Assembly: GCA_015231175.1 (NCBI GenBank)
Contig: JADGBZ010000007.1
Coordinates: 1,846-65,845 of the forward strand
Reading direction: 5' to 3'
Length of the DNA stretch: 64,000 nt
DNA from: Magnetococcales bacterium
Lineage (GTDB): Bacteria > Pseudomonadota > Magnetococcia > Magnetococcales > DC0425bin3
This document shows, piece after piece, positions 1 to 64,000 of this stretch. How positions within the stretch are numbered: the first letter of the stretch is position 1; each line of letters starts with the position of its first letter. A program made the position numbers and the translations under genes. The notes under the pieces are model-generated. The model saw nothing but the letters and a program-made list of their open reading frames with translations. It ran no database searches and was not told the DNA's origin.

Positions 1-1
1 A

Positions 2-1993
2 CCGGGGCGTTTGTTGACAGGGTGCAATTATGAACCGGGAACAAGCGGGGGATATCGGCGCATCGAAGGGTTTGAACGGTTCGATGGTCGAACAAGTCCC
101 AGTGCCGCGACTTATTGGACTTTGCGTTTTGAACTGGGCAGTGCCGAGGTGATTCAGGGGGAAACGGTCATCGGAGCCACATCGGGCGCAACCGGCAAGG
201 CGCTGGTCGATGGGATCCTGGAACAGGGCCTTTATGCGAACGCCGACGCCAGAGGATTTCTTGTCCTGCTTGATACAAGTGGGACTTTCGCCCCCGGGGA
301 GGCGGTCAAAGTGGGAAATGTAACCCGATGTTTTGCATCCAGTCACCAACTGGAGAGAGGCACAGTCGATGAAGAGGCGGACGCACTCTGGCTCCAACAA
401 GTCAGAAATATTCTCCGGGGGCGAATCCAGGCTCTTCCCGGCTCGGGATGTGTGCGCGGCGTCTGGCTCTACAAAGGAATAGCCTACGCTTTTCGGGATG
501 ATGCAGCAGGCGAGCAGTGTGTGATGCATCGCAGCAGCAGCACGGGCTGGCAACCCTGTGACCTGGGCGAGAGACTCGGTTTTCAGGCTGGGGTGTTGCC
601 TTTTGCCGAAAATGAGGCGCTGTTGGGTATGACTTCAGGGGCCAGTGCGACCATCAAACGGATTGTGGTGACAACCGGCCATTGGGAGACCGAAGATGCT
701 GCCGGTCGCTTGATTTTATACAACGTTGTCGGTGATTTTGTGGATGGCGAGGCCATCCATTCCACGCAGGGCGCCGCTACGGCAAGCGGCGTCAATGCGG
801 TGCAAACCCTGTCGGCAGGCGGGCGGTTTGAGTTTGTGAACCACAACTTTTTCGGTCATGTCTCCTCGGTACGCATGTACGGCGTCAACGGGATCGATCC
901 GGGGTTTGAATGGGACGGAGAGGTATTTGTTCCCATCTTGACAGGCATGGCAGAAGATCGCCCAACCCACCTTGCTGCACATACAAAACATCTCTTTTTT
1001 TCGTTTTCCGGTGGTTCATTGCAACACTCGGGAACAGGTGAACCCCTGGAGTGGCAAGTAAGCATCGGGGCAGGAGAGATGGCCCTGGGTGACGAAATGA
1101 CCGGCATGTTACCGGTCGTGGGTGGTGTTTTGACCCTCTTTTGTCGCAATGCGACCTATGCCCTCTATGGGACAAGCTCTGCGGATTGGCGTCTGGATTT
1201 GTTGTCTGGAGAGTCCGGCGCCATTCCCTGGACGCTACAGGATATGGGCCGCCCGGTCTACCTCGATGATCGTGGCGTTCGCCAATTGTCGGCAGTTCAA
1301 GAGTTTGGCGATTTTCACGCGGGCACGCTCAGTCATGTCATCCAGCCTTGGCTTGCCGCCAAAATGGGACAGGCCCTCTCCTCACTTCGGGTGCGCAGCA
1401 AGGATCAATATCGTATTTATTTTTCTGACAACAGCGGGTTGATCTGCACTTTGGTGTCGGGACTCTCACCGACCTTCATGCTTGTCGACTATGGTTTACC
1501 CGTGTCATGCACCTGTTCCCAGGAGGAGGTGAGTGGCTCTGAAAAATTGTTATTTGGGTCGGATAACGGCTTCGTCTACCAGTTGGATTCTGGAAAATCC
1601 TTTGATGGCCAGGAGGTGGTGGCCTTTTTGCGCTTGCCATTCAACCATCTTGGCCTGCCAGCCCATCGCAAACGCTTTCGCAAAGCTTTCCTGGAAATTG
1701 ATGCCGGCCCGGAAACAACGATACAAGTTTTGCCTAACTACTCCTATGGCAATCCAGAGATTCCATCGCCCCTGGTGCAGGTGTTTGATGTGCGCGGTGG
1801 CGGCGGTGTCTGGGATGAAGCGGAGTGGTCAGAGTTTATCTGGGACAGTCAACAGGTTGGAACAGCCGAAGCCAGAATTGACGGAGTGGGAACCAATATC
1901 GGTCTGAGCATTCTTTCGCATGCAACGGAAGAGAGTCCACACCTGATCCATGGCATTACGTACCATTTCAGCCCCAGGGGGATGATTCGATGA
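2..1993 (+). CDS. phage-type virion structural protein (tail/baseplate-associated?), 5' end probably outside window
   Basis: ORF track 11..1993 (660 aa). The frame stays open back to nt 2. ATGA stop/start overlap (1990-1993) with a recognisable tail-fibre gene. Internally duplicated motif (GETVIGATSGATGKALV / EALLGMTSGASATIKRIV). No cellular homologue recognised. Confidence 0.5.
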   Translation, partial: PGRLLTGCNYEPGTSGGYRRIEGFERFDGRTSPSAATYWTLRFELGSAEVIQGETVIGATSGATGKALVDGILEQGLYANADARGFLVLLDTSGTFAPGEAVKVGNVTRCFASSHQLERGTVDEEADALWLQQVRNILRGRIQALPGSGCVRGVWLYKGIAYAFRDDAAGEQCVMHRSSSTGWQPCDLGERLGFQAGVLPFAENEALLGMTSGASATIKRIVVTTGHWETEDAAGRLILYNVVGDFVDGEAIHSTQGAATASGVNAVQTLSAGGRFEFVNHNFFGHVSSVRMYGVNGIDPGFEWDGEVFVPILTGMAEDRPTHLAAHTKHLFFSFSGGSLQHSGTGEPLEWQVSIGAGEMALGDEMTGMLPVVGGVLTLFCRNATYALYGTSSADWRLDLLSGESGAIPWTLQDMGRPVYLDDRGVRQLSAVQEFGDFHAGTLSHVIQPWLAAKMGQALSSLRVRSKDQYRIYFSDNSGLICTLVSGLSPTFMLVDYGLPVSCTCSQEEVSGSEKLLFGSDNGFVYQLDSGKSFDGQEVVAFLRLPFNHLGLPAHRKRFRKAFLEIDAGPETTIQVLPNYSYGNPEIPSPLVQVFDVRGGGGVWDEAEWSEFIWDSQQVGTAEARIDGVGTNIGLSILSHATEESPHLIHGITYHFSPRGMIR

Positions 1994-3585
1994 GTAATGA
2001 CTATTTTAATTTCACCAACCGCATGGTGGAACATACGACAGCACGCTGCACGGCATTGAACGAATTGTTCGACCAGATCGAAACTGGACTGGCCAAGTTG
2101 CCCGATGTCGATCTCTTGAAAAAAGGTGGTGTCTGTTTTGGCCAGGATACCGGCGAGGCCAACGCCTATGTCGTGACCATTCCGTCGGCGCCTGCCAGCT
2201 ACGAGGCGGGACAGGAAGTGCAGTTTCAGGCGACCCATGCCAATACCGGAGCCTGCACCATCGATGTCAATGGGTTGGGTGTCAAATCCATTCGGCGCAT
2301 TGACGGATCGCACCCCCTGGCCCAAGACATTGTGGCCAACAGTCTCATCACCCTGCGCTATGATGCCCTCCAGGGGTGGTTCCAGATCATGAACAATCTG
2401 ATGGGTGATGTCGTCTCGGCCAACATCTTGATGAATGCGTGCAGCAATTCCGCTGCCGAGGCTGCGGTTTCGGCGAGCCAGGCAGTAAACTCGGCGGTGA
2501 ACGCTGCCGCATCCGCCTCCGACTCCGCCGATTCAGCCGCCCTGGCCGCCGGTTATGCTTCCCAACTGCATCTACCGCCCTTTCAGGCTGGAGATGCCGG
2601 CAAGGCGTTGGTGGTCAATGCTGCCGAAAATGCCTATGTTCACACCTTTCCGGAGTATGGCACCTGGAAAAACAATATCATCAACGGCGGGTTTCGTATC
2701 TGGCAAAGAGGAACGTCGTGGAGCGGGTTGATCGCCAGCGGATTTACCGCTGATCGCCACAAGCTCTACATCAGTGGAACATTCAATGCCTCTGCGTCGC
2801 AGCAGTCATTTGCCGTTGGCCAAAGTGAAGTGCCGGGGTACCCGATCTACTATCTTCGTATCACCGGCAACTCTGGTTCAGGCACATGTGGCTGGGAGTA
2901 TAAAATTGAAGATGTACGAACGCTGGCCGAAAAAAGCGTGACGTTTTCCATGTATGTCAAGGGAACGGCAGGTGGAACCTTTACCCTGAGCATGTACCAG
3001 GATTTTGGATCGGGGGGTTCCGCCGCTGTCACGGTTGCAACGACGACATCCACGATTTCTTCCAACTGGGTGCGATTGGTTTTGACTGCGGTCTTGCCAT
3101 CCCTGAGTGGCAAGAGCATCGGAGACGACTCATGTGTTCAATTTCGCTTCGAACAAGCTGGGTGGACGGGAAACCTGGATATCGCCCATACCCAACTTGA
3201 GGTCGGCGATGTAGCGACCGAGTTTGCCGCAGGCCCGGTCGATATGGAGCTTGCGCGGTGCAGAAGATATTTCTTCAAATATTTTGGCAACCTGTGGGGT
3301 TATGTCAGGGCGACTGGTCCGGGCAATCCGGATTGGGTTCTCAGAAGTTGCTTGAGCATCACCATGCGCGTTCGCAGCCCGGCTGTTTACCTCCCGTCGT
3401 CCATCTCATCCTGGGTTCTGGAAAGCGCCGGGGAGGCGTCGGGATATACCATCCGATGGATCGCCCATGATTACACGGATTTGACCATCACCCTCGATGG
3501 CGGTCTGGAAGGGCGCACCAGGGGCATGGGAGCATGGCTTGGGGTGACGGAAGATCAACCACTTCTTATCGATGCGGAACTGTGA
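1990..3585 (+). CDS. phage tail fibre protein
   Basis: 531 aa. N-terminal region looks like tail-fibre attachment domains (GEANAYVVTIPSAPASYEAGQEVQFQATHANTGACTIDVNGLGVKSI). Ala/Ser-rich coiled stretch (SNSAAEAAVSASQAVNSAVNAAASASDSADSAALAAGYA). The C-terminal part is unrecognisable and may bind the receptor. Confidence 0.7.
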   Translation: MSNDYFNFTNRMVEHTTARCTALNELFDQIETGLAKLPDVDLLKKGGVCFGQDTGEANAYVVTIPSAPASYEAGQEVQFQATHANTGACTIDVNGLGVKSIRRIDGSHPLAQDIVANSLITLRYDALQGWFQIMNNLMGDVVSANILMNACSNSAAEAAVSASQAVNSAVNAAASASDSADSAALAAGYASQLHLPPFQAGDAGKALVVNAAENAYVHTFPEYGTWKNNIINGGFRIWQRGTSWSGLIASGFTADRHKLYISGTFNASASQQSFAVGQSEVPGYPIYYLRITGNSGSGTCGWEYKIEDVRTLAEKSVTFSMYVKGTAGGTFTLSMYQDFGSGGSAAVTVATTTSTISSNWVRLVLTAVLPSLSGKSIGDDSCVQFRFEQAGWTGNLDIAHTQLEVGDVATEFAAGPVDMELARCRRYFFKYFGNLWGYVRATGPGNPDWVLRSCLSITMRVRSPAVYLPSSISSWVLESAGEASGYTIRWIAHDYTDLTITLDGGLEGRTRGMGAWLGVTEDQPLLIDAEL

Positions 3586-3593
3586 GGCCATCC

Positions 3594-3791
3594 ATGGACA
3601 TTGTCTCGATCAAATATGCCGATGCATCGAATGATCGCATCATGATCTCGTGCGCATCCGGCCAGGACTTCTTCACGGCCTGGCCATGCCAGACCTGGCA
3701 TCGTGCGGCCATCGAGGCTTGGCTTGCCGTGCTGGATGAGCAGGGGCAACCGGTCAACCACATTGCGGCTTATATGCCCGGCAACCCGTGA
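3594..3791 (+). CDS. small hypothetical protein downstream of tail fibre (possible fibre assembly factor)
   Basis: ORF track 3534..3791 trimmed to ATG 3594 (MDIVSIKYADASN..., 65 aa), which has GAGG 6 nt upstream. Starts 8 nt after the fibre stop. Confidence 0.4.
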   Translation: MDIVSIKYADASNDRIMISCASGQDFFTAWPCQTWHRAAIEAWLAVLDEQGQPVNHIAAYMPGNP

Positions 3792-3875
3792 CAGGGTCAT
3801 TCCCATACCAGATCAAGCGTTTGCTTCGTTGACTGCCTCACTCGCTCCGCAACCATTCACCATCCGGCCACGCAT

Positions 3876-3965
3876 CGGGGTCCAGGGGGCTGTCTCCCTG
3901 GCTTTGTCCAGGGCAGCGTCCTGGTGGGGCTCGGGGCGAAGCCCTGACAAAGGCCTCCATATCCG
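3876..3965 (+). repeat. REP-like ~90-bp GC-rich dispersed element, copy 1
   Basis: Near-identical to 28032-28120 and related, in inverted orientation, to 16517-16604. Conserved ends CGGGRTCCAGGGGG ... TCGGGGCRAAGCCCTGA. Internal hairpin CCCTGG-CTTTGT-CCAGGG. Lies in the spacer between convergent genes. Confidence 0.75.
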
Positions 3966-4017
3966 GGCTTTTCTTGCAAGGGTGATGAATCGTTGCCAGC
4001 GAGGAAATCCCGTGGCA

Positions 4018-4413
4018 TCACTTGATGGGTTTGATGGCAAACACGCTGGGTTTGCGGCGTTTGTTGGCGCTTTTTAAATCATCCAGATAGGTTTGCCACA
4101 GGGCTTCCTTGTTGACTCCGGAATCCCAGAGCATTTCCCAGGAGTAGACGCCAGTATCGTGGTTGTCACTGAAGGCTATTTTGACGGCATAGCGCCCAAC
4201 AGGGGTGATGGAGGTTATGGTGACATCCTGTTTGCCATCGATGAGCTTCGCCTGGTCCGGGGTATGACCCCGGCAATCCGCGCAAGGACAGACGACGCGC
4301 AGATACTCCATGCTCAATTCCATCTGTTCGCCGGTATTCCAGGTGATGCGGACCACGCGATCCTTGGTGATCTGGCGGAGTTCCGTGGGGGTGTGGCGGC
4401 TGCCGTAGGTCAT
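4018..4413 (-). CDS. DUF971 (gamma-butyrobetaine hydroxylase-like N-terminal) domain protein
   Basis: ORF track 4018..4638 trimmed to ATG at 4413 (MTYGSRHTPTELRQ..., 131 aa). Typical DUF971 features: ITWNTGEQMELSMEYLRVVCPCADCRGH and RYAVKIAFSDNHDTGVYSW. Confidence 0.75.
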   Translation of the reverse strand: MTYGSRHTPTELRQITKDRVVRITWNTGEQMELSMEYLRVVCPCADCRGHTPDQAKLIDGKQDVTITSITPVGRYAVKIAFSDNHDTGVYSWEMLWDSGVNKEALWQTYLDDLKSANKRRKPSVFAIKPIK

Positions 4414-4438
4414 GAGAAGGCTCCTGAAGAAAATAAGG

Positions 4439-5563
4439 TCAGGTCGTTGGCGCGGTGGGGTCGGGTGCGGAGGGGGTCGAGGCCAGATATTCCAGAGTTT
4501 GACGCCATTGCCGATACTCTCCGTGAGCCAACAGGGCCGCCATGTCACCCGGCTCGACGCGGCCCGGGGCGAGGATGCGATCGATCCTTTGACTGATCTC
4601 CTCCCAGCCGGAAACCGCTTCCCTTTCCTGCAAAACACGTTCGATCCCGGCTGTCACCAGGGTGGCATCTTCCAGACGACCCGTGCAGCACAACACGAGG
4701 TCACACCCGGCTCGCAGGGACAACTCCGCACGCCTGTCCAACGATCCCGTCAAAGCGCCCATCTCCAGGGCGTCGGTGACCACCAGACCATGATAGCGCC
4801 ACTGCCGGCGCAATAAATCCCGCAACAAGGGTGCAGACCAGGTGGCGGGTTGCTCCGGGTCGACTCCCGTGGCCACCAGATGGGCGGTCATGATCAGGGG
4901 CAGTTGCGCCAGCAGCGCTTGAAAGGGGCGGAGTTCCCATCGTTCCAGGAGATCTCGCTCCTTGACAACGCAGGGCAGCGACTTGTGAGAATCGGCTCGG
5001 GCGGCGCCATGCCCGGGGAAATGTTTGCCCACGGCCAGACCGCCGGCTGCCGTAAAGCCCTTGAGCCAGGCCCCGGCGAGACGTACAACTTGCTGGGGAT
5101 CCCAGCCAAAGGCGCGTTCGGCAATCACCGGGTTGGCTTGTGCTTCGCGAATATCCAAGACTGGAGCGCAATTGATGCCGATACCCAGGGTGATCATTTC
5201 CCGACCGCTCAACCAGCCAGCCTGGCGGGACAACAGCTCCGCCTGAACTGGATCCGATTGTTCCAATTCGGCAAAACGACCAGGGCTCGGATAGGGCGTC
5301 AACGGGCGCCTTATCCTCTGGACTCGTCCTCCCTCCTGATCCAACCAAAGGGTTGGTGGTGGTGTAGCCGTTTTGCGGATGGCGCGAATAAGGTTTTGGA
5401 TCTGGAGAATGTCAACCAGGTTGCGGGCAAATAAAATCACCCCGGACGGGCGGACTGTACGAAGGAACTTTTCCTCTTCCGCATTCAGCTCTGGACCGGA
5501 AAGGCTGGTGATGAGAAATTTTCCAGGATGGAGGATGCCGCCTGATGGAAATGTCATGGTCAT
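4439..5563 (-). CDS. nagZ: beta-N-acetylhexosaminidase (GH3, peptidoglycan recycling)
   Basis: 374 aa. GH3 motifs WLDQEGGRVQR, GINCAPVLD, KHFPGHG, VVTDALEMGAL. Start overlaps the stop of the upstream oxidoreductase gene (5560-5563). Confidence 0.85.
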   Translation of the reverse strand: MTMTFPSGGILHPGKFLITSLSGPELNAEEEKFLRTVRPSGVILFARNLVDILQIQNLIRAIRKTATPPPTLWLDQEGGRVQRIRRPLTPYPSPGRFAELEQSDPVQAELLSRQAGWLSGREMITLGIGINCAPVLDIREAQANPVIAERAFGWDPQQVVRLAGAWLKGFTAAGGLAVGKHFPGHGAARADSHKSLPCVVKERDLLERWELRPFQALLAQLPLIMTAHLVATGVDPEQPATWSAPLLRDLLRRQWRYHGLVVTDALEMGALTGSLDRRAELSLRAGCDLVLCCTGRLEDATLVTAGIERVLQEREAVSGWEEISQRIDRILAPGRVEPGDMAALLAHGEYRQWRQTLEYLASTPSAPDPTAPTT

Positions 5564-7641
5564 TGCGTCAAGATGTCAGAGAGTGAGTGCTTTTTGCCTC
5601 CCCGATCCAGGGCGCGCACCTCCACACGGTTGTCATGAAAAGCCGCACCGCCATCCGGGGCGACGCGATCACCATGGGTGAGCACATTCAGAGAGATGCC
5701 TTCCGGGAATTCCGTTCCATGATAGTTCGATTCGCACAGGCAGAGACCGGGACGGACATCGGTGGTGACTTTGGCGGTCATCGTCAATCCGCCAAGGTCA
5801 TTGAAGACGGAGATCGGGGCGCCATCCTTGATGGAACGTGGTGTGGCGTCGTCAGGATGAATCCAAAGGAGCGGATGACCGCGCCGCCGTCGCGCTCCTT
5901 CGGCTACGGTGAAAGTGGTGTTGAGGACATCGTGTGCCGGTGGTGTCATAAAGTCCAGCGGATAACGTTCGGCCTGATGGGTGCGATCCCGGCTGTTGAC
6001 GGGCCAGTGGTCCGGGAAGAGGGGCATGGCAGGATCCCGCCACCCTGGGCGAAAATGAAAGCGTTGGTCGGGTTGGGCAAAGCCGTTTCGGAAATGGGCA
6101 GCGTCGGGATCCGGGGTAAAATCCAGCCAGGTTTTCACTCCCCAGGTAGCGACGGGCGGAAGTTTCGACTCTTTCAGGAGGGTATCCACGGTTTCGGCAA
6201 CGGATTGGGTAAAAGGTTGCTCCTGATAGCCGAGACGGATGGCCAGGGCATTGACCAGATCATGGTTGCACCAGGCCTCCTTGAAGGGGGGAAGTATGGG
6301 TTTGGCGTGTTGCAGGGTACATTGCCCATAGGATTTATAGAGATCCGCGTGTTCGAGAAAGGTGGTGGCGGGGAGCACGACATCGGCCCAGAGAGCGGTA
6401 TCGCTCATGACCTGTTCATGGACGACCGTGAAGAGATTTTCCCGGGCCAATCCGGCACGGACACGACGCAAATCCGGGCAGGAGGATGCCGGGTTGGCAT
6501 TGGCGACGATCAGCACCGCAACGGGCGGGGCCAAAGTGGCGTCGGTGAGAACGGCGCCCAGGCGGCTCATGTCCAGGAGGCGGGCAGGCGTATCACCCAT
6601 CCAGGCGGTTTGGCGGACGGGTTCGTCATGGATGCGCAGGGATTCGCCGGTGCTGAGCAGAATGCCTCCGCCAGGATGTGCCCAGGCGCCGGTGATGGCG
6701 GGCAGACAGGTGATGGCATGGACGTTGACGGCTCCATTGTTGTGGCGGGTCATGCCGTATCCCAGGCGTATGAAGGGGGCTTTGGCGCGACCAAAACGGC
6801 GGGCAAAAGAGCGGATCTCTTCGGGAGAGAGGCCGGTTATGGGGGCAGCCCACTTCGGTGTGCGGCTGAGAAAGTGGGCGCGCAGTTCATCATCGAAGTC
6901 CGTGAATGTGGCGAGATAGTCCGGGTTGCCGTACCCCTCGTTGAGAAGAACATGGATCATGGCCAGGGCCAGGGCGGCGTCGGTTCCCGGACGTGGGGCG
7001 ATGTGGAGATCGGCAAGACGTGCGGTGCGGTTGCGGTAGGGGTCGACGACGGCAAGAGTCGCCCCTTTTTGGCGGGCCTCCTTGATGAAGGGCATCAGGT
7101 TGATATGGGTAGATACGGCATTGATGCCCCAAAGAATGATGAGATCACTCGCTGCCATTTCATGGGGGTCCGGGCCGATACTTTTGCCGATGCCGGCCAT
7201 CCATCCTGCCTGTCCAATGGAGGAGCAAATATTTTTTTCCAGCCGGGACCAACCGGCCCGATGGGTCAGCCGATCCCAGGCTGGTCTTTGCACCAGGCCC
7301 ATGGTGCCGCCATAATAATAGGGAAAGACGCTTTCCGGTCCATATTGGGTCGTTGCCTGCCGCAGTTTTTGCACCACGAGATCCAGGGCCTCATCCCATG
7401 TGGCTTTGCGGAACTGGCCAGCTCCTTTGACACCGGTGCGGATCATGGGGTGGCCAATACGGGGGCCCTCCTGGATTTCCCGGTAGCGGCTGACCTTGCC
7501 GCAGATCACGCCTCGGGTGAATGGGTGGTCCGGGTTGCCACGAATCGACAGCAGGCGCCCTTTGGCGTCGATTTGGACGCGCAGGGCGCAGGCGCCAGGG
7601 CAATCGAGGGGACACGTGCTGGAATGTTTGGTCGAGGGCAT
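5560..7641 (-). CDS. molybdopterin (bis-MGD) oxidoreductase family protein
   Basis: ORF track 5560..7881 trimmed to ATG 7641 (MPSTKHSSTCPLDCPGACAL..., 693 aa). N-terminal Cys cluster C-x3-C-x3-C. MopB-like core (ATWDEALD, ILWGINA, ATLAVVDPY) and a C-terminal molybdopterin dinucleotide-binding-type region. Confidence 0.8.
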   Translation of the reverse strand: MPSTKHSSTCPLDCPGACALRVQIDAKGRLLSIRGNPDHPFTRGVICGKVSRYREIQEGPRIGHPMIRTGVKGAGQFRKATWDEALDLVVQKLRQATTQYGPESVFPYYYGGTMGLVQRPAWDRLTHRAGWSRLEKNICSSIGQAGWMAGIGKSIGPDPHEMAASDLIILWGINAVSTHINLMPFIKEARQKGATLAVVDPYRNRTARLADLHIAPRPGTDAALALAMIHVLLNEGYGNPDYLATFTDFDDELRAHFLSRTPKWAAPITGLSPEEIRSFARRFGRAKAPFIRLGYGMTRHNNGAVNVHAITCLPAITGAWAHPGGGILLSTGESLRIHDEPVRQTAWMGDTPARLLDMSRLGAVLTDATLAPPVAVLIVANANPASSCPDLRRVRAGLARENLFTVVHEQVMSDTALWADVVLPATTFLEHADLYKSYGQCTLQHAKPILPPFKEAWCNHDLVNALAIRLGYQEQPFTQSVAETVDTLLKESKLPPVATWGVKTWLDFTPDPDAAHFRNGFAQPDQRFHFRPGWRDPAMPLFPDHWPVNSRDRTHQAERYPLDFMTPPAHDVLNTTFTVAEGARRRRGHPLLWIHPDDATPRSIKDGAPISVFNDLGGLTMTAKVTTDVRPGLCLCESNYHGTEFPEGISLNVLTHGDRVAPDGGAAFHDNRVEVRALDRGGKKHSLSDILTQ

Positions 7642-7690
7642 GACATTTTCTCTCTCAGGGTCGATGCTTTCCGGGGCAGGCTGACAGCAT

Positions 7691-8317
7691 ATGAAAAAAT
7701 CCGACGTGATGGCAGTTTTTTCCGCATTTCGGGATGCCAATCCTGAACCGCGTGGGGATTTGCTCTTTCGCAACCCCTTTGAACTCCTGGTTGCCGTGGT
7801 GCTGTCCGCCCAGGCGACCGATCGGGTGGTAAACCAGGTGACGCCGGCCCTTTTTGCGGCGGCGCCCGATCCGCACGCCATGGTGGTTTTGGGGGAGGAG
7901 GGGATTCGGTCTTACATTCACACGGTCGGTTTGTACAACACCAAGGCGAGACATATCCACCTCCTGAGTGGAGAGTTGTTGCGCAGGCATGGGGGAGAGG
8001 TTCCGGACCGGCGTGAAGCCTTGGAGGCCTTGCCGGGGGTGGGACGCAAATCGGCCAATGTCGTGCTCAACGTCGTTTTTGGACAGCCGACCCTGGCGGT
8101 GGATACGCACGTTTTTCGGGTGGCCAACCGGACAGGTCTGGCGGCAGGCAAGACGCCGTTGCAGGTGGAAGAGTTGTTGCTCGCCAGGGTTCCGCCGCCA
8201 TTTTTGTTGCATGCGCACCATTGGTTGATTTTGCATGGCCGGCATGTTTGTCAGGCGCGGCGGCCACGTTGTGAGGGGTGTCTGATTCGGCGTTGGTGCG
8301 CGCTGGGGAAGGAGTGA
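7691..8317 (+). CDS. nth: endonuclease III
   Basis: 208 aa. FELLVAVVLSAQATD, HhH-GPD motif LPGVGRKSANVVL, and C-terminal Fe-S cluster C-x6-C-x2-C-x5-C (CQARRPRCEGCLIRRWC). Confidence 0.95.
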   Translation: MKKSDVMAVFSAFRDANPEPRGDLLFRNPFELLVAVVLSAQATDRVVNQVTPALFAAAPDPHAMVVLGEEGIRSYIHTVGLYNTKARHIHLLSGELLRRHGGEVPDRREALEALPGVGRKSANVVLNVVFGQPTLAVDTHVFRVANRTGLAAGKTPLQVEELLLARVPPPFLLHAHHWLILHGRHVCQARRPRCEGCLIRRWCALGKE

Positions 8318-8445
8318 TCATGGCGGAGCGGGTAGACGATCCATTTCAATAAAAACATCCTTGGATATTTTTTGAAGGGGTGATCGTTGCGGAGCAGGTA
8401 GGAGATCTATTTTTATAAAAACATCCTTAGACATTTTTTTGGTTG
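8314..8445. repeat. 66-bp tandem duplication (2 units, about 80% identical) starting at the nth stop codon
   Basis: 8314-8379 and 8380-8445 align without gaps (15 mismatches by eye). Each unit carries an AT-rich hairpin plus T-run (AAAAACATCC-TT-GGATATTTTTT). Confidence 0.85.
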
Positions 8446-8539
8446 TTGAAAGCAGCAACCGGAACGGGATCACTCCGTTCCTCATCTGGTACCGGGTCAT
8501 GTCGACCCGGTCCGAACCATTCAAATGGGAGAAAAAAAC

Positions 8540-9310
8540 ATGAAAAGTCGTTATCCTGGTTATGGCGCATCCGGTATGGAGCCGGAACAAACTGTGGACG
8601 ATCAGACCAAAACCATGGTAGAAGGTGCGTTGGGAAGGATTGCCAATGAGACAACGGATTATCATCGCTACCTCGCGGCGGAGGTGGCGTCCAGGAGATT
8701 GCGCCAACAGACCGGGTGGAGGGTCAGCCCGGAATTGCTGGTGGCCCACGCTTTTGGTGAACAACAGCATATTGACCAGCTCCAGGAAGATTTGTACGCT
8801 GCCGAACAAAATGGGGAGTGGCGAAGATATGACCGGTTGCAGGACAGAAGGCGGGATGATTCTGTCATCAATCAGAATCTTGGGGGAACCACCCGCGAGG
8901 TGTTCGGGGCAGATCCGGATTTTGTTCGGTCTGACCAGCAGTCAGGTGGGGATGCAGCCGAGGGCAACGGTGAGAAGCCCATGGTTATGGCATGGGGTTG
9001 GTTGCCAAGAGTTATCGGTGCCGCTGCTGCCGGGGCGGCCTGGTACCTGAGAAAGACCCCGAATCATGCCATTGAAGGGGAAGCGTTGAAAGCCGGGAAA
9101 GGTCTTTACGAGGAACTGGAAGATGTCAAGAAAAATCAAGATGATGACGATAGTCTTTTTCTTGGCATGCTGAAAGGACGCCATCCTGGGGATAAGGATG
9201 TTCAGAAGGGGGCTGCCGCCCAACAGGAGCTCGTCGACTGTCATAAAAAAAATCATGGTTCTGATGTCGAGGAATGTCTGAGAACAAGTAAGATATGGAA
9301 CGGAAATTGA
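8540..9310 (+). CDS. hypothetical protein (acidic, one predicted TM helix)
   Basis: ORF track 8525..9310. ATG 8540 has GGGAGA 6 nt upstream. One hydrophobic segment (MVMAWGWLPRVIGAAAAGAAWYL). No recognisable domain. Confidence 0.5.
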   Translation: MKSRYPGYGASGMEPEQTVDDQTKTMVEGALGRIANETTDYHRYLAAEVASRRLRQQTGWRVSPELLVAHAFGEQQHIDQLQEDLYAAEQNGEWRRYDRLQDRRRDDSVINQNLGGTTREVFGADPDFVRSDQQSGGDAAEGNGEKPMVMAWGWLPRVIGAAAAGAAWYLRKTPNHAIEGEALKAGKGLYEELEDVKKNQDDDDSLFLGMLKGRHPGDKDVQKGAAAQQELVDCHKKNHGSDVEECLRTSKIWNGN

Positions 9311-9379
9311 GTGTGTGTTTCAGGTTAACAGAGATGTTTCCTGGATACTTGTGATAATCAGAGGTTTATCCTAAAATTA

Positions 9380-9406
9380 CCCAGGAAGGGCGCAACCCTT
9401 CCTGGG
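9380..9406 (+). terminator. stem-loop (11-bp stem, 5-nt loop) downstream of the hypothetical gene
   Basis: CCCAGGAAGGG-CGCAA-CCCTTCCTGGG, 70 nt after the stop at 9310. No U-tract follows. Confidence 0.4.
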
Positions 9407-9456
9407 CATTCCATCCTTGACTTGCGCTTCTTTTGTCCGAGAGGTGGCTGTTGTTC

Positions 9457-11103
9457 ATGTGTCGAACATTGATGAAAATAATCACAGGATTCATGGTTTT
9501 ATTCATGATGGTGGCGCCTGCCCTGGTTCAGGGACAAGAGCCTGATTCGGTTTATCTGAGAGGAAAGCATGTTCCTTTTGATCAGGCTTTGTTACAGGCG
9601 CATAGAGGAGATGCGGAAGCAAAATACAGTGTAGGTTGGTTTTATATAGATAAAAACGATAAAAAAAATGGTATATATTGGATCAGAAGTGCCGCCATGG
9701 CTGGTTATGTACCTGCCATGGAGGATCTGCCATTTCAGTTGTTGCATTCGATTTATCCCCGCCACGATACTCTTGTGGAGGTTGAATCTGTTGGATGGGC
9801 TCTGAAATCACTTAAGATTAACCCGGATTGCTGGGGTGCCATGGTGGTTATGGCTGGCTATTACCGTTTGGGGTGGGGATTTTCCAGCAACATCAAATTG
9901 GCGAAAGAGTGGGAAGATAAAGCGATACGACTGGGGGGTGCGAAAGCTGCCATTCATTTGGCGTTTTTTAATTGGCCAAAAAATGAGGTGGTATATGATC
10001 CCCATAGGACATTATATTTTCTGAAAAAAGCGTCGGAAGATAACGATTCGTTAGCTCAGGCGCTTCTTGGCCAGTATTATGCGGGCTCTGATTTATTTAA
10101 ATTTAATCCCATTCCACTCAATCCTGACCAATCCCGTTATTGGTTGGAAAAGGCGTTTCAAGCGGGTGAAGGAGGGGGAGCGTTTTGGTTGGGTAAGCTC
10201 TATTATCATGGGAGCGGGGGGTATCCCCGGGATCTGGTCGAGGCCAAGTCCTGGTTTGAGCGTATACCCCGTCTTTATGCAAGAGCAAAATTTCTCTTGG
10301 CAACGCTCTACTGGTCTGGCGTTCCCGGCGCCCCTCCCGATCAGGCAAAAGCCATGGCTTTGTTCCAGCAGGCGGCGGAAGAGAAGAGTGCGCGCGCTCA
10401 GTTTGCCATGGGGCAACTGCATCGTGGGGGATATCTGGGCGGCAAGCCTGATATGACCCAGGCTTATCTCTGGTATCGCAAGGCTGCCAGGAACGCATAT
10501 CCACCAGCAATGACCATGCAGGGTCTCATGAGCCTGAAGGGTGATGGTATTCTGGCCGATCCAAAAGGGGCTGTGTCGCTTTTGCAGGCAGCCGCTGCCG
10601 AAGGAGAGGAAAATGCCCTGTATTGGCTTGGCGTCATGTCCCAGGTTGGCTTGGGTGTTGACAAGAGTTTGTCCCGGGCGCGCACCTGGTTTTTGCGTGG
10701 CGCCGAGGCTGGGGAGGCGCGATCCATGGTCAAACTATCCCTCGACCTGTTTGCGGGCAAAGGGGGGGCGCAGGAGCTTCCTCTTGCCTACCATTGGGCC
10801 AAAAAGGCGGCGCAGAGTGGTTTGCCTCAGGGGCTCTGCTGGGCGGGAACCTTGTTGTATTTTGGTGTTGGCACGCCGCCCGATCCGGAGCAGGCCAGGG
10901 TTTGGTTGCGGCAAGGTTCGGCTGCCGGCATGGAGCCGTGTACGCGCGTTTTGACGGCAGCCTCCCCCAAAACGCCAGGAGACACCGGTATTCGGCCACC
11001 CCTGGTGGAGGCCGTGGCTGCGGATTTATCTAAGGCCATGGATGGGGAGATGGATCACCCCTATCTCCCCATATCGTCCCATTTGGAGGTGTTGCCAAAA
11101 TGA
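9457..11103 (+). CDS. secreted Sel1-like repeat (SLR/TPR-like) protein, paralogue 1
   Basis: ORF track 9433..11103 trimmed to ATG 9457 (GAGGTGG upstream), 548 aa. Signal peptide MKIITGFMVLFMMVAPALVQG. Multiple Sel1 units (A-x-W-x-x-KAA-x-x-G pattern, e.g. AYLWYRKAARNAYPPAM, ARTWFLRGAEAGEARSM). Confidence 0.85.
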   Translation: MCRTLMKIITGFMVLFMMVAPALVQGQEPDSVYLRGKHVPFDQALLQAHRGDAEAKYSVGWFYIDKNDKKNGIYWIRSAAMAGYVPAMEDLPFQLLHSIYPRHDTLVEVESVGWALKSLKINPDCWGAMVVMAGYYRLGWGFSSNIKLAKEWEDKAIRLGGAKAAIHLAFFNWPKNEVVYDPHRTLYFLKKASEDNDSLAQALLGQYYAGSDLFKFNPIPLNPDQSRYWLEKAFQAGEGGGAFWLGKLYYHGSGGYPRDLVEAKSWFERIPRLYARAKFLLATLYWSGVPGAPPDQAKAMALFQQAAEEKSARAQFAMGQLHRGGYLGGKPDMTQAYLWYRKAARNAYPPAMTMQGLMSLKGDGILADPKGAVSLLQAAAAEGEENALYWLGVMSQVGLGVDKSLSRARTWFLRGAEAGEARSMVKLSLDLFAGKGGAQELPLAYHWAKKAAQSGLPQGLCWAGTLLYFGVGTPPDPEQARVWLRQGSAAGMEPCTRVLTAASPKTPGDTGIRPPLVEAVAADLSKAMDGEMDHPYLPISSHLEVLPK

Positions 11104-11124
11104 CCCGAAAGGATGCAAACTTCG
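10107..11124 (+). repeat. 1018-bp segmental duplication, copy 1 (3' two-thirds of SLR gene 1 plus 21 nt past the stop)
   Basis: Aligns without gaps to 11791-12808 (offset 1684 nt). I count 3 mismatches by eye (10266, 11031, 11072). Confidence 0.9.
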
Positions 11125-11140
11125 AGGTGGGCTGTTGTTT

Positions 11141-12787
11141 ATGTATCGAACATTGATGAAAGTAATCACAGGATTTATGGTTTTGTTTATGATGGTGGCG
11201 CCCGCCTTGGTCCAGGGGAGAGAACCTGATTTTGTCATTCTTGGCGAGAAACATGTTCCTTTTGATCAGGCTTTATTGTTGGCGCACGGGGGAGATGTGG
11301 AGGCCCAATATCGTATTAGTCTTCTATATTCTACAAATAAAAACAATAACAAAATAAGTTTATATTGGATGAGAAGGGCTGCTATGGCTGGATATGTGCC
11401 TGCTATGGAATATCTTGTGTTTTATTTGTTCAGCACGATCTATCCCAATCATGATTTTCTCTTGGAGGTGGAGGTTATAGGTTGGGCACAGAAAACCCTG
11501 GCCGTGAAAGCGGATAGTTGGGAGATCATGATGGACATGGCAGTCTTTCATCATCATGGATGGGGTGTGTCAAGAAACGAAAGGTTGGCCAAAATGTGGG
11601 AAGAGTCGGCGTTACGGGTTGGCGGTGCTCAAGCTGCGTTCTTTCTGTCAACCTCCCATGCCCGGGATGGTGTCCTGGATCACGATCCTGATAAACTTCT
11701 GCATTTACTGACCTATGCGGCAGAAGGTAATTACCTTGTTGCACAGGTGTTTCTCGGAAAATATTTTGCAGGGAAGTTATTCAAGAAGGATCCCATTCCA
11801 CTCAATCCTGACCAATCCCGTTATTGGTTGGAAAAGGCGTTTCAAGCGGGTGAAGGAGGGGGAGCGTTTTGGTTGGGTAAGCTCTATTATCATGGGAGCG
11901 GGGGGTATCCCCGGGATCTGGTCGAGGCCAAGTCCTGGTTTGAGCGTATGCCCCGTCTTTATGCAAGAGCAAAATTTCTCTTGGCAACGCTCTACTGGTC
12001 TGGCGTTCCCGGCGCCCCTCCCGATCAGGCAAAAGCCATGGCTTTGTTCCAGCAGGCGGCGGAAGAGAAGAGTGCGCGCGCTCAGTTTGCCATGGGGCAA
12101 CTGCATCGTGGGGGATATCTGGGCGGCAAGCCTGATATGACCCAGGCTTATCTCTGGTATCGCAAGGCTGCCAGGAACGCATATCCACCAGCAATGACCA
12201 TGCAGGGTCTCATGAGCCTGAAGGGTGATGGTATTCTGGCCGATCCAAAAGGGGCTGTGTCGCTTTTGCAGGCAGCCGCTGCCGAAGGAGAGGAAAATGC
12301 CCTGTATTGGCTTGGCGTCATGTCCCAGGTTGGCTTGGGTGTTGACAAGAGTTTGTCCCGGGCGCGCACCTGGTTTTTGCGTGGCGCCGAGGCTGGGGAG
12401 GCGCGATCCATGGTCAAACTATCCCTCGACCTGTTTGCGGGCAAAGGGGGGGCGCAGGAGCTTCCTCTTGCCTACCATTGGGCCAAAAAGGCGGCGCAGA
12501 GTGGTTTGCCTCAGGGGCTCTGCTGGGCGGGAACCTTGTTGTATTTTGGTGTTGGCACGCCGCCCGATCCGGAGCAGGCCAGGGTTTGGTTGCGGCAAGG
12601 TTCGGCTGCCGGCATGGAGCCGTGTACGCGCGTTTTGACGGCAGCCTCCCCCAAAACGCCAGGAGACACCGGTATTCGGCCACCCCTGGTGGAGGCCGTG
12701 GCTGCGGATTTATCCAAGGCCATGGATGGGGAGATGGATCACCCCTATCTCCCCACATCGTCCCATTTGGAGGTGTTGCCAAAATGA
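11141..12787 (+). CDS. secreted Sel1-like repeat (SLR/TPR-like) protein, paralogue 2
   Basis: ORF track 11042..12787 trimmed to ATG 11141 (GAGGTGG upstream), also 548 aa. Signal peptide MKVITGFMVLFMMVAPALVQG. C-terminal 331 aa differ from paralogue 1 at 2 residues. Confidence 0.85.
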   Translation: MYRTLMKVITGFMVLFMMVAPALVQGREPDFVILGEKHVPFDQALLLAHGGDVEAQYRISLLYSTNKNNNKISLYWMRRAAMAGYVPAMEYLVFYLFSTIYPNHDFLLEVEVIGWAQKTLAVKADSWEIMMDMAVFHHHGWGVSRNERLAKMWEESALRVGGAQAAFFLSTSHARDGVLDHDPDKLLHLLTYAAEGNYLVAQVFLGKYFAGKLFKKDPIPLNPDQSRYWLEKAFQAGEGGGAFWLGKLYYHGSGGYPRDLVEAKSWFERMPRLYARAKFLLATLYWSGVPGAPPDQAKAMALFQQAAEEKSARAQFAMGQLHRGGYLGGKPDMTQAYLWYRKAARNAYPPAMTMQGLMSLKGDGILADPKGAVSLLQAAAAEGEENALYWLGVMSQVGLGVDKSLSRARTWFLRGAEAGEARSMVKLSLDLFAGKGGAQELPLAYHWAKKAAQSGLPQGLCWAGTLLYFGVGTPPDPEQARVWLRQGSAAGMEPCTRVLTAASPKTPGDTGIRPPLVEAVAADLSKAMDGEMDHPYLPTSSHLEVLPK

Positions 12788-12808
12788 CCCGAAAGGATGC
12801 AAACTTCG
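11791..12808 (+). repeat. 1018-bp segmental duplication, copy 2
   Basis: See copy 1 (10107-11124). Confidence 0.9.
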
Positions 12809-12887
12809 GTGATGAATGGTTACATCAAAATGGCCATGCAGGTCAAAGGCGGGCACCACCAGACAACCTGCCTGGCCCGGGAAAACG

Positions 12888-13871
12888 TCACTTTACCATG
12901 CGCAACCGCTCCAACAGGCGTTGCAGGCCCGCATCCAGGGGGGCTTCCACTGTGATGGGTTGGCCGGTGCGAGGATGGGTCAGGGAGATGCGGGAAGAGT
13001 GCAAAAACATGCGCTTCAACCCTGTCGAGCGCATGTGCCGGTTGAACTCCCGCTCGCCATACTTGGGATCTCCGGCGATGGGATGGCCCAGCAACTGGAA
13101 ATGGACACGCAACTGATGAGTCCGTCCGGTATTGGGCTTGGCTTCTACCAGGGAGGCCACACCATAATTGGCCAATGTACGGTACCAGGTATGAGCCGGT
13201 TTGCCGTCGGCGCCTCCGGCCACCATCCGCTCTCCCGAACGCACCATGCCCCGTACCAGGGGAATGGCAATTTCTCCCTCGCGGGGTGAGGGGGTTCCCC
13301 GTACCAGCAGCAGATAGCGTTTATCCACCTCGCCATCGCGAAAAACCCGGGCCATCTCCCGCACTGTGCAGGCATCCAGGCCAAAGACCAGGCACCCTGA
13401 TGTGTCCTTGTCGAGACGATGGCAAAGCTCTGGCATGACATCGTGGCGCATCTCCATCATGCGCCGCACCCCATCCACCAGACCATATGGTTGTCCACTT
13501 CCCCCATGGACGGGAATTCCCTCCGGCTTGTCCAGCACCAGCAAATGGTCGTCCCGATAACAAATGCGTTCCGCCAGGGTGGCCGACCAGCCATCGCCAG
13601 GTTTGCTGCGTTCGCCAACCCCTTCTGGATCATCGACCGCAGCTCGCACCGGCGGAATACGAATTTTTTGCCCCAGGAGCAACCGTTCACCCCCCTTGGC
13701 CCGTTTCCCGTCGACACGCACCTGGCCTGTTCGCAACAGGCGCTGCCAGGCCGACATGGGTAACGCCGGAACTTCCCTTTGCAGGAGTCGATCCAACCGC
13801 ATGCCCACATCGTCCGCCCCCACCACCCGGTGGCGAACCGGGAAACGTATCAGGCCATCGAGATCAGTCAA
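12888..13871 (-). CDS. rluC: 23S rRNA pseudouridine synthase, RluA family (RluC-like)
   Basis: 327 aa. N-terminal S4-like region, catalytic motif HRLDKDTSGCLVF. Divergent from rne, as in E. coli. Confidence 0.8.
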   Translation of the reverse strand: MTDLDGLIRFPVRHRVVGADDVGMRLDRLLQREVPALPMSAWQRLLRTGQVRVDGKRAKGGERLLLGQKIRIPPVRAAVDDPEGVGERSKPGDGWSATLAERICYRDDHLLVLDKPEGIPVHGGSGQPYGLVDGVRRMMEMRHDVMPELCHRLDKDTSGCLVFGLDACTVREMARVFRDGEVDKRYLLLVRGTPSPREGEIAIPLVRGMVRSGERMVAGGADGKPAHTWYRTLANYGVASLVEAKPNTGRTHQLRVHFQLLGHPIAGDPKYGEREFNRHMRSTGLKRMFLHSSRISLTHPRTGQPITVEAPLDAGLQRLLERLRMVK

Positions 13872-14102
13872 ATTTGCTTCCTTGGCAAAAAGGTCGTAAG
13901 ATGGGCGCCGTCGTGAGAAGTGACCGGGGGACCGGTGGTCTCTGGGACCGAAGGCGCCGGGCGTTTGAAATTTTGTCGGACATTTTTTTAGTCATGGGAA
14001 TCAATAACATGCATTTTTGTCTCACCGTCCTGGAGAACCCATGGTATCTCAAGTGGGCGGCGGAGACGCCAAGCAGATTGCACTCGGGAGCAGAATACTT
14101 CA
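13872..14102 (+). promoter_or_regulatory. divergent rluC/rne promoter region and probable rne 5' leader
   Basis: 231-nt non-coding spacer upstream of rne. In enterobacteria rne carries a long autoregulatory 5' UTR. No specific motif verified here. Confidence 0.3.
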
Positions 14103-16475
14103 ATGAACAAGCGCATGCTGGTGGATGCAACCCACCCGGAAGAGATCCGTGTGGGCATCGTCCAGGATCAGCGACTCATCGACCTGGATATCGAAACCTC
14201 AACCAAGGAACAAATCAAGGGGAACATCTACCTGGGGCGGGTGACCCGTGTGGAACCCGCCCTCCAGGCCGCCTTTGTCGATTTCAACGGCGGACGTCAG
14301 GGATTTCTCTCCGTCAACGACATTCATCCGAAATATTATCCGCCTCCGGAAGGCAAGGAAAAATCGAACAAGGAAAAGGAAATCGATCCGGCGGAGTCCG
14401 CCGAAGAGGGTGACGAGCCCGAAAATGGTGAAGAGACCGACGAAGATGTGCCCGTTCGTGTACGACGGGCTGCCAATCGTCGCCGTATCCTGCCTATCCA
14501 AAAAATTCTCACCCGAGGTCAATCCCTGTTGCTTCAGGTGGTCAAGGAGGCGCGTGGCAACAAAGGTGCCTCCCTCACGACCAATCTCTCTCTTGCCGGT
14601 CGTTACACGGTCCTGTTGCCGGACAACTCCGGGGGAGGTGGGGGCATCTCCCGCAAGATTGTCGACCCGCAGGAGAGGAAACACCTCAAGGAGTTGATGG
14701 GCAGCCTGGAAATTCCCTCCGATGTCAGCCTGATCATCCGTACAGCGGGATTGGGTCGCACCAAACGGGAAATCACCCGGGACATGAATTATCTGCTCCG
14801 GCTCTGGAAACGCATCCAGGAGAAATCCGCCCAAACCAAACCCCCCTGCGTCATCCACGAGGAGGGGGATCTGATTCTACGCACCATCCGTGATCTCTAT
14901 ACCACCGACATGACCGAAATTTTGATCCACGGTCAGGAGGCCTATCGTCGCGGCAAAGACTTCATGCGTCTGCTCATGCCCCGCTATGTCAAGGTGGTGC
15001 AACCCTATCGGGAAAATAAGCCCATTTTTGCCCAATTCCAGGTGGAAAATCAGATCGAGATGATGCACGAGCGCGTCATCCCCCTGAAGGCCGGAGGCTA
15101 CCTGGTCATCGAATCGACCGAAGCCCTGGTCTCCATCGACATCAACTCTGGGCGGGCCACCCGCGAAAAGGATGTTGAGTCGACCGCCTTCAAAACCAAT
15201 CTTCAAGCCGCCGATGAAATTGCCCGCCAGCTTCGTCTGCGCGACCTGGGTGGATTGATCGTCATCGATTTCATTGATATGGAGGATAAAAAGCACAACA
15301 CGGAGGTCGAGAAGCGCATCAAGGATGCCTTCAAACTGGATCGGGCCAAAAGCCAGATCGGGCGGATTTCCCAGTTCGGTTTGCTGGAACTCTCCCGCCA
15401 GCGCTTGAAACCGGCCTTCAGTGAATCAAACCGGACTCCGTGTCCACGTTGCCAGGGTTTGGGCACCATCCGTTCCGTCGAATCCATGGCCATCCATGTG
15501 ATGCGCATGATCGTGGAAGAGGCTGCCACCAACCGCTACGCCAAGCTGACCTATAACGTCCCTCCGGATGTTGCCAACTATCTGTTCAACCACAAACGGG
15601 CCCAGATCACCTCCCTGGAAGAGGCCCACCATCTCGCCATTGTCATCCTTTCAGATCAGAATCTGCAAACCCCCAATTTTCGCCGGGAAGTGGTCGAACG
15701 CCAAGGGGGAGAACTTGATAACCTGCCACCGTCTGTAAAGGAAAAGGATGTCAAACCGGATGACGAGGACGACATCCTCCAGGATGACGATGACGATGAC
15801 GATGACGATTTCGACGATGACGACGATGATGATGAAAGGCCTGAAGGTCGCCATACCCAACGTGGTGGTGCCAGCGCCGCTGAAACCGATCCGGGCGAAT
15901 CACGACCAGAGGAAGCCACACTCTCCGGGTCCAGGCAGGGGGAAAAGAATGGTGACAGAAAAAAACGTCGCCGTCGCAGGCGCCGCAAGACCTCCCCTGT
16001 AATGCACGATCCCTCTTCCTCCGCTTCGACCTCCGATGTGGTGGAGGGTTCCTCGCTGGCAAACGCGCCCCCCCCCGAGGGCGCGGAAGAGATGGGTGTT
16101 CCAGGTCTCTACCGTTTGACCCAGGAGGGTGCTGCAACAAAGCCCAATGACATCTCCCAGGATTCTCCGACCGACGATGGTGTCTCCTCCGCACCACAGA
16201 AACCACGGCGCCGCCGGCGCCGGCGTCGTTCCCCTCCACGCAGTCTCGGAGAGAAACTGTTTCCGCCACGCCACGGGGCGGATGAGACCCCAGACGATGA
16301 TGTTATCGATGACCGTGACGGCGATCATGATCATCAGAGCCGGATGTCCGAACCGCCTGAGCTGCGCCCGAACAGTATGGATGCAGAGCCAAACCCAGCC
16401 TCTGACTCGGCATCTGCGCGTATGAACCAGGAAGATGCGCCCCCCTCGTCCTCTCCCAGTCAGGAGAATAAGTGA
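14103..16475 (+). CDS. rne: ribonuclease E
   Basis: 790 aa. N-terminal catalytic half typical of RNase E/G (MLVDATHPEEIRVGIV, GNIYLGRVTRVEPALQAAFVDFNGGRQGFLS, IVIDFIDM). C-terminal low-complexity scaffold with Asp-rich and Arg-rich tracts. Confidence 0.95.
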   Translation: MNKRMLVDATHPEEIRVGIVQDQRLIDLDIETSTKEQIKGNIYLGRVTRVEPALQAAFVDFNGGRQGFLSVNDIHPKYYPPPEGKEKSNKEKEIDPAESAEEGDEPENGEETDEDVPVRVRRAANRRRILPIQKILTRGQSLLLQVVKEARGNKGASLTTNLSLAGRYTVLLPDNSGGGGGISRKIVDPQERKHLKELMGSLEIPSDVSLIIRTAGLGRTKREITRDMNYLLRLWKRIQEKSAQTKPPCVIHEEGDLILRTIRDLYTTDMTEILIHGQEAYRRGKDFMRLLMPRYVKVVQPYRENKPIFAQFQVENQIEMMHERVIPLKAGGYLVIESTEALVSIDINSGRATREKDVESTAFKTNLQAADEIARQLRLRDLGGLIVIDFIDMEDKKHNTEVEKRIKDAFKLDRAKSQIGRISQFGLLELSRQRLKPAFSESNRTPCPRCQGLGTIRSVESMAIHVMRMIVEEAATNRYAKLTYNVPPDVANYLFNHKRAQITSLEEAHHLAIVILSDQNLQTPNFRREVVERQGGELDNLPPSVKEKDVKPDDEDDILQDDDDDDDDDFDDDDDDDERPEGRHTQRGGASAAETDPGESRPEEATLSGSRQGEKNGDRKKRRRRRRRKTSPVMHDPSSSASTSDVVEGSSLANAPPPEGAEEMGVPGLYRLTQEGAATKPNDISQDSPTDDGVSSAPQKPRRRRRRRRSPPRSLGEKLFPPRHGADETPDDDVIDDRDGDHDHQSRMSEPPELRPNSMDAEPNPASDSASARMNQEDAPPSSSPSQENK

Positions 16476-16516
16476 ACCCAATTCGTCACTATTCAGTACC
16501 CTTTTAAGAAAAGCCT

Positions 16517-16604
16517 GGATATGAAAGTTTTTGTCAGGGCTTTGCCCCGAACCGTGCCAGGACTCCGTCCTGGATCTGTCCGGTCGCCAACCCCCTGGAT
16601 CCCG
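16517..16604 (-). repeat. REP-like ~90-bp element, copy 2 (inverted, diverged core)
   Basis: The reverse complement shares both termini with copies 1 and 3. The core differs but still forms a hairpin (CCAGGA-CGGAG-TCCTGG). Lies between the rne stop and the cheC-like start. Confidence 0.65.
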
Positions 16605-16732
16605 ATTCGTTACCGGGTGGTGAATGGTGACCCAAATTCTGACAACGGACGGCCATGGTTCGTGGGCAGGGTGTGTCTGTTGTGGCCCGGCCCCATGGGT
16701 CGTGCTGGGCCGTCTGCACAGTACGGGGTGTT

Positions 16733-17392
16733 ATGACCATGGAATTGACCGAGTTGGAACAAGATGCCCTGAAAGAGTTTTTGAACATCGGGCTCGGTAT
16801 GGCAGCCGACTCCCTGAGCCAAATGGTTCATAACGAGATCCTCCTCTCCCTGCCGCAGCTGTCCGTGGTCTCCAAGGAGAGTGCCATCCAGCTGATTGAA
16901 CATCGCAGGGGGGATCGCCTGGTCGCTATTCGACAAAGTTTTTACGGGGAGTTGTCCGGTACGGCACTGCTGGTCTTTCCGGGAGCAAGAAGTCTGGAGT
17001 TGGTTCGTACCCTCCTGGGTGAAAATACTCCGTTGGAGTCCTTGACCGTTTTGGAACAGGAAACGCTCCTCGATATTGGCAATGTGATTCTTAACTCATT
17101 TTTGTCCAGCTTTACCCAAATGATCAATCTGGATTTTGAATTTGATCCTGCTGAACTGATCCATGCCGAGTGTGATGCTCTTCTCGATCTTTCGACGCAC
17201 AAAACGGTTTCTGGTGAGGTGAGAGGGAAGGATATCCAGGATGAACAGGTCTTTTTCTTGATGATGGATTTTAAAACTCATGAGGAGGAGGCAGTTAAAA
17301 ATTCCCTGCATGGCTATATTGCCATGCTTTTTACACAAAAAGATATGGAGAGATTAAAAAAAGAGTTGGAGAGGATCCTTTCTCAATATTGA
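16733..17392 (+). CDS. CheC-like CheY-P phosphatase family protein
   Basis: ORF track 16655..17392 trimmed to ATG 16733 (219 aa). First CheC active-site motif is intact (DALKEFLN followed by 22 residues then P). The second is degenerate (ETLLDIGN, x21, P). Confidence 0.75.
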   Translation: MTMELTELEQDALKEFLNIGLGMAADSLSQMVHNEILLSLPQLSVVSKESAIQLIEHRRGDRLVAIRQSFYGELSGTALLVFPGARSLELVRTLLGENTPLESLTVLEQETLLDIGNVILNSFLSSFTQMINLDFEFDPAELIHAECDALLDLSTHKTVSGEVRGKDIQDEQVFFLMMDFKTHEEEAVKNSLHGYIAMLFTQKDMERLKKELERILSQY

Positions 17393-17440
17393 TCTTCCGT
17401 GAATTTTGAACGCATGTGCTGACAACACAAGAACTGTGCC

Positions 17441-20302
17441 ATGGATACTGACCTGGATCTTGATATTTTTCGGCAAATTCTTGAAAAGAGCTCCTATGGT
17501 ATCATTGTTCTTGATCAGGTCTCCAAAGTTGTATTCTGGAATCGCTGGATGGAAAAAGCGTCACGCATTCCCGCCGCTGGTGTTGTCGGGCAGGTATTTA
17601 CAGACGTTTTTCCAGATTTGCTCGGTACCCGTATTGCGCGTGGCATTGAAAACGCCCTCTCCCAGGGATTGCCCACCACCCTCTCCCACAAGTTGACCCA
17701 TCGGCCCTTTCCTCTCTTTCCTCCTGCTGCCGGGCGGGAAGCGGACGAACGCATGAGCCAACACGTTCTGATCAGTGGCATACGCGCCCGGGACCGGACT
17801 TTTTATTGTACCATCCAGATCCAGGACATTACCGACACCGTCTCCCGTGAACACATATTGCGTGAACAGACCGGGGAGTTGCGTTTGGCCAAGGAGATGG
17901 CACAGAGTGCCAGCCAAGCAAAGGGGGACTTTCTGGCCAATATGAGTCATGAGATTCGCACCCCGATGAACGCCATCATTGGCATGACGCACCTGGCCAT
18001 GCAAACCGATCTGAATCCCAGGCAACTCGATTACCTGACCAAGATTCAATACTCCTCCCAGTCCCTGCTTGGCATCATCAACGATATTCTCGATTTTTCC
18101 AAAATCGAGGCGGGCAAACTGAAGATGGAGTCCGTCGCTTTCCACCTGGATGAGGTTTTGCACAACGTCTCCAACCTGATGACGATCAAAACCGATGAAC
18201 AGGGGCTGGAATTTTGTTTCCACGTTGCCAAGGATCTTCCTCTGGGTCTGGTGGGCGATCCGCTGCGCCTGGGGCAGGTTTTGGTCAATTTGACCAGCAA
18301 TGCCGTCAAGTTTACCCGTGCGGGAGAGATCATTCTGTCCGTCGAATTGGAGGCGTTGACCGAGGAGACGGTGACGATTCATTTCAGTGTCAAGGACAGC
18401 GGCATTGGCATGACTCCAGAACAGATCGCCGGGTTGTTCCGACCCTTTACCCAGGCTGACAGCTCAACGACCCGAAAATTTGGCGGTACGGGTCTTGGTC
18501 TTTCCATCTGCCGGCGCTTGGTTCAGATGATGGGAGGAAACATCTGGGTCGAGAGTCAATCTGGGCTTGGCAGCACCTTCCATTTCAACGCAACGTTTGG
18601 ACGCGCCAACAAGGATCGCCGCCGGTTTCGTTTGCCCGACGATCGATATGTGGGTTTGCGCGTTTTATTGGCGGATGACAATGCTGCGTCGCGCGAAATT
18701 CTGCAACATGCCTTGGAGTCTTTTTCCTTCAAGGTTACCCCTGTGGCTTCTGGTGCCGAGGCCATTGCCGAGTTGGAAAAAGCCCGACATGCCCGGCCCT
18801 TTGACATGGTGTTCGTGGATTGGAAAATGCCGGAGATGGATGGCATTCGCACCACGGAGGAGATCTCCAGACTTTTTCCCACCCAACGCATGCCCAAGGT
18901 GATCATGGTGACCGCCTACGGTCGGGAGGAGGTGCTGCATGCTGCCAAAAGTGTCCATCTCAATTCAATTTTGATCAAACCCGTCAGCCTCTCCCTGTTG
19001 TTCGACACCATTCTGGCCGCTTTGGGGGAAAATGAGCGTGCCATCACCAACCCGCTCCAGACGAGCAGAAATGAGTTGGTACCCCTCCAGTTGTCACCCC
19101 TCCAGCAGAAGATGCACCCCTTGCAGGGCGCCAAAATATTGCTGGTTGAGGATAACGAGATCAATCAGCAGGTGGCGGGGGAACTTCTCGACATGGTGGG
19201 GTTGCAGGTGCGTATCGCCTCCAACGGGCGGCAAAGCCTCATCGCCCTGGCAGAGGAGTCGTTTGATGCCGTGCTGATGGATATTCAAATGCCGGAGATG
19301 GATGGTTATGAAGCCACCCGCAAAATTCGGGAAAATCCAGCCTGGACAACTCTGCCCATCATCGCCATGACGGCCAATGCCCTGGCCGGGGATCGGGAAA
19401 AATGCCTGGCCGTGGGTATGAATGAACATATCGCCAAACCCATTGATCCCCGTGTTCTTTACAGTACCCTTACCCGTTGGATCAAGCCTCCGTTGCCAAC
19501 CGTTGAGCAACCGGTGGTGGCGCAGGCGCCGCGACCTGAACGAACCCAACCGGAACCTGTTGATCACCTGGTATCGCAAGCGACTGAATATAAAGGCATG
19601 GAACCGGATGTCACCCTTCAAGCAACTGAATATAAAAATATGGAGCCGGATGTCACTCTTTTGCCGGAATCCATTCCCGGTTTTGATCTTTCTGTTGGGC
19701 TGAAATATGTGGGTGGCAACAAGAAACTTTACCGGAAACTATTGCTGGATTTTCGGCGCACCCAATGGGATGCAGCCGAGAAGGTTCATCAGGGCATGAC
19801 ATCGGGAGAGATCCATGAGACGCAGCGCCGGGTCCACACCATCAAAGGTATTGCCGGCACACTGGGGGCTTTGGAGTTGCAGGATGTGGCAAAACATTTG
19901 GAAGTTTCCCTGAAGAACCATGACCGCGAACAATCCGCATCCTTGCTCAAGCCTTTCCAAAGTTCCTTGCAAGGTGTCATGCACGCTCTTGCCGTTTTGG
20001 ACTCTCAGGAAACTCCCGTCGATCCGCCCCATGTTGTGAAAGGATCCAAGGAAGGCCATCATGATGGGCCTCTTGATCGAAATGCTTTGGAGTCTGTCAC
20101 AACCCTTTGTCAACAATTGGCCGCATGGCTCGATGAGGGTGACGTTCGCGCCAAAAGCACTCTGGAACAACTCAACAAATGCCTTCCCCCGGCCCATAGG
20201 CAGGTGGTCGGCCTGGTGGCTGAAAAAATGGGCGATTATGATTTTGACGGTGCCAGGGACGCCTTGGTGCAATGGGCCTCATTCATGAAAATATCCCTCT
20301 GA
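17441..20302 (+). CDS. hybrid sensor histidine kinase (PAS-HisKA-HATPase-REC-REC-HPt)
   Basis: 953 aa. H-box [15 protein letters not shown]. ATPase boxes DSGIGM and GGTGLGLSI. Two receivers ([21 protein letters not shown]). C-terminal HPt [11 protein letters not shown]. Confidence 0.9.
19577..19660 (+). repeat. in-frame 42-bp tandem duplication (2 x 14 aa) in the REC2-HPt linker of the hybrid kinase
   Basis: [14 protein letters not shown] / [14 protein letters not shown]. 6 nt differences, three of them synonymous. Confidence 0.85.
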
Positions 20303-20351
20303 ATTGGATGGAATTCATGCATGTTTCTTTTCAGAAGCAGGGGAACTGTCT

Positions 20352-21275
20352 ATGAGTGAAAAACCCGTCATTCTGGTCGTTGACGATGAGAGCTTCAATA
20401 TTGATGTGTTGTTGAACCTCCTGGGGCAGGAATATACGATAACAATTGCCAAGAATGGCGAACAGGCACTCAAGAGGCTGACAGGCAAAACCATGCCGGA
20501 CCTGGTTCTTCTTGATATCATGATGCCGGGCATGGATGGTTACGAGGTGTGCCGGTGCATCAAGGAGGGGTTTCGCACCCGGCATGTGCCGGTCATTTTC
20601 ATCACCGCCTTGAGTGATGTCAGCGAAGAGACCGCAGGGTTCCAGGCCGGGGCTGTGGACTATATTACCAAGCCGTTTTGTCCAGCCGTGGTGACGGCCC
20701 GGGTGCGTACACACATCGAGTTGAAACGAAGCCGCGATCTCCTGGAAATCCTGGCCAAGGAAGATGGTTTGACCGGTATTGCCAATCGCAGGCGGTTCAA
20801 TGAGTTTCTTGAATTTGAATGGAGCCGGGCACAACGTAAACAGACATCCATCTCCCTGACCCTGATGGATGTCGATTTTTTTAAATTGTTCAACGATCAT
20901 TATGGCCATGCTGTTGGGGATGCCTGCCTGCGGCAGGTGGGGCATGCCCTGCGGCGCTCCATGCATCGGACGGTGGACTTGGTGGCGCGTTATGGCGGAG
21001 AAGAGTTTTGCTGTGTTTTGCCCGATACGGAAAGTCCGGGCGCCATGGGCGTGGCCAATCGACTGTTATGTGCCGTTCACGAACTGGCCATCCCGCACCA
21101 TCACTCCAAGGTCGCTGACCACGTCACCATGAGTCTGGGCGTTGCTTCGCTCGTTCCAGCGGCAGGCCAAGGTTCGGAAATACTCATTCATATGGCCGAT
21201 CAGGCGCTTTACAAGGCGAAAAATGGGGGAAGAAACCGGGTTGAGCTGGCGCGAACGGAAGATGCAGCTGACTAG
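20352..21275 (+). CDS. response regulator-diguanylate cyclase (REC-GGDEF)
   Basis: ORF track 20304..21275 trimmed to ATG 20352 (MSEKPVILVVDDE, 307 aa). Receiver LLDIMMPGMDG. GGDEF domain with GGEEF and an RTVD I-site 5 residues upstream. Confidence 0.9.
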   Translation: MSEKPVILVVDDESFNIDVLLNLLGQEYTITIAKNGEQALKRLTGKTMPDLVLLDIMMPGMDGYEVCRCIKEGFRTRHVPVIFITALSDVSEETAGFQAGAVDYITKPFCPAVVTARVRTHIELKRSRDLLEILAKEDGLTGIANRRRFNEFLEFEWSRAQRKQTSISLTLMDVDFFKLFNDHYGHAVGDACLRQVGHALRRSMHRTVDLVARYGGEEFCCVLPDTESPGAMGVANRLLCAVHELAIPHHHSKVADHVTMSLGVASLVPAAGQGSEILIHMADQALYKAKNGGRNRVELARTEDAAD

Positions 21276-21302
21276 AATGGCAAGAAGAGGTGTGTTCTGT
21301 CC

Positions 21303-23042
21303 ATGTTTGACGAAGAGACATTAAAAGTCCTGTTGGCGGAATTTCTTGCCGAAAATCGGGAATCCCTGGACCAGATCGAACGCGGCATCCTGGCCCTGGA
21401 AATGGATCCGGAAAACATGGAACTCCTGAACACCGTGTTTCGCCATATGCATACAGTCAAAGGCAATTGCCGGATGATGGAGTTTTCCCGGCTGGAAGAG
21501 TTGACCCATGCTGCGGAAAATCTTCTTGATCTGTTGCGCGAAAGGAAAATCACTGCGCATCAGGGGAATTGCGGTGTTCTCCTTGGTATCCTCGACACTG
21601 TTCGCCATACGTTGGATGGTATTGAAAGGAGCGGCAGTGAGGGCAATCCGGATTTTTCCCGCCCCATTCAAGCCCTGGAACGACTGACCCGGGGAGGTGA
21701 TTCCGGAAGTACCTCTCTCCTGGTTCCGGATTGTGGGCCGGGCGATTCGAGCGAACCCGCCGACTCTGCCTTGCCTTGTCGGGATGCCGAGCCCGAGCGG
21801 GAAAGATCGGGTGGGTCTGGCCTCCAAACCGTTCGGCTCCCCATTGAGAAACTGGATGCCCTGATGAACATGGTGGGGGAGTTGGGGTCTGCATTCAATC
21901 AGTTGCGATATGCCCTGCACCACGGGACAACAGCAGGTGACACGGTATTGGAAGGAATGGAAACCAGGATTCACCAGCTTCAGGACGAAGTTCTCAAATA
22001 CCGTTTGCAACCGATCGATACCATATGGGAACCCTTGCACCGCCTGGTTCGCGACTTGGCCATGGAGACAGGCAAGAAGGCCATCCTCGATATCCAGGGG
22101 GGAGAGACGGAAATGGACAGAAATGTCCTTTTGACTCTCAAGGAGTGCATGGGGCATTTGCTGCGCAACGCGATAGACCATGGCATCGAACCTCCCCATG
22201 AACGGGAAGTGGCGGGCAAGTCGATTTTGGGACATGTCAGGCTGCATGCGGAACAGAGGCATGGCCAAATTTTTATTGAGGTCTCTGACGATGGCCGGGG
22301 TCTTGATGTGGAGAAAATTCGGACCAAAGCCATCGAGTTGGGATTGCTCGATGCAGAGCAGGCCCGACACCACGCCGAGGAAGAGGTGTTCCGCGTCATT
22401 TTTGAACCAGGTTTTTCCACGGTCGGGCAGGTGAGCAAAATATCTGGACGTGGCACAGGCATGGATGTCGTCAAAAATGCCATGACCAGGCTGAACGGGA
22501 CCATTGCCATTTCCAGTCAACTGGGTCGGGGCACGCAGTTTCGTTTCCGGATACCGCAGACCATGGCCATCGTTCCCTCCCTGCTGCTTGGGAGTGGGGA
22601 TGGACAATATGCTGTTCCTCAAGCCAACATTGTCGAGTTGATCTCCTATTTTGGCGCGGACGTACAACGACACGTCGAGAAGAGATTGCACGGTTTCATG
22701 GTCCGGATACGTGATCGTTTGTTTCCCTTGCTTCCTCTTGACCAGATTCTGCATGCTCCTCTCCACGGTAACCACAGCCCACAAACTCCCGCTTTGCAAA
22801 CCCGGAGCGCATGTCATGTCGTTCTTTTGCGTGCCGAGGGAGGGGAGTTTGCCCTGGCTGTCGAGAAGATTGCCGATCCGATTGCCCTGGTGGTCAAGCC
22901 CATGCTGCGCCTGTTTTCCCACCTGACCATTTTATCTGGAACGGCTCTTCTGCCGGATGGTTCGGTGGCGTTTCTGTTGAATGTTGGAGAGTTGTGTCAG
23001 CTTCAGTCACACGTCCCACCCCCTGTCACCAGCCGGGGTTGA
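21303..23042 (+). CDS. cheA: chemotaxis-type histidine kinase CheA (short form)
   Basis: 579 aa. HPt HTVKGNCRMMEF. ATPase motifs HLLRNAIDHG, DDGRGLD, GRGTGMDVV. C-terminal CheW-like domain. Confidence 0.85.
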   Translation: MFDEETLKVLLAEFLAENRESLDQIERGILALEMDPENMELLNTVFRHMHTVKGNCRMMEFSRLEELTHAAENLLDLLRERKITAHQGNCGVLLGILDTVRHTLDGIERSGSEGNPDFSRPIQALERLTRGGDSGSTSLLVPDCGPGDSSEPADSALPCRDAEPERERSGGSGLQTVRLPIEKLDALMNMVGELGSAFNQLRYALHHGTTAGDTVLEGMETRIHQLQDEVLKYRLQPIDTIWEPLHRLVRDLAMETGKKAILDIQGGETEMDRNVLLTLKECMGHLLRNAIDHGIEPPHEREVAGKSILGHVRLHAEQRHGQIFIEVSDDGRGLDVEKIRTKAIELGLLDAEQARHHAEEEVFRVIFEPGFSTVGQVSKISGRGTGMDVVKNAMTRLNGTIAISSQLGRGTQFRFRIPQTMAIVPSLLLGSGDGQYAVPQANIVELISYFGADVQRHVEKRLHGFMVRIRDRLFPLLPLDQILHAPLHGNHSPQTPALQTRSACHVVLLRAEGGEFALAVEKIADPIALVVKPMLRLFSHLTILSGTALLPDGSVAFLLNVGELCQLQSHVPPPVTSRG

Positions 23043-23112
23043 CCCCTTTGCCTGGGTGAAGATCCGGTGGCGTTGAATATCCGAAATATTGTAAGCGGTT
23101 TGATGAGCGACG

Positions 23113-24696
23113 ATGCAAAACCAGCCCAACCTCTTGCTGGCAGAGTGTGACCCATCGTTGACACAGTGGTTTGATGAAACCCTGCGCACCGACGGGTATG
23201 CGGTGACCCATGCTTGTCATGGTGAGCAGGCTTGGTCACTGTTTTGTACCTCTTCTCCGGATTTACTCCTCCTGGGTGCCGGTATTTCCTTTAAGGAGGG
23301 TATGACACTCTGTTCCCGGATCAAGGCGACCGCGCCAAGTCGTTCCATGCCAATCCTTATGATTGTGGATCCCTCTCCGGAGGAGGGGTGGATTGAGCAG
23401 GCGATTCAGGCCGGGGTGACGGATTTTATCGCCAAGCCGGTCCATGGGGCCATTTTGCGCCACCGTTTACGCCAGTTGCTTGGCAGATCCCTGGCCATCG
23501 AGGAGGCGGTACGGCAGGCCAGGGATATGGCAGACGCAACCATGCGTGCCAAAACCGAATTTTTGGCCACCATGAGCCACGAGATCCGTATCCCCATGAA
23601 TGGCATTTTGGGTATGACGGAACTCCTCCAGGGGGGAACATTGCACCAGGAGGAGCGGCAACGGGTCGATTTTATAAGACAATCAGCACTGAATCTTCTG
23701 ACGATCGTCAATGACATGCTGGATTTTACCAGCATGGATGCCGGTAAGTTAACCTTGCAAAACAATCGGTTCGACTTACACAGACTGTTGGGGGATTTGC
23801 AGGCGACTTTCCAGGATTCTGCTCGTCAAAAAGGGTTGGAGTTGGGTGCCCGCCTCGGTCCGAACCTTCCTGCCACGCTGGTCCAGGATGCTGACCGGTT
23901 GCGACAGATTTTAACCAACCTCCTTTCCAATGCGATCAAATTTACACCGCCGGGAGGAAAAGTTGTTTTGGGAGCAGAACCGACGCGCCGGGAGAAGGAG
24001 TCCTTCTGGATCCGGTTCTTGGTGCAGGATACCGGCATTGGTATTCATCCTGACCAATTTTCGAGACTTTTCAAATTGTTCTCTCCGGGAGACGGCCCCA
24101 CGACAAGCAAATTAGGCGGTGCCGGGCTTGGCTTGATGATTACCAAGCGTCTGATCAAACTGATGGGAGGGTATATTCACGTTGACAGTTCCGTCAACAA
24201 GGGCACGCTTTTTACAGTTGATCTGCCCTTCCTGCACCCCGTGTTTTTGGAAGAGCCCGTCGCATGTGCTGCTCAGGGTGAAGGGCACTCCTTTCCACCG
24301 CATGTGCGGCTGTTGCTGGTCGACGATGACTCCGTCAATCGTGTCGTTGTGCGTGGCATTTTGAGACGGCACGGTTTTGCGATCGAAGAAGCCGTGAACG
24401 GCATGGAGGCCCTGGAAAAGCTGGTTTCCCACACCTATGACCTGGTGCTCATGGATTGTCAAATGCCCCACATGGATGGTTATACGGCCTGTCAGATGTT
24501 CAGAGAAAAAGAAAGCGGGCAACAACACAAGCGCCGCACGCCCATCATTGCTCTGACCGCCAACGCCATGCAGGGAGATCGGGAAAAATGCCTGGAAGCC
24601 GGCATGGATGACTATCTGGCAAAACCCATCCGGGGTGAGGATTTGAAAAGGCTGCTCAGTCATTGGCTTTTCGGCAATTCTTGCCGAAATTGTTGA
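23113..24696 (+). CDS. hybrid histidine kinase with N-terminal pseudo-receiver (REC*-HisKA-HATPase-REC)
   Basis: 527 aa. The N-terminal receiver-like fold lacks the acceptor Asp (DLLLLGAGIS) and the acidic pocket (LLLAECDPS) but keeps the conserved Lys (FIAKPV). H-box MSHEIRIPMNGILGM. DTGIGI and GGAGLGLMI. Canonical C-terminal receiver LMDCQMPHMDG. Confidence 0.85.
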   Translation: MQNQPNLLLAECDPSLTQWFDETLRTDGYAVTHACHGEQAWSLFCTSSPDLLLLGAGISFKEGMTLCSRIKATAPSRSMPILMIVDPSPEEGWIEQAIQAGVTDFIAKPVHGAILRHRLRQLLGRSLAIEEAVRQARDMADATMRAKTEFLATMSHEIRIPMNGILGMTELLQGGTLHQEERQRVDFIRQSALNLLTIVNDMLDFTSMDAGKLTLQNNRFDLHRLLGDLQATFQDSARQKGLELGARLGPNLPATLVQDADRLRQILTNLLSNAIKFTPPGGKVVLGAEPTRREKESFWIRFLVQDTGIGIHPDQFSRLFKLFSPGDGPTTSKLGGAGLGLMITKRLIKLMGGYIHVDSSVNKGTLFTVDLPFLHPVFLEEPVACAAQGEGHSFPPHVRLLLVDDDSVNRVVVRGILRRHGFAIEEAVNGMEALEKLVSHTYDLVLMDCQMPHMDGYTACQMFREKESGQQHKRRTPIIALTANAMQGDREKCLEAGMDDYLAKPIRGEDLKRLLSHWLFGNSCRNC

Positions 24697-26509
24697 TTAA
24701 AAGCAACGTGTCGGGGTCTGGGGGGCCGGCTCCGTCAAAAACCAATTCAAGCATGGTCAGGTCATCCGTCTGTGGGCCGTTTCTGTGCCGTTTTATTTTT
24801 TCCATGACTCCCTGAAAGGGTTGGTCTTCCAGAAGGAGTTCGCCCAGGGCCTGTTGCAGGTTGGCGCTGCCGAACATCTCGCCCTGGGCGTCTTGTGCCT
24901 CGCAGAACCCATCAGAAAAAGCATAGACCCTATCCATCGTATTTGTTGTGGTGCTCTGCTCAATCTTGGCCAGTTCATGTTCGGCGAGAATACCCAGAGG
25001 AAGATGGTTGGAAGGGTAGGAACGGTAGAACTCTTTCTGGTGGAAATGCAATATCTCGGGAATGCCACAGTTCCAGATCAGGAGGCGCCCTTGATTTGGA
25101 TCATGGGCCAGGAAAGCGGCAGCCAGGTACAACTGCCTGGGTAGTTTAAGGTGCAACTTGGCGTTGATCTCATTCAGAATGGCAGGTGGAGCGAAATTTT
25201 TTCGGGTCATGGTGTAAAAAATATCCGCGACCATGGGCCCTCCCAGGGCTGAGGGGAGGCCATGGCCTGTAAAGTCCCCCAGAAGGTAGTGTCGTGTTCC
25301 ATCTGGACGGGCGGCATACAGCAAAAAATCCCCGGCAATCCTCTCCAGGGGGACGGACAAAAGCGTTGCACCCGCATGGCTCATTTTGACGGACCGGTTG
25401 ATTTTTTCCAGCGTATGTTCGACGATTTCCCGTTCATAGGCCAGCTTGTCGCGCTGGTCGCGAACGACTTCCAGAATTTGGACCACTTTTTCCCGACTTT
25501 CCGTCAATGCGAGCATGGCCCGGCGGTTGCGCCGATAAAAATCAGTCATGAATCCAAGCATGAACAGGATTGCCACGCCAGAGACGCTCATGGTCAAAAG
25601 ACGCTGGGAACGGGCCTCTCCTTCTCGGGTCTTGAGGATTGTATGCAGTTTGTCGTGCAGTTGTCTATGACATACAATATTGTTTTCAATTACATAGGTA
25701 ACTGCCAGAAAAAAATACAGGGGATCTGTCTTGACGGTCTTCTCGGACATCAATGTATTGCTGAAGTCAAGAACAGCCAGTAAGTTGGGCTCCAACTCCC
25801 GGTCAAAGCATCCCGACACCGATTGCAGAAAAGGAACCTCTTCCCGGATAAAGCGATGAATCCCTCTTGTTCTTTCCAGATCGCGGTTGACATGCCCCAT
25901 GACTTCGCCAAACCGAATCTGGTCAGTCGGACCGAACTCCCCGGAAGCAAGTATGATACTCACCACAGCGCGCAGACGGCCCATGGATTCACCCAAATTT
26001 GGGTAGTACCTCAGAAAGATTTCCTTTAAATTATAGACCGTCACGTCCACGTCGGTTGACAGCCGAGAACGAAAAGCCAAATTTCTGATGATATCATTGA
26101 CACGGTTGATCATCTGGGTATGGATATCGAAAAGAAGTTTCGGATCGGATGTGCCATGGTCCGGGCTAAAATCGCGCCGAATGGTCTGTTTCGTATCTTG
26201 AAATTCATCTGGAAGAAGAGGGGTGTTGCTGTCCAGTTTATCTTCGAGTTCTTTCCAGTAATGTTTTAAATTATCGCTTGATTCTTTTGTAGATTCCTGT
26301 AAATTGATTTGAGAAAGACCACGCACTCTCTGCATAACGACGACAATGTTGTATAACTCATTGATGCTCATGAGCCCGGAAATTTCTTCTGTCGCTAAGA
26401 TTATTTTCCGACTCTCTTCAGAGATGATGTGGTGAAGCGTGACGATAACCAAAAGTGTTGGTATAAACAAAGCGGTCAAATACCGAACAAGAGATATTTT
26501 CTGATTCAT
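24656..26509 (-). CDS. membrane sensor PP2C-type (SpoIIE/RsbU-like) serine phosphatase
   Basis: ORF track 24656..26635. ATG 26509 (MNQKISLVRYL...) gives 617 aa. An upstream ATG at 26569 is possible. Two hydrophobic segments flank a ~300-aa region. C-terminal SpoIIE-type motifs GDFTGHGLPSAL, VYAFSDGF, TDDLTMLELVF. The 3' end overlaps the convergent kinase gene by 41 nt. Confidence 0.8.
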   Translation of the reverse strand: MNQKISLVRYLTALFIPTLLVIVTLHHIISEESRKIILATEEISGLMSINELYNIVVVMQRVRGLSQINLQESTKESSDNLKHYWKELEDKLDSNTPLLPDEFQDTKQTIRRDFSPDHGTSDPKLLFDIHTQMINRVNDIIRNLAFRSRLSTDVDVTVYNLKEIFLRYYPNLGESMGRLRAVVSIILASGEFGPTDQIRFGEVMGHVNRDLERTRGIHRFIREEVPFLQSVSGCFDRELEPNLLAVLDFSNTLMSEKTVKTDPLYFFLAVTYVIENNIVCHRQLHDKLHTILKTREGEARSQRLLTMSVSGVAILFMLGFMTDFYRRNRRAMLALTESREKVVQILEVVRDQRDKLAYEREIVEHTLEKINRSVKMSHAGATLLSVPLERIAGDFLLYAARPDGTRHYLLGDFTGHGLPSALGGPMVADIFYTMTRKNFAPPAILNEINAKLHLKLPRQLYLAAAFLAHDPNQGRLLIWNCGIPEILHFHQKEFYRSYPSNHLPLGILAEHELAKIEQSTTTNTMDRVYAFSDGFCEAQDAQGEMFGSANLQQALGELLLEDQPFQGVMEKIKRHRNGPQTDDLTMLELVFDGAGPPDPDTLLLINNFGKNCRKAND

Positions 26510-26591
26510 TTCTATCTTTATTTTCTGTGCCCGACGTGCTCGAAAAGGTATCCCTGCACCGCCCCCCATTACAGAACCCTGTACACCCACT

Positions 26592-26604
26592 CCCCCCCCC
26601 CCCC
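26592..26604. repeat. C13 (G13 on minus strand) homopolymer in a divergent intergenic region
   Basis: Direct count: 13 consecutive C at 26592-26604, between the phosphatase gene (minus) and the HAMP-REC-HPt gene (plus). Confidence 0.95.
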
Positions 26605-26686
26605 GGACTATATTTTTTCCTGAATTCACTGTCAACGAACTGAGTGTCCAGTCAACTCCTGACCCGTAAGATGGATCGGAATCATC

Positions 26687-27922
26687 ATGTTTTTACGATC
26701 GAAAGTGATCTTTGGCATGACTGCTTTGCAAGGGGTCGTTCTGGTGGCCTTGTTGTTTGGCCGTGAGGGGTTTCATACATCGGGTGGAGTTTTGAGCATT
26801 CTTGTTTTTGCAGGTTTGTTCCCCTTATTCAGTGTGTTCGAGGCATGGCATCTGAGTCAACGCCTGCACCAAAGCCTCCAGAGCATCCATGCGGGATTCC
26901 AGGCTTTGGGAGAGGGGCGTCTGGGCTACGAAATATCTTTGCACCAGCATACCCTTTGCAGGGAAACCGTGCAGGCTTTCAATCGGATGAGTCGGCAGTT
27001 GCAGGAAAACATCGCCAAGCGGGATGTGGCGGAAGGAGATGCCCTGGCAGGAGAAACCTCTGTCGCCGTCACAACCGTTGATCAGGCCACACCAAAAGGT
27101 TCTTCCCTGCCAGCCTCCCTGGAACTGGCGCCCGATCTTTCGTCGGACATGCGGATCCTGTTGGTGGAAGACTCCCCGGAAATGCAGATCTTCACGAGGG
27201 AAATATTGACCTCGGCGGGTTTTGTGGTGGGTGTGGCCAACAATGGTCGTGAGGCCTTGGAAGCCTTGGCATGTGCTCCATTTGACCTCGTTCTCATGGA
27301 TTTGGGCATGCCCGAAATGGATGGCTGGACCGCCGTGCGGCAAATTCGTCAACTCACTTCACGGATGCGGGATGTGCCCATCATCATTTTGACGGGTAAC
27401 ACCTTTCCGGGTGTACGTGAAGCGTGCATGGCCATTGGCGCCCAGGGATATCTCACCAAACCTGTGCAACATGATCTCCTTTTGGGCAGCATCCGGGCCT
27501 TATTGGCCAACCCGGGCCGGGTTGTTGGGTCTTACGGCCCGGTTGCTCTTCCTGAGGCAGATTCGGTGATCACCGCTCTGCCTTTGTTGGACGCTGCCGT
27601 TCTGCAACAAATGGCACGGGATACGGCGCCAGAGTTGGTGCCGCGCATGGTCAGGATTTTCATCCAGGAGGCGGAAAAACGTCGGGAACGTATCTTGCTC
27701 GATGCAACAGGCGGTGACGTGCAGGCTATGCGTTTGGAGATACACGCCTTGAAAAGCAGTGCGGGTACCTTTGGCGCCAAAGCCCTCTACCACGCTTCAA
27801 CGGAGGCCGACCTCGCCGGCAAGAGTGGCGACATGCCGACACTTTTGCGCTGGGGCCAGGCGTTGCCGAATCTCATCCAACGCACCATCCGTGCCTACCA
27901 GATCCATTTTTCGGAGTCGTGA
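26687..27922 (+). CDS. membrane-anchored HAMP-REC-HPt phosphorelay protein
   Basis: 411 aa. Two N-terminal TM helices joined by a loop of only ~8 residues. HAMP-like segment, receiver (ILLVEDSPE, LVLMDLGMPEMDG, YLTKPV), C-terminal HPt (HALKSSAGTFGA). Confidence 0.8.
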   Translation: MFLRSKVIFGMTALQGVVLVALLFGREGFHTSGGVLSILVFAGLFPLFSVFEAWHLSQRLHQSLQSIHAGFQALGEGRLGYEISLHQHTLCRETVQAFNRMSRQLQENIAKRDVAEGDALAGETSVAVTTVDQATPKGSSLPASLELAPDLSSDMRILLVEDSPEMQIFTREILTSAGFVVGVANNGREALEALACAPFDLVLMDLGMPEMDGWTAVRQIRQLTSRMRDVPIIILTGNTFPGVREACMAIGAQGYLTKPVQHDLLLGSIRALLANPGRVVGSYGPVALPEADSVITALPLLDAAVLQQMARDTAPELVPRMVRIFIQEAEKRRERILLDATGGDVQAMRLEIHALKSSAGTFGAKALYHASTEADLAGKSGDMPTLLRWGQALPNLIQRTIRAYQIHFSES

Positions 27923-28031
27923 TGCCAACGCTGCGTTGCAGATAAAGTCAAGGGTGCTGAATAGTGGCTCAACCGTGTCGATTTGATGTGCAGAAATGTT
28001 CCAATGCTCCGGGGACAGCTCAACCATGAAA

Positions 28032-28120
28032 CGGGGTCCAGGGGGCTGGCTCCCTGGCTTTGTCCAGGGCAGCGCCCTGGTGGGGTTCGGGGCGAAGCCC
28101 TGATGAAGGCCTTCATCTCC
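28032..28120 (+). repeat. REP-like ~90-bp element, copy 3
   Basis: About 90% identical to 3876-3965. Lies in the spacer between convergent genes (stops at 27922 and 28162). Confidence 0.75.
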
Positions 28121-28161
28121 CAGCCTTTCTCAAAAGGGTGCCGAATAGATACGGTCAGCCA

Positions 28162-30753
28162 TCAAACTGAAGAGTCGCTCTGCTCGAAGCGAACGGTGTT
28201 GAGCAATTTGGGCTTTGCTGCCACCCTGCTTTCGGAGACCGGATGAAATTTGGGGAAACTGGTGGAATCGTCAACGGAATCCTCTTTTTTGACGCCCATA
28301 CCCAAATCAGCGGATATGATACGCAGATCCAGGGCATCGTCATCCTCCTTCTCAAGCGAATCTTCATCCGCATTTTGAGGAGAATCCCCTTCCGGGCCGG
28401 GTTTATCCATCTGGTAGTGCCCCAGGCCAGCCTCTTCAGACAAGGAACTCAGATCCAGGTCACCATCGTCATCAGACTCTTCGTTCCCTTCACCGTTGGA
28501 TGCAGGGGTGACTTTGGGTGAGTCAATATCCTCCTTTTCCTGGCCCACCCGAGATTTATTGGATGGTGTGGACCTCAGAGAGCTGAACACGAAAGGGATG
28601 CTCTCCAGCGCATTGCCAGAGCCTTCTCCCAATCCCGATTTGAGCACAACCGATTCATCCAGGGATTCGGAGGTCGAAAAGGCGATCGAACCATAGGATG
28701 CTGTAACAGAGACGCCAGTTTTATGAGTCCCTAATTCTGTCGTCTCTTGATCAGGGGTCTCTATATCGGAGATCTCTGATTTACCTTTATGTTGAAATTC
28801 CGCTGTGGAGACCGTGTCGGCTCCGTCCAGCCTGGGCATGATTGCAAGTATCGTGGCATCTTCACTGTGTCCCGCGACCGACTCATCAATTTGTATGTTC
28901 GGCTGATCATCTCCCATGTCCGCTGGTGACACCTCTTGCTGATCCTCTGGCTTGTCGGCCTCTTCCAGATTTCCCATGCGGCGCAGGGCTTCCAGGGCCT
29001 GCCGGCCTTCCAGGGTCAAACGGGCAGAGAGAGGGTCAGTCGGCACATCGGGTCCAGAGAGAGATTCCTCGTGCGCTGCGTGGGGAGCAGAGTCCGCGCC
29101 ATCCGGCTCCATGCGAGGGACGCCCGTGTCCGGGCGGATAGGAGAATCAACATGTTGCGAGGCTGATGTGGCCAAACTCCCGGCAGCCACCGTAGCCACA
29201 ATCGCTGCGACCGGGGCAGCCGGAACCTCTGAGCCGTCCACGACCGGCTCCTGGCGTTCCTTGTTGCCCCTGGACTCTGCTGACTTACCCTTGGTGTCGT
29301 TCTTCCTTTCTGCGGGAACAACAATCTCAAGTATGCTGTCAGGCTCTTCCTGGCTTTTGCGACGTTGGCGAATCCGCCAACCGAGATAGGCCACCATGGC
29401 GATGGCCACACCACCCAGACCAGCATCCTTGACCCAATCAGCCAACTCTTCCACGGAGGAGGCTTGTTCCAGAAACCGCTTGGAAAGGGACTGGGACTGA
29501 TTTTTCAGCACGGCAAGTTGGGTTTCCAAAACTTTGCGTTGCTTTTCGCTCTCCTTGACGCGCTGGTTTGCCTTGGCAAGCTCTGCCTGGATGTTCTCCA
29601 GGGCGACGCTCTTTGGCGCACCGCCTGCTGGAGGTGAGCCACCGGTTGACGGCTCCGCAGCAACATCTCCCCGGTTGGCTGATGCGTTGCTGTCCTGTGA
29701 AGATCCAGCGGTTTGCAGCTGTTCCATACTTTTCGGTTGGGTGGATGAAACCTTCTTGGGAAGCGAAGCCTTCCTCTGGCTCTCGCGCAACCCGGTCCTC
29801 TCTCCGACTGAATGGGGTTGGCCACCTGCCAGATCAGCCTGCTGACTGCTGTGGGATCTGCCCCTGTCACCCCAGGAACCCTTCGTGGCATCCTTTCCTG
29901 AAACTAAGTCGGAAGGTCCATCCCGGCCCATCGCTCCAGAGTTGGTGACACCCTCAGGGGTGGATTTCCAGCTGTTCCGGTGGGACTGGACGATCCGCCA
30001 GGCCTCGGATGGAGAGACGCGGCTCATGTCGCCCACGGAGGGGAGAGAGAGGGTGACGCCAGTGACCAGGCCGAGGATGTTGTCCTTGTAAAATTTGTCG
30101 CGATTGGAGTGCCACAACCCGACCATCACCTGACTTGGGGTCAGGCCACTCCCCTCCCCAACGATCTTGGCGACATCGGCCAAACTTTTTCCTTTGGGTA
30201 CGGGCCCAAAGGTGGTTTCGCGCGGCAGGGTATGATGCTGGAAAGCGGCCTGGGTCGTGGATGCCGGACCATGCGCAGCCGGGGGCAACTTGACAAAGCG
30301 ATGGCTGTCGAACTCCCGGGCGCCCTGCTGGAAATCTTTCTGGGTGGGAGATTCGTGTGAAGAGGAGAGCAAAATCGGGTAGTTGCGAACCAAGGCTCCC
30401 GTGCCTCGCGAGGCCTTGATCAGGACATTGAAAAAAGGCTCCTGAACGGGGCCATCGCTCTCCAGTAACACAGCGGAATCCGTTGCATCTTTTTGCACCT
30501 TGATCCGCAAATTTCCCACCATGCTGGAGCGGAAGAGGTGGACGCGACGATAATCGTTGATCCCCCCCAGGGTGATGTCGCCATCGTCAAAGGTTTCCAG
30601 TGGATGCAAAGTCAGTGGGATGCGAGCCAGGAAGGGTTCCCCGATATGGCTCTTGACTTGGATCTCACCCAGGGAGAAAGCGTTGGCTGTCTGTGGCATC
30701 CCGAGCAGCAAAGCCAACCCAAGCCACGACTTTCCGAGTAACCGGTACTTCAT
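28162..30753 (-). CDS. FimV/HubP-like polar hub protein (FimV N-terminal domain, LysM-like, TM, acidic C-terminal half)
   Basis: ORF track 28162..30855 trimmed to ATG 30753 (signal peptide MKYRLLGKSWLGLALLLGMPQTANA, 863 aa). FimV-type N-terminal motif SLGEIQVKSHIGEPFLARIPL. LysM-like stretch (SLADVAKIVGEGSGLTPSQVMVGLWHSNRDKF). TM VAIAMVAYLGWRIRQRR. Long Asp/Glu/Ser-rich tail. Confidence 0.7.
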   Translation of the reverse strand: MKYRLLGKSWLGLALLLGMPQTANAFSLGEIQVKSHIGEPFLARIPLTLHPLETFDDGDITLGGINDYRRVHLFRSSMVGNLRIKVQKDATDSAVLLESDGPVQEPFFNVLIKASRGTGALVRNYPILLSSSHESPTQKDFQQGAREFDSHRFVKLPPAAHGPASTTQAAFQHHTLPRETTFGPVPKGKSLADVAKIVGEGSGLTPSQVMVGLWHSNRDKFYKDNILGLVTGVTLSLPSVGDMSRVSPSEAWRIVQSHRNSWKSTPEGVTNSGAMGRDGPSDLVSGKDATKGSWGDRGRSHSSQQADLAGGQPHSVGERTGLRESQRKASLPKKVSSTQPKSMEQLQTAGSSQDSNASANRGDVAAEPSTGGSPPAGGAPKSVALENIQAELAKANQRVKESEKQRKVLETQLAVLKNQSQSLSKRFLEQASSVEELADWVKDAGLGGVAIAMVAYLGWRIRQRRKSQEEPDSILEIVVPAERKNDTKGKSAESRGNKERQEPVVDGSEVPAAPVAAIVATVAAGSLATSASQHVDSPIRPDTGVPRMEPDGADSAPHAAHEESLSGPDVPTDPLSARLTLEGRQALEALRRMGNLEEADKPEDQQEVSPADMGDDQPNIQIDESVAGHSEDATILAIMPRLDGADTVSTAEFQHKGKSEISDIETPDQETTELGTHKTGVSVTASYGSIAFSTSESLDESVVLKSGLGEGSGNALESIPFVFSSLRSTPSNKSRVGQEKEDIDSPKVTPASNGEGNEESDDDGDLDLSSLSEEAGLGHYQMDKPGPEGDSPQNADEDSLEKEDDDALDLRIISADLGMGVKKEDSVDDSTSFPKFHPVSESRVAAKPKLLNTVRFEQSDSSV

Positions 30754-30851
30754 GATCACCATCCCGCATGCGATTCCCCCGCTCTCACAACGAGAGACAA
30801 GGCAGAAATCAGGATAAGCAATTTTTGTACCAATAAAATTTCGTGACTCCG

Positions 30852-31790
30852 TCAACCATCCTGAGTGATCCGCTCGACCAACTCCCGGAGGGCCTTTTCA
30901 GCGTGACTGTTCTCCACCTGGCAGGTACCGGCGTTGCGATGGCCGCCGCCGCCATATTGGAGAGCCAACTCACCGACGTTGGTGTTGGACGTCCGGTTCA
31001 GAATGGACTTGCCTATGGCAAAAACCGTATTTTGCTTCTTGACACCCCACAGCACATGGATGGAGATGTTGGTTTCGGGGTACAGGGCATAAATCATGAA
31101 CCGGTTGCCGGCATAAATGGGATCCTGGTCACGCAGATCCAGGACCACCAGATTTTTATGGACGGTCGAACAGGCCCTCAACTGGGCCTTGAATGTCTCT
31201 TCCTGTTGAAAATAGAGATCCACCCGTTCCTTGATGTCGGGCAACTCCATGATCTCGGAGATATCCATGGTACGGCAGTTGTCGATCAACTGCATCATGA
31301 GCTGGTAGTTGGAGATGCGGAATTCCCGAAACCGGCCCAGACCCGTCCGGGCGTCCATGAGAAAGTTCATCAAAACCCACCCGGTGGGGTGAAGTATCTC
31401 TTCTTTGCTGAACAGGGCAGCGTCGCCTTTGTCCACAGCGGCCATCATTTCTGGAGAGACATTGGGCAGAGCATCCGGGCCTCCATAATACTTGTAGACC
31501 ACCCGGGCGGCTGAAGGGGCGTGTGGATCGATGACATGATTCTCCGGTTTTTTGTCACCTCGGCGAATGGTCTCGCTGGCGTGGTGATCGAAGGCGATAT
31601 GCACCCCCTCCACGTAGGGAAGGTTGGTGGTGATATCGTTGCCTGTGATTTCGATCTTGCCGTCTTGCATGTCTTTTGGATGGACAAATTTGATCTCTTC
31701 GATCATGTCCAACTCTTTAAGGATGACGGCACACACCAGGCCATCGAAATCGCTACGGGTTACCAGTCGAAATTTTCTTTTCTCGGCCAC
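30852..31790 (-). CDS. DHH/DHHA1 family phosphoesterase (NrnA/exopolyphosphatase-like)
   Basis: ORF track 30852..31838 (TTG). GTG 31790 has GGGAGA upstream. Motifs DFDGLV, AFDHH, C-terminal GGGGH. Confidence 0.75.
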   Translation of the reverse strand: MAEKRKFRLVTRSDFDGLVCAVILKELDMIEEIKFVHPKDMQDGKIEITGNDITTNLPYVEGVHIAFDHHASETIRRGDKKPENHVIDPHAPSAARVVYKYYGGPDALPNVSPEMMAAVDKGDAALFSKEEILHPTGWVLMNFLMDARTGLGRFREFRISNYQLMMQLIDNCRTMDISEIMELPDIKERVDLYFQQEETFKAQLRACSTVHKNLVVLDLRDQDPIYAGNRFMIYALYPETNISIHVLWGVKKQNTVFAIGKSILNRTSNTNVGELALQYGGGGHRNAGTCQVENSHAEKALRELVERITQDG

Positions 31791-31920
31791 AGCGGAATCT
31801 CCCAGTCGAAAAAACAGGCGCGTTTTCGGTCTTGCCAAGCGATGCCATTCGGGTCAAGAACCCCCAAACACCCCATCCGCCACGCAGGATATCTGGAAAG
31901 TCTCCGTGGGAAAAGGGAAT

Positions 31921-33111
31921 TCATTGAACGCCCCCTCCCAGAAAGGGCAGGAGTTTGTCATAGGCCTCGGCCACGGACCACTCCTGGAGGCGGGCAATGT
32001 TGGCCAGATCGTCGTACTCAACCCGGCGCACTCCTCCTGCCTCGACCAGACCCAAGGGCCCCCAAGGGGTGGAGACCAGGCGTTTGTTGCGACGCCAAAC
32101 CCACCTTTGCATGGTTTGTATCCGAACACCAAGGGTGGTGGATTGCTGCAACATCAAGTGCGCCAACGCATCGGCAGCCGCAGGCTGCACCACAACTTCA
32201 ATGCGTACCGCTGGCCGCCCCTTCTTCATGGTCATGGGAATGAGTCCCACATCCAAGGCGCCGGCTTCAAACAATTTTTCCCACAACATGCCGTACCACT
32301 CCGGATTCATGTCATCCACATGGGCCGACAAAACCGCCACCTGTTCCTGAAAGGGATCCATATCCGTTTTGCCGGGTATGGCAGCCGCTGCCGGTACTTC
32401 GGCCAAAATGCGCAGGGCATTGGCCCGTTCGGGGAGTTCGCGTTGTCCCAACCCGGTGCCTGTTCGGTCGATTCGGGTCAATCCACCCGCTGCTGCAAGG
32501 CTGTGAACCAGGTGGGCCAGAATGGCTGTTCCCGTTGGCGTGGCCGTTTCACCGGTGACATGCTCCGGCTGGAGGGGGATCCGATATTTTTGCACGATCG
32601 CCACCACCGCCGGGGCAGGCACCGGCATTACGCCGTGTTGGCAGCGGACACTGCCCGAACCACACTGCAATGGACCGGTGCTCACCCCGGTCACGCCCAG
32701 ATGTTCAATGGCCCAGGCTGCGCCGCAGATATCCAGAAGGGCATCCATGCCTCCGACTTCGTGAAAATGCACCTCTTCCGGGGGGAGACCGTGAACCGCT
32801 CCCTCCGCTTCGGCCAGGATGGTAAAGATGGCCTCGGCCCGTTGCGCTACGGCTGTCGTGAAACCTGCCCCCCGGATCAATGTCAGAATTTCCGCCAAGT
32901 GGCGGTGATGATGTTCATCCGGCACCTGAACATCGACCCGTATCCCACGCATTCCCCCGCGTCGCGCCACTTCCGCCGCGAGGGTCCAGGCCGGCAACGC
33001 AAGCCCCCGGAGCGCGTGGATCATCGCTTCCCGGTCCACCCCCAGATCCAAACAGGCGCCCAAAAACATGTCGCCGGAGATTCCGGCATCCAATTGCACA
33101 TGCCATTTCAT
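31921..33111 (-). CDS. larC: LarC family nickel insertion protein (DUF111)
   Basis: ORF track 31921..33273 trimmed to ATG 33111 (MKWHVQLDAGISGDMFLGACLDLG, 396 aa). Conserved HFHEVGGMDALLDI and the MKKGRP motif. Confidence 0.8.
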   Translation of the reverse strand: MKWHVQLDAGISGDMFLGACLDLGVDREAMIHALRGLALPAWTLAAEVARRGGMRGIRVDVQVPDEHHHRHLAEILTLIRGAGFTTAVAQRAEAIFTILAEAEGAVHGLPPEEVHFHEVGGMDALLDICGAAWAIEHLGVTGVSTGPLQCGSGSVRCQHGVMPVPAPAVVAIVQKYRIPLQPEHVTGETATPTGTAILAHLVHSLAAAGGLTRIDRTGTGLGQRELPERANALRILAEVPAAAAIPGKTDMDPFQEQVAVLSAHVDDMNPEWYGMLWEKLFEAGALDVGLIPMTMKKGRPAVRIEVVVQPAAADALAHLMLQQSTTLGVRIQTMQRWVWRRNKRLVSTPWGPLGLVEAGGVRRVEYDDLANIARLQEWSVAEAYDKLLPFLGGGVQ

Positions 33112-33119
33112 GGTTTGAC

Positions 33120-33518
33120 TCACTCTTTTTGTTCTTCCCCGATGTGGCGAATGGTCACATCCGGCCAGACCGGGTGGATGGCGGCCAGAATCTCTCGCAC
33201 GGCGCGGGAAATGTCGTTGTGTTCGGAGAACTCGGCCAAGGCGAGTTCGGCGCGTATGCCGAAGAGGGGCCATTCACCTACATCGTCGAGATAAGCTTTG
33301 GCCAGGGCGTAAGCCCAATGGGGGAGATCCTGGGGGTCGTTCAGGTAGGCCGCATAGGGGCGCCGGTCGTTATCTGGACCATCTTCCAGGCTGACCACCC
33401 AGCGTGCAGCAGGAGATTCAACGTAGGCGGCGAGCCATTCGGGAGGGTGATCGCGCCCGATGGCCAGCCAGCGCTGATGGCGTTCCTCCCAGGGGGGGAA
33501 TGTGTGTTCGGTCTCCAT
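33120..33518 (-). CDS. hypothetical protein
   Basis: 132 aa, AAGAGG upstream. Stop lies 8 nt before the larC start (same operon). No recognisable domain. Confidence 0.5.
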   Translation of the reverse strand: METEHTFPPWEERHQRWLAIGRDHPPEWLAAYVESPAARWVVSLEDGPDNDRRPYAAYLNDPQDLPHWAYALAKAYLDDVGEWPLFGIRAELALAEFSEHNDISRAVREILAAIHPVWPDVTIRHIGEEQKE

Positions 33519-33967
33519 GGGGATGGACCTCTTGTCTGTACCGTTCGGTGAGGTGTTTCATCATCATTGTTTTTTGCCGCCCGATGCAGCCCATGTTAAC
33601 AAAGATCAATTTGTGCTCAAAAGGTATTTCTGACAGCGCTTCCGTCATTGTTGTCCAGCCAAAAATGGCAACATAGGCCATATATGTCCAGATATCCGTA
33701 GGGAAGGGTTGGGATCCGTCGGGTTGTATTTTTACTTAAGATATTGAAATTTTTAATTTTTATGTTGCATGTTAACTTTGGCACAATTTGTGGGATAGGG
33801 GTGGTACCGGGATGCGCCATGACTGAGGAGACGGGAACAGGCCATGGCGCGACATTCGGGCGGATCAAATGAGTCGAAAAGGGTGACAGAGGAGACTGCC
33901 TTGCCAGAGTGGTTGGCCGTCTTGGGGATGCCTGTTTGTGACTGTGCGGTACATTGGAGCATTTGAC

Positions 33968-34177
33968 ATGAACTTTCCAGCGATCAATTCGGCTGCGTCA
34001 TCCGGCGCCGCCAAAGCGGCGACAGGATCCTCCAGTCTGTTGAAGTTTGCCGTACAATCCCATTTGATCAAGGGATTGGGCATGGGAGCCGGGATGAGCC
34101 TTGGCGTGGGTGTGTGGGTACTCGGGATTGCCGGGATGGGATACTGGCTCTACCGGAAATATGTACGTCTTTACTGA
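33968..34177 (+). CDS. small membrane protein with Gly-Leu/Gly-Met repeat helix (Mms6/MamG/MamD-like LG motif), paralogue 1
   Basis: ORF track 33938..34177 trimmed to ATG 33968 (GGAG 8 nt upstream), 69 aa. Ala/Ser-rich N-terminus, then KGLGMGAGMSLGVGVWVLGIAGMGYWLYRKYVRLY. GC3 about 64% by hand count. Confidence 0.65.
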   Translation: MNFPAINSAASSGAAKAATGSSSLLKFAVQSHLIKGLGMGAGMSLGVGVWVLGIAGMGYWLYRKYVRLY

Positions 34178-34188
34178 GGGTGACATTC

Positions 34189-34389
34189 ATGATCGCGCAA
34201 AATTCAATGATGGCGGCGAGCAAAGGGGCTGCCGCAAATTCGTCGCTCTCCTTGTCAACCGTTGCGACGGCCCAGTTTATCAAGGAGGCAGGCCTTGGCC
34301 TGGGCATGGGGTTGGGGATCGGAGCTTTTCTGGCGGTTGGTTCCGCCATCGTGGGATGGATGATTTGGCGAAAATACTTGCGGGAGTGA
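34189..34389 (+). CDS. small membrane protein with LG-repeat helix, paralogue 2
   Basis: ORF track 34114..34389 trimmed to ATG 34189 (GAGGG upstream), 66 aa. EAGLGLGMGLGIGAFLAVGSAIVGWMIWRKYLRE. Aligns along its length with paralogue 1. Confidence 0.65.
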   Translation: MIAQNSMMAASKGAAANSSLSLSTVATAQFIKEAGLGLGMGLGIGAFLAVGSAIVGWMIWRKYLRE

Positions 34390-34470
34390 AACTTGACAGG
34401 TGGGGGCCATCGACTGTCGAGCATCATCGATCATTGCGGAAATGGCCATACGCCGTTTTGGAGAGGTCCA

Positions 34471-34761
34471 ATGAATTCTAGAACTTTAGTTATCGCATAT
34501 GATGAAGCAGGCTTGTTTGGCGCACTCGGGCGGGGTGTAACATCTCGGCAAGGAGCGGTTGCAGTCGATGCCGCACGAAGAGCCGAAAAAGGAAGAATGA
34601 CCTTGGCCGGGTTCCATCAGGGGAGAGCTGTCATCATGGTCATGGCCCTCCTCCTGGCGCCATTGGTTATCCTCGGGATCGCAGGTATCCTGGTCTGCGG
34701 CGGATGCAGAGCGATTGGCAAGATGGGTGCGTGTCGTCATGAAAACGTCCGTAAACGGTGA
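34471..34761 (+). CDS. small hypothetical membrane protein with Cys-rich C-terminal tail
   Basis: ORF track 34393..34761 trimmed to ATG 34471 (GGAGAGG 5 nt upstream), 96 aa. C-terminal TM AVIMVMALLLAPLVILGIAGILV followed by CGGCRAIGKMGACRH. Confidence 0.45.
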   Translation: MNSRTLVIAYDEAGLFGALGRGVTSRQGAVAVDAARRAEKGRMTLAGFHQGRAVIMVMALLLAPLVILGIAGILVCGGCRAIGKMGACRHENVRKR

Positions 34762-35299
34762 TGTTAAAAGTTCTTTGGGTACATGCCGATCGGTCACGGT
34801 CACATCCATTTCGGAGATCGGTTGGCACGATACGGATATCATTCTGCCGGACATCGAGGCCGCAGGCGGACCGGGGGCCGATCAGTGGGAGGCGTCGTGG
34901 CATGCCGACAATGCCGCCGGAAGTGCCAGTCTGATCGAGGTCGGGTCGTTGGATGGTCGGAAGCATAGATTCCTCCTCGATTGTGGCTGGCATGAGGGAT
35001 ACATGCGTTCCCGCTTTGCGGCAGCCGGCGTCGATGGCATGCTGGAACTCTCTATCTATGGCCTGTACGGCGGTCTGCATATCGCCCCCTTTGGCCCGTT
35101 GACCCCGCAGCAGGAGGAGGCGATCGTGGATCTGCAACGCTTTGGTTTCCTCAGGATTGTCCCCAACCACTGCACCGGCCTGCCGGCAGTCCGCAAAATG
35201 ATCGAACTGGGGTATCCTGTCCTGAGGGGCTCGGGCCAGGTCGGTTCTGTTCCCCCTTTGATGGCAGGCCATGGAGACCGGGTAGTTTTTGGGTCATGA
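34739..35299 (+). CDS. degenerate MBL-fold-like protein (C-terminal region resembles COG1237 hydrolases, HxHxDH motif absent)
   Basis: ORF track 34715..35299. 186 aa from ATG 34739, overlapping the previous ORF by 23 nt. GGLHI...IVPNHCTG resembles the C-terminal GGFHL...P-x-HCTG region of that family. No metal-binding His cluster seen. Confidence 0.4.
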   Translation: MKTSVNGDVKSSLGTCRSVTVTSISEIGWHDTDIILPDIEAAGGPGADQWEASWHADNAAGSASLIEVGSLDGRKHRFLLDCGWHEGYMRSRFAAAGVDGMLELSIYGLYGGLHIAPFGPLTPQQEEAIVDLQRFGFLRIVPNHCTGLPAVRKMIELGYPVLRGSGQVGSVPPLMAGHGDRVVFGS

Positions 35300-35383
35300 T
35301 CCTGCCAGGAAAAAGTCCAGTACCCTTATGTTTCAATATCTTCTTTACACATGTCATTCATTGCATACAGCAGAGGTGTGTTC

Positions 35384-35815
35384 ATGCGTATCGCCGTTAC
35401 CAGTCAAAACAAATACTCCATCACCGAACATGCTGGGCAGTGTCGCCGCTTTTGGCTGTTTGATGTGGAAAACAACGTTGTGTCCGGAGAACGCCTGGTG
35501 GAGCTGGCCCCCGAGGAGAGTTTTCATAACAATGGAATCATGGGGCCGGACCATCCGCTCTTTGGCATGCACGTCCTGATCACCAGAAGCATGGGGCAAG
35601 GTTTGAAGAATCGGTTGGCAGGAATGGGTGTGCAAGGTGTCGTCACGTCCCTGGAAGATCCAAAGTGCGCTGCCATCCTGTTTCTGGAGGGAAAGTTGCC
35701 TTCAATATCCGCACCGGACACCCGGTGCAACGGCCATGGTCACGGCCATGGTAACGGGTGTGGACCCGGACCCGGTCTCATGAACAAGCATATTGTTATC
35801 GAGCCAAAATCCTGA
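35384..35815 (+). CDS. NifX/NifB-type (dinitrogenase FeMo-cofactor-binding fold) domain protein with His-Gly tail
   Basis: ORF track 35351..35815 trimmed to ATG 35384 (GAGGTG upstream), 143 aa. MRIAVTSQN...ITEHAGQCRRFWLFDV...VLITRSMGQGLKNRLAGMGVQGV fits the fold pattern. Tail is CNGHGHGHGNGCGPGPG. Confidence 0.65.
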   Translation: MRIAVTSQNKYSITEHAGQCRRFWLFDVENNVVSGERLVELAPEESFHNNGIMGPDHPLFGMHVLITRSMGQGLKNRLAGMGVQGVVTSLEDPKCAAILFLEGKLPSISAPDTRCNGHGHGHGNGCGPGPGLMNKHIVIEPKS

Positions 35816-35949
35816 TATGTCCGTTTTTCGGTACCCCCACCGCGCAAGAGCGTGCATGGCCTTCGGTGTGGTGGGGGTCCGGAAAATCGCCCATGGTCCA
35901 GATTTTGATGGGTTCGTTGTCGGAAGAGGGTTGGTTGGAGAGAGGCCGC

Positions 35950-37542
35950 ATGATTGATCTCCGGTTAAAGGCTACCTGGGGCCATTGGATGGGTTCGTCA
36001 CGAGGAGATGGTATTGTTCAAACATTAAAAGTCATCGTCATTGTTGCGTGTATTATCTCTCTCTTTTTTTCATGGCAATATGATCAGGGACTCAACCTGG
36101 CGGATGAAGGATTTCTTTGGTACGGCGCCCAACGTGTCCTGCTGGGGGAGGTGCCGCTGCGTGATTTCATGGCCTATGATCCCGGACGCTACTACGGATT
36201 GTCCATCCTGATGGGATGGTGGGGGGACAATGGCATCGTGGCCATGCGGGGTGGCGTGGAAATGTTTCGTGCCATGGGGTTGCTGATAGGTTTGCAGGTG
36301 CTGGTTGGCACCATCAGGGTACGGAGCACCCGTTTCCTCATCCTCTCCGCCATGACGTTGCTGACGTGGATGTCCATCCACAACTTCAAGGCATTTGATA
36401 CGACGACATCCCTGGCGCTGGTCGCTGCGTTGACGTTTTTGGTGCGGAAACCGGTGGCGCAACGTTACTTTGTGACCGGCTTGTGTGTGGGCGTGGCGGC
36501 TATTTTTGGCCGCAATCACGGTGTGTACGGCGTGGTTGGCGCCATGGTCGCCATGGTCTGGTTGCACCACGGGAAGGAAAATATAGGTTGTTTTGGCAAA
36601 GGGGTTATGTATTTTATAACGGGTGTGGTTGTTGGGTGCCTGCCCATGCTGTTCATGGTGTTCTGGGTTCCCGGCTTTGCCAAGGCGCTTTGGGACAGTA
36701 TATTGTTCATGTTGTCATTCGGGGCCACCAACATTCCTCTTCCCGTTCCATGGCCATGGCTGGTCGATTTTGCCTCGATCTCCACGCTGCAATCCATTCA
36801 TGGGGTCTTGGTGGGGTTGTTCTTTGTTGGCATGATTCTTTTTAGCATGTTCTCCATCATGTGGGTGTTTTGGCAGAAGAGGAGGGGAGAACGTGTCTCT
36901 CCTCTGGTGGCTGCTGCGGCATTTTTGTCACTGCCCTATGCCCACTATGCGTTTTCTCGTGCCGATGTGGTTCATCTCTCCATGGGCATCTTTCCCATGT
37001 TGATCGGGTGTCTCGCTTTTTTGGCCCGGAGGCCGGGCCGGGCCAGGTGGCCTCTGATGCTGGTGTTGTGTGTCACCAGCATCGGGACGACCCTTCCCTA
37101 CTACCAGGGTTGGGGGTGCCTTCTCAACAGCAAGTGCGTGGTTGTGGAGGTTTCCGGCTCCAGACTCAAGGTCTCTGCCCATACGGCATCCACGATTCAG
37201 CGGCTTCGCCATCTCGTGGTGCAACAGGCCACGGGGAATCGTTCCTTCGTTGTCGCCCCCTATTGGCCCGGCGCCTACGCCTTGTTCGATCGCCAATCTC
37301 CCATGTGGGAGATCTACGCCCTGTTCAAGCGTGATCGGGCGTTCGAGGAGGCCGAAATCAAGCGAATCATGGCAGCCCAACCGGCCTTTATCCTGCTGTC
37401 CGAGATGGCCATCGATGGCCAGGAGGCGCTGCGCTTCATGTATACCCACCCTCTGACCTACCAATACATTCAGGAGAATTATGTCTTGGGCGCTTCGTAT
37501 GGGCAGCTCAGGGTGTATGACCCGAAGGTTGATGGGGGGTAA
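35950..37542 (+). CDS. polytopic membrane protein, GT-C-type glycosyltransferase-like (ArnT/PMT-like)
   Basis: ORF track 35758..37542. ATG 35950 has GGAGAGAGG upstream (530 aa). First-loop motif DEGFLWYGAQRVLLGEVPLRDF is typical of GT39/83-like enzymes. More than 10 hydrophobic segments. Confidence 0.5.
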   Translation: MIDLRLKATWGHWMGSSRGDGIVQTLKVIVIVACIISLFFSWQYDQGLNLADEGFLWYGAQRVLLGEVPLRDFMAYDPGRYYGLSILMGWWGDNGIVAMRGGVEMFRAMGLLIGLQVLVGTIRVRSTRFLILSAMTLLTWMSIHNFKAFDTTTSLALVAALTFLVRKPVAQRYFVTGLCVGVAAIFGRNHGVYGVVGAMVAMVWLHHGKENIGCFGKGVMYFITGVVVGCLPMLFMVFWVPGFAKALWDSILFMLSFGATNIPLPVPWPWLVDFASISTLQSIHGVLVGLFFVGMILFSMFSIMWVFWQKRRGERVSPLVAAAAFLSLPYAHYAFSRADVVHLSMGIFPMLIGCLAFLARRPGRARWPLMLVLCVTSIGTTLPYYQGWGCLLNSKCVVVEVSGSRLKVSAHTASTIQRLRHLVVQQATGNRSFVVAPYWPGAYALFDRQSPMWEIYALFKRDRAFEEAEIKRIMAAQPAFILLSEMAIDGQEALRFMYTHPLTYQYIQENYVLGASYGQLRVYDPKVDGG

Positions 37543-38403
37543 TCAGGATTTATCCACAATCAAAACCCGTCGCTTGTTGTCAATATGCCAGGTTCCCAAC
37601 TTTTCCAGCACAGCCATACCCAGAAGGGCAGGGGAGTTGGGAGCGGAGATGATGGCGTTGATCTCCCTGACCACCACCAGGCCGATTTGCACCGAATCAA
37701 GTTTAAGGGACTTCTCCTGTACCTTGTTGCCATTGGCATGCATGACGGTTACAGTTGGAAGTTTGGCGATGGCTTCGGCATCCATCAGGGTGAGGGCAAC
37801 CCCTTCAGGGATGGAGAGAGAGGTGGCGCCCGTATCCAGCAAAAATTCGACGGTCTGTTTCCCATTCAGGGTGGCGGAGATGTAATAGGCTTGTCCCCGC
37901 TTGGAAAGGGCGATCTCACGCGCCTCGGCGCTGTCAGGCGAACACTTGCTGGAGAGAATGAGGCTGCGCCGTCCATCGGTGGTTTGGTTCCCAAAGCAGG
38001 TGTGACGTTTGAGGGTTCGTATTTCGCCCTGCAACGCCACGATCACCGAGTCATCCGTGATTTTTTCGACGCGGGGACCGGAATCCAAAATATCCCCCTC
38101 CTGAAAACGGCGACCATTGATCACCGCCACCTTGCGCCCATCCGAAGTCAAAAGAAGCTCCAGGTTCAGACGTTTCCAATCAACGGCGCGTACCGGTGCC
38201 ACTTGTTCTTCGGTGTTTTCGGTCGCAGGAGGTGCCTCCAGGGGGGGGGGAGAAACGGCAAACGTATCAGGGCGCGTCGGATCAATCAGGCCGACATCGT
38301 CAGCCATGCCACTTGGGATGACAAGAAAACCGGACAACAAAAGGGCCATCCAGATTGCGGGAAAAGTCCGGTCGCTCACAGAATCACCAGATTGCCTCAA
38401 CAA
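37543..38403 (-). CDS. membrane-anchored retropepsin-like (clan AA, TIGR02281-type) aspartic protease
   Basis: 286 aa. N-terminal TM. C-terminal domain with LLDTGATSLSI active-site motif. Its stop codon directly abuts the stop of the convergent gene (37540-37545). Confidence 0.7.
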   Translation of the reverse strand: MLRQSGDSVSDRTFPAIWMALLLSGFLVIPSGMADDVGLIDPTRPDTFAVSPPPLEAPPATENTEEQVAPVRAVDWKRLNLELLLTSDGRKVAVINGRRFQEGDILDSGPRVEKITDDSVIVALQGEIRTLKRHTCFGNQTTDGRRSLILSSKCSPDSAEAREIALSKRGQAYYISATLNGKQTVEFLLDTGATSLSIPEGVALTLMDAEAIAKLPTVTVMHANGNKVQEKSLKLDSVQIGLVVVREINAIISAPNSPALLGMAVLEKLGTWHIDNKRRVLIVDKS

Positions 38404-38421
38404 AGGGTACAGGTCAAAAGT

Positions 38422-40680
38422 TCAGGCACTGAAGTCAAACTCAAGTTTGTTGTCCCCTGCCGTGATTTGTACAGTTCCCCCTTGCCGCAAATGGCCAAAA
38501 AGCAGTTCATCGGAGAGGGGCTTGCGGATATGATTTTTGATCAGACGCTCCATGGGACGGGCGCCATGGCTGCGATCAAAACCGTTCTTGGCAAGCCATT
38601 GGCGGGCAGCATCGTCCACATGCAAAGTGACGGTACGCTCGGCCAACTGTGCCTCCAATACCAGGAGAAATTTGTCCACCACGCGGAGAATGGCAACCGG
38701 TTCCAAATGGGAAAACGGGATGATGGCGTCCAGGCGATTGCGAAACTCCGGTGAAAACATCCTTTTGATCTCCTTGAGATCGTCTCCCTGAGGGCTCTGG
38801 GACACAAAGCCCAGGGAAGGCCGGTCGAAGGCCTGGGCGCCGGCATTGGTGGTCATGATCAGGATCACGTTGCGAAAATCGGTCCGACGGCCATTGTTGT
38901 CGGTCAGTTTGCCATGATCCATCACCTGCAACAGCAGGTTGAACACGTCGGGATGGGCCTTTTCAATCTCGTCCAGAAGCAGAATGGCGTGCGGATTCTT
39001 GTGAACGGCATCGGTCAACAATCCCCCTTGATCGAATCCTACATAGCCGGGAGGAGCGCCGATCAGACGCGAAACGGTGTGCCGCTCCATGTATTCGCTC
39101 ATGTCGAAGCGGATCAGTTCAACGCCCAACTCCCGTCCCAGGAGACGGGCCAGCTCGGTCTTGCCCACCCCGGTGGGACCGGAAAAGAGGTAGGAGCCGA
39201 CCGGTTTTTCCGGGTTGCCAAGCCCGGAACGCGCCAGTTTGATGGCTGAACTGACCTGCTCGATCGCCTTCTCCTGGCCAAACAGGGCCAGACCCAGACT
39301 CTTCTCCAGGTTGCGCAACACTTCCCGATCATCCCGGCTGACCGAACGTGGCGGAATACGCGCCATGCGCGCAACCACCCCCTCGACCTCCCTGACTCCG
39401 ACGCTGCGTTTGCGGCGTGCCGCAGGCAGCAATCGGCAGGCTGCACCAGCCTCATCCAGAACATCGATGGCCGAGTCGGGGTGCTTGCGGTCCGTGATGT
39501 GTCTTGCCGCAAGTTCGGCAGCCATCTGCAACGCCGGGGTTGTGTAACGAATATTGTGGTGCTCCTCGTAACGAGCCTTCAAACCTTGCAGGATCTGGAC
39601 TGTTTCGTCCAGGGAGGGCTCGGGTATATCGACCTTTTGAAACCGGCGCGCCAATGCCCGATCCTTTTCAAAGATGGCGCGAAACTCCTCATGGGTGGTC
39701 GACCCGATGCAACGCAACTCCCCCGCAGCCAACAGGGGCTTCAACAGGCTGGAGGCATCGACATGGCTGCCGCTTGTGGACCCGGCCCCAATGACGGTAT
39801 GGATTTCGTCTATGAACAAAATGGAACCGGGGCGCTTTTTCAGACTGTTGATCACCCCTTTCATGCGGCCTTCAAAGTCACCACGAAATTTGGTTCCGGC
39901 CAGAAGGGCGCCCATGTCCAGGGAGTAAATGACGCTCTCTTTCAGCATATCCGGTACGCAGCCCTCGACAAGGCGGCTGGCCAACCCTTCGGCCAGATGG
40001 GTCTTGCCTACCCCGGCATCGCCGACAAAAAGGGGGTTGTTCTTGCGGCGGCGGCAGAGAATCTGCAACGTGCGGGTGATTTCGGCATCACGACCTATGA
40101 GAGGATCCGTCTCACCCCGGCGGGATTTTTCATTGAGGTCGACCGTATAAAGCTCCAGAGGATCGGGCCGGCTGAAGCCACCACGCTGGGGCTCTTGAGG
40201 AGAAGGCTCCTCGCCGGCTTCGCCATCACCTGATTGGGGATGGGACTCTTCCGGGGGGATACTCGACATGGCCGTCTGGATATCAAGGCGTGAAATGTTC
40301 TGTTTTTTGAGAAAATAAACGGCGTGAGACTCTTTTTCCGCATACATCGCCACCAGGACGTAGGATCCCGTGACCATACTCTTGCCCGCCGATTGCACCT
40401 GGTGCAGGGCGCGTTGCAAAACCCGCTGCAAACCGAGGGTAGGCTGGATATCGCCGACGCTCTTTTCATCGGAAAACACAGGGACATGTTTGGACAGATG
40501 CTCCTCGGTCTCCTGGGTCAGCCGGTGCAGATCGCAGCCGCAGGCGTTCAGGATGGGAAGGACTTCCGGATTCTCCAGCAACGCCAGCAACAGGTGCTCC
40601 AGGGTGGCATAGGCGTGCCGGCGCTTGTGAGCCATGACCAGCGCCATGTTCAGGGAATTTTCGAGATGTTTGCTGATCAT
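38422..40680 (-). CDS. clpA: ATP-dependent Clp protease ATP-binding subunit ClpA
   Basis: 752 aa. Clp N-domain and two AAA modules (GDAGVGKT, GPTGVGKT). Downstream of clpS. Confidence 0.95.
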   Translation of the reverse strand: MISKHLENSLNMALVMAHKRRHAYATLEHLLLALLENPEVLPILNACGCDLHRLTQETEEHLSKHVPVFSDEKSVGDIQPTLGLQRVLQRALHQVQSAGKSMVTGSYVLVAMYAEKESHAVYFLKKQNISRLDIQTAMSSIPPEESHPQSGDGEAGEEPSPQEPQRGGFSRPDPLELYTVDLNEKSRRGETDPLIGRDAEITRTLQILCRRRKNNPLFVGDAGVGKTHLAEGLASRLVEGCVPDMLKESVIYSLDMGALLAGTKFRGDFEGRMKGVINSLKKRPGSILFIDEIHTVIGAGSTSGSHVDASSLLKPLLAAGELRCIGSTTHEEFRAIFEKDRALARRFQKVDIPEPSLDETVQILQGLKARYEEHHNIRYTTPALQMAAELAARHITDRKHPDSAIDVLDEAGAACRLLPAARRKRSVGVREVEGVVARMARIPPRSVSRDDREVLRNLEKSLGLALFGQEKAIEQVSSAIKLARSGLGNPEKPVGSYLFSGPTGVGKTELARLLGRELGVELIRFDMSEYMERHTVSRLIGAPPGYVGFDQGGLLTDAVHKNPHAILLLDEIEKAHPDVFNLLLQVMDHGKLTDNNGRRTDFRNVILIMTTNAGAQAFDRPSLGFVSQSPQGDDLKEIKRMFSPEFRNRLDAIIPFSHLEPVAILRVVDKFLLVLEAQLAERTVTLHVDDAARQWLAKNGFDRSHGARPMERLIKNHIRKPLSDELLFGHLRQGGTVQITAGDNKLEFDFSA

Positions 40681-40717
40681 CGCAACTCTCTGGCGAAATG
40701 TGGAAGAGGGGTCAGGT

Positions 40718-41032
40718 TCACTCTTTCTCCAGGGTACACTTCAGGGGGTGGCCCTGCTCGCGGGCATATTGGTTGACGATGGCCACCTTCGTTTCCGCGA
40801 TTTCGTAGGGAAAGAGACCACAAACACCCCGTCCATGTTCATGGACGTTGAGCATGATGCGTGTCGCCTCCGACATGGATTTCTGGAAAAAGACCATGAG
40901 GAGTTTTACCACGAAATCCATCGGGGTAAAATCGTCGTTCAACAGGATCACTTTGTAGAGGTGGGGCTCACGGACATCGACATCGCTGTCCGTGAGCAGG
41001 TCAGATTCCGGTATTTGTGCATGACCACTCAT
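40718..41032 (-). CDS. clpS: ClpS adaptor protein
   Basis: ORF track 40718..41197 trimmed to ATG 41032 (104 aa). YKVILLNDDFTPMDFVVKLLMVFF, GVCGLFPYEIAETK. Confidence 0.9.
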   Translation of the reverse strand: MSGHAQIPESDLLTDSDVDVREPHLYKVILLNDDFTPMDFVVKLLMVFFQKSMSEATRIMLNVHEHGRGVCGLFPYEIAETKVAIVNQYAREQGHPLKCTLEKE

Positions 41033-41054
41033 GATGCGGATATCCTGTGCTGCT

Positions 41055-42767
41055 TCAGATGTTTTCTGCGTTTGGTTCGGGATGTGGCGATGGTCGCCGG
41101 GCCGTCTCCAGCAACTCCCGGGCGTTATGGCGGGCCGGGGCGGTGACCAGGTCGCCGGCAAGCATGCGGGCGAGTTCCTCCACCCGGCCAGCTTCATCCA
41201 GGGTGTGGATATGGACCTGGGTACGCTCGTCGAGCGTGGATTTCTCCACTTTCAGGTGATTGTCTCCCCAAGCCGCCACCTGAGGCAAGTGGGTGATGGC
41301 AAGAAGCTGGCGGCTACTTTTTGAGACTTCGGCCAATTTGCTCCCGATACGGGCAGCAACCCGTCCACCGACGCCGACATCCACCTCATCGAAGATCAGG
41401 GTTTGTACAGTGACGGCATCGGCAAGAACTGTCTTCAGGGCCAACATGATGCGGGAGAGTTCGCCACCTGAGGCGACCTGCCTGAGAGGCTTGAGGGGCT
41501 CCCCTGCATTCGCGCTCACTTCGAATTCCGCCTCCTCATGGCCCTTGGGTCGTGGATCCCCGTTGGACGGGCGCAACGATATGGCCACACGGGTGCGGCC
41601 CATGTACAAATCCTTGAGTTGGCGTTCCACCTCCCGGGTCAGGCGCCCCGCAGCCTGTTGCCGACGTTGAGTCAAGATGGATGCCTTCTCCCGGTAGGCC
41701 TGGAGCGCCTGTTGGAGTTGTCGGGTCAGAGTCTCCTCCGAGCTCTCCACGTTGTCCAGGGTGGATAACTCTTCGCGCCAGGCGCGGGCCAGTTCGGGAA
41801 GATGATCGGCCTCCCGGCGATGCTTGCGGCATATGTCCTGGATCAGGTTGATGCGTTCGTCCAACATGGCCAACTGCTCCGGATCCGCTGCCAAACCATT
41901 TTGATAATGGCGGATGGTGTCGACGGCGGCGTCGATTTCATACTGGATGGAGCGCACGGATGCGGCCATGGTGTTCAGGGCTGCGTCCAGCTCCTGCACA
42001 TGCTCCAGCTCCGTCGCGGCCATGGAGGTGAGATCGCTGGCGGCATTGCTGCCTTCGGAGAGGAGTTCAAGGGCCTTGCGGGCGGCTTGTTGGAGGCGGG
42101 CGGCATGCGCCATGCGGGTCCGTTGATTCTTCAACTCCTCCATTTCTCCCACCACAACCCCGGCGCGTTCCAACTCCTCAAGCTGAAACGCCAAAAAATG
42201 GCGCCGGTCCCCCGATTCCCTGGCCTTGCGGCGGAGAGTCTCCAACTGTTCACGGGTGTCTTGCCAGACCTTGTGTTGGGCGCTGGTGGCTGCCACCAAC
42301 TCTCCGTGCCCCCCGAAAGCGTCCAGGAGTTCAAGGTGGGTTTCGGTACGCAGGAGCGACTGATGATCATGCTGGCCGTGCAGATCCACCAGGAGAGAAG
42401 CCAGTGAAGCCAGAGCGGTTACGGAGACAGGGTGATCGTTGATGTAGGCGCGGCTGCGACCTCCGGTTCCCAGGGTGCGGCGCAGAAAAAGATCCTCGCC
42501 GGGGAGGTCGAGTTCCTGATCGGCCAGCCATTGACGGGCAGGGTGGGGTGGAGGAGGAAGCAAAAAATGGGCGGTCACCCGCCCCTGATCCGAGCCGGTA
42601 CGCAGCAGAGAGGCATCGGCGCGCTCTCCCAGCGTCAGGCCAAGCGCATCGATCAGGATGGATTTTCCGGCTCCGGTCTCACCTGTGATGATGGTCAGAC
42701 CGGGCTCCAGGGTGATCTCCAGATGGTCGATCAGGGCAATGTTGTCGATGCGCAACTGGCGCAGCAT
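41055..42767 (-). CDS. recN: DNA repair protein RecN
   Basis: 570 aa. MLRQLRIDNIALI, Walker A GETGAGKS, long coiled coil, C-terminal SGGELSRIMLAL signature. Confidence 0.95.
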   Translation of the reverse strand: MLRQLRIDNIALIDHLEITLEPGLTIITGETGAGKSILIDALGLTLGERADASLLRTGSDQGRVTAHFLLPPPPHPARQWLADQELDLPGEDLFLRRTLGTGGRSRAYINDHPVSVTALASLASLLVDLHGQHDHQSLLRTETHLELLDAFGGHGELVAATSAQHKVWQDTREQLETLRRKARESGDRRHFLAFQLEELERAGVVVGEMEELKNQRTRMAHAARLQQAARKALELLSEGSNAASDLTSMAATELEHVQELDAALNTMAASVRSIQYEIDAAVDTIRHYQNGLAADPEQLAMLDERINLIQDICRKHRREADHLPELARAWREELSTLDNVESSEETLTRQLQQALQAYREKASILTQRRQQAAGRLTREVERQLKDLYMGRTRVAISLRPSNGDPRPKGHEEAEFEVSANAGEPLKPLRQVASGGELSRIMLALKTVLADAVTVQTLIFDEVDVGVGGRVAARIGSKLAEVSKSSRQLLAITHLPQVAAWGDNHLKVEKSTLDERTQVHIHTLDEAGRVEELARMLAGDLVTAPARHNARELLETARRPSPHPEPNAENI

Positions 42768-42771
42768 GGGT

Positions 42772-43680
42772 TTAACTCCCCAGTTTCCCCCCCCAAAGCA
42801 GCTTGGAACGCAAAATTTCGTAATAGCTGCGATTAGGAGTGTGCATCAACTTGAGACGGTGTCGGGCGCGACGAATCAGCACCCGGTCCCCGTTTTCCAG
42901 GGGGCAGACTGTTTGTCCATCCAGGGTGGCCATGCGGTCGGAGTCGTTGGGAGCCAGAGTCACGGCCACGACGCCCTCCGCCGGCAGAACGATAGGGCGA
43001 TTGGTCAATGTGTGCGGGGAGATGGGCACCAGAAGAATCGCTTCCAGGGCCGGGTGGATGATCGGTCCTCCGGCAGCCAGGGCATAACCCGTGGAACCCG
43101 TGGGGGTGGAGACGATCAAGCCATCGGCGCGGCTCGTACAGACGAACTGGTCATCCACCTCCACCGCAAATTCGATCATGCGGGCAATCTCCCCCTTGTG
43201 AATCACCACATCATTCAGGGTGAAGGCGGAAAAAACCTGCTCGCCGGCCCGCACGACCGTGGTTTCAAGGAGCATGCGCTCTTCAATGCTGTGGTGACCT
43301 GCCAGGACGTTCTCCAGGGTTTCGGCCATCTCGGCGTGGGGAATTTCGGTGAGAAAGCCCAACCGCCCCATGTTGATGCCCAACAGGGGCACATCGGCAC
43401 CACCCATATGCCGCGATGCTGCGATAAAAGTTCCGTCCCCGCCCAGAACCACCATAAGATCCTGATTTTCGTGCAGGTGACTTTGTTTCTGGCGCTTTGC
43501 CCAGGTTTTGGGAATATCGATGGCCACGGCGGCATCTTCCGTGACAGTCACCTGGTATCCTCGGTCGAACAACCAACCGGCAAGCCATTTGGTCGATTCC
43601 AGGGCGCGCTGATCGGAACGTTTGGTGACAAGGGCAATATGAACGATCGGGGCGGAGGCTGAATGGGGCAGGGAGGTCAT
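42772..43680 (-). CDS. nadK: NAD kinase
   Basis: 302 aa. GGDGT motif (VVLGGDGTFI). Conserved nadK-recN pairing. Confidence 0.9.
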   Translation of the reverse strand: MTSLPHSASAPIVHIALVTKRSDQRALESTKWLAGWLFDRGYQVTVTEDAAVAIDIPKTWAKRQKQSHLHENQDLMVVLGGDGTFIAASRHMGGADVPLLGINMGRLGFLTEIPHAEMAETLENVLAGHHSIEERMLLETTVVRAGEQVFSAFTLNDVVIHKGEIARMIEFAVEVDDQFVCTSRADGLIVSTPTGSTGYALAAGGPIIHPALEAILLVPISPHTLTNRPIVLPAEGVVAVTLAPNDSDRMATLDGQTVCPLENGDRVLIRRARHRLKLMHTPNRSYYEILRSKLLWGGKLGS

Positions 43681-44567
43681 GGGGCGGCGAGCCTTCCAGT
43701 AAGGTCAATGATGAATTGATGAGCCACGCGGCCACTGCGCGCACCACGGGTTTGCGCCCATGCCAGGGCCTCGGCGCATAACTGCTCCTGTGGTATGGCC
43801 AGGGCCAGATGGCGGGCGCTGTTTTCCACAATTCGCAGATAGGTCTCCTGGTCAAAGGGGTGAAACCCAAGCCAGAGCCCAAACCGATCAGAGAGGCTGA
43901 TCTGTTCTTCGGCGCTCTCCATGGGGTGATACTCTTCGCTTTCCGCAGCTGCGTCGCGTGCCATGAGGTGCCGCCGGTTGGAGGTGGCGTACAATAAAAT
44001 ATTGCCGGGCCGCCCGGCCACACCCCCCTCCAGAATCGATTTCAGGGCCTTGTAGGAACCATCCCGACGATCAAAAGAGAGGTCGTCGCAAAAAAGCAGA
44101 AAGGGCATGGTCAATATTTGCAAATGCTGGACAATCTCCGGCAGGGCAGACAGATCATCCTTGTGAACTTCCACAAGCTTGAGACGGGGAAAAAAGGGGG
44201 CGGCTACCGCTTTGACCAGCGAGGATTTGCCCGTGCCACGGCTACCCCACAACAGGGCATTGTTGGCGGGCAGGCCAGCGGCAAATTGGCGGGTATTGCG
44301 GAGAAGAATCTCCTTGGCCCGGTCGATGCCCAGCAAGGCGTCCAAAGGGAGGGGGTGAAAGGTCTCGACCGGAACCAACCCGCCACCACCCCAGGAGTTG
44401 GGGCGCCAACGAAAGACATGCCATCGCTGTAACATGGCGGGAGACGGTGGTGTGATGCTTCTTTCCCAATGCTCCAAAAGACGTTGCAGGCGTCCCAAAA
44501 GCGTTCGCGCACGACGCGGCGTCAACAGGGATTGGAGAAGGGAGGAACCTCCCCCTTCCATGAACAT
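43677..44567 (-). CDS. DUF815 family AAA-type ATPase
   Basis: ORF track 43677..44666. ATG 44567 overlaps the upstream stop (TGATG), and the 3' end overlaps nadK (ATGA). Walker A WGSRGTGKSS, then LFCDDLSF. Confidence 0.75.
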   Translation of the reverse strand: MFMEGGGSSLLQSLLTPRRARTLLGRLQRLLEHWERSITPPSPAMLQRWHVFRWRPNSWGGGGLVPVETFHPLPLDALLGIDRAKEILLRNTRQFAAGLPANNALLWGSRGTGKSSLVKAVAAPFFPRLKLVEVHKDDLSALPEIVQHLQILTMPFLLFCDDLSFDRRDGSYKALKSILEGGVAGRPGNILLYATSNRRHLMARDAAAESEEYHPMESAEEQISLSDRFGLWLGFHPFDQETYLRIVENSARHLALAIPQEQLCAEALAWAQTRGARSGRVAHQFIIDLTGRLAAP

Positions 44568-46585
44568 CAGGCGGATATCTCCTCTTCGATGGTGCGAATC
44601 AGGCGCACACCCATGGCGTCGCTCAGTGTCGTGACGGACACCCGGTTGCGGTGCGCCACACGGCAAGCTCCAACCTGGCTGCGCCAGCTACCCCCACGGC
44701 GTACCCGGCCATCGCCAAATGGGGCGCCATGGGGATTTTTTTTTGGGCTGCGGGCATAAAAATCTTCGCTGTACCAGTCGGCTGTCCACTCCCAAACGTT
44801 GCCGATCATGTCATACAGGCCCCAGGCATTGGGCAGCTTTTTGCCGACCGGCTGGGTGCCGCCACGGGAGTTTTTGGCAAACCAGCTGTACTGATCCAGC
44901 AGGTTCGGGTCATCGCCGAAGGGAAAAATGGCATCGGATCCAGCGCGGGCAGCGTACTCCCACTCCGCTTCGGTGGGAATGCGGACATGAACCCCGCCCT
45001 GACATAACCTGGAGAAACTTCGCACCAGTTCCTGAATGTCGTCCCATAGGATTCTTTCCACCGGACAATCCTTTTTTTCCGGTACATACAGACTTTTCGG
45101 GTCACCCATGATCTGTTTCCACTCTCCCCAGGTGACCGGATGCTGGCCCATCCAAAATCCATCCAGCTCGACCAGGTGTTGGGGGACTTCATCGGAGCGG
45201 CGACCGGGCGCACCCTTGGCGCTTCCCATCAGGAAAGATCCGCCCGGAATCCAGACAAACTTCATGCCTGTTACCTGCTCTTTCCAGAGATCACCTGGTT
45301 TGCGCTCTTCGATGGGTTTGGGGGGCAGATTGTTGGCTGGGGAGACGGAAGGGGATGGGGGCGCAGGGGCCAAACCGGCAGAGACCTTGGCAACCGGCGC
45401 CGAATGGGCCGCAGCAGGCTTGGTTGCAGCCCGATTATTGAGCGATGTCGCGGGGGAAAGACGCTTGGTGTCCGTTCTCTTGGTGTTGGTGCCAAAATCG
45501 TTCATGGAAGCGATAAAGCTGCGCCATGAGTTTTTCTTGATGTTGGATCCGAAGATGGTCCTGGGTGAGTCCCCTGTTGGGGGCGGCGATTTTCCGGCAG
45601 GTGCGGAAACGGTCGAGGGAGAGGAAACGCCGGCCTTGGCAACCGGTGCTGGAGTGGCCCGAACGGAATCTTTGGTGGCGCTGAAACAACCCAACAAAAG
45701 CGGACGCCAATCCGCGATGGATTGTGGACGTTCGGTCTCAATGACCATGAGCGCTTTGTCAATGGCGGCAAGGAATGCAGGGTGGTATTGGCCCTCTCCT
45801 GCTTCCGAGGCGGATTTCATGGGGTCGGGTTCGTTGCGCAGCCGTGCGTTGATGCGAATGGCAGCATCGGGCGGTTTGGCGCCGGTGATGGCCCGGTACA
45901 ACACACCACCCATGGCGTAGATGTCAGACCATGGCCCTTGGCGATTGCCGGTGGAGTCGTATTGCTCAAAGGGTGAGTAGCCCATGCTCAACAGGCTGGT
46001 CATCTGTTCGCCGCCATGGCCGGCAATGGCTTGTCGGGCGGAGCCGAAATCCAGAATGACCGGAGAGCCATTGGCGCGAACCAGAATGTTGGCTGGTTTG
46101 ATATCGCGATGGATGAAATCCTTGTTATGGAGCACTTCCAGACCATCCAGGAGCGGGGAAATCAGACGGACGATCTCACCTTCGGACAGAACCTTTTTGG
46201 CCTTCAGGACAGCGTCCAGACTCTCCCCCTCCTCGTACTCCATCACCATGTAGGCGGTGTTGCTGTCGCGGAAGAAACTCATCACCCGGACAATGTTCGG
46301 GTGTTTGAAGCGGGCCAGAATCTGGGCTTCCTTCAGAAAGCGATCCAAACCCCACTCGAAGGTTTTGGTGTCCGTAGGGGAGTTCGGCAGGACATTGCGC
46401 CCCTTTTCGCGAACGGCGAAACCTTTGGGGAGATACTCTTTGATGGCCACCTTCTGATCCAGGTTGGTATCCTTGGCCAGGTAGGTGATGCCGAAGCCAC
46501 CTTTCCCGAGAACCTTGACGATCTCGTACCACAACAGCGTGGAACCGGGGGGGAGGGAATCGACGAATTTTGTTGAACTCATCAT
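44567..46585 (-). CDS. Ser/Thr protein kinase fused to a formylglycine-generating-enzyme (FGE-sulfatase/SUMF1) domain
   Basis: 672 aa. Kinase motifs GKGGFG, AIKEY, HRDIKPANIL, DFG. Pro/Ala/Ser-rich linker. C-terminal FGE-type domain (FWMGQHPVTWGEW, EAEWEYAARAG, WGLYDMIGNVWEW, RGGSW). Confidence 0.85.
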   Translation of the reverse strand: MMSSTKFVDSLPPGSTLLWYEIVKVLGKGGFGITYLAKDTNLDQKVAIKEYLPKGFAVREKGRNVLPNSPTDTKTFEWGLDRFLKEAQILARFKHPNIVRVMSFFRDSNTAYMVMEYEEGESLDAVLKAKKVLSEGEIVRLISPLLDGLEVLHNKDFIHRDIKPANILVRANGSPVILDFGSARQAIAGHGGEQMTSLLSMGYSPFEQYDSTGNRQGPWSDIYAMGGVLYRAITGAKPPDAAIRINARLRNEPDPMKSASEAGEGQYHPAFLAAIDKALMVIETERPQSIADWRPLLLGCFSATKDSVRATPAPVAKAGVSSPSTVSAPAGKSPPPTGDSPRTIFGSNIKKNSWRSFIASMNDFGTNTKRTDTKRLSPATSLNNRAATKPAAAHSAPVAKVSAGLAPAPPSPSVSPANNLPPKPIEERKPGDLWKEQVTGMKFVWIPGGSFLMGSAKGAPGRRSDEVPQHLVELDGFWMGQHPVTWGEWKQIMGDPKSLYVPEKKDCPVERILWDDIQELVRSFSRLCQGGVHVRIPTEAEWEYAARAGSDAIFPFGDDPNLLDQYSWFAKNSRGGTQPVGKKLPNAWGLYDMIGNVWEWTADWYSEDFYARSPKKNPHGAPFGDGRVRRGGSWRSQVGACRVAHRNRVSVTTLSDAMGVRLIRTIEEEISA

Positions 46586-46705
46586 GTAGACCGACAGCTG
46601 CCTCCGTGATCAACCGTCTCGGGGACATCCCTTTCCCTGAATCGGCCAAAACCGCCTTGCCTCCCCACCCGCTTCCGTACCATTGTGGAGAATGATCGAA
46701 AAAGA

Positions 46706-47713
46706 TCAAGGGTGATACGGATCCGTCGAAAGCCGCATCCGCAAAGCGCCGGCCTGATCTTCGAGCGCCTCTTGGGGAATGGCGCGCTCTTCGCTGTCCA
46801 ACGAGTCCATCTTGGCGAACTCGAAATGGGCGCCCTCCCACTCTTTTTTTCCCTTGACGAGGAGGGGCTGATCCAGATCCAGCTCGGGCTCAACCCGGAC
46901 TTCGCCCAGGAGACCCTGAGGGTTTGCGTCTGTATCTTCGACGTACTCGACCCCTTCTTCCTGGTCAGGTTCGGATGTCGAAAAGGTGACGGCGCCGCGT
47001 ATCCAGTCGGAGAGGGTCCAGACGATTTGTTGTACAATGTCCGCCAGAAAAAAGAAACCCTGTTGGATCACATCCGTTACAAACCAGGCGATCTGTTTGG
47101 TGGCCTCCATCAGATGCCAGACCCCCTTTTTCAGCAGGGTCATCAGCTCGGAGAGGAGATACAGCCCCCATTCCGTGAGAAAATGCAGCCACTCCAGAAA
47201 AATGCCGACACCCTGTCGCAGCAGCAACGCTGCGCTGACCAGGGCAAAAGTGGTCCATTGCCAGGAAAAACGCAGGAAGTGAAAGGTCCACTCCAACGTG
47301 CGCCGTGTGGCAAAAAAACTCCATTGCAGAGTGCATCCGGTAGCGAAAATCAACCACTGGATAGTGCGAAAGAGGGTGATGAAACTCCACTGGATGGAGC
47401 GGGCGACCATGAAAAACAGGGTCGCCAGGATGCCGCCCGACGCCGACATGACAGTTGTGGCGCCACGCAGTGAAGTGCCCCCGACGCGGCGGATGGTCGC
47501 GGAAACCGGTGCGGACATGGACCTGGACGGGCCTCGCTCCGGAGCCCGGCGCAAACTGGGAAGCTTGGGCAGTCGAATGAAAATCCTCTCCGAGGTGGAT
47601 TTCATGACAGGCCGTGAGCGGTTGCGTTTTTCCACACGTTGATTGGACAACAAAGAAGGTTTGGCGGGCACCCGGCTCCTTTTGTTACCCAATGTTCTCT
47701 TCGCGGTGATCAT
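46706..47713 (-). CDS. hypothetical protein with ~13 tandem 11-residue Trp/Phe-rich repeats and an acidic C-terminus
   Basis: 335 aa. Strong SD (GAGAGGGA) 5 nt upstream of ATG 47713. GC3 in a 29-codon sample is about 62% in this frame against about 34% for the antisense ORF. Repeats such as RSIQWSFITLF / RTIQWLIFATG / CTLQWSFFATR / RTLEWTFHFLR. Confidence 0.6.
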   Translation of the reverse strand: MITAKRTLGNKRSRVPAKPSLLSNQRVEKRNRSRPVMKSTSERIFIRLPKLPSLRRAPERGPSRSMSAPVSATIRRVGGTSLRGATTVMSASGGILATLFFMVARSIQWSFITLFRTIQWLIFATGCTLQWSFFATRRTLEWTFHFLRFSWQWTTFALVSAALLLRQGVGIFLEWLHFLTEWGLYLLSELMTLLKKGVWHLMEATKQIAWFVTDVIQQGFFFLADIVQQIVWTLSDWIRGAVTFSTSEPDQEEGVEYVEDTDANPQGLLGEVRVEPELDLDQPLLVKGKKEWEGAHFEFAKMDSLDSEERAIPQEALEDQAGALRMRLSTDPYHP

Positions 47714-47996
47714 TTGGTTCCCTCTCTCGTGGCAGTGATCCCGACACCCTGACAGGATGCCCAGACCGACTGGGGCGTATCCTTATCCCCCGCAGCGACC
47801 AACGCAATTTCCAAGCCAAATAGACAAAAATCGTACCCGACACACCAGATTCCCCTCGCGACCATGGCCGGGGATGATACAAGATCCCTCGTTGTCGCGC
47901 CATCCCAATTGGTGAAATATTCCCCCTTGATTTTCTGCTCCAGGGGAATGAAGAAACGGTTGACCTGGACCCGGGTGAAGCACCAGAATCCCCGCG

Positions 47997-48449
47997 ATGG
48001 AGGCTTTTTTGTCGACTCATCCCCTTGACCTGGTTGCAGGGATCTCTTTCCGTCAGGCGCCAGGAGAGGAGGGGTTCAGGGGGGCGTGGGGTCCGCAACA
48101 GCGGCCTGCGGCGCACTCCTTTTCCGGAAACTGGGTTCTTTGTTCCCGGTGTGCGCACCGGATCACCCGGTTTGACATGGGGTCGCGGGAGCAAGGGCGC
48201 CATGAACACGTTTTTTTCAACCCCCAGGGGATGCTCTTCCTGATCCGCTGTTATGTGGCGGCCCCGGGGTGTTTGGTCATGGGTCATCCGACCAGGGAGT
48301 TTTCCTGGTTCAAGGCCTGCGCGTGGCAGTACGCCTTGTGTGGTGGTTGCCATCACCATCTGGGGTGGCATTACATGAATGGCTCCGATGTTGCATTTTT
48401 TGGCCTGATCGTCAACAGGTTGACGTATCCACCCTCCAATCCACCCTGA
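47997..48449 (+). CDS. CULT-domain protein (bacterial cereblon thalidomide-binding-domain homologue)
   Basis: 150 aa (start uncertain). Two CxxC pairs (CSRC, CGGC) and the aromatic-cage context HEHVFFNPQGMLF...EFSWFKACAWQYALCGGCHHHLGWHY, closely resembling the Magnetospirillum single-domain cereblon homologue. Confidence 0.8.
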   Translation: MEAFLSTHPLDLVAGISFRQAPGEEGFRGAWGPQQRPAAHSFSGNWVLCSRCAHRITRFDMGSREQGRHEHVFFNPQGMLFLIRCYVAAPGCLVMGHPTREFSWFKACAWQYALCGGCHHHLGWHYMNGSDVAFFGLIVNRLTYPPSNPP

Positions 48450-48479
48450 AATTTGCCCCGGTCAAGGATCATACACGCC

Positions 48480-48902
48480 ATGATGCCATCAGCCCCCCAC
48501 AGCCCCAGTCATCCACGTTTGGGACACCTGACCCCCCACGAAGCCCATGCCATGGTGCAAAATAAAGATGTTGTCTTCGTGGATATTCGTTCGGAGATCG
48601 AACACTTTTTCGTTGGTAATCCCCCTGGAATCATCAACATTCCCTGGCAAGACGCCCCGGATTTTGAACTCAATCCCAACTTTGTCGCCGAGGTTGGCCA
48701 GGTGGCCCGCAAAGATCAGACCCTGGTTCTCATCTGCCGCTCGGGGCATCGCTCCATCGATGCGGGCAACACCCTGCTCGAAAATGGTTTCACCTCGGTC
48801 TACAACGTTCTGGAGGGGTTTGAAGGGGACCGGGACGAACATCACCATCGCTCCAGCGTCAACGGTTGGCGGTTTCGGGGCCTGCCCTGGGTGCAGTGCT
48901 GA
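48480..48902 (+). CDS. rhodanese-domain sulfurtransferase
   Basis: ORF track 48453..48902. ATG 48480 has AAGGA upstream (140 aa). Active-site loop CRSGHRS. Confidence 0.8.
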   Translation: MMPSAPHSPSHPRLGHLTPHEAHAMVQNKDVVFVDIRSEIEHFFVGNPPGIINIPWQDAPDFELNPNFVAEVGQVARKDQTLVLICRSGHRSIDAGNTLLENGFTSVYNVLEGFEGDRDEHHHRSSVNGWRFRGLPWVQC

Positions 48903-49642
48903 TGCGCGATCATCCTGTCACAGGTTTCCTCTACGCCCAACGGGGTATCAGGATTTTGACCAAACCGGGTTTGCGACGTTTTGTGGCGGTGCCGCTGCTG
49001 GTCAATTGTGTGGTTTTTGGCCTGGGAACATGGTACATCTATCAGACGTATCGCAGCACCATCGGCTGGCTGCTGGACTGGATCCCTTCCTGGCTCCATT
49101 GGCTGGAGTGGGTCATCGCCCCCATGTTTGTGGTGTCGCTGGTGCTGGTTCTCTTTTTTGCCTTCACTCTGGTGGCCAATCTCCTGGGGGCTCCCTTCAA
49201 CGGTCTCTTGGCGGATCGTGTGGAACAACTGCTCTCCGAACAGGCAACAACAGTTCCGCAACATGGGGATGTGAAACGGATTTTGAAGGAGATGCTGCCG
49301 GCCATCCTGGATGAGTTGGGCAAGGTGCTGCATGTGGTCAAATGGATGATCCCCATCTTTTTCATCACCGCCATTCCCGGGATCAACCTGTTGGCACCCC
49401 TCATCTGGACCCTGTTTACCGCCTGGTTTTTGGCTGTGGGTTACCTTGACTTTCCCATGTCGAACAATCGGCTGAAGGGAAGGGAAATCCGGGAGAGGAT
49501 CCGGGAAAAACGTTTGACAGTCATGGGTTTTGGCGTGGGGGTTCTGTTCATGAGCAGCATTCCCGTGTTGAACCTCCTCGCCATGCCGGCTGCGGTGGCC
49601 GGGGCGACGGCGCTGTGGGTGGAGCATTTCAAGGAGGCCTGA
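48902..49642 (+). CDS. cysZ: CysZ-like (EI24/DUF540 family) sulfate transporter
   Basis: ORF track 48866..49642 trimmed to ATG 48902, which overlaps the rhodanese stop (TGATG). 246 aa. GFLYAQRGIRILTKPGLRRFVAVPLLVN and APFNGLLADRVE are typical of CysZ. Confidence 0.75.
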   Translation: MRDHPVTGFLYAQRGIRILTKPGLRRFVAVPLLVNCVVFGLGTWYIYQTYRSTIGWLLDWIPSWLHWLEWVIAPMFVVSLVLVLFFAFTLVANLLGAPFNGLLADRVEQLLSEQATTVPQHGDVKRILKEMLPAILDELGKVLHVVKWMIPIFFITAIPGINLLAPLIWTLFTAWFLAVGYLDFPMSNNRLKGREIRERIREKRLTVMGFGVGVLFMSSIPVLNLLAMPAAVAGATALWVEHFKEA

Positions 49643-49734
49643 GTGGAGTCGCCCCTGGGAGATTGCCCCAGGAGCTTGCTCGCCCGGGTCGGTTTGTCTG
49701 GACGTGTTTCGAGCCTGAATAACTGGAAAACGAT

Positions 49735-51261
49735 ATGGTGACTCTGATCAATCCACCCGGAATCAAATCCCTTTCCAGTATTCAAATGCAGACCCCAAAT
49801 CTCCCCGTGGGGCTGGCCTATATTGCCGGAATTCTCAGGGAGAACAATGTTCCTTGCACGGTCATCGATGCGGTGGGGCTGGCGCTGGACAGCATCTCTC
49901 CATATCCGGATCGCAGCGATTTTCTTATCCAGGGATTGACCGAGGAGGAGATTGTCCGGCGGATCCCTATCGCGACGGACATTGTCGGTTTTGGATGCAT
50001 GTTCAGTACCTTATGGCCTGTCACACGCAGGCTTGTCGCCCGTGTCAGGCGGGCGTTTCCCCATGCCCTTCTGGTGTTGGGTGGAGAGCACGGCACCGCA
50101 GTGCCGGAGCACTCTCTGACGCACTCCGCGCTGGATGTCGTCGTTCTCGGCGAAGGCGAAAGAACGTTTCTGGCGTTGCTCAGGGCGCGTCGTCTGGGAA
50201 CTCCCTTTCACGATACCAAGGGTATTGCCTTCAAAGAGGGTGACCGGATCGTGTACACCGGTTTGTCTGAACGTCTGATCGAAATCGATGCCATCCCCTG
50301 GCCGGATTGGGAGTCCTTCCCGGTTGAGGCGTATATCGGGAAGAGTCAAAGCAGCGGCATGAACCTGGGGCGATTCATGCCGATCTTGGCCACCAGAGGT
50401 TGTCCTTATCGCTGTACATTCTGTTCCAGTCCAACCATGTGGACCACGCGCTACCTCACCCGGGATCCCGTGCGGGTCGTGGACGAAATGGTTCATTACC
50501 AGAAAAGATATGGCGCGGCCAATTTTGACTTCCAGGATTTGACAGCGATCGTCAAGCGTAGCTGGGTGATTGCCTTCTGCCAGGAGATCATCCGTCGCAG
50601 ACTTGAGATCACCTGGCAGCTTCCCATAGGCACACGCTCCGAGATCTTTGATGCGGAGGTCGTTGAGCTGATCTACCGCTCCGGGTGCCGATCCCTGAGT
50701 TTTGCACCGGAGAGCGGGGCGGAAGAGATTCGGCGATCTGTTGGCAAAAAGCTTGATCTGGATCGATTTCTCAAGGCGGTCGACATTGTCGTGGCGCGGG
50801 GAATCGCCTTGTCCTGCTTTATTGTCATCGGGTTTCCCAACGACAACAAGGAAACCCTGCGGGCCTCCCTGCGTCTGATACGCAAGCTTGCCATCATGGG
50901 GGTCCACGACGTTGCCGTTACCAAATTCGTTCCCTACCCCGGTTCGGCATTGTTTCTTGAACTCCAGCAATCAGGCGTTCTCAAACTTGACGACGAATTT
51001 TTTGTATCCCCCATGGATTTTTATACCAAAAAGGGGGCATCCTTCTGTCGGGAAGTCCCGCAAAGAGATTTGTATGCATGGATGATTTGGATGTTCCTTA
51101 ATTTCTACATCATCTCCTTCACACGCCGTCCATGGCGGGTCATATCCATTTTGTGGGAGGCGGTCACCACTGGCCGGGAAAGAGCCCGTTTTGCCAAATG
51201 GTTTGTCGACATGTTTTTGCGCAGGCGCGGATGGCGGCGGCAATTGCGCAAGGCTTCCTGA
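49735..51261 (+). CDS. B12-binding-domain radical SAM protein (class B)
   Basis: 508 aa. N-terminal cobalamin-binding-type domain (VGFGCMFS...LVLGGEH). Radical SAM cluster motif CPYRCTFC. Confidence 0.8.
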   Translation: MVTLINPPGIKSLSSIQMQTPNLPVGLAYIAGILRENNVPCTVIDAVGLALDSISPYPDRSDFLIQGLTEEEIVRRIPIATDIVGFGCMFSTLWPVTRRLVARVRRAFPHALLVLGGEHGTAVPEHSLTHSALDVVVLGEGERTFLALLRARRLGTPFHDTKGIAFKEGDRIVYTGLSERLIEIDAIPWPDWESFPVEAYIGKSQSSGMNLGRFMPILATRGCPYRCTFCSSPTMWTTRYLTRDPVRVVDEMVHYQKRYGAANFDFQDLTAIVKRSWVIAFCQEIIRRRLEITWQLPIGTRSEIFDAEVVELIYRSGCRSLSFAPESGAEEIRRSVGKKLDLDRFLKAVDIVVARGIALSCFIVIGFPNDNKETLRASLRLIRKLAIMGVHDVAVTKFVPYPGSALFLELQQSGVLKLDDEFFVSPMDFYTKKGASFCREVPQRDLYAWMIWMFLNFYIISFTRRPWRVISILWEAVTTGRERARFAKWFVDMFLRRRGWRRQLRKAS

Positions 51262-51296
51262 ATTGTACCCATTCACCATCCGCTAACGCATCGGGA

Positions 51297-51318
51297 GCCA
51301 GGAAGCCGGCTTCCTGGC
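51297..51318. terminator. perfect 22-bp palindrome between convergent genes (possible bidirectional terminator)
   Basis: GCCAGGAAGCC|GGCTTCCTGGC, between the stops at 51261 (+) and 51367 (-). No flanking U-tract. Confidence 0.45.
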
Positions 51319-51366
51319 AGGGCCTAAGACAACGTCCCGGAAGCAAACCCTCCCCAGACCCCTGAC

Positions 51367-53094
51367 TTAAAAGAGTTCGATATCATCCCCACCGTCGTCA
51401 GTCGTGGTGGCCTGACCGTCGAGTTCCGATTCGTGAATTTTTCTCTCTGAATTCATGGTGTAAAGCTTGGAGAGATCTGCAAATTCACCGGAGAGGTCGT
51501 GCAGATCTCCGTCCAGGTATTTTGTCTGATCGCCTGCCACATCCCGCATCAGCTTGCGCAGGCCGGCCAGGACGTTTGTTATGATGTCATTGATTTCACG
51601 ATGGAAATCCATCTCGGCCATCAGCAGTGTGACCTGGGTGGAGGTGGCGCGTGCATCGACCAGGGATTCGTGAAACAGGCGGATCAGGTCGTTGTTGGAG
51701 GTGTCCATCTGTTGTGTGGTCAGAGGGATCCGCCGCAACAGGGTGTTGGTGCGCATGAGCCTGGGCGTGGTGTTTTCGGAGTAACTGAGGCTGATCTTTT
51801 GGATCCGGTCCACGGCCTTGTTCAACTCTTCGCTGAGGAGAGGGTTCTCCTCGATGATGGATTTGACCAGGGAGCGGATGCTGGCGACCAGGGAGTCCAG
51901 CCGGTTGTTGCCGCCTGTTTTCATGGAAGCAGAAATGCTTTCGAGGCGCTGTGAAGTCATGATCAGCATGTCCATGGCTCGTCTGGCCTGGAAGACGCCA
52001 CTGTCAGCCTTGGAAAGGGTTTTGAGAACCTCATTGGAGAGGGTGTCGTCAAAGATTCCCAAGCGCTGCGAACCGGCCATCAGATAGGTGATATCGGTGG
52101 CGTGCTGGTGAAATCGCCGCGTGATGGAGCGGGCCTGGGCAAGTTGAGTCACCTGCTCTTCGGCGATGGTGCCGATGCTGGCCAGGTGCTCCTGCATGGT
52201 CTTGATGGCCCCGACCAGATCGTTGCAGGTGTCCTCCAATTGCCGGATGGTGATGCGGATGGCGATCAGGGACCACTGCACGGCTTTCTCGTTGGTTGCG
52301 GGGTCGTCTGCCGTGGCGGCAAGTTGCAGCTTTTCCTTGGCCTGACGCAACCCCTCCAAGGCGTGATGAACCCTCTGCGAAGCGATGTCGTCGAACTGCA
52401 TGGCCTGAACCATTTCAAAGACCACGCTGCCGACCTGGTCAGACCGTTTTTCCATGCCGGTACAAATGCCCTGGACCTTGGCAACCTCCTTGAACATGCT
52501 CTGAATGGTCTCTTCGGCGCTTTTCTGGAGACCATCCAGGGAACTTTTGGAGATTTCCATATCGGTTCCCAAACGTTTCATCAGGTGTTCGAGAACGTCA
52601 CGGGTTTCCTGGCTGGATGAGACAATTTCATTGATCAAAGGGCTGGTCTGTTCCATCAGGTTGTCGATCATGGAGCCCAGGGTATGGCGTTCCATGCGTT
52701 CGCTGTTCTGGGATTTGATCTGGTCGACCACACGGGGGAGAAAGGCCCTCTGCTCGATCTGCAAACCCCAGTCGGTGATCTTTTCCAGACGCTTGACCAG
52801 GGGGGATTTTTGGACGATCAGTTTGTCGAGGACAACGAAGAGTTTCTCCACCTCATCGTGGATCTGCTCCATGTCCTTGCGCAGCGGGTGCAACCCCATG
52901 TCGCCGCTGGAGTCGATGCGCTCTTTGATCAAGACGGCACGGCTGGCGCTGGCGGCAAAACTGCCGGAAAAATGACCCATATGATCAGCGATATTGGAAA
53001 AGCCGCCCTTGCTGGTCTCCGGGACTTTCTCCAGTATGGACATCAAACGATCCATCTTGGTGGCTATGCTCGTTCCCCCTGCTGAATCTTCCAC
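51367..53094 (-). CDS. long alpha-helical hypothetical protein with a CheZ-like F-D-D-x3-Q motif
   Basis: 575 aa. GTG start with GGGGGA 6 nt upstream. Heptad-like Leu/Ile/Glu/Lys-rich sequence throughout. MQFDDIASQRVHH at residues 232-244. No MCP signalling hairpin. Confidence 0.55.
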   Translation of the reverse strand: MEDSAGGTSIATKMDRLMSILEKVPETSKGGFSNIADHMGHFSGSFAASASRAVLIKERIDSSGDMGLHPLRKDMEQIHDEVEKLFVVLDKLIVQKSPLVKRLEKITDWGLQIEQRAFLPRVVDQIKSQNSERMERHTLGSMIDNLMEQTSPLINEIVSSSQETRDVLEHLMKRLGTDMEISKSSLDGLQKSAEETIQSMFKEVAKVQGICTGMEKRSDQVGSVVFEMVQAMQFDDIASQRVHHALEGLRQAKEKLQLAATADDPATNEKAVQWSLIAIRITIRQLEDTCNDLVGAIKTMQEHLASIGTIAEEQVTQLAQARSITRRFHQHATDITYLMAGSQRLGIFDDTLSNEVLKTLSKADSGVFQARRAMDMLIMTSQRLESISASMKTGGNNRLDSLVASIRSLVKSIIEENPLLSEELNKAVDRIQKISLSYSENTTPRLMRTNTLLRRIPLTTQQMDTSNNDLIRLFHESLVDARATSTQVTLLMAEMDFHREINDIITNVLAGLRKLMRDVAGDQTKYLDGDLHDLSGEFADLSKLYTMNSERKIHESELDGQATTTDDGGDDIELF

Positions 53095-53328
53095 TTGGAT
53101 CCCCCTTCATCGATTGTTTTTTTCCAAGCCGTTGCTGCTGCAATCCGGCCTTCCCAGAACGACAAACCGCATGTTAGAGTACCATGTATGTCGGGCTGGT
53201 GGGTAGTTCGGAATGTCCGGCAGGCGATTTTCCGGTGGGACAAGGGTTTTTGGATGGATTCCGCCGGTGTCCCGGGCAAGGGAAAGCCTACGGGATTGGA
53301 GAAACGATCAGGGAGGAGGTTGGGGACC

Positions 53329-53577
53329 ATGACAGGGGATATCGGCGGCGTATCCAGCGAGCATCTTCAGCAGACTGTCGAAAAGTTGGAGCGCCTGGAA
53401 GAAGAGAAGGGGGCTATCGCCGAACAGATTCGCGAGGCCTATGCTGAAGCCAAGGGTGTCGGTTTTGATACCAAGGTGCTGCGGATGATCATCCGCATGC
53501 GCAAAATGGATCAGCGCGAGATTGACGAGCAGGAGGCCTTGCTCGACCTCTACAAGCAAGCCCTGGGCATGCGCTGA
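53329..53577 (+). CDS. gapR: GapR-like DNA-binding protein (DUF2312/UPF0335)
   Basis: ORF track 53095..53577 trimmed to ATG 53329 (GGAGGAGG upstream), 82 aa. LERLEEEKGAIAEQIREAYAEAKGVGFDTKVLRMIIRMRKMDQREIDEQEALLDLY aligns with Caulobacter GapR. Confidence 0.85.
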   Translation: MTGDIGGVSSEHLQQTVEKLERLEEEKGAIAEQIREAYAEAKGVGFDTKVLRMIIRMRKMDQREIDEQEALLDLYKQALGMR

Positions 53578-53609
53578 TTTTCGCTTGCGGGTTAAACTGA
53601 CTATGATGA

Positions 53610-55790
53610 TTGGATGCGGATCTGCCTGACACCTCTTCACCGTCACACCTGGTTTTTTTTGTCAGCGTTCCCTCGGGTTTGGAATCCCTGTTGGCGGGGG
53701 AGCTGCGCCAATTAGGACTCGCCCGTCTGCGACCGGGCCAAAGCGGCGTCTCCTTTTCAGGAACCCTGGAGGATGCGCTGCGGGTCGTTCTCTGGTCGCG
53801 GGTGGGCAGCCGGGTTACCCTTCCCCTGCAAAAGGTGCCGGCTGCCACTCCAGAAGCCTTGTACGCCGGTGTGCATGCCATCCCCTGGGAAGAGCACATC
53901 CCGCCACAAGGAACGTTGGATATTGAGTTCAAAGGGGTCAACGACACCATCCGACACACCCGTTTCGGTGCGCAAAAGGTCAAGGATGCGGTGGTGGACC
54001 GGTTGCGGGAGAAGCGGGGAAGCCGTCCAACGGTCACCCATGCCCACCCGGATGTCCACATCCATGTTCGGTTGCGGGAGGAGAGCGCCCAGGTCGCCCT
54101 GGATCTTGCCGGGGGTTCACTGCACCGGCGCGGCTATCGCGTGGACTCGACGGTGGCCCCGTTGCGGGAGAATCTTGCCGCAGCCATCCTGATGCTCTGC
54201 AATTGGCCCGAGCTGGCCCAACAGGGGGCGGGCTTGTTCGACCCCTTGTGTGGCTCCGGGACGTTTCTCATCGAGGGGGCCTGGATGGCCGGGGATGTGG
54301 CTCCCGGTCTTCTGCGGCCCGCTTCTGGTGGGCGAGGGTGGCTCGGCTGGGATGCACCACTCTGGCGCCGTCTGCTCTCGGAGGCCGAGGCGCGGCGGGA
54401 AGTGGGCATGCAGCGGTTGCCCCCCTTGTTGGGTGGCGACCTCTCCGCCACGGCCCTGCAGGCTACGCGGCGCAATGCCATGCAGGCTGGCGTGGTCGAG
54501 TCGATCCTTTTGCAGCAAAAGTCCGTTGCGCAACTGCGCCCTGGCTTCGGCTCCGGTTTGTTGGTGACCAACCCGCCCTACGGGCAACGACTGGGGCACG
54601 GCGGGGAGTGGACCACCCTCTACCGGGATCTGGGACATCTGTTGCAATCCGGTTGCCGCAACTGGCCAGCCGGAGTGTTGGCCATGGATAACCTTCTGCC
54701 CCAAGCGCTTGGCCTGAAACCAGAACGGTCGCATCCGCTGCGCAATGGCCCGCTCCATTGCAACCTCCTGATTTTTTCCCCATCCCGGTCGGCGCCCAAG
54801 GAGGCTCCCACCCCTGATCCGGCAGCGACACCAGACAGCCCCATCTCTCCCGGGCAGGAGATGTTTGCCAACCGGTTGCGCAAAAACATGCGCGAAATGG
54901 GAAAATGGGCGCGCCGGGAGGGGGTCCACTGCTACCGGGTCTATGATGCGGATATGCCCGAATACGCCTTGGCCATCGACCTCTATGATGGCTATGTCCA
55001 CGCCCAGGAGTATCATGCCCCGGTTTCCGTCGAACCGGAGAAAGCCCGAATGCGGTTGCAGGAAGCGTTGGCAGCCTTGCCCGGCGTTTTTGGTCTCCAG
55101 CCGGAAAAAATTTTTTTCAAGGTTCGGCGGCGGCAAAAAGGGGACGAACAGTACCAAAAATTGGAGAGCAAGGGGATCCGTTTTCCGGTGCGGGAGGGTC
55201 CATTCCGCTTTCTGGTCAATTTGAGCGATTACCTGGATGTTGGTCTCTTCCTGGACCACCGGCGTATCCGGGCCATGCTGGGGGAGATGGCTTCGGGACG
55301 CAGGTTTCTGAATCTGTTCGGCTATACAGGAACGGCAACGGTGTACGCAGCAGCCGGAGGCGCTGTTTCCACCACGACTGTAGACATGTCGGCCACCTAT
55401 CTCCATTGGGCCCGGGCCAACCTGGATCTGAACGGCCTGATGTCGGCCCGACACCAGTTTGTCGAAGGGGATTGCCTGGCGTGGATCGATCAACACCCGA
55501 GACGTTACGACCTGATCTTTCTGGATCCCCCAACCTTTTCCAACTCGAAACGGATGTCTGGCGTGTTTGATGTCCAGCGGGATCACGTGGATCTGGTGAT
55601 CCGGACCGCCCGTTTGCTCGCTGCGGGGGGTGTGATGATTTTCTCAAACAATTTCAAGAAATTTCGTCCACAATGGACCGATCTTCCCCCTTATCTTGAG
55701 GTGGTGGATCTGACGACTAAAACCATTCCGGAAGATTTTCGCCGGCATGCAAACGTTCACCATTGTTGGCGCATGCAGATGCGGGCTTGA
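53610..55790 (+). CDS. rlmL: bifunctional 23S rRNA (guanine-N2/N7) methyltransferase RlmKL
   Basis: 726 aa, TTG start. THUMP-type N-terminus (GLESLLAGELRQLG, VLWSRVGSRV). First methyltransferase NPPYG motif, second C-terminal SAM methyltransferase domain. Confidence 0.85.
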   Translation: MDADLPDTSSPSHLVFFVSVPSGLESLLAGELRQLGLARLRPGQSGVSFSGTLEDALRVVLWSRVGSRVTLPLQKVPAATPEALYAGVHAIPWEEHIPPQGTLDIEFKGVNDTIRHTRFGAQKVKDAVVDRLREKRGSRPTVTHAHPDVHIHVRLREESAQVALDLAGGSLHRRGYRVDSTVAPLRENLAAAILMLCNWPELAQQGAGLFDPLCGSGTFLIEGAWMAGDVAPGLLRPASGGRGWLGWDAPLWRRLLSEAEARREVGMQRLPPLLGGDLSATALQATRRNAMQAGVVESILLQQKSVAQLRPGFGSGLLVTNPPYGQRLGHGGEWTTLYRDLGHLLQSGCRNWPAGVLAMDNLLPQALGLKPERSHPLRNGPLHCNLLIFSPSRSAPKEAPTPDPAATPDSPISPGQEMFANRLRKNMREMGKWARREGVHCYRVYDADMPEYALAIDLYDGYVHAQEYHAPVSVEPEKARMRLQEALAALPGVFGLQPEKIFFKVRRRQKGDEQYQKLESKGIRFPVREGPFRFLVNLSDYLDVGLFLDHRRIRAMLGEMASGRRFLNLFGYTGTATVYAAAGGAVSTTTVDMSATYLHWARANLDLNGLMSARHQFVEGDCLAWIDQHPRRYDLIFLDPPTFSNSKRMSGVFDVQRDHVDLVIRTARLLAAGGVMIFSNNFKKFRPQWTDLPPYLEVVDLTTKTIPEDFRRHANVHHCWRMQMRA

Positions 55791-55908
55791 CGGCGCGGGT
55801 GTTTTGCCGATCCCATGGAAATGATTGCGCTTTTCCCGGAAGAAGCGGGCCTGACGGCGCGGGTGTTTTGCCGCTTCCCTAGAAATGATTGCGCTTTTCC
55901 CGGAGGTG
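55781..55908. repeat. 64-bp tandem duplication (2 units, about 87% identical) spanning the rlmL and gloB stop codons
   Basis: 55781-55844 and 55845-55908 align without gaps (8 mismatches). Unit 1 contains the rlmL stop (55788-55790). Unit 2 contains the gloB stop (55879-55881). Confidence 0.85.
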
Positions 55909-56646
55909 GGCAAAGAGAGCGACCGGAGTCAGGTGGCCCTTGTCGACTTTGGCGGCAAATCGGGGATCGTCACAGCGCAGGAAGGGATTGAACTGTTTCT
56001 CCCAGTGCAGGTCAACCGGCAGGGTTGGGGCGCCATCGTCCGTCTGACGGCAGACGGTCTCGAATTGCTGTTGCAGATCCGGATTGTCCGGTTCCAGGGC
56101 CTGGGCAAAACGCAGGTTGCCGAGGGTATACTCGTGGGCGGGAAAGAGACGGGTGTGGTCCGGGAGTGAACGGATTTTCAGCAGGCTGTGCCACATGTGC
56201 GCAGGCGTTCCCTCGAAGAGACGGCCACAACCGTAACGGAACAGGGTGTCACCGACGAAGAGGGCATCGGCAACGTGATAGACGACGTGACCCGTTGTGT
56301 GACCAGGGGTGGTCATGACCCGAAGTTGCAGATGGCCAAGGGGAAGAGAGGGTTCATCGCCGACGGGAAGACTCAATGCTGGCAGCCGGGGTGCATCGGC
56401 GCGGGCCCCGATCACCACCGGGGCGTGCCGGGCGCAAAGCCCTTTGACGCCGCCGATATGATCGAGATGATGGTGCGTCAAGAGAATGTGGGAGAGACGC
56501 AGAGATCGCTCGGTCAAAAAACGGTTGACTGGTTCATCCTCGCCAGGATCAACGACGGCGACGCTGTCTGGTCCTGTGGGAAAAATCCAGATATGGTTAT
56601 CCTTCAGAGCGGGCACAGCGTGAACCGGCAGGCTTATTGCGTTCAT
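55879..56646 (-). CDS. gloB: hydroxyacylglutathione hydrolase (glyoxalase II)
   Basis: ORF track 55879..56670 trimmed to ATG 56646 (255 aa). THHHLDHIGG motif. FVGDTLFRYGCGRLFEG. Confidence 0.9.
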   Translation of the reverse strand: MNAISLPVHAVPALKDNHIWIFPTGPDSVAVVDPGEDEPVNRFLTERSLRLSHILLTHHHLDHIGGVKGLCARHAPVVIGARADAPRLPALSLPVGDEPSLPLGHLQLRVMTTPGHTTGHVVYHVADALFVGDTLFRYGCGRLFEGTPAHMWHSLLKIRSLPDHTRLFPAHEYTLGNLRFAQALEPDNPDLQQQFETVCRQTDDGAPTLPVDLHWEKQFNPFLRCDDPRFAAKVDKGHLTPVALFAHLREKRNHF

Positions 56647-56687
56647 GGCTACTCTCAGGTCAACAAGCAACGGGTCTCCTTCATATC

Positions 56688-57452
56688 ATGAACCTCGAAG
56701 CCATTCGATTGCAAAACTGGTATGCCACGGCCCAGGGTCGTACAGTGGCCCGTGTGATCGGAGGGGGGGTGGAGCGATGGATGCGCCCCCATGCCACGGG
56801 GAACACGTTCGGCTTTGGCTTCGTTCAGCCCTACATGGAGTTCATCATTTCCGGTCGGGGGGGTTCCTTCGGGGCGTCGCCGGCGGAGATGGGCGTTGTT
56901 CCCTGGCCGAACGGGTCGCCCAATCGCATGGCCCTGGTACGCCCCAATGCCTTGCCCTACCCGGATGGTCACTTTGACCGGGTGTTTATGGTACACATCC
57001 TGGAAGGGGCGGATTCGCCGCGTGAGACGCTGCGCGAAGTCTGGCGGGTGATGAAGCCGGGTGGACGCCTCTTCATTGTGGCGCCGAATCGGGGCGGGTT
57101 TTGGGCGCGGCGGGATACCACCCCCTTCGGATGGGGGCGCCCCTTTTCGCCGCGGCAGATCCAGGAGTTGCTGGAAGCCTCTTTTTTTGTGCTGCGCCAA
57201 GCCAGGTTTGCCCTGTTCGTGCCCCCTTTTCCGGGGCGGCGGATTTTGCGCTCGGCAGCAACCTGGGAAAAGGTTGGGGAACGATGGTTTGCCCGGTTTG
57301 GCGGGGTCATTCTGAGCGATGCGGAAAAGGTGGTCCACGCCGTCACCCCTTTGTTGGAAAAACCCTTTTGTCTGCGCCAGCCGAGAAGGGTCGTCCTGCC
57401 TTTGGCTGGCAATCGGGACGCCGTCAATTCAAGGAGAATCGAGCATGACTGA
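56688..57452 (+). CDS. class I SAM-dependent methyltransferase-like protein
   Basis: ORF track 56637..57452 trimmed to ATG 56688 (254 aa). FDRVFMVHILEGADSPRETLREVWRVMKPGGRLFIVAPN is typical of Methyltransf_11-like proteins found divergent from gloB in alphaproteobacteria. Confidence 0.7.
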   Translation: MNLEAIRLQNWYATAQGRTVARVIGGGVERWMRPHATGNTFGFGFVQPYMEFIISGRGGSFGASPAEMGVVPWPNGSPNRMALVRPNALPYPDGHFDRVFMVHILEGADSPRETLREVWRVMKPGGRLFIVAPNRGGFWARRDTTPFGWGRPFSPRQIQELLEASFFVLRQARFALFVPPFPGRRILRSAATWEKVGERWFARFGGVILSDAEKVVHAVTPLLEKPFCLRQPRRVVLPLAGNRDAVNSRRIEHD

Positions 57453-58335
57453 TGCTTTCATGATCAACCGGTTCATGGATGAACTTTTGGTGGAACACGG
57501 GCTCTCGGCCAACACCCTGGAGGCCTATCGCCAGGATTTGGAGGGTTTATCCGCATTTTTAGCCCTCCGTGGCGGTGATCTGTTGCGGGCCGATCGCGAG
57601 ACGCTTCTCTGCTATCTCAGCGCATTGACTGCCCGGGATATGGCGGCCAGTTCCGTGGCCCGCAAGCAGTCGGCGTTTCGGCGCTTTTATCGGCATCTGG
57701 TTTTGCGCGACGAGCGGGAGGATGATCCCACCCATCTGTTGGACTCCCCCCATCTGCAACGCCATTTGCCGCAAATCCTGAATGAAGAGGAGGTCGAATC
57801 CCTGCTGAACGCCCCGGATCGCAGCACCGAGTTGGGTCTGCGGGATGCGGCCATGCTGGAACTGCTCTATGCCACGGGTCTGCGCGTATCCGAGTTGATC
57901 TTTCTGGAAACGGACAGCATCGAACCGGGTTTCGGTTTTGTGCGGGTGGTGGGGAAGGGAGACAAGGAACGCCTGGTGCCGGTCGGAGAGGCGGCCCTGG
58001 ATATTGTGGAAAAGTATCGGCGCTCGGCGCGCCTGCTCCTGTTGGCGGGAAGCCCGACCCGCGCCCTGTTCGTGACAGCCCGGGGCGGTCCCATGACCCG
58101 GCAAAATTTTTGGTATGTCATCCGCCGTCATGCCGTCATGGCAGGCATCACCAAACCTTTGTCACCTCATCTGCTGCGCCACTCGTTTGCCTCACATCTG
58201 CTCAACCATGGCGCCGACCTGCGGGCCGTGCAGATGATGCTTGGCCATGCCGATATCTCGACCACGGAAATCTATACCCACCTGGCCCAGGATCGCCTGA
58301 AACAGATTCATCGGCAACTGCATCCAAGGGCCTGA
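57445..58335 (+). CDS. xerD: site-specific tyrosine recombinase XerD
   Basis: ORF track 57319..58335 trimmed to ATG 57445 (296 aa). Collinear with E. coli XerD, including LYATGLRVSEL, HLLRHSFASHLL, LGHADISTTEIYTH and the LHPRA terminus. Confidence 0.9.
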   Translation: MTDAFMINRFMDELLVEHGLSANTLEAYRQDLEGLSAFLALRGGDLLRADRETLLCYLSALTARDMAASSVARKQSAFRRFYRHLVLRDEREDDPTHLLDSPHLQRHLPQILNEEEVESLLNAPDRSTELGLRDAAMLELLYATGLRVSELIFLETDSIEPGFGFVRVVGKGDKERLVPVGEAALDIVEKYRRSARLLLLAGSPTRALFVTARGGPMTRQNFWYVIRRHAVMAGITKPLSPHLLRHSFASHLLNHGADLRAVQMMLGHADISTTEIYTHLAQDRLKQIHRQLHPRA

Positions 58336-58341
58336 TCGCAC

Positions 58342-59244
58342 GTGAAATTCATCGACCCAAGAATCGACTTTGCCTTCAAGAGGATCTTCGGCAGCGAAGA
58401 TGCGAAGGATATTTTGATCAGTTTTCTTGAGAGCCTCCTGGAACTTGAGGGTGAACGCCGCATTGTTGAACTGACGATCCTGGACCCCTTTTTGGCGCCG
58501 AAGGTCCGTGAACTGAAATACTCGGTACTGGATGTCAAATGCCGGGATCATCGTGGCGTTTCCTATATTGTGGAGATGCAGATTCAGAAGACGGCTGCTT
58601 TCCTGAAACGGATCCAGTACAACGCCGCCAAGGCCTACGTTCACCAGATTGAAAAAGGCGAAGATTATCCCAAGCTCAACCAGGTGATTGCCATCACCAT
58701 CACCGATTTTCCCCTGTTCGATGGTTTCGACCACTGCGTCTCGCGTCATGAGACCCGAGAGGCGGTCACCGGGCAGACTTTTCTTCAGGAAATCCTTCAC
58801 TGTTTTATCGAGTTGCCAAAATTCAACAAATCCATCGGGGAACTGACCGACGTATTGGACCAGTGGATCTGGTTCATCAGGTTTGCCGGTTCCGTGGAGG
58901 CAATTCCGGATCGGATACGAGTTGAGCCAATCCGCCACGCCTTTGCAAGGGCCACCGTGGCCAATATGACAGCAGAGGAGTATGAACTTTACGACAAAGC
59001 CGGCATTGCCATCGCGGATGCCCAGGGAGCGGTTCAGTTGGCACGCCAGGAAGGGCGTCAGGAAGGGCGTCAGGAAGGGCTTCGCGAAGGTGAAAGACGC
59101 ACTCTGTATCGACTGCTTGAGAAGCGGTTTGGCTCGGTTCCGGAGTGGGTGCATGCCAGACTTGCCCAGGCTGATCTTGCAGCCCTGGGGAGGTGGACAG
59201 AGAACGTCCTGGAGGCCAAGGTGATTGACGAAGTTTTTTTGTAG
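58342..59244 (+). CDS. Rpn/YhgA-like PD-(D/E)XK recombination-promoting nuclease (putative transposase family)
   Basis: 300 aa, GTG start. Signature N-terminus MKFIDPRIDFAFKRIFG, nuclease core LDVKC...IVEMQIQK, C-terminal QEGRQEGRQEGLREGE repeat. Confidence 0.8.
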   Translation: MKFIDPRIDFAFKRIFGSEDAKDILISFLESLLELEGERRIVELTILDPFLAPKVRELKYSVLDVKCRDHRGVSYIVEMQIQKTAAFLKRIQYNAAKAYVHQIEKGEDYPKLNQVIAITITDFPLFDGFDHCVSRHETREAVTGQTFLQEILHCFIELPKFNKSIGELTDVLDQWIWFIRFAGSVEAIPDRIRVEPIRHAFARATVANMTAEEYELYDKAGIAIADAQGAVQLARQEGRQEGRQEGLREGERRTLYRLLEKRFGSVPEWVHARLAQADLAALGRWTENVLEAKVIDEVFL

Positions 59245-59366
59245 GTTACATTGGTTTGACAGGGTCAATGGTACCAATTTTTTTTTGCTTTCTGTTTCCT
59301 TTTCAGCCTGGATTCAGCTTGTCTCTCCAGACTCCTCTCCAACGTAAACTTTATTGGAGAAGGAAA

Positions 59367-59996
59367 ATGCGCGAAAAAGAACAAACCGTTTCCGTGTGGG
59401 ATCCTCTTGTACGTATCTGCCATTGGGGTATGGTGTTTGGTGTGAGTTTGGCTTTTCTTGCGGAGGACGATTTCATGTTCCTCCATGTGCTGGCTGGGCA
59501 TTTGATACTTGGACTGGTGGTTTTCCGTCTTGTCTGGGGGGTTGTTGGCCCACGGCATGCCCGATTTTACACATTCGTCCGTGGACCAAGGCGGATCCTG
59601 TCCTGCGTGCGATCCATTCTGAAGGGTAAGCCGGAGCACTATGTTGGCCATAATCCGGCAGGCGGAGGTATGGTGGTTGCGATTCTTCTGGTTCTCCTGT
59701 TGACGGTTTTCCTGGGAATGGCTGCCTACGACACCAAGGAATTTCATGGCATCCTGTGGCCCATGACTGCCGGGTTGGGCATGGGTGTGGTCAAACTTCT
59801 TGGATTCCTGCATGAACTCTTCGCCAATTTGTTGCTGATTCTGGTGGTCCTGCATGTGACGGGGGTGTTGGTGGCGACGTTGCAGCATCGTGAAAACCTG
59901 GTCAAAAGCATGTTCACTGGCCGTAAACGCGCTCCTCTTACCCTGGGCATTGTAATCCTTGGCATGACTCTGATCTCGCGAAGTATGCCACTCTGA
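59367..59996 (+). CDS. cytochrome b561-type (Ni/Fe-hydrogenase b-type cytochrome subunit family) membrane protein
   Basis: ORF track 59256..59996 trimmed to ATG 59367 (GGAGAAGGA upstream), 209 aa. Four TM helices with conserved His (RICHWG, HVLAGH, HNPAGG, LHELF...LHV). Confidence 0.75.
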   Translation: MREKEQTVSVWDPLVRICHWGMVFGVSLAFLAEDDFMFLHVLAGHLILGLVVFRLVWGVVGPRHARFYTFVRGPRRILSCVRSILKGKPEHYVGHNPAGGGMVVAILLVLLLTVFLGMAAYDTKEFHGILWPMTAGLGMGVVKLLGFLHELFANLLLILVVLHVTGVLVATLQHRENLVKSMFTGRKRAPLTLGIVILGMTLISRSMPL

Positions 59997-60043
59997 CGCC
60001 ATCAAGGGTTCCTACAACGAACATGCGGTGAGCATTCCGGGCC

Positions 60044-60385
60044 ATGGCCGCTGGGAAGATTGACCTGCGATCGATGTTTTTCAGGGGATGGAGGCTTCCT
60101 TTCCTTTTGCCGGTGCTCTGCATGTTGCATCCTGTCATCGGTCAGACCGACGACGATCACGAAGATGTCAGACGCCTGGTGCAAGCAGGGATCATCCTTC
60201 CCCTGGAAAAAATTTTAAAAGCCAGTCAAAACTTTCAACGGGGACGTCTGTTGGAGGTCAAGTTGAAGCGTCGTCACGGTGGGTATATCTACGAACTGGA
60301 GTTGGTGACCCAACAAGGTATTGTCTGGGAATTGGAGTTTGATGCAACCAACGGTGTCCTCCTTGAACAGGAAAAGGAGAAGTAA
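60044..60385 (+). CDS. PepSY domain protein (periplasmic)
   Basis: 113 aa. Signal-like N-terminus. GRLLEVKLKRRHGGYIYELELVTQQGIVWELEFDATNG fits the PepSY pattern. Confidence 0.7.
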   Translation: MAAGKIDLRSMFFRGWRLPFLLPVLCMLHPVIGQTDDDHEDVRRLVQAGIILPLEKILKASQNFQRGRLLEVKLKRRHGGYIYELELVTQQGIVWELEFDATNGVLLEQEKEK

Positions 60386-60388
60386 CGT

Positions 60389-61054
60389 TTGCGTTTTTTA
60401 CTGGTAGAAGATGATGGCACCCTCGCTGCCACCATCAAAAAAGATTTAAACCATGCCGGGTATGCCGTGGACATCGTACATGATGGTGTGGAAGCCGAAT
60501 TCATGGGGGAGTCCGAACCCTATGATCTGGTGATTCTGGATCTGGGTTTGCCAGGCAGGCATGGTTTGGAGGTTTTAAAAAATTGGCGTCAGCATGGCCA
60601 TATCATGCCGGTATTGATTCTGACCGCCTGGGACGCCTGGCACGAACGGGTGGATGGCTTCAAGGCCGGGGCAGACGATTATCTCGGTAAGCCATTTCAC
60701 ATTCAGGAGCTTGTTGCCCGTATCAACGCCCTTTTGCGTCGCAGCCATACGACCACCAAGGGAACGTTGACCTTGGCGGGTATCACCTTGAACGAAGAAA
60801 CCCAGGAGGTCCATCTGCCATCGGGAGAAACGAAGTCTCTGACAGGAACCGAGTTTCGTCTGCTCCGTTATTTCATGTTTCATGCCGATGAAGTTCTCTC
60901 AAAAACCAGATTGACCGAACATATCTACGAATACGATGCCGACAAGGACAGTAATGTGATCGAGGTGTACGTCAAACGACTGCGCCGACTTGTTGGACAG
61001 GAACGCATTGAGACCCGCCGTGGTCAGGGCTATGTTTTTCGGGCGGCGCCATGA
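60389..61054 (+). CDS. OmpR-family response regulator
   Basis: 221 aa, TTG start. Receiver (LLVEDD, VILDLGLPG, YLGKPF) plus winged-helix output (LTGTEFRLLRYF, RGQGYVF). Confidence 0.9.
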   Translation: MRFLLVEDDGTLAATIKKDLNHAGYAVDIVHDGVEAEFMGESEPYDLVILDLGLPGRHGLEVLKNWRQHGHIMPVLILTAWDAWHERVDGFKAGADDYLGKPFHIQELVARINALLRRSHTTTKGTLTLAGITLNEETQEVHLPSGETKSLTGTEFRLLRYFMFHADEVLSKTRLTEHIYEYDADKDSNVIEVYVKRLRRLVGQERIETRRGQGYVFRAAP

Positions 61055-62385
61055 ACCCTTCCTTGCAAAAGCGGCTGACTTGGCAGTTGGCCCTGCTGTT
61101 GGTCGTTGCCATGGCCATCCAGTGGGGTGTTGTCGAATGGGTTCTGGACCGGATCATTTACAATCATGTGACCTCCCGGCTTGCGCATGATGCCCATACC
61201 ATTCTGGCCCAGACCCGTGTTCATCCTGGCCATGACACAGTGCTTGTCCAGGCAGACCCCATCTATCAGCAGCCATGGTCTGGACACTATTACGCCCTCA
61301 AGGTGGGAGGGATCCTTTTACGCTCCCGCTCTCTATGGGACAACACCTTGCCTCTCCCTGAAGTAGCTGTTGGCAGCGAGATTTTATCCAATCTGGTTGG
61401 TCCTCGTCAGCAACCGTTGCTGGTTCTGACCCGGAGCTTTGTCAAACTCGGTTCAGTCGTCACGATCAGTGTGGCCGAAGATATGACCAGCATTCACCAA
61501 GGGATTGCTCTTTTGCAATTTTGGCACGCCATGCTCTCTCTTTTGGCCATCGGTGTGCTGTTGATTCTGCAACGTTGGACGCTTCGGCGTGGTTTGCAGC
61601 CATTGAACCGTGCCTGCATGGAGATCCAACGTCTGGAACGCGGTGAGGTGGAGATGCTGCATACGGTTTCCGTTCCTGTGGAAATCCTTCCATTCATTCT
61701 TGAAATCAACCGTTTGGTTGCAACGCTTCTACGGAGGTTGCAACGCGCCCGGCATGCCACGAGCAATCTGGCGCATGCCATCAAGACCCCGTTGACCATC
61801 CTCCTGCAACTTGGAAGCAATCCATGCTTTGCGGTGCAAACCGATTTGCAGGAGACCCTCCGAAGACAGGTTGAAGCCATTCGCCAGTTGACGGATCGGG
61901 AATTGAAGCGGGTTCGCTCAGCTGGTTCTGGCACCCCCACACGCAACGTTGATATTCAGGAAGAGTTGGCAGCACTGGTTGCCGTCCTCAAACTGGCGCA
62001 CCAATCCAAAGAGGTGATTGTCTCCTTGGAGGTTCCCACAGGTCTTGTGCTTCCCATGGACCGGGAGGATTTGCTGGAACTTGCTGGTAACCTGCTGGAC
62101 AATGCCTGCAAATGGGCCAGGAGCAGGGTCGATTGTCGCGTCGCCAGCGATGCCGGAGTGTTCCACCTGACAGTCGAAGATGATGGTCCTGGCTGCCCGG
62201 ATGACCAATTACAACACATTCCGGAACGCGGAGTCCGCACGGACACGACCAAACCAGGTTTTGGCATGGGTCTGGATATCGTTTGCGATATCGTCGAGGA
62301 TTATGACGGGCAGCTGACCCTGGGAAAATCAAAACATCTCAGCGGATTTTCAGCCCAAGTCAAGTTACGATTGGCAACTCCATAG
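61051..62385 (+). CDS. sensor histidine kinase (cognate of the OmpR-family regulator)
   Basis: 444 aa, 4-nt overlap with the regulator gene. Two TM segments. H-box SNLAHAIKTPLT. ATPase motifs NLLDNACKW, DDGPG, GFGMGLDIV. Confidence 0.9.
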   Translation: MNPSLQKRLTWQLALLLVVAMAIQWGVVEWVLDRIIYNHVTSRLAHDAHTILAQTRVHPGHDTVLVQADPIYQQPWSGHYYALKVGGILLRSRSLWDNTLPLPEVAVGSEILSNLVGPRQQPLLVLTRSFVKLGSVVTISVAEDMTSIHQGIALLQFWHAMLSLLAIGVLLILQRWTLRRGLQPLNRACMEIQRLERGEVEMLHTVSVPVEILPFILEINRLVATLLRRLQRARHATSNLAHAIKTPLTILLQLGSNPCFAVQTDLQETLRRQVEAIRQLTDRELKRVRSAGSGTPTRNVDIQEELAALVAVLKLAHQSKEVIVSLEVPTGLVLPMDREDLLELAGNLLDNACKWARSRVDCRVASDAGVFHLTVEDDGPGCPDDQLQHIPERGVRTDTTKPGFGMGLDIVCDIVEDYDGQLTLGKSKHLSGFSAQVKLRLATP

Positions 62386-62427
62386 CGAATTTTCAGCCCA
62401 AGTCAAGTGACGATTGGCAACTCCATT
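62342..62427. repeat. 43-bp tandem duplication (2 units, 3 mismatches) of the 3' end of the kinase gene
   Basis: 62342-62384 and 62385-62427. The junction falls inside the TAG stop codon (62383-62385). Confidence 0.9.
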
Positions 62428-62599
62428 CTGTATTCGTACCCATGGATGCGCCCGCGAATGAAAATGTGGTTGAGACAATCGAACCTGATTGCGGTGGAAA
62501 CAAATGGATGTTATGGATAAACCATCGGGCGAGGGGATCTTGTCGTGCTGCGTCGTGACAAGTGGGTTCCCCCACGGGTGGGTGATCGTTGCGTAAGGG

Positions 62600-63265
62600 A
62601 TGTGCATGGGCGAAAGTTGGCAGTCGGGTCGTCGTGTTTTTGGCGGTATCGTTTTGATTTTATTGTTTCTTTGCCCGACGCTCGCCAGGGCAGAGGAGGA
62701 TCGTGCGCCGCTGGAGCAGTTGCAGGCCTTCCTTGACCGGTTGAAAAGCATCGATGCCGACTTCACCCAGGTGGTTTCCGACCCTGCCAATGGAAAAAAA
62801 ACCGAATACAAGGGCCGGTTTACCGCGCTTCGACCCAACCTGTTCCGCTGGGATTACCAGACCCCCTATGTCCAGCTGATTGTCTCGGATGGCGAATGGA
62901 TCTGGCACTATGAACCGGAGCTTCAACAGGCGACCCGGGTCTCGGTCAAACAGATGGAAAAAACCCCGGCTGGTTTTTTGATTGCCAGCAGGCGGGTCGA
63001 GGAGACCTTCGATTGGAAGGCCGTCACGGATCCGGAATGGAAGACGCCGACTGTCACCCTGCGTCCGCGCCAAGCTGACAGCAACTTCCAGGAGATCGCC
63101 GTCACCCTGGATCCAGACGGGGAGCATATCCGCAACATGGTCGTGGTTGACAACCTGGGCAACCGTTCCCGATTTACTTTTCATGATATGCGCGCCAGCC
63201 GGTCCCTGGATCGGCAAAGTTTTCGTTTCGCACCACCGACAGGCGTGGATGTGGTTACCGAGTAG
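62600..63265 (+). CDS. lolA: outer-membrane lipoprotein carrier protein LolA
   Basis: 221 aa (alternative ATG 62606). Signal peptide. LQAFLDRLKSIDADFTQ, RPNLFRWDY, WIWHYEPELQQ are typical LolA blocks. Confidence 0.85.
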   Translation: MCMGESWQSGRRVFGGIVLILLFLCPTLARAEEDRAPLEQLQAFLDRLKSIDADFTQVVSDPANGKKTEYKGRFTALRPNLFRWDYQTPYVQLIVSDGEWIWHYEPELQQATRVSVKQMEKTPAGFLIASRRVEETFDWKAVTDPEWKTPTVTLRPRQADSNFQEIAVTLDPDGEHIRNMVVVDNLGNRSRFTFHDMRASRSLDRQSFRFAPPTGVDVVTE

Positions 63266-63381
63266 AAGAAGAACGTTTGATGCCATCGGATGGGGTTGCC
63301 GGGTAGAGGAAGATCGTTTGATGCCATCGGATGGGGTCACTGGGTAGAGGGAGATCGTTTTATGCCATCGTTCGATATTGT
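63259..63381 (+). repeat. 41-bp tandem repeat x3 that triplicates the yajQ ribosome-binding site and start codon
   Basis: Units at 63259, 63300 and 63341. Each carries GTAGAGGAAG-like SD plus ATGCCATCG. Units 1 and 2 encode 8-codon mini-ORFs (MPSDGVAG*, MPSDGVTG*). Unit 3 holds the real start. Confidence 0.9.
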
Positions 63382-63847
63382 CTCGAAGGTGGATTTGCAG
63401 GAAGTGGACAACGCCGTCAATCAGGCTGCCAAGGAGATTGGCAACCGGTTTGATTTCAAGGGGTCCAAGAGCAAGCTGGAACGGGAAGAGTCGGTGATCA
63501 AATTAATCTCGGAAGATGAGTATAAACTCGAACAGATCGTCGACATTCTGCGGGGCAAGCTCATTCGCCGCCAGGTAGATCCCCAATCCATGGATTTTGG
63601 CAAAATTGAGCCGGCTTCGGGTGGATTGGTCCGCCAGCATATCACGATTCGCCAGGGTATCGACAAGGATTTGGGCCGGGAGATCGTCAAGAGGGTCAAA
63701 GAGTCCAAAATCAAGGTTCAGGTGGCCATTCAGGGGGAGGAGGTCCGCGTTTCCGGGAAGAAACGAGATGACCTCCAGAGTGCCATTGCCCTCCTGCGCA
63801 AAGAAAATCTTGGCCAGCCACTCCAATTCGAGAATTTCCGGGATTGA
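63362..63847 (+). CDS. yajQ: YajQ family nucleotide (c-di-GMP)-binding protein (UPF0234/DUF520)
   Basis: ORF track 63290..63847 trimmed to ATG 63362. 161 aa, beginning MPSFDIVSKVDLQEV as in E. coli YajQ and ending QFENFRD. Confidence 0.9.
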   Translation: MPSFDIVSKVDLQEVDNAVNQAAKEIGNRFDFKGSKSKLEREESVIKLISEDEYKLEQIVDILRGKLIRRQVDPQSMDFGKIEPASGGLVRQHITIRQGIDKDLGREIVKRVKESKIKVQVAIQGEEVRVSGKKRDDLQSAIALLRKENLGQPLQFENFRD

Positions 63848-63852
63848 AGAAC

Positions 63853-64000
63853 ATGTCGGGCAACAGTGACCGGAAGATCGGCGTGATTTCCTTGGGTTGT
63901 GCCAAGAACCAAGTGGACAGCGAGTTCATGTTGGGGCAGTTTCGCAATCAGGGCTACCAACTGACCAATGACCCCGAGCAGGCTGATATTCTGGTCGTCA
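63853..64000 (+). CDS. rimO: ribosomal protein S12 methylthiotransferase RimO-like (MiaB/RimO family), 3' end outside window
   Basis: Not in the ORF track because there is no stop before the window end. ATG 63853 then MSGNSDRKIGVISLGCAKNQVDSEFMLGQFRNQGYQLTNDPEQADILVV, matching the UPF0004 N-terminal domain (KIGFVSLGCPKNLVDSE in E. coli RimO). Confidence 0.7.
   Translation, partial: MSGNSDRKIGVISLGCAKNQVDSEFMLGQFRNQGYQLTNDPEQADILVV

Follow-up and report, generated by a model that had tools for sequence, protein, structure and literature searches.

A seven-gene signalling cluster of a magnetotactic coccus, probably reduced from a chemotaxis operon and most likely controlling c-di-GMP

The locus belongs to a Magnetococcales MAG, from a magnetotactic coccus, and was analysed within a 64-kb stretch of DNA, referred to as the window. 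ORF calls together with Pfam and NCBIfam scans placed seven signalling ORFs (g1 to g7), all of full length, at 16.7-27.9 kb of the window. A sequence-only reading of the same DNA had listed seven consecutive signalling genes here, and both their positions and their domains agreed with our results. Genes g1-g5 lie on the same strand, with intergenic gaps of 49, 1-49, 27 and 70 nt. Altogether, the seven proteins contain three kinase cores, three Hpt domains, five receivers (REC) plus one pseudo-receiver and two phosphatase types; a residue-level motif check reproduced the totals of the earlier reading, and D/E-D...D...T...K was present in five receivers. All catalytic and phospho-acceptor residues were intact, except in the second CheC site of g1 and the N-terminal receiver of g5. 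The earlier reading did not recognise the combination as a described pathway, and likewise our literature search found no publication on this seven-gene cluster.

The first gene, g1 (16739..17392, + strand), encodes a CheC-type phosphatase homolog. Its ORF opens at 16655; the earlier reader put the start at 16733, and 16739 is the first position of the annotated 217-aa form. The Pfam CheC match was sub-threshold; NCBIfam CheC_Thtogales covered the full length of the protein (E = 1.7e-18), the g1 family profile matched Thermotoga maritima CheC (1XKR, E = 4e-22), and Foldseek aligned the AF2 model (pLDDT 80) to 1XKR with TM scores of 0.77/0.81, making the assignment as a CheC homolog solid. The first active site, D37-x3-E41-x2-N44-x22-P67, is intact and does not vary within the family, whereas the second is degenerate, as the earlier reading had described. 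This degeneracy is common to 17 aligned g1 homologs and is hence old and stable; both sites are kept in 8 more distant CheCs. The fold and the first motif are those of the CheC of T. maritima and Bacillus subtilis, the class F1 CheY-P phosphatase. Unlike that CheC, to which it is ~20% identical, g1 carries Asp for Glu and Ala at the x22 Pro position in its second site and shares its locus with a hybrid kinase and a diguanylate cyclase (DGC), with no CheD or CheY nearby.

The soluble hybrid kinase g2 (17441..20302, + strand) was assigned by Pfam (PAS_4, HisKA, HATPase_c, two REC, Hpt) and its key residues as PAS-HisKA(H170)-HATPase-REC(D460)-REC(D614)-Hpt(H799), in agreement with the earlier description, and is 49-51% identical to orthologs in FCR-1 and magnetotactic Nitrospirota. 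It is followed by g3 (20352..21275, + strand), a REC(D71)-GGDEF diguanylate cyclase (Pfam GGDEF, E = 9e-50), the ORF of which opens at TTG 20304, while the annotated 307-aa form begins with ATG 20352. The GGEEF motif at residue 231 and the RTVD I-site (RxxD) five residues upstream were found as previously read, and identity to the FCR-1 and YQR-1 orthologs is 54-60%. The best NCBIfam matches of g3 were PleD-family and DgcR, both under their cut-offs. The g2-g3 pair resembles hybrid kinase to REC-GGDEF pairs with PleD/DgcR-type regulators, among them Borrelia Hk1-Rrp1, but unlike those it is flanked by genes for a CheC-type phosphatase and a CheA, with which it is co-inherited across phyla.

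NCBIfam, homologs and per-domain conservation identified g4 (21303..23042, + strand) as a CheA of the composition P1(H50)-P3-P4-P5, lacking P2. It matched CheA_Halo with E = 1e-106, His50 lies in HTVKG, and the N, G1 and G2 boxes are present. The NCBIfam matches upheld both the CheA and the CheC call. [quoted passage not shown] Within its clade the P5 domain is 65-71% identical; this conservation speaks for g4 having a partner, CheW or a receptor, that is encoded elsewhere, and since P5 is still conserved, the term MCP-less fits the neighbourhood only.

According to Pfam (REC, HisKA, HATPase_c, REC) and a REC alignment, g5 (23113..24696, + strand) is a pseudoREC-HisKA(H156)-HATPase-REC(D448) protein without Hpt, as previously proposed. 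Its N-terminal receiver is a pseudo-receiver because the residues read E/C/G/D/K. In the ortholog of the nearest relative, Magnetococcus sp. DMHC-1, this receiver is canonical, so the decay is recent and lineage-specific.

Convergent with g5, g6 (24656..26509, - strand) encodes a membrane PP2C/SpoIIE phosphatase (Pfam SpoIIE, E = 5.5e-31), again matching the first description. The ORF opens at 26635; the true start is probably Met43 (26509), since homology to DMHC-1 sets in at this point and the TTG upstream lies within a strong promoter-like site at 26635-26607. Hydropathy revealed two hydrophobic segments flanking an all-helical domain of ~270 aa, which by topology probably lies in the periplasm; its AF2 model (pLDDT 82) had the NIT domain of NasR as the only fold match (TMq ~0.6). 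Homologs in the g6 clade are usually fused to receivers, and no STAS partner for g6 was found in the window.

The last gene, g7 (26687..27922, + strand), encodes a membrane-anchored REC(D205)-Hpt(H353) protein that is 51% identical to its DMHC-1 ortholog. Of the HAMP-REC-HPt architecture read earlier, the REC and Hpt domains (Pfam) and the membrane anchor (two N-terminal hydrophobic segments) were confirmed; the HAMP-like linker gave a 15-residue partial match under the cut-off (E = 0.0077). The FimV/HubP-family gene noted next in line, convergent with g7, is real (28162..30855, - strand; FimV_N, E = 9e-20; TIGR03505, 44.3 bits against a cut-off of 43.45). Its adjacency is not conserved, T2SS genes standing in its place in DMHC-1, and it is probably outside the system.

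Pfam scans of the other ORFs of the 64 kb detected no MCPsignal, CheW domain outside CheA, CheB, CheR or CheD, and tblastn of the window with relatives' CheW, MCP, CheR, CheD, CheB and family CheY gave only weak generic REC matches. The reported absence of MCP, stand-alone CheW or CheY, CheB and CheR was therefore borne out for this 64 kb of the genome; CheY, CheW or MCP may be encoded elsewhere.

We compared the neighbourhood across relatives. In DMHC-1 all seven genes recur in this order, with gene-by-gene identities of 51-80%, and because of this conserved order the block has not come together by chance. A core of CheA, CheY, CheC-like protein, hybrid HK with Hpt and REC-GGDEF is common to other Magnetococcales and magnetotactic Nitrospirota, in this order in FCR-1, YQR-1 and Magnetomonas. 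Identity of the core proteins to those of the window is 48-64%, from which it follows that the core crossed phyla. These intermediate relatives retain a CheY, and some have CheW (YQR-1), CheV (L027), MCP (Magnetomonas) or CheD (FCR-1) near the locus; at locus L023 an MCPsignal fragment and CheR/CheD/CheB lie nearby. In distant relatives (30-40% identity) CheA-CheY-CheC-PAS-HK is found within complete che operons that also carry a soluble two-signalling-domain MCP, a triple-domain CheW, CheB and CheR, an arrangement present in at least 14 metagenomic loci. The sequence-only reading had named an MCP/CheW set beside the same cluster in relatives as evidence against itself; this was found in part, for the core, at the 30-40% identity of the full che operons. 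CheY has disappeared from the window cluster, to which three signalling genes were added.

Chemosensory class F9 is reported to have triple CheW and a DosM-type receiver as hallmarks (10.1101/2022.05.07.491037; 10.64898/2026.05.11.724241). The two-signalling-domain soluble receptor and three-domain CheW of the distant operons recall this class (Vibrio cholerae cluster I, cytoplasmic arrays); the label F9-like denotes these hallmark genes and not a MiST-model classification of the window CheA, whose identity to those operons' CheAs reaches only 30-35%. Unlike F9, the window has no receptor, CheW, CheB or CheR, and V. cholerae cluster I has, to our knowledge, no CheC, PAS-HK or DGC.

Since relatives hold the core within or near che/MCP gene sets, the window cluster is best read as a reduced, rewired and rearranged descendant of a full che operon and not as a receptor-free build. 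This descent and the conserved P5 speak against the earlier claim that PAS and HAMP modules replaced the receptor layer. Reduction could also mean that after loss of CheY, CheW, MCP and adaptation genes the cluster became non-functional and is drifting. The loss of CheY, the degenerate second CheC site, the newly degenerate g5 receiver and fragmented versions elsewhere (a GGDEF fragment at L025, split REC and GGDEF at L017) would fit such decay, but we consider it very improbable given seven full-length ORFs with intact key residues, the order and identity kept in DMHC-1 and the age of the CheC site 2 degeneracy.

The REC-GGDEF protein accompanies a hybrid kinase with Hpt in the window and in L020, L021, L022, L017, L026 and L027, and is missing where the neighbouring PAS-HK-REC has no Hpt (MC-1 L015, L080-type outgroup operons). 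At MC-1 L026, REC-GGDEF, CheC-like protein and hybrid HK form a trio without CheA. This co-occurrence suggests that the DGC is tied to the Hpt of the hybrid kinase and not to CheA.

Wsp of Pseudomonas (ACF class, WspR output) comprises an MCP (WspA), CheWs, CheR, CheB and a CheA-REC hybrid. Like Wsp, the window has a CheA-family kinase gene adjoining a REC-GGDEF gene with RxxD I-site, with c-di-GMP as its evident output; unlike Wsp, it has no MCP, CheW, CheR or CheB, its CheA has no receiver, its DGC is apparently served by the Hpt of the hybrid kinase, and it adds a CheC-type phosphatase, two HisKA kinases and extra Hpt domains. CheA might still be the main kinase of REC-GGDEF, with PAS and HAMP proteins as sensors in place of MCPs. 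The 27-nt gap between g3 and g4 and the absence of MCP and CheW from the window are compatible with this, although the view is limited to 64 kb of genome and HAMP is barely detectable. No known mechanism would let a PAS or HAMP protein activate CheA via P5, and the conserved P5 and the CheW, CheV or MCP beside relatives' clusters point to conventional coupling. Pairing of a CheA-family kinase with a DGC output has precedents in Wsp and Halomonas cluster 2 (PMC5907407); nevertheless, as the DGC co-occurs with the hybrid kinase, we regard this explanation as unlikely, and the Wsp-type logic from CheA to REC-GGDEF put forward earlier is not the best-supported wiring.

A CheC-type phosphatase in a chemosensory pathway with non-motility output, exopolysaccharide, is known from Dif of Myxococcus xanthus (PMC4671073), and Dif-like clusters occur also in Geobacter (PMC2577667). 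Dif (DifE CheA, DifD CheY, DifG CheC homolog) differs from the window in having MCP (DifA), CheW (DifC) and CheY and in lacking a hybrid kinase, Hpt relay and cluster DGC. Che3 of Rhodospirillum centenum, involved in cyst formation, likewise combines a che-type cluster with a second, HisKA-type kinase bearing a receiver; phosphate is reported to pass between CheA3 and the REC-kinase CheS3 (PMC3868531). Che3 keeps MCP, CheW, CheB and CheR and acts via CheY3, whereas the g5 N-terminal receiver has lost its Asp and is for that reason not phosphorylatable by CheA.

It is conceivable, if rather doubtful, that co-located but separate pathways are involved: CheA and the CheC-like protein would serve motility or taxis with CheY, CheW and MCPs elsewhere, and, taken jointly with this, g2-g3 would be an ordinary two-component system and g5-g7 unrelated, adjacency reflecting co-regulation or history. 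The conserved P5 is in keeping with this, as are the dedicated, highly conserved CheY plus CheC after CheA in most relatives, the scattered parts in MC-1 and Ca. Magnetobacterium (lone CheA, CheY-CheC pair, DGC-CheC-HK trio) and the confinement of g5-g7 to the sub-lineage of the window. However, the five-gene order is kept in two phyla, the CheC-like gene adjoins hybrid kinase and DGC also where CheA and CheY are missing (L026), and in the window g1-g5 are packed operon-like, CheA having the DGC on one side and a kinase on the other.

We put at about even chances a cytoplasmic phosphorelay of several kinases that sets the level of c-di-GMP and evolved by reduction and rewiring of an F9-like chemotaxis-type operon. 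Every phosphotransfer arrow in this scheme is drawn from adjacency and co-occurrence. In such a relay g2 would autophosphorylate and pass phosphate from His170 via Asp460 and/or Asp614 to Hpt His799 and on to Asp71 of g3, switching on c-di-GMP synthesis with the I-site as feedback limit. CheA would provide a second, receptor-coupled input, P5 probably still docking a CheW or MCP encoded elsewhere and P1 phosphorylating one of the receivers of the cluster, as the locus no longer contains the ancestral CheY. With one competent active site, g1 would speed receiver dephosphorylation, its target being CheY ancestrally and here presumably a g3 or g2 receiver. The kinase-receiver g5, without Hpt, and the membrane REC-Hpt protein g7 may be an additional branch or serve as a phosphate sink, and g6 may act as a membrane sensor phosphatase with a probably periplasmic NIT-like domain, although its PP2C chemistry (phospho-Ser/Thr) is ill-suited to a His-Asp relay and its convergent orientation also argues against its part in the scheme.

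As stated in the earlier reading, the diguanylate cyclase is the only evident output, at least the only enzymatic one. The cluster most likely controls c-di-GMP in this magnetotactic coccus and represents an uncharacterised variant among known signalling systems rather than a system of a new kind.

Seven ORFs make up the region, and the first five are tightly packed in one direction on the plus strand: the CheC-like gene g1, called as an ORF (16655/16739-17392), the hybrid kinase gene g2 with PAS_4, HisKA, HATPase_c, two receivers and Hpt (17441-20302), the REC-GGDEF gene g3 (20304/20352-21275), the cheA gene g4 (21303-23042) and g5 with REC, HisKA, HATPase_c and REC (23113-24696). The convergent gene g6 (24656-26509/26635, minus strand) encodes a SpoIIE domain, and g7 (26687-27922, plus strand), divergent from g6, encodes a REC-Hpt protein. 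HAMP excepted, the domain calls of the sequence-only reading were backed by Pfam and NCBIfam. In g7, which has two hydrophobic segments at its N-terminus, the proposed HAMP domain, a unit of ~50 residues and two helices, was matched in Pfam only at profile positions 39-53 (15 residues; E = 0.0077, 17 bits with the cut-off at 25); the weak match does lie directly after the second transmembrane segment, the place expected for HAMP.

Checked residue by residue, the claimed motifs (GGEEF, RTVD, the CheA histidine and boxes, and the receiver residues) were all borne out, and five receivers of the cluster proteins carry the full Asp/Asp/Asp/Thr/Lys set. In g3, GGEEF is located at 231 with the RTVD I-site at 222, ending five residues before it, the metal-binding segment DVDFFKLFND at 189, and the receiver residues D27/D28, D71, T101 and K123. 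Judged by these residues, g3 carries every tested feature of a response-regulator GGDEF diguanylate cyclase (DGC). All four Pfam core domains of CheA (Hpt, dimerisation, HATPase_c and CheW-like) scored above their cut-offs in g4, which has no receiver domain; its motifs are His50 in HTVKG, the N box HLLRNA at 285, G1 DDGRG at 329 and G2 GRGTG at 382. This CheA had been described as 'short', but four domains are the core definition of CheA and its architecture is ordinary (PMC10782961).

By Pfam alone, the CheC call for g1 was the weakest of all. The NCBIfam CheC model aligned end to end with g1 (E = 1.7e-18), a profile built from 25 homologs matched Thermotoga maritima CheC 1XKR (E = 4e-22), and an AlphaFold (AF2) model of g1 (pLDDT 80) had T. 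maritima CheC 1XKR/2F9Z as top Foldseek matches (E = 5e-15; TM 0.77/0.81 for 1XKR), followed by FliY and CheX. Because the NCBIfam model, the family profile and the AF2 model all agree, the assignment is firm, and the modelled protein has the CheC fold, a pseudo-twofold alpha/beta sandwich. The superfamily motif D/S-x3-E-x2-N-x22-P occurs twice in CheC. Site 1 (D-x3-E-x2-N-x22-P) was invariant among the 25 homologs in the alignment, whereas site 2 was degenerate, as had been claimed: in g1 and 16 other aligned homologs it reads E-x3-D-x2-N with Ala at x22, the catalytic Glu being replaced by Asp and the Pro by Ala, and eight more distant CheCs in the same alignment keep both sites. In CheX, a single competent active site suffices. 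The predicted g1 phosphatase may act on the DGC receiver or the hybrid kinase receivers, which are the candidate targets here; to our knowledge, neither has ever been shown to be a substrate class of CheC proteins.

In Pfam scans of the remaining window ORFs, MCPsignal, CheB, CheR and CheD were all missing and CheA was the only protein with a CheW domain, and tblastn of the relatives' CheW, MCP, CheR, CheD and CheB together with six family CheYs against the window gave generic receiver similarity only. The statement that the window has no MCP, stand-alone CheW or CheY, or CheB and CheR therefore holds for all 64 kb, and of a complete chemosensory system, defined by MCP, CheW and CheY with CheA, the window carries CheA alone. 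In the relatives' loci CheY is present, and CheW, CheV or an MCP accompanies it in some; their family-type CheY, i.e. the CheY of the core described below, reads LIVDDSSLARMM... A fusion of this CheY into g5 or g3 was rejected, since the family CheY matches the window only as a generic REC, and is further countered by strain FCR-1, which has CheY plus a REC-HK-REC kinase.

According to Pfam, the other window genes encode RluC-like, RNase E/G, Clp-family AAA+ ATPase, RecN, NAD kinase, LarC and RlmL proteins, among others, as well as one OmpR-type two-component pair. A 556-aa ORF without family match (31624-33294, plus strand) is antisense to the gene of the nickel-insertion protein LarC (31921-33273, minus strand; E = 3e-119) and is almost certainly spurious. 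ORFs without Pfam match (660, 531, 261, 335, 228, 261 and 575 aa) lie at 1-3585, 8525-9310, 46706-49627 and 51367-53094, and at 8-10 kb the G+C content is lower (0.51) and the GC skew strong. Two further genes are unrelated to the cluster: one encodes a fusion of Ser/Thr protein kinase and FGE-sulfatase domain (44567-46585, minus strand), the other a GapR-like DNA-binding protein (53095-53577, plus strand). The Rfam scan of the window gave no match, thus no c-di-GMP riboswitch is present in it. A DUF520/YajQ-family protein is encoded 35 kb from the cyclase (63290-63847, plus strand); some members of this family have been reported as c-di-GMP binders.

A CheA identical to that of g4, preceded by the same genes as in the window, was found in a Magnetococcales MAG, and the best match in the genome collection was likewise from Magnetococcales. 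The closest arrangement was found in Magnetococcus sp. DMHC-1, with 51-80% identity per gene and the order RluC, RNase E, CheC-like, hybrid HK, REC-GGDEF, CheA, REC-HK-REC, PP2C (minus strand) and REC-Hpt. T2SS genes follow there, where the window has FimV, so conservation covers the seven-gene block but does not extend to FimV. The family of the FimV/HubP-like neighbour, which the sequence-only reading had placed immediately after the cluster, was confirmed (PF25800, E = 9e-20; TIGR03505, 44.3 bits against a cut-off of 43.45; N-terminal domain and core motif), but the adjacency did not stand as a conserved feature.

Beyond this sub-lineage, a core of CheA, CheY, CheC-like protein, hybrid HK(Hpt) and REC-GGDEF recurs. 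Where the source is named, almost every CheA homolog in the range of 43-74% identity belongs to Magnetococcales or to magnetotactic Nitrospirota (Ca. Magnetobacterium, Magnetominusculus, Magnetomonas and YQR-1), other taxa appearing from ~40% identity down. For the CheC-like protein the break is sharper: homologs from these taxa and from one Azospirillaceae MAG are 51-84% identical, and the next ones 42% or less. Between the window and Nitrospirota, identities are 63-64% for the CheC-like protein, 51% for the hybrid HK, 60% for the DGC and 48% for CheA. Among named sources, the core module occurs nearly exclusively in magnetotactic bacteria, which here belong to two unrelated phyla (48-64% identity between them). 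FCR-1 has CheA, CheY, CheC-like, hybrid HK(Hpt), REC-GGDEF and REC-HK-REC, with CheD ~10 kb on; after its cluster (L021 18205-21704) an 886-aa protein combines REC, a metallo-beta-lactamase domain (Apyc1-like) and a cyclic-nucleotide-binding domain, followed by a 216-aa protein without family match and then CheD as the last gene of the locus. In YQR-1, CheW lies 5' of CheA, CheY, CheC-like, hybrid HK(Hpt) and two REC-GGDEF genes. In the closed genome of Ca. Magnetomonas a restriction-modification gene interrupts the same core, which ends with an MCP; the interrupting gene, of type ISP (L017 16245-20264), separates the hybrid kinase from a REC (124 aa) and a GGDEF protein (173 aa) that resemble a split REC-GGDEF, and the MCP next to them is of the dCache_3 type. 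M. marinus MC-1 has two loci, one with CheA, CheY, a paralogous CheC and PAS-HK-REC and the other with REC-GGDEF, CheC-like (Mmc1_3527) and hybrid HK(Hpt). In the second (L026 13452-20678), ~7 kb 3' of the hybrid kinase hold no called genes, only short ORFs, and could be RNA genes or non-coding DNA. In Ca. Magnetobacterium, CheA is an orphan and a CheY-CheC pair is found elsewhere.

The Nitrospirota CheAs grouped as a single clade when a neighbour-joining tree was built (no support values); this clade lies within Magnetococcales, as the sister of the sub-clade that holds the window CheA. Such a placement speaks for horizontal transfer from one magnetotactic group to the other, in a direction that is uncertain. 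The idea that the cluster belongs to a magnetosome island, which could be drawn from one Nitrospirota homolog from an early single-cell study, was rejected: no mam-type gene was found within 10 kb of the cluster in any locus or in the window, and the core module lies outside magnetosome gene clusters.

When metagenomes were scanned with the CheC alignment, 80 loci were kept, all at 33-40% identity to the window's CheC-like protein, and none reached the 51-84% seen for homologs from Magnetococcales/Nitrospirota. At least 14 of the longer loci agree in gene order, with two or three CheW segments followed by CheB, CheR, a receiver, CheA, CheY, CheC and PAS-HK. In these outgroup loci the family-type CheY is 40-55% identical, and the PAS of the PAS-HK matches the g2 PAS. 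In one such operon, L080, Pfam matched two signalling domains in the MCP, three CheW domains in a protein of 506 aa and four domains in the 730-aa CheA, and also showed a PAS-PAS-HK-REC protein and a second CheC. The outgroup MCP is soluble (maximum hydropathy 1.26) and internally duplicated, with the EAARAG..GRGFAVV hairpin in both halves. A receptor with two signalling domains occurs in ten outgroup loci (L045, L066, L068, L075, L080, L085, L091, L094, L100 and L103), which have two or three CheW segments; the three-CheW-domain protein was Pfam-confirmed in L080. A triple-domain CheW has been reported to characterise class F9 (10.1101/2022.05.07.491037), and the double-signalling-domain receptor DosM builds cytoplasmic F9 arrays in Vibrio cholerae (10.64898/2026.05.11.724241). 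Since the outgroup operons carry both a triple CheW and such a receptor, the ancestral context appears F9-like. We infer this link as ancestry from shared gene order, neither as membership nor as a class assignment, and neither F9 hallmark, the triple CheW or the soluble double receptor, was found in the window or in the Magnetococcales/Nitrospirota loci.

Three loci are intermediate. In L023 (Thermodesulfobacteriota, CheA 40% identical), an MCPsignal fragment at the contig end precedes CheR, CheD, CheB and CheA, and CheY, a CheX-like gene and PAS-GGDEF are divergent from the CheR-CheA run. L027 has CheV, CheY, CheC, hybrid HK(Hpt) and REC-GGDEF, with a short CheA and a GGDEF-EAL protein on the other strand. 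In L106 (554-5790), a REC-PP2C response regulator lies directly 5' of CheY, CheC, PAS and hybrid HK. Altogether, the window locus is best described as a reduced, rewired descendant of a che operon that most likely controls c-di-GMP.

A REC-GGDEF gene was present wherever the neighbouring kinase has an Hpt domain, i.e. in the window, DMHC-1 (L020), FCR-1 (L021), L022, Ca. Magnetomonas (L017), the second MC-1 locus (L026) and L027, and was absent where the kinase lacks Hpt, i.e. in the first MC-1 locus (L015) and in L080-type operons; L026 keeps REC-GGDEF without CheA. This co-occurrence pattern favours a main line that would run from the hybrid kinase g2 via its own Hpt to the DGC g3. Of the interpretation that had been proposed before, with Wsp-like logic from CheA to REC-GGDEF and with PAS and HAMP modules in place of receptors, only part was supported: the diguanylate cyclase output stands within a reduced che-operon descendant, but the DGC is more likely fed by the hybrid kinase Hpt. 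Within the sub-clade, the CheW-like P5 domain of CheA is 65-71% identical, against 78-84% for P4; given this conservation of P5, CheA is expected still to bind a receptor or a CheW whose gene lies elsewhere. As the dedicated CheY is missing in this lineage, the DGC receiver and the hybrid kinase receivers are candidate targets of CheA P1 as well. Every phosphotransfer step in this scheme is one that we infer.

The N-terminal receiver of g5 (23113-23500, compared with L020 12038-12500) reads E/C/G/D/K at the key positions, Asp13, Asp57 and Thr87 being replaced by C, G and D, and hence is the pseudo-receiver that had been postulated. Its DMHC-1 ortholog has a canonical N-terminal receiver, so the change represents recent, lineage-specific decay. 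Otherwise g5 consists of a kinase core and a receiver, without Hpt. Orthology of g5 with the REC-kinases of FCR-1 (L021 16647-18158) and Ca. Magnetomonas (L017 8643-9734) was rejected, as their N-terminal receivers are only 20-28% identical to that of g5. The receiver of these two kinases is ~50% identical to the REC-GGDEF receiver, which suggests one phosphodonor for two outputs. Both g5 and g7 are confined to the window's sub-lineage and together could form an extra branch or a phosphate sink.

The SpoIIE domain of g6 was matched nearly end to end by Pfam (E = 5.5e-31, profile positions 2-189/192), and homologs over the full length were confined to five proteins, all of Magnetococcales. The PP2C domains nearest to that of g6 come from proteins in which PP2C is fused to REC, among them some with HsbR-like REC-PP2C-kinase architectures. 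The PP2C domain of L106, a second, independent association of PP2C with the core, is 35% identical to that of g6. By topology, the domain between the hydrophobic segments at residues 46-73 and 345-364 would be periplasmic. Its AF2 model (residues 74-344; 25604-26416, minus strand; five-sequence alignment) is all-helical with pLDDT 82, and the sole probable PDB fold match was NasR NIT 4AKK (TMq 0.59-0.63, E = 3.6e-3); Pfam NIT did not match g6 even at E <= 1. The modelled fold is a hint, and only that, of a nitrate/nitrite input. No STAS-type substrate for g6 was found within the window. A sigma-70-like site at 26635-26607 (minus strand; TTGACA, 17 nt, TATAGT, 11/12 matches) overlaps the TTG that opens the g6 ORF. 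The promoter/terminator scan gave counts no higher than in shuffled sequences, and this site served solely to suggest where g6 starts. The start is probably at 26509, because DMHC-1 homology begins at Met43 and the promoter-like site spans the upstream TTG; in the public annotation the protein (571 aa) begins even further on and lacks the first transmembrane segment.

None of the ingredients of the cluster is without precedent. Wsp and Halomonas cluster 2 (PMC5907407) are chemosensory pathways with a DGC output, DifG is a CheC homolog in a non-motility pathway (PMC4671073), and CheS3, as presented in PMC3868531, is a second kinase within a che cluster. The Wsp-type (ACF) set comprises MCP, CheW, CheR, CheB, a CheA-REC hybrid and REC-GGDEF, and only REC-GGDEF of these is found in the window. 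Halomonas 'cluster 2', which has been reported from Magnetococcales, was rejected as a description of the window cluster because it is a different system, based on an ACF-type CheA-REC. Two other CheAs of MC-1, with 734 and 878 aa, are entered as ACF class in the supplement of PMC10782961, and both differ from its 584-aa homolog of the window CheA. Literature searches, including MC-1 locus tags and links between magnetotactic bacteria and c-di-GMP or che genes, returned no description of the combination, the five-gene core or the seven-gene reduced derivative.

The points worth following are the cross-phylum sharing among magnetotactic bacteria and a possible retargeting of the CheC-type protein. 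That the core moved horizontally among magnetotactic lineages for a shared lifestyle (e.g. a PAS redox/oxygen signal acting via c-di-GMP on motility and positioning in gradients), and that at the same time CheC of the window lineage was retargeted from CheY to a DGC or hybrid kinase receiver, is a two-part proposition that we consider rather unlikely as a whole. If the CheC-like protein does act on a receiver other than CheY, the known substrate range of the family would widen. The locus shows how a full chemotaxis-type system can be taken apart and rebuilt for the control of a second messenger: the genes for receptor, adaptor and adaptation were detached, the dedicated CheY was lost, and the CheC-type phosphatase was kept by the hybrid kinase and the DGC. 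The operons of distant relatives tie the pair of PAS-kinase and CheC to cytoplasmic arrays of the F9 type. The signalling behind magneto-aerotaxis in magnetotactic Magnetococcales and Nitrospirota is poorly understood, and the core provides concrete targets in magnetotactic bacteria, including the cultivable strains MC-1 (Mmc1_3527 with its two neighbours, and CheA ABK44786) and FCR-1.

What the first reader, a model, noticed from the sequence alone, without database searches (positions are those of the whole stretch)
33968..34761. Tandem LG-repeat mini membrane proteins (Mms6/MamG/MamD-like motif) plus a Cys-tailed mini protein heading an uncharacterised operon
Two paralogous ORFs of 69 and 66 aa, each with its own SD and good GC3, share one plan. 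An Ala/Ser-rich N-terminus is followed by a Gly-Leu/Gly-Met repeat helix and a basic aromatic tail. The two helices read GLGMGAGMSLGVGVWVLGIAGMG-YWLYRKY and GLGLGMGLGIGAFLAVGSAIVG-WMIWRKY. The GLGLG-x-GLG core strongly resembles the LG-repeat motif shared by the magnetosome proteins Mms6, MamG and MamD. However, there is no acidic C-terminus and no mam gene nearby. A third ORF (96 aa) ends in a TM helix and CGGCRAIGKMGAC. The operon continues with an MBL-like remnant, a NifX-like protein with a His-Gly tail and a GT-C-like membrane enzyme. Small proteins like these are routinely missed by annotation, and I cannot match this set to a described system.
Basis: partly seen in the sequence, partly recalled or inferred. 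Interest (0 to 1): 0.7.

Follow-up and report, generated by a model that had tools for sequence, protein, structure and literature searches.

The report
Paired glycine-zipper mini-proteins of magnetotactic cocci
Two adjacent genes encode a conserved pair of tiny membrane proteins found almost only in magnetotactic cocci. They resemble, but do not demonstrably belong to, the Mms6/MamG/MamD crystal-regulating proteins, so they are untested candidates for accessory magnetosome or iron-handling factors.

Summary
ORF1 (33968-34177, 69 aa) and ORF2 (34189-34389, 66 aa) are real paralogous genes. They are under strong purifying selection (dN/dS 0.1-0.3).

- **Host:** a Magnetococcales MAG, an order of magnetotactic cocci.
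- **Family:** only about 20 proteins in 5.8 billion. They always occur as an A-then-B tandem, and every named carrier is a magnetotactic coccus. Two high-GC MAG contigs also carry the pair; one is labelled Hyphomicrobiales, and their magnetotaxis is unknown.
- **Neighbours:** usually a sigma-54 activator with a Cys-rich sensor. Also frequent are a third Ala/Gly-rich tail-anchored paralogue, a MamB-like CDF transporter, ferritin-like DUF2202, and NifX-like or Nfu proteins.
- **Magnetosome link:** in Magnetofaba australis IT-1 the module lies 2.2 kb from mamD, at the edge of the magnetosome gene cluster. In this window and in the 20 kb around the Magnetococcus marinus MC-1 pair, no mam gene was found.
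- **Resemblance to Mms6/Mms5:** specific but weak. All curated cut-offs are failed, and a reversed-sequence control keeps about 70% of the profile score.
- **Rest of the finding:** ORF3 is unsupported. The "operon" is not conserved as a set. The bacteriocin idea is rejected.

Best reading: MamG/Mms5-like accessory membrane proteins, function untested.

The parts
33968..34177 (+). Type-A mini-protein gene (ORF1, 69 aa; HQL63_02655). It has an Ala/Ser-rich N-terminus, the conserved motif LLKFAVQSHLIKGLGMGAGM, a Gly-zipper transmembrane helix and a YWLYRKY tail.
   Evidence: Searches give the ORF and a GGAG motif 8 nt upstream. One search gives dN/dS of 0.10 against the L007 orthologue. Searches show 13 orthologues with M1, N7, VQSH and KGLGMG invariant. 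(AlphaFold2) predicts one long helix over residues 23-68. One search gives a hydropathy of 1.67 for residues 37-55.
34189..34389 (+). Type-B mini-protein gene (ORF2, 66 aa; HQL63_02660). Its conserved motif is VA(K/T)AQFIKEAGLGLGMGLG, followed by a transmembrane helix and a WRKY tail.
   Evidence: Searches show it is called by the deposited annotation. One search gives dN/dS of 0.13-0.33. Searches show that V25-G45 is almost invariant across 11 sequences. predicts a helix over residues 22-65 with pLDDT 80-90. Searches give MamD, MamG and Mms6 as the best, sub-threshold, NCBIfam hits.
34471..34761 (+). ORF3 (96 aa), with a transmembrane helix and a CGGCRAIGKMGAC tail. It is unverified and possibly not a gene.
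   Evidence: It has a good SD and a hydropathy of 2.85. Against it, GC3 is 0.52 and the codon score is -0.04, versus +0.12 for the antisense ORF. There is no homologue in any locus and the exact sequence is not in the 15-billion-protein collection. The deposited annotation calls the antisense 84-aa ORF HQL63_02665 instead. ORF3 lies in a 350-nt gap that is only 35 nt long in the L010 orthologous locus.
34739..35299 (+). MBL-fold protein remnant (186 aa, HQL63_02670). It carries an in-frame internal deletion that removes the metal-binding motif.
   Evidence: In one search, tblastn of the full-length L010 orthologue (325 aa, PF00753) matches window 34727-35047 (aa 1-107, 56% identity) and 35045-35293 (aa 243-325, 58% identity). 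There is no Pfam hit for the remnant itself.
35384..35815 (+). NifX-like (Nitro_FeMo-Co domain) protein of 143 aa with a Cys/His/Gly tail, CNGHGHGHGNGCGPGPG.
   Evidence: One search gives PF02579, E 9.5e-6, 26.3 bits. One search shows it is named 'dinitrogenase iron-molybdenum cofactor biosynthesis protein'. Orthologues lie next to the A/B pair in L007 (48% identity) and L010 (44%).
35893..37542 (+). Polytopic membrane protein of 549 aa (HQL63_02680) of unknown family. It is unique to this genome and is not part of the conserved module.
   Evidence: There is no Pfam, NCBIfam or PDB-sequence hit. No relative was found in species-representative genomes. Its 90% cluster has a single member. It is absent from all other A/B loci.
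33779..33796 (+). Possible sigma-54-type -24/-12 element, TGGCACAATTTGTGGGAT, 188 nt upstream of ORF1. The evidence is weak.
   Evidence: The same pattern, TGGCAY-N5-NTG(A/T), lies 67-77 nt upstream of the first gene of the module in MC-1, L007, L013 and L015, and also in the L016 intergenic region, next to the sigma-54 activator gene. The derived pattern is unique in the window. However, an independent PWM ranks this site only 11th of 128,000 positions, and strict TGGCAC-N5-TTGCW scans find nothing.

Best explanation
ORF1 and ORF2 encode a conserved heteromeric pair of roughly 7-kDa tail-anchored-type membrane proteins.

**Architecture.** Each has a flexible Ala/Ser/Gly-rich N-terminal part and a strongly conserved juxtamembrane motif. 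A single moderately hydrophobic helix follows, with glycine at every second position (a glycine zipper on both faces). The protein ends in a short aromatic and basic tail.

**Family.** They define an undescribed family, here called types A and B. It is almost confined to magnetotactic cocci (Magnetococcales), and A always sits immediately upstream of B.

**Proposed function (inferred).** I think they work like the small LG-repeat magnetosome proteins MamG/Mms5. They would insert post-translationally and self-associate or pair through the Gly-zipper helix in the magnetosome (or cytoplasmic) membrane. There they would act as accessory organisers or regulators of an iron-handling membrane machinery, not as mineral-binding proteins, because they lack an acidic tail.

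**Wider module.** In most genomes the pair belongs to a larger module with these parts:
- a divergently transcribed sigma-54 enhancer-binding protein with a Cys/His-rich PAS sensor;
- a protein of about 90 aa;
- a third Ala/Gly/Lys-rich tail-anchored paralogue ("C");
- variably, a MamB-like CDF transporter, a ferritin-like DUF2202 protein, a NifX-like protein or Nfu.

In this window the module is reduced to A and B, followed by a decayed MBL gene, a NifX-like gene and a genome-specific membrane protein.

**Shown:** the genes are real, paired, conserved and lineage-restricted; the neighbourhood recurs; the module adjoins mamD in one genome; the architecture is as described.

**Inferred:** membrane pairing, magnetosome localisation, an iron or redox role, and sigma-54 control.
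For: **Real genes.** Both have SD motifs and normal GC3. dN/dS is 0.1-0.33 with near-saturated synonymous sites.

**Pairing.** A is immediately upstream of B in the window, MC-1, L007, L010, L011, L009/L016/L017, L012, L013, L015, L005 and L014.

**Rarity and lineage.**
- A full HMMER scan of 1.84 billion representative proteins found 6 true hits.
- A profile search of 5.8 billion proteins found 20. Every named one is Magnetococcus marinus, Magnetofaba australis or a Magnetococcales MAG.

**Resemblance to LG-repeat magnetosome proteins.**
- MamD, MamG and Mms6 are the NCBIfam families hit by most members: 5, 5 and 4 of 8, with best E 2.6e-4 to 6e-4.
- PF28196 gives weak precomputed hits on two type-B members.
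- hhalign of the family against an Mms6/Mms5 alignment gives 92% probability and score 38.2. Column shuffles give 12.3 +/- 2.9, maximum 19.9.

**Magnetosome adjacency in IT-1 (L012).** The gene order is EBP | 98 aa | C | A | B | CDF | DUF2202 | MamD.
- MamD scores 368 bits against NF040916 (cut-off 100).
- It is followed by MamA-like, FeoAB and two further LG proteins.
- The published cluster description ends at that MamD (PMC3934378).
- The CDF's best equivalog match is MamB, at 124.8 bits.

**Iron-related neighbours elsewhere.** DUF2202 in L013; CDF in L009, L011 and L016; NifX-like in the window, L007 and L010; Nfu in L014.

**Architecture matches known magnetosome clients.** PMC11628618 describes Ala-rich N-terminal domains followed by moderately hydrophobic, Gly-rich C-terminal helices in MamJ, MamD and Mms5. 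These are targeted to magnetosomes by MamF-like proteins. Here hydropathy is 1.67-1.89 and about 29% of the core is Gly. AlphaFold2 predicts a single long helix.
Against: - **No mam genes nearby here.** None was found in 30 scanned ORFs of this window, nor in the 20 kb around the MC-1 pair. Adjacency to a magnetosome cluster is seen in one genome only, in a region rich in IS elements.
- **Curated cut-offs all failed.** MamD scores 18.9 bits against a cut-off of 100. There is no precomputed PF28196 hit on the window's proteins.
- **Much of the similarity is the repeat itself.** The reversed family still scores 27.0 against 38.2. Type A scores 26.2 against Mms, while reversed type A scores 28.0.
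- **Other sequence tests are negative.** Pairwise BLASTP against IT-1's own LG proteins is not significant. The 1.84-billion-protein HMMER scan did not pull in any Mms6, MamG or MamD.
- **Possible non-magnetotactic carriers.** Two high-GC MAG contigs carry the pair in ordinary contexts. One (L005) is labelled 'uncultured Hyphomicrobiales'. Their magnetotactic status is unknown.
- **Lineage restriction is weak evidence.** It does not by itself imply a magnetosome role.
- **No expression or localisation data exist.**
Confidence: 0.45

Rival explanations
1. The pair is a lineage-specific set of small cytoplasmic-membrane proteins in a sigma-54-controlled metal or redox stress module (CDF efflux, ferritin-like protein, Fe-S carrier-like proteins). 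It would have nothing specifically to do with magnetosomes. On this view the GLGLG similarity to Mms proteins is convergent, a generic glycine-zipper helix.
For: - The sigma-54 activator with a conserved C-x3-SH-x5-C-x6-C motif is the most constant neighbour, present in 7 loci.
- The other neighbours are generic metal or Fe-S genes.
- The window and the MC-1 locus lie in housekeeping backbone.
- The reversed-sequence control keeps most of the profile score.
- The pair also occurs in two high-GC MAG contigs beside Nfu or ribosomal protein L36.
Against: - The family is absent from the vast non-magnetotactic sequence space: 1.84 billion representatives were searched.
- All named carriers are magnetotactic cocci.
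- In IT-1 the module abuts mamD, and its CDF is closest to MamB.
- The best library hits are consistently MamD, MamG and Mms6, not generic Gly-zipper families. No Pfam Gly-zipper family matched.
Confidence: 0.35
2. ORF1 and ORF2 are a two-peptide (class IIb-like) bacteriocin or another exported peptide pair. The reader raised this as an alternative.
For: There are two small adjacent peptides with GxxxG-type motifs.
Against: - There is no double-glycine leader. The N-terminus (MNFPAIN...) is itself conserved as part of the protein.
- No ABC transporter, C39 peptidase or immunity-like gene appears among the called genes of any locus.
- The pair is a deeply conserved chromosomal feature under purifying selection across an order.
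- The basic C-terminal tail and C-terminal transmembrane helix fit a resident membrane protein.
Confidence: 0.02
3. The pair is a remnant of a filamentous-phage-like element: coat-protein-like small proteins with an N-out, C-in topology and a basic tail.
For: Size and layout resemble Pf3- or M13-type major coat proteins. This comparison rests on my own knowledge.
Against: - There are no PHROG hits.
- No phage genes neighbour the pair in any locus.
- The pair is stable, with a conserved regulatory partner, across divergent genomes.
Confidence: 0.02

Closest known systems
MamG / Mms5 (small LG-repeat magnetosome membrane proteins of Magnetospirillum; NCBIfam NF040985, Pfam PF28196)
   Same: - Both are small proteins, about 7-8 kDa for MamG.
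- Both have an Ala/Gly-rich N-terminal part, a Gly-X repeat running into a single C-terminal transmembrane helix, and an aromatic and basic patch after the helix.
- Neither has a long acidic mineral-binding tail.
- MamG is among the top NCBIfam hits: 5 of 8 family members, best E 3.4e-4.
   Different: - The repeat is G-[LM]-G-[LMA]-G-M rather than (LG)4.
- The AWGP motif that is nearly invariant in Mms5/6 is absent.
- The family has its own invariant juxtamembrane motifs (VQSHxIKG and AKAQFIKEAG).
- It occurs as an obligate A/B tandem.
- It is not encoded in a mamGFDC or mms operon.
- It fails the model cut-off.
Mms6 (magnetite-associated iron-binding protein; NF040917, PF28196)
   Same: - Both have a GL-repeat plus transmembrane core.
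- hhalign against an Mms6/Mms5 alignment gives 92% probability over 44 columns.
- In Mms6 the GL region is needed for membrane association (PMC11332177).
   Different: - There is no acidic C-terminal magnetite-interacting region and no long N-terminal domain.
- Scores are far below the cut-off of 200 bits.
- The reversed-sequence control retains most of the score.
MamD / Mms7 (NF040916)
   Same: - The C-terminal LG-repeat and transmembrane region of MamD (profile positions 236-283) is what ORF2 matches, at E 7.2e-4.
- In IT-1 the A/B module lies 2.2 kb from mamD.
   Different: MamD is about 320 aa and has a large repeated N-terminal domain. ORF2 scores 18.9 bits against a cut-off of 100.
Clients of MamF-like (Tic20-related) proteins: MamJ, MamD and Mms5 (PMC11628618)
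   Same: They share a domain plan: an Ala-rich soluble N-terminus followed by a moderately hydrophobic, Gly-rich C-terminal integral helix with glycine-zipper motifs. The 150-163-aa 'C' paralogue in MC-1, IT-1, L013 and L015 fits this plan even better.
   Different: Dependence on MamF-like proteins is untested. There is no sequence homology to MamJ.
Class IIb two-peptide bacteriocins
   Same: Both involve two adjacent small peptides with GxxxG motifs.
   Different: There is no leader, no transporter and no immunity gene. The pair is conserved as a chromosomal feature in Gram-negative cocci.

Membership tests
Mms6 (NF040917 / PF28196) | Meets the curated HMM cut-off | tested here: not met
   There is no NCBIfam Mms6 hit for ORF1 or ORF2 at E<=0.1. 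Across the family, the best E is 6e-4, in 4 of 8 members, against a cut-off of 200 bits. Precomputed PF28196 is absent from the window's proteins and weak on two homologues. The local Pfam copy appears to lack PF28196.
Mms6 (NF040917 / PF28196) | Uninterrupted (LG)n repeat followed by AWGP at the start of the transmembrane helix | tested here: not met
   In Mms6/Mms5 the LGLGLGLG run is invariant and W65, G66 and P67 are invariant or nearly so. ORF2 has GLGLGMGLGIGAF and ORF1 has GLGMGAGMSLGVGVW. Neither has WGP.
Mms6 (NF040917 / PF28196) | Acidic C-terminal magnetite/iron-interacting region | tested here: not met
   The tails are YRKYVRLY and WRKYLRE. They contain no acidic residue in ORF1 and one in ORF2.
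Mms6 / MamG / MamD | Encoded within the magnetosome gene cluster (mms6 or mamGFDC operon) | tested here: not met
   No Mam family was found in 30 window ORFs or in the 20 kb around the MC-1 pair. In IT-1 the pair is adjacent to mamD but lies outside the published cluster. The roughly 23 kb of the source contig beyond the window was not seen.
MamG / Mms5 (NF040985) | Meets the curated HMM cut-off (100 bits) | tested here: not met
   The best E in the family is 3.4e-4, and there is no hit for ORF1.
MamD / Mms7 (NF040916) | Full-length match including the N-terminal domain (cut-off 100 bits) | tested here: not met
   ORF2 scores 18.9 bits, covering only profile positions 236-283 of 318. A true MamD in L012 scores 368 bits.
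Mms6 / MamG / MamD | Located in the magnetosome membrane or tightly bound to magnetite | not testable with these tools
   This needs proteomics or imaging.
Mms6 / MamG / MamD superfamily (remote homology) | Profile-profile similarity beyond what the repeat alone gives | tested here: inconclusive
   Type B against Mms gives 93.5% probability and score 41.0; reversed type B gives 29.5; shuffles give 11.2 +/- 3.0. Type A against Mms gives 49% and score 26.2, while reversed type A gives 28.0.
Class IIb two-peptide bacteriocin | Double-glycine leader plus a dedicated ABC/C39 transporter and an immunity gene | tested here: not met
   No leader consensus is present. No ABC or peptidase domain appears among the called genes of any locus.
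Generic glycine-zipper small membrane protein families (Pfam Gly-zipper_Omp, YMGG and similar) | Pfam HMM match | tested here: not met
   No such family matched any of 8 members, even at E<=10.

The most novel reading that the evidence does not exclude
Magnetotactic cocci possess a previously unrecognised accessory magnetosome module. It would consist of:
- the A/B mini-protein pair, plus the larger 'C' paralogue, all Ala-rich tail-anchored glycine-zipper proteins;
- a MamB-like CDF transporter and a ferritin-like DUF2202 protein;
- a dedicated sigma-54 activator with a Cys/His metal- or redox-sensing PAS domain controlling them.

The module would sit at the edge of the magnetosome gene cluster in IT-1 but be scattered elsewhere in other genomes. 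A and B would be inserted into the magnetosome membrane, possibly by MamF-like Tic20-type proteins. There they would tune iron delivery or crystal growth in response to oxygen or iron.
Probability: 0.25. Interest if true: 0.75.

Novelty: new variant of a known kind. Interest (0 to 1): 0.55.

Why it matters
Nearly all known magnetosome genes lie in the magnetosome gene cluster, and most functional work comes from Magnetospirillum. The genetic basis of crystal control in the abundant magnetotactic cocci is poorly known.

A conserved pair of LG-type mini-proteins restricted to magnetotactic cocci would give concrete, testable candidates for accessory or regulatory magnetosome factors encoded outside the cluster. 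The link to a dedicated sigma-54 regulator, a MamB-like transporter and a ferritin-like protein adds a possible environmental control circuit.

If the pair proves unrelated to magnetosomes, it is still a clean example of a conserved two-gene small-membrane-protein family. It would also caution that GLGLG motifs alone do not establish Mms6 homology.

Tried and rejected
1. **Close relatives of the 549-aa protein** in species-representative genomes: none found. It is not part of a conserved unit.
2. **ORF3 homologues:** none by tblastn in any locus. The exact sequence is not in the protein collection. ORF3 remains unverified.
3. **Canonical sigma-54 promoter** (TGGCAC-N5-TTGCW) upstream of A/B: not found. 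A variant motif, TGGCAY-N5-NTG(A/T), recurs in the activator-linked loci. An unbiased PWM gives the window site only rank 11 of 128,000.
4. **The palindrome TAGACATATATGTCTA,** exact in MC-1 and L007, is not in the window at up to 3 mismatches.
5. **My guess that the C-terminal extension of the IT-1 CDF is NifX-like:** not supported by BLASTP or Pfam.
6. **Sigma-70 promoter and terminator scan:** nothing above chance.
7. **Rfam:** no RNA family in 32.5-38.5 kb.
8. **PDB sequence search:** no relatives.
9. **PHROGs:** no phage family.
10. **Pairwise BLASTP** of A/B against IT-1 MamD and MamD-like proteins: not significant.
11. **Identity of the high-GC MAGs** carrying the pair: exact-sequence cluster look-ups gave no names, and a paper search on the accessions was uninformative.
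12. **MC-1 genome paper** (PMC2708431): not held. The position of the MC-1 pair relative to its magnetosome island rests only on the absence of mam domains in the 20 kb fetched.
13. **Literature searches** for a prior description of this family found none.
Full report
**What is there.**
The + strand carries three short ORFs: ORF1 (33968-34177, 69 aa), ORF2 (34189-34389, 66 aa) and ORF3 (34471-34761, 96 aa). Each has a Shine-Dalgarno-like motif.

Three further + strand genes follow:
- a 186-aa ORF (34739-35299);
- a NifX-like protein (35384-35815; PF02579 at exactly its gathering score);
- a 549-aa polytopic membrane protein (35893-37542) with no family match.

BLASTP gives 40% identity over 57 aa, and their subfamilies align at 98% hhalign probability.

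**Source.**
ORF1 and ORF2 are GenBank proteins HQL63_02655 and HQL63_02660 of a Magnetococcales MAG, on an 86.9-kb contig. A sister assembly, L001, differs by one base in 4.7 kb. That change is L61V in ORF1. The host therefore belongs to the order of magnetotactic cocci. Both ORFs were already annotated, as hypothetical proteins.

**Are they genes?**
Yes. Orthologues exist, and comparison with them shows synonymous sites near saturation (pS 0.6-0.88) against pN of 0.11-0.42. Where it can be computed, dN/dS is 0.10-0.33.

AlphaFold2, run with family alignments, predicts one long helix from about residue 22 to the C-terminus. pLDDT is 80-90 in the membrane part, and the N-terminus is low-confidence. 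Best 19-residue hydropathy is 1.67 and 1.89, with about 29% glycine.

**The family.**
- A full HMMER scan of 1.84 billion representative proteins with an ORF1+ORF2 profile found six true relatives. No Mms6, MamG or MamD was retrieved.
- A profile search of 5.8 billion proteins found 20.
- There are two subtypes. Type A (like ORF1) has MNxPAIN...VQSHxIKGLGMGxGM invariant. Type B (like ORF2) has VAKAQFIKEAG(L/M)GLGMGLG invariant.
- In every locus recovered, A lies immediately upstream of B.
- Named carriers are Magnetococcus marinus MC-1, Magnetofaba australis IT-1 and Magnetococcales MAGs.
- Two high-GC contigs also carry the pair: L005, labelled 'uncultured Hyphomicrobiales', and L014. Whether these organisms are magnetotactic could not be determined.

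**Neighbourhood.**
The downstream genes of the window are not conserved as a set. What recurs is listed below.

| Partner | Loci |
|---|---|
| Divergent sigma-54 enhancer-binding protein, 59-64% identical between the three loci compared (MC-1, L007, L010), with the N-terminal motif C-x3-SH-x5-C-x6-C | MC-1, L007, L010, IT-1, L013, L015, L016 |
| Conserved 80-100-aa protein | MC-1, L007, L010, IT-1, L013, L016 |
| Third paralogue 'C' (150-163 aa, Ala/Gly/Lys-rich, C-terminal transmembrane helix, basic tail) | MC-1, IT-1, L013, L015 |
| NifX-like protein | window, L007, L010 |
| This MBL type | window (decayed), L010 (full length) |
| CDF transporter | L009, L011, L016, IT-1 |
| Ferritin-like DUF2202 | IT-1, L013 |
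| Nfu | L014 |

The window's 186-aa ORF is the L010 MBL orthologue with about 135 residues deleted in frame, including SHEHLDH.

**The link to magnetosomes.**
In IT-1 (L012) the gene order is: activator (cut by an IS) | 98 aa | C | A | B | CDF | DUF2202 | MamD | DMT | MamA-like | FeoA FeoB | two further LG-repeat proteins.
- MamD scores 368 bits against NF040916, whose cut-off is 100.
- The CDF's best equivalog match is MamB, at 124.8 bits, which is below that model's cut-off.
- The published IT-1 cluster description ends at that MamD and does not mention the A/B genes (PMC3934378).

By contrast, 30 ORFs of this window show only housekeeping, chemotaxis and signalling families. The 20 kb around the MC-1 pair likewise has no mam domains. 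The window region from 55.9 to 63.8 kb appears to carry the same backbone gene types (glyoxalase II, methyltransferase, XerD-like integrase, YajQ) that flank the MC-1 pair. That comparison is by eye only.

**How good is the Mms6/MamG/MamD resemblance?**
It is specific but weak.

*For:*
- Of 18,950 NCBIfam models, the three hit by most family members are MamD, MamG and Mms6, with best E 2.6e-4 to 6e-4. ORF2 alone hits MamD at 18.9 bits.
- Two type-B homologues carry weak precomputed PF28196 hits.
- hhalign of the family against a verified Mms6/Mms5 alignment gives 92% probability and score 38.2. Column shuffles give 12.3 +/- 2.9.

*Against:*
- Reversing the family still scores 27.0, because GLGLG is palindromic.
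- Type B scores 41.0 against 29.5 for its reverse. Type A scores 26.2 against 28.0 for its reverse.
- The AWGP motif and the acidic tail are absent.
- All curated cut-offs are failed.
- BLASTP against IT-1's own LG proteins is not significant.

I therefore do not file these proteins as Mms6, MamG or MamD. Common ancestry of the LG and transmembrane module is possible but unproven.

**How it probably works.**
The layout is an Ala-rich N-terminal part followed by a moderately hydrophobic, glycine-rich C-terminal helix. That is the architecture reported for MamJ, MamD and Mms5, which need MamF-like (Tic20-related) proteins to reach the magnetosome membrane (PMC11628618). In Mms6 the GL region is needed for membrane association (PMC11332177).

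Glycine at every second position gives small-residue faces all round the helix, which suits tight helix-helix packing. The obligate A/B tandem suggests a hetero-oligomer. With no acidic tail, direct mineral binding is unlikely, so a MamG/Mms5-like accessory or organising role is the best fit.

The constant Cys/His-PAS sigma-54 activator and the metal-related neighbours suggest redox- or iron-responsive expression. However, promoter evidence in the window itself is weak.

**Rivals.**
- A generic sigma-54-controlled metal or redox membrane module unrelated to magnetosomes is nearly as likely (0.35).
- The bacteriocin and phage-coat readings are rejected (and the locus gene lists).

**ORF3.**
ORF3 has a good SD and a strong hydrophobic helix. 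Against it:
- low GC3 (0.52) and a worse codon score than the antisense ORF that the deposited annotation calls;
- no homologue anywhere;
- it lies in a spacer that is only 35 nt long in L010.

I cannot tell whether it is a gene.

**Verdict.**
This is an undescribed, narrowly distributed pair of glycine-zipper mini-proteins of magnetotactic cocci, with circumstantial links to magnetosome and iron functions. It is a new variant of the LG-repeat small-membrane-protein theme, not a member of the defined families.

Noticed in passing
L002 8490-8505 and L007 7395-7410: A perfect 16-nt palindrome, TAGACATATATGTCTA, is conserved exactly in MC-1 and a Magnetococcales MAG. It lies in the divergent intergenic region between the sigma-54 activator gene and the ~100-aa gene, and is probably the activator's binding site. 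The window has only a loose look-alike (GGCCATATATGTCC, around 33674).
   Followed up: partly
L002 7037-8440(-), L007 6026-7348(-), L010 566-1897, L012 7833-8780(-), L013 4340-5692(-), L015 26-1417(-), L016 1366-2700(-): All seven module-linked sigma-54 activators share an N-terminal PAS-like domain with the motif C-x3-SH-x5-C-x6-C (x5 reads [FY]-x2-P in most), often with a fourth Cys. This looks like a metal or Fe-S sensor site.
   Followed up: partly
L002 9179-9652; L012 9269-9760; L013 6255-6746; L015 1658-2113: A third, larger paralogue ('C', 150-163 aa) sits just upstream of A in four genomes. It has a long Ala/Gly/Lys-rich low-complexity region, with repeats such as AAKAAGKGAM, then a C-terminal transmembrane helix and basic tail. 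It is absent from the window.
   Followed up: partly
window 34486-34740 (-): The deposited annotation calls an 84-aa hydrophilic antisense ORF (HQL63_02665) opposite ORF3. It has no SD and no homologues. At least one of the two ORFs is spurious.
   Followed up: partly
window 34148: This is the only difference between the window and the sister assembly JADGAG010000179 over 4,721 bases. It falls in ORF1 and changes Leu61 to Val, a conservative change in the tail.
   Followed up: yes
window 9433-11103 and 11042-12787 (+): Two tandem paralogous proteins of about 560-580 aa have nearly identical N-terminal signal-like sequences (...RTLMK(I/V)ITGFMVLFMMVAPALVQG). NCBIfam gives only sub-threshold hits, the best being the TPR lipoprotein AlgK.
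   Followed up: no
window 55879-63847 versus L002: The window's glyoxalase II, methyltransferase, XerD-like integrase and YajQ genes appear to match the backbone gene types that flank the A/B pair in MC-1. I did not align them. If the match holds, the pair's chromosomal neighbourhood is loosely conserved although about 20 kb of other genes intervene here.
   Followed up: no
window 11-3585 (+): Two large ORFs (660 and 531 aa) at the left end of the window have no NCBIfam match at all.
   Followed up: no
L012 10192-11445: In IT-1 the CDF transporter gene starts at the last base of the B gene's stop codon, suggesting translational coupling. Among named CDF subfamilies it is closest to MamB (124.8 bits), ahead of MntE, MamM, MamV and FieF.
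   Followed up: partly
window 17422-17443 (-): The best match in the window to the PWM built from the module promoters is CATGGCACAGTTCTTGTGTTGT, a fairly canonical sigma-54-like -24/-12 element. It overlaps the start of the PAS histidine kinase gene on the opposite strand.
   Followed up: no

Follow-up and report, generated by a model that had tools for sequence, protein, structure and literature searches.

A Trp-rich 11-residue helical repeat, likely on or in the membrane, in a Magnetococcales-only protein encoded beside a Ser/Thr kinase gene

Lipid-binding 11-residue helical repeats are well known in eukaryotes and are rare and poorly documented in bacteria. The window, by which we mean the whole 64,000-nucleotide stretch of Magnetococcales DNA analysed here, contains a minus-strand gene that raises the question of whether such a repeat occurs in this order, how it arose and what its protein might do. 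The original prediction had read the middle of the product as 13 consecutive Trp/Phe-rich 11-mers forming a lipid-surface amphipathic helix. The 335-aa gene itself is real, because the whole coding sequence is under purifying selection (dN/dS ~0.18 against two orthologues) and orthologues exist; its product matches, residue for residue, HQL63_02720, a hypothetical protein from a Magnetococcales MAG. The predicted coordinates and frame are right, with residue 104 starting at 47404 and residue 246 ending at 46976 on the minus strand, and so is the choice of strand, since GC reaches 69% at the third codon position (57/46/69% at positions 1/2/3), a GAGAGGG lies close to the ATG and dN/dS is 0.18. 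The predicted basic N-terminus and acidic C-terminus are likewise present: residues 1-103 carry a net charge of +19 (+16 in residues 1-70 and another +3 in residues 71-103) and residues 247-335 one of -16. The gene and its start are as follows.

46706..47713, minus strand: complete coding sequence, 335-aa product
47720..47726, minus strand: Shine-Dalgarno-like GAGAGGG, with the ATG 6 nt further on, found by sequence inspection

The 11-residue repeats of residues 104-246 (47404-46976, minus strand) are real. We compared the BLOSUM62 self-score of residues 91-250 with that of 5000 composition-preserving shuffles and obtained peaks at lags of 11 (z 7.58), 22 (z 7.58), 33 (z 5.65) and 44 (z 4.71), each matched by none of the shuffles (0/5000); in the same residues the lags of 7, 14, 18 and 25 expected from ordinary helix amphipathicity stayed at a z of 2 or less. 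Tested by themselves, units 1-5 still give the signal (z 7.6), as do units 7-13 (z 5.1), and the periodicity recurs in each of three close orthologues (z 6.8-9.6). A strict register is kept over all 13 units, which makes 13 consecutive 11-mers a fair parse, but only about 10 of the 13 resemble another unit, and these are of two types; units 6, 8 and 13 resemble no other in a score matrix of the 13 units. Type A comprises units 1-5 and unit 7, with the consensus x-R-T-L-Q-W-S-F-F-A-T, and across four orthologues its Trp at position 6 is kept in 18/18 units, the Gln at position 5 in 14/18 and the Arg at position 2 in 10/18. Type B (units 9-12) reads D/E-phi-phi-K/Q-Q-x-phi-W/F-F-phi-x and is amphipathic. 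The idea that Trp recurs at one fixed position in most units has to be dropped, as it stands at position 6 in 6/13 units (type A) and at position 8 in 3/13 (type B). Tandem Repeats Finder returned no 33-bp repeat in the DNA (0 rows), and because a repeat is absent at this level the array must be old. The orthologue P0002 lacks exactly one 11-residue unit, which is the sole indel inside the helix among the orthologues, and residues 181-246 are strongly constrained (dN/dS ~0.05, range 0.04-0.06; 88-91% identity among orthologues). The product can be divided into the following parts.

47465..47713, minus strand: basic N-terminal tail, residues 1-83, predicted disordered (pLDDT ~40)
47612..47665, minus strand: family-wide N-terminal motif, residues 17-34, AKPSLLSNQRVEKRNRSR, from alignments
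47405..47464, minus strand: lead-in of small and hydrophobic residues, 84-103, GATTVMSASGGILATLFFMV, from TopPred-like score and KD
47240..47404, minus strand: type A units 1-5, residues 104-158, in which the last consensus position is T/L; lag-11 z as above
47186..47269, minus strand: probable ancestral hydrophobic core, about residues 149-176, ending in FALVSAALLLRQGVGIFLEWL, placed tentatively with MAFFT
47141..47239, minus strand: units 6-8, residues 159-191, from the unit-against-unit score matrix
46976..47140, minus strand: units 9-13, residues 192-246, the most conserved part of the helix
46844..46975, minus strand: acidic, fast-evolving linker, residues 247-290, net charge -9 (pLDDT <50)
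46709..46843, minus strand: conserved C-terminal helical motif, residues 291-335 (dN/dS 0.04-0.05)

Residues 36-92, most of them in the N-terminal tail, are rich in Ser/Thr. The linker (dN/dS 0.39; identity 29-48%) is followed by a C-terminal motif that reads E-x-x-K-M-x-x-L-D-x-E-E-x-x-I-P-x-E-x-L-E-D-Q-A-G-A-L-R.

Structure prediction agrees with a helical array. AF2 gives a single unbroken helix over residues 82-245 with disordered tails and pLDDT mostly >90 (block means of 81-94 across residues 91-240), from an alignment of 4 sequences and with a pTM of 0.22, a long single helix being a common default for repeats. Pro is absent from residues 82-245, and a Foldseek search of the model against the PDB gave 0 matches, as expected for one long helix. 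Within residues 104-246 there are 12 Trp (8.4%), 16 Phe and 0 Pro, with 13% charged and 20% aromatic residues, and the mean hydrophobicity of the repeat region is 0.79 (Fauchere-Pliska). The expected amphipathicity is found in one half of the array and fails in the other: the KD hydrophobic moment of the type B units (192-235) was matched by 0/3000 shuffles, whereas the classical moment of type A is only 0.05-0.25 (median 0.11), against 0.3-0.47 for residues 160-246. On a 3-11 wheel, type A nevertheless has an order of its own: Leu/Ile, Leu and Phe line a first face, the side facing away from them bears the invariant Trp together with Arg, Gln and Phe, and Ser/Thr/Ala run along the flank. Charged residues make up only 11% of its units, and such a layout would fit a helix sunk into the bilayer at the depth of the lipid glycerol-phosphate.

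The original prediction had placed the repeat with apolipoproteins, perilipins, synucleins and LEA proteins. With apoA-I, perilipin, alpha-synuclein and group 3 LEA proteins it shares tandem 11-residue units that equal three turns of a 3-11 helix, a long unbroken helix and the expectation of surface lipid binding, and its type B units resemble apolipoprotein-type repeats in a real split between polar (K/Q, D/E, Q) and apolar residues; type B alone approaches their pattern of low hydrophobicity and high moment. Beyond this the comparison breaks down. Against apoA-I and alpha-synuclein, the region is far more hydrophobic (a mean of 0.79 versus ~0.2), less charged (13% versus 22-35%) and richer in aromatic residues (20% versus 3-6%), and it has neither the Lys-rich interface nor the Pro punctuation of apolipoprotein-type repeats. 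Apolipoprotein-type proteins are soluble until lipid-bound, whereas the product here is unlikely ever to be soluble. None of the Pfam families Apolipoprotein, Perilipin, Synuclein and LEA_4 matched any of 14 family members at E <= 1, and no NCBIfam apolipoprotein, perilipin, synuclein or LEA model matched the product at E <= 10. We rejected an apolipoprotein- or synuclein-like helix as too hydrophobic, too poor in charges and, in type A, too low in moment. What stands of the predicted lipid-surface helix is the unbroken helix, the 11-residue indel and the amphipathic type B; the likeness to these protein families does not. Trp-rich juxtamembrane helices of the interfacial type, the membrane-proximal external region of HIV gp41 being an example, offer another comparison, as do Trp/Arg-rich membrane-active peptides. 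As in the gp41-type helices, Trp and Arg are presented together beside a hydrophobic core and the Wimley-White energy is strongly favourable, but those helices are single stretches of 20-25 residues, in place of up to 13 phased units, and are unrelated in sequence and biological context.

Where the repeat came from can be approached through its relatives. That no bacterial family matches, as first supposed, is true of curated libraries, but an unnamed Magnetococcales family exists. Pfam gave no family for the product at E <= 0.01 and no meaningful match for 14 members at E <= 1, and sequence searches of Pfam, NCBIfam and the PDB returned nothing meaningful, whether the query was the single protein or the family profile. 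The homologue search yielded three orthologues, 64-68% identical to the product and every one from Magnetococcales. Run against 1.84 billion representative proteins, a profile matched only 6, 5 of them assigned to Magnetococcales, and added four distant relatives of 165-281 aa (3 assigned to Magnetococcales); a genome scan gave five further loci, and walking upstream of kinase orthologues recovered further members that the sequence searches had missed. The cultured strain Magnetococcus marinus MC-1 has one of the members found through a kinase orthologue, which lies within positions 2,388,723-2,400,870 of CP000471. JGI metagenome contigs, scanned twice, gave no confirmed relatives, every source with a taxonomic assignment is from Magnetococcales, and the literature on 11-residue or hendecad Trp repeats and on Magnetococcales kinases was not found to describe the family. 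Judged from these sequences, the product belongs to an uncurated, uncharacterised family restricted to Magnetococcales.

Members of this family share one plan: a basic N-terminal tail precedes a hydrophobic segment, which an acidic linker joins to a C-terminal helix. In an alignment of 18 members 9 columns are invariant, and 7 of these (K301, E309, L317, D319, Q320, A321 and L324) belong to the C-terminal motif, which across the family reads K-x-x-x-L-x-x-E-E...L-x-D-Q-A-x-x-L-[RK]. In the N-terminal motif, S-x-L-x-N-Q-[KR]-V-x-x-R, L22 is invariant and Q25 and R30 are nearly so. The window protein carries this N-terminal motif together with the plan of segment, linker and C-terminal helix, and the charge asymmetry holds in 19/19 tabulated members (+3 to +23 on the N side, -1 to -43 on the C side). 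Outside its two motifs the protein diverges almost beyond recognition. The hydrophobic segment is the part whose length has changed: it is single and of ~30 residues in most members, and of ~160 (164) residues in the window's clade. MAFFT aligns the segment of the short forms with about residues 149-176 of the long form, overlapping unit 5 and covering units 6-7, a stretch that carries a conserved [KR]-[NQ]-G motif, and a small HMM of the ancestral segment gave two weak, ambiguous placements on the long form, at 162-176 and 226-240. The ancestral family segment probably corresponds, on a tentative assignment, to about residues 149-176. In the window's clade the segment has expanded from ~30 to ~160 residues through added 11-residue units. 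Other lineages differ in their segments. The P0005 clade (25% identity) has six 11-mers of its own, GLxWALxNGYA (z 9.4), in which Trp/Arg and Leu again lie on separate faces, and the member L017 has three copies of a 29-residue unit (z 5.6).

The surroundings of the gene offer a clue to its role. The following gene lies downstream.

44567..46585, minus strand: kinase gene; by Pfam, a Hanks-type Ser/Thr kinase with a C-terminal FGE-sulfatase-like domain

At all loci examined (16/16) the family gene stands directly upstream of a kinase gene with the FGE-sulfatase domain, at a spacing of ~0-290 nt, while the identity of the kinases drops from 82% to 46%; a single-domain rhodanese gene is usually found divergent and upstream of the family gene. 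In the window the gap to the kinase is 121 nt and holds no terminator-like site. The kinase appears to be soluble and without a convincing TM segment: four hydrophobicity scales gave none, and the one TopPred-like hit falls inside the FGE domain. We looked for a similar upstream partner outside Magnetococcales and rejected it, as the gene upstream of the closest kinase orthologue there (39% identity) encodes a Fer2 protein. Some bacterial Hanks kinases are known to have small partner proteins encoded next to them, examples being KbpA, the partner of AfsK in Streptomyces, and the Mkap proteins in Myxococcus. These, too, are small non-enzymatic proteins whose genes are fixed beside a Ser/Thr kinase gene and that have short conserved motifs within fast-evolving sequence; they differ in being soluble and without homology to the product here, for which synteny suggests an interaction. 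The 'Proteo1' family of bacterial Ser/Thr kinases includes the FGE-sulfatase domain in one of its domain organisations (bioRxiv 10.1101/2025.01.12.632604), which is the organisation of the adjacent kinase here, whereas the passage on FGE in that preprint does not mention an upstream partner protein. The other surrounding genes of the window are housekeeping genes (ClpA, RecN, NAD kinase and RlmL), and a magnetosome gene cluster context was rejected for this reason. Several annotations around the gene are related to sulfur, namely rhodanese, CysZ and the FGE-sulfatase domain.

If the repeat helix is not of the apolipoprotein kind, the relation it has to the membrane must be judged from its own properties. 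Its Wimley-White interfacial sums, -7 to -9 kcal/mol per 19 residues, fall in the range of the true TM helices of the neighbouring CysZ, which served as positive control for TM scans with crude hydrophobicity scales; over the repeats these scales disagree, Hessa sums being poor and octanol sums favourable. One could take the product for an ordinary polytopic membrane protein in which residues 84-166 form two or three TM helices and the period is an evolutionary leftover without structural meaning. Much in the scans is compatible with this. There are three 'certain' TopPred-like peaks, at 84-104 (2.02), 117-137 (1.41) and 146-166 (1.05). The first of these is the strongest TM-like segment in the clade (2.0-2.3 in three orthologues, KD 1.62), and it and the last (to ~173) are conserved in clade orthologues as borderline-to-good TM candidates; KD values of 1.62 and 1.72, the best KD window of the long form being 155-173, and Hessa sums of 1.9-3.6 overlap those of CysZ TM helices. 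L017 has three TM-grade 29-residue copies, an odd number that would preserve an N-in/C-out topology. The TopPred-like scan, however, also reported a false 'certain' match inside the soluble FGE domain, and the middle candidate occurs in the window protein alone among the orthologues compared. It exists only through Cys127 of this lineage, where P0003 and P0004 have Arg, and the unit behind it is missing from P0002, in which the topology would flip. The supposed loops, units 1 and 4, do not differ in sequence from the supposed TM units 2-3, positions 2 and 5 of the consensus unit are Arg and Gln, neither Pro nor a polar turn interrupts 164 residues, and the register is maintained through 13 units. 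The earlier concern that the region might be ordinary TM helices thus applies to 84-104 and 146-166, which may span the membrane, but the array between them does not behave like spans plus loops, and we regard an ordinary polytopic protein as unlikely.

Two further readings would take the helix away from a kinase-linked membrane segment. Hendecad (11/3) coiled coils are found in the tetrabrachion stalk and in segments of trimeric autotransporter stalks, and the 11-mers could pack as the core of a bundle, straight or right-handed, that does not bind lipid, as a soluble or cortical filament or as a self-associating, oligomeric stalk of ~24 nm. The period, the straight helix predicted by AF2 and the apolar residues that type A has at positions 8, 11, 1 and 4, in the a-d-e-h spacing of a hendecad core, speak for such a bundle, as do the wide, contiguous apolar stripe of type B and the conservation of residues 181-246, which is of the kind seen in a specific protein-protein interface. 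Yet the Trp and Phe of type A (positions 6 and 9) would lie outside this core as two extra, solvent-exposed aromatic positions, and with 11-14% charged residues and a mean hydrophobicity of 0.8 the array has almost no charged surface and is implausible as a soluble coiled coil. The array is also joined to a membrane-anchor family whose short-form members, with segments of ~30 residues, are too short for a stalk, and Foldseek found no structural match in the PDB; we give the hendecad bundle a low probability. Lower still is that of a kinase-independent coat or tether of a hydrophobic inclusion (a lipid or PHA granule, a sulfur globule or a magnetosome-related membrane), comparable to a phasin or perilipin. 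Very hydrophobic amphipathic helices with bulky aromatic residues favour lipid monolayers and surfaces with packing defects, the family is confined to magnetotactic cocci and its neighbours include sulfur-related genes, all of which would suit a coat. But most family members have a single short segment, the locus is one of housekeeping genes without a magnetosome gene cluster, gene order links the family to a kinase and not to genes of inclusion biogenesis, and no phasin, perilipin or other Pfam family matches. This makes an inclusion coat very improbable.

Membrane association is the most economical reading for the repeat helix, and a phased 11-residue helix on or in the membrane is likely. 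There are three candidate geometries: a helix lying fully in the plane of the membrane; one TM core at about 149-176, which would leave the basic type A units inside and put the acidic tail outside together with the acidic type B units; or two TM helices, 84-104 and 146-166, flanking type A units 1-4. A single TM core would fit best with the positive-inside rule. In several short-form members the contiguous apolar run is only ~12 residues long, with Lys/Arg-Asn in its centre, and two of these members fall under the 'putative' TopPred-like threshold, whereas those of MC-1 and L017 have clear TM-grade segments, so that one family-wide topology is not evident. The very strong conservation of residues 181-246 points to contact with a particular protein more than to unspecific binding of lipid.

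We favour, with about even confidence, a model in which the membrane segment of a small, Magnetococcales-only kinase-partner protein has grown unit by unit in one clade. The product would be a membrane-bound partner of the adjacent kinase, as its anchor, scaffold, regulator or substrate, a proposal based on gene order alone, and one or both of the conserved terminal motifs would be the sites of kinase contact. In the window's clade the membrane segment would have been lengthened by 11-residue units, each of which equals three turns of a slightly underwound (3-11) helix, so that an added unit would keep the faces of the helix aligned. Type A units would hold Leu, Ile and Phe on one face and, opposite, Trp with Arg and Gln at the glycerol/phosphate level, and type B units would be conventionally amphipathic. 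A more far-reaching form of this model, which we consider possible but doubtful, takes type A as a new class of bacterial membrane-binding repeat and the protein as the membrane subunit of a split receptor kinase. Here a length-tunable, Trp-striped 3-11 helix would be buried in the lipid interface over up to ~20 nm, its Leu and Phe pointing downward and its Trp, Arg and Gln level with the glycerol and phosphate groups; gain or loss of units would proceed in whole three-turn steps, and the repeat would position or gate an otherwise soluble Hanks kinase in magnetotactic cocci.

The repeat is of interest for its unusual chemistry, with an invariant Trp beside Arg and Gln and hardly any other charge, and for its clear origin in the stepwise expansion of a hydrophobic segment within a small, order-specific protein, a segment that other lineages of the family have expanded differently: the P0005 clade has another 11-mer, and in L017 a 29-mer is present three times. 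It also draws attention to a strictly conserved, previously unremarked gene pair in Magnetococcales, including the cultured MC-1. We consider the finding moderately interesting for the biophysics of membrane proteins and for the study of signalling in magnetotactic cocci, and at present of modest practical value. The small membrane protein and the soluble kinase with its FGE-sulfatase domain may together form a two-part signalling unit.

The window-protein gene and the kinase gene, whose product joins a Ser/Thr kinase to an FGE-sulfatase-like domain, are accompanied in the window by the following genes:

35758-37542 (+), long ORF of 594 aa without a Pfam match
43677-44666 (-), DUF815 AAA-type ATPase gene, after the kinase gene
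48453-49642 (+) and 44567-46585 (-), sulfur-annotated neighbours, the latter being the kinase gene
47997-48449 (+), CULT-domain protein gene of 150 aa, divergent neighbour of the window-protein gene (phmmer)
51367-53094 (-), long ORF of 575 aa without a Pfam match
57319-59244 (+), XerC/D-type tyrosine recombinase gene followed directly by a PD-(D/E)XK_2 transposase-like gene

Sequence matches identify the divergent neighbour as a bacterial CULT domain protein. In phmmer searches its product matches PDB chains named 'cereblon isoform 4' (4v2y and others; E = 1.2e-27), a bacterial model protein from Magnetospirillum gryphiswaldense, with weaker matches to the human cereblon thalidomide-binding domain and a weak Yippee-Mis18 hit as its sole Pfam match. 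The CULT-domain gene is kept along with the rhodanese and CysZ genes in the closer loci of other genomes (L001-L005), and the rhodanese is 72-90% identical between loci. Sulfur-related annotations are found on three neighbours, namely the rhodanese, the CysZ sulfate transporter family protein and the kinase with its FGE-sulfatase-like domain; the naming may agree by coincidence.

The DUF815 gene follows the kinase gene in the window and in L002, and is lacking in L001. With the listed TTG as start codon, 100 nt of the ORF overlap the 3' end of the kinase gene, which makes a true start further downstream probable. L002 also has a 575-aa gene without a Pfam match, placed much as the 575-aa ORF is in the window. 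Just past the kinase gene, a small convergent PilZ-domain gene is found in Magnetococcus marinus MC-1 (L011) and three MAGs (L015, L016 and L017), and is absent at the window locus. An FHA-domain gene lies near the L017 locus.

Three family members from other genomes are considered here:

L011:4305-4916, 203 aa, Magnetococcus marinus MC-1 (CP000471)
L017:1433-2428, 331 aa (GCA_039908535.1)
L003:8001-8846 (P0005), with its own 11-residue units

In MC-1, a cultured reference strain, the kinase orthologue lies directly downstream of the family gene, and a TM-like segment stands out clearly in the product of the latter (WMLLLLQGVVMFIGGLYFLL). This member did not come up in sequence searches with the window protein as query. 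In the L017 member the ancestral hydrophobic segment is present three times in tandem, and these 29-residue copies, each reaching a TM-helix score, make up the central region (lag-29 self-similarity z = 5.6, lag-11 signal absent). SEE is repeated several times in a row in the acidic linker of this protein. The L003 member, a distant relative (25% identity), carries six 11-residue units of the form GLxWALxNGYA (z = 9.4), in which the Trp never varies. A second lineage therefore shows the 11-residue Trp-phased design as well.
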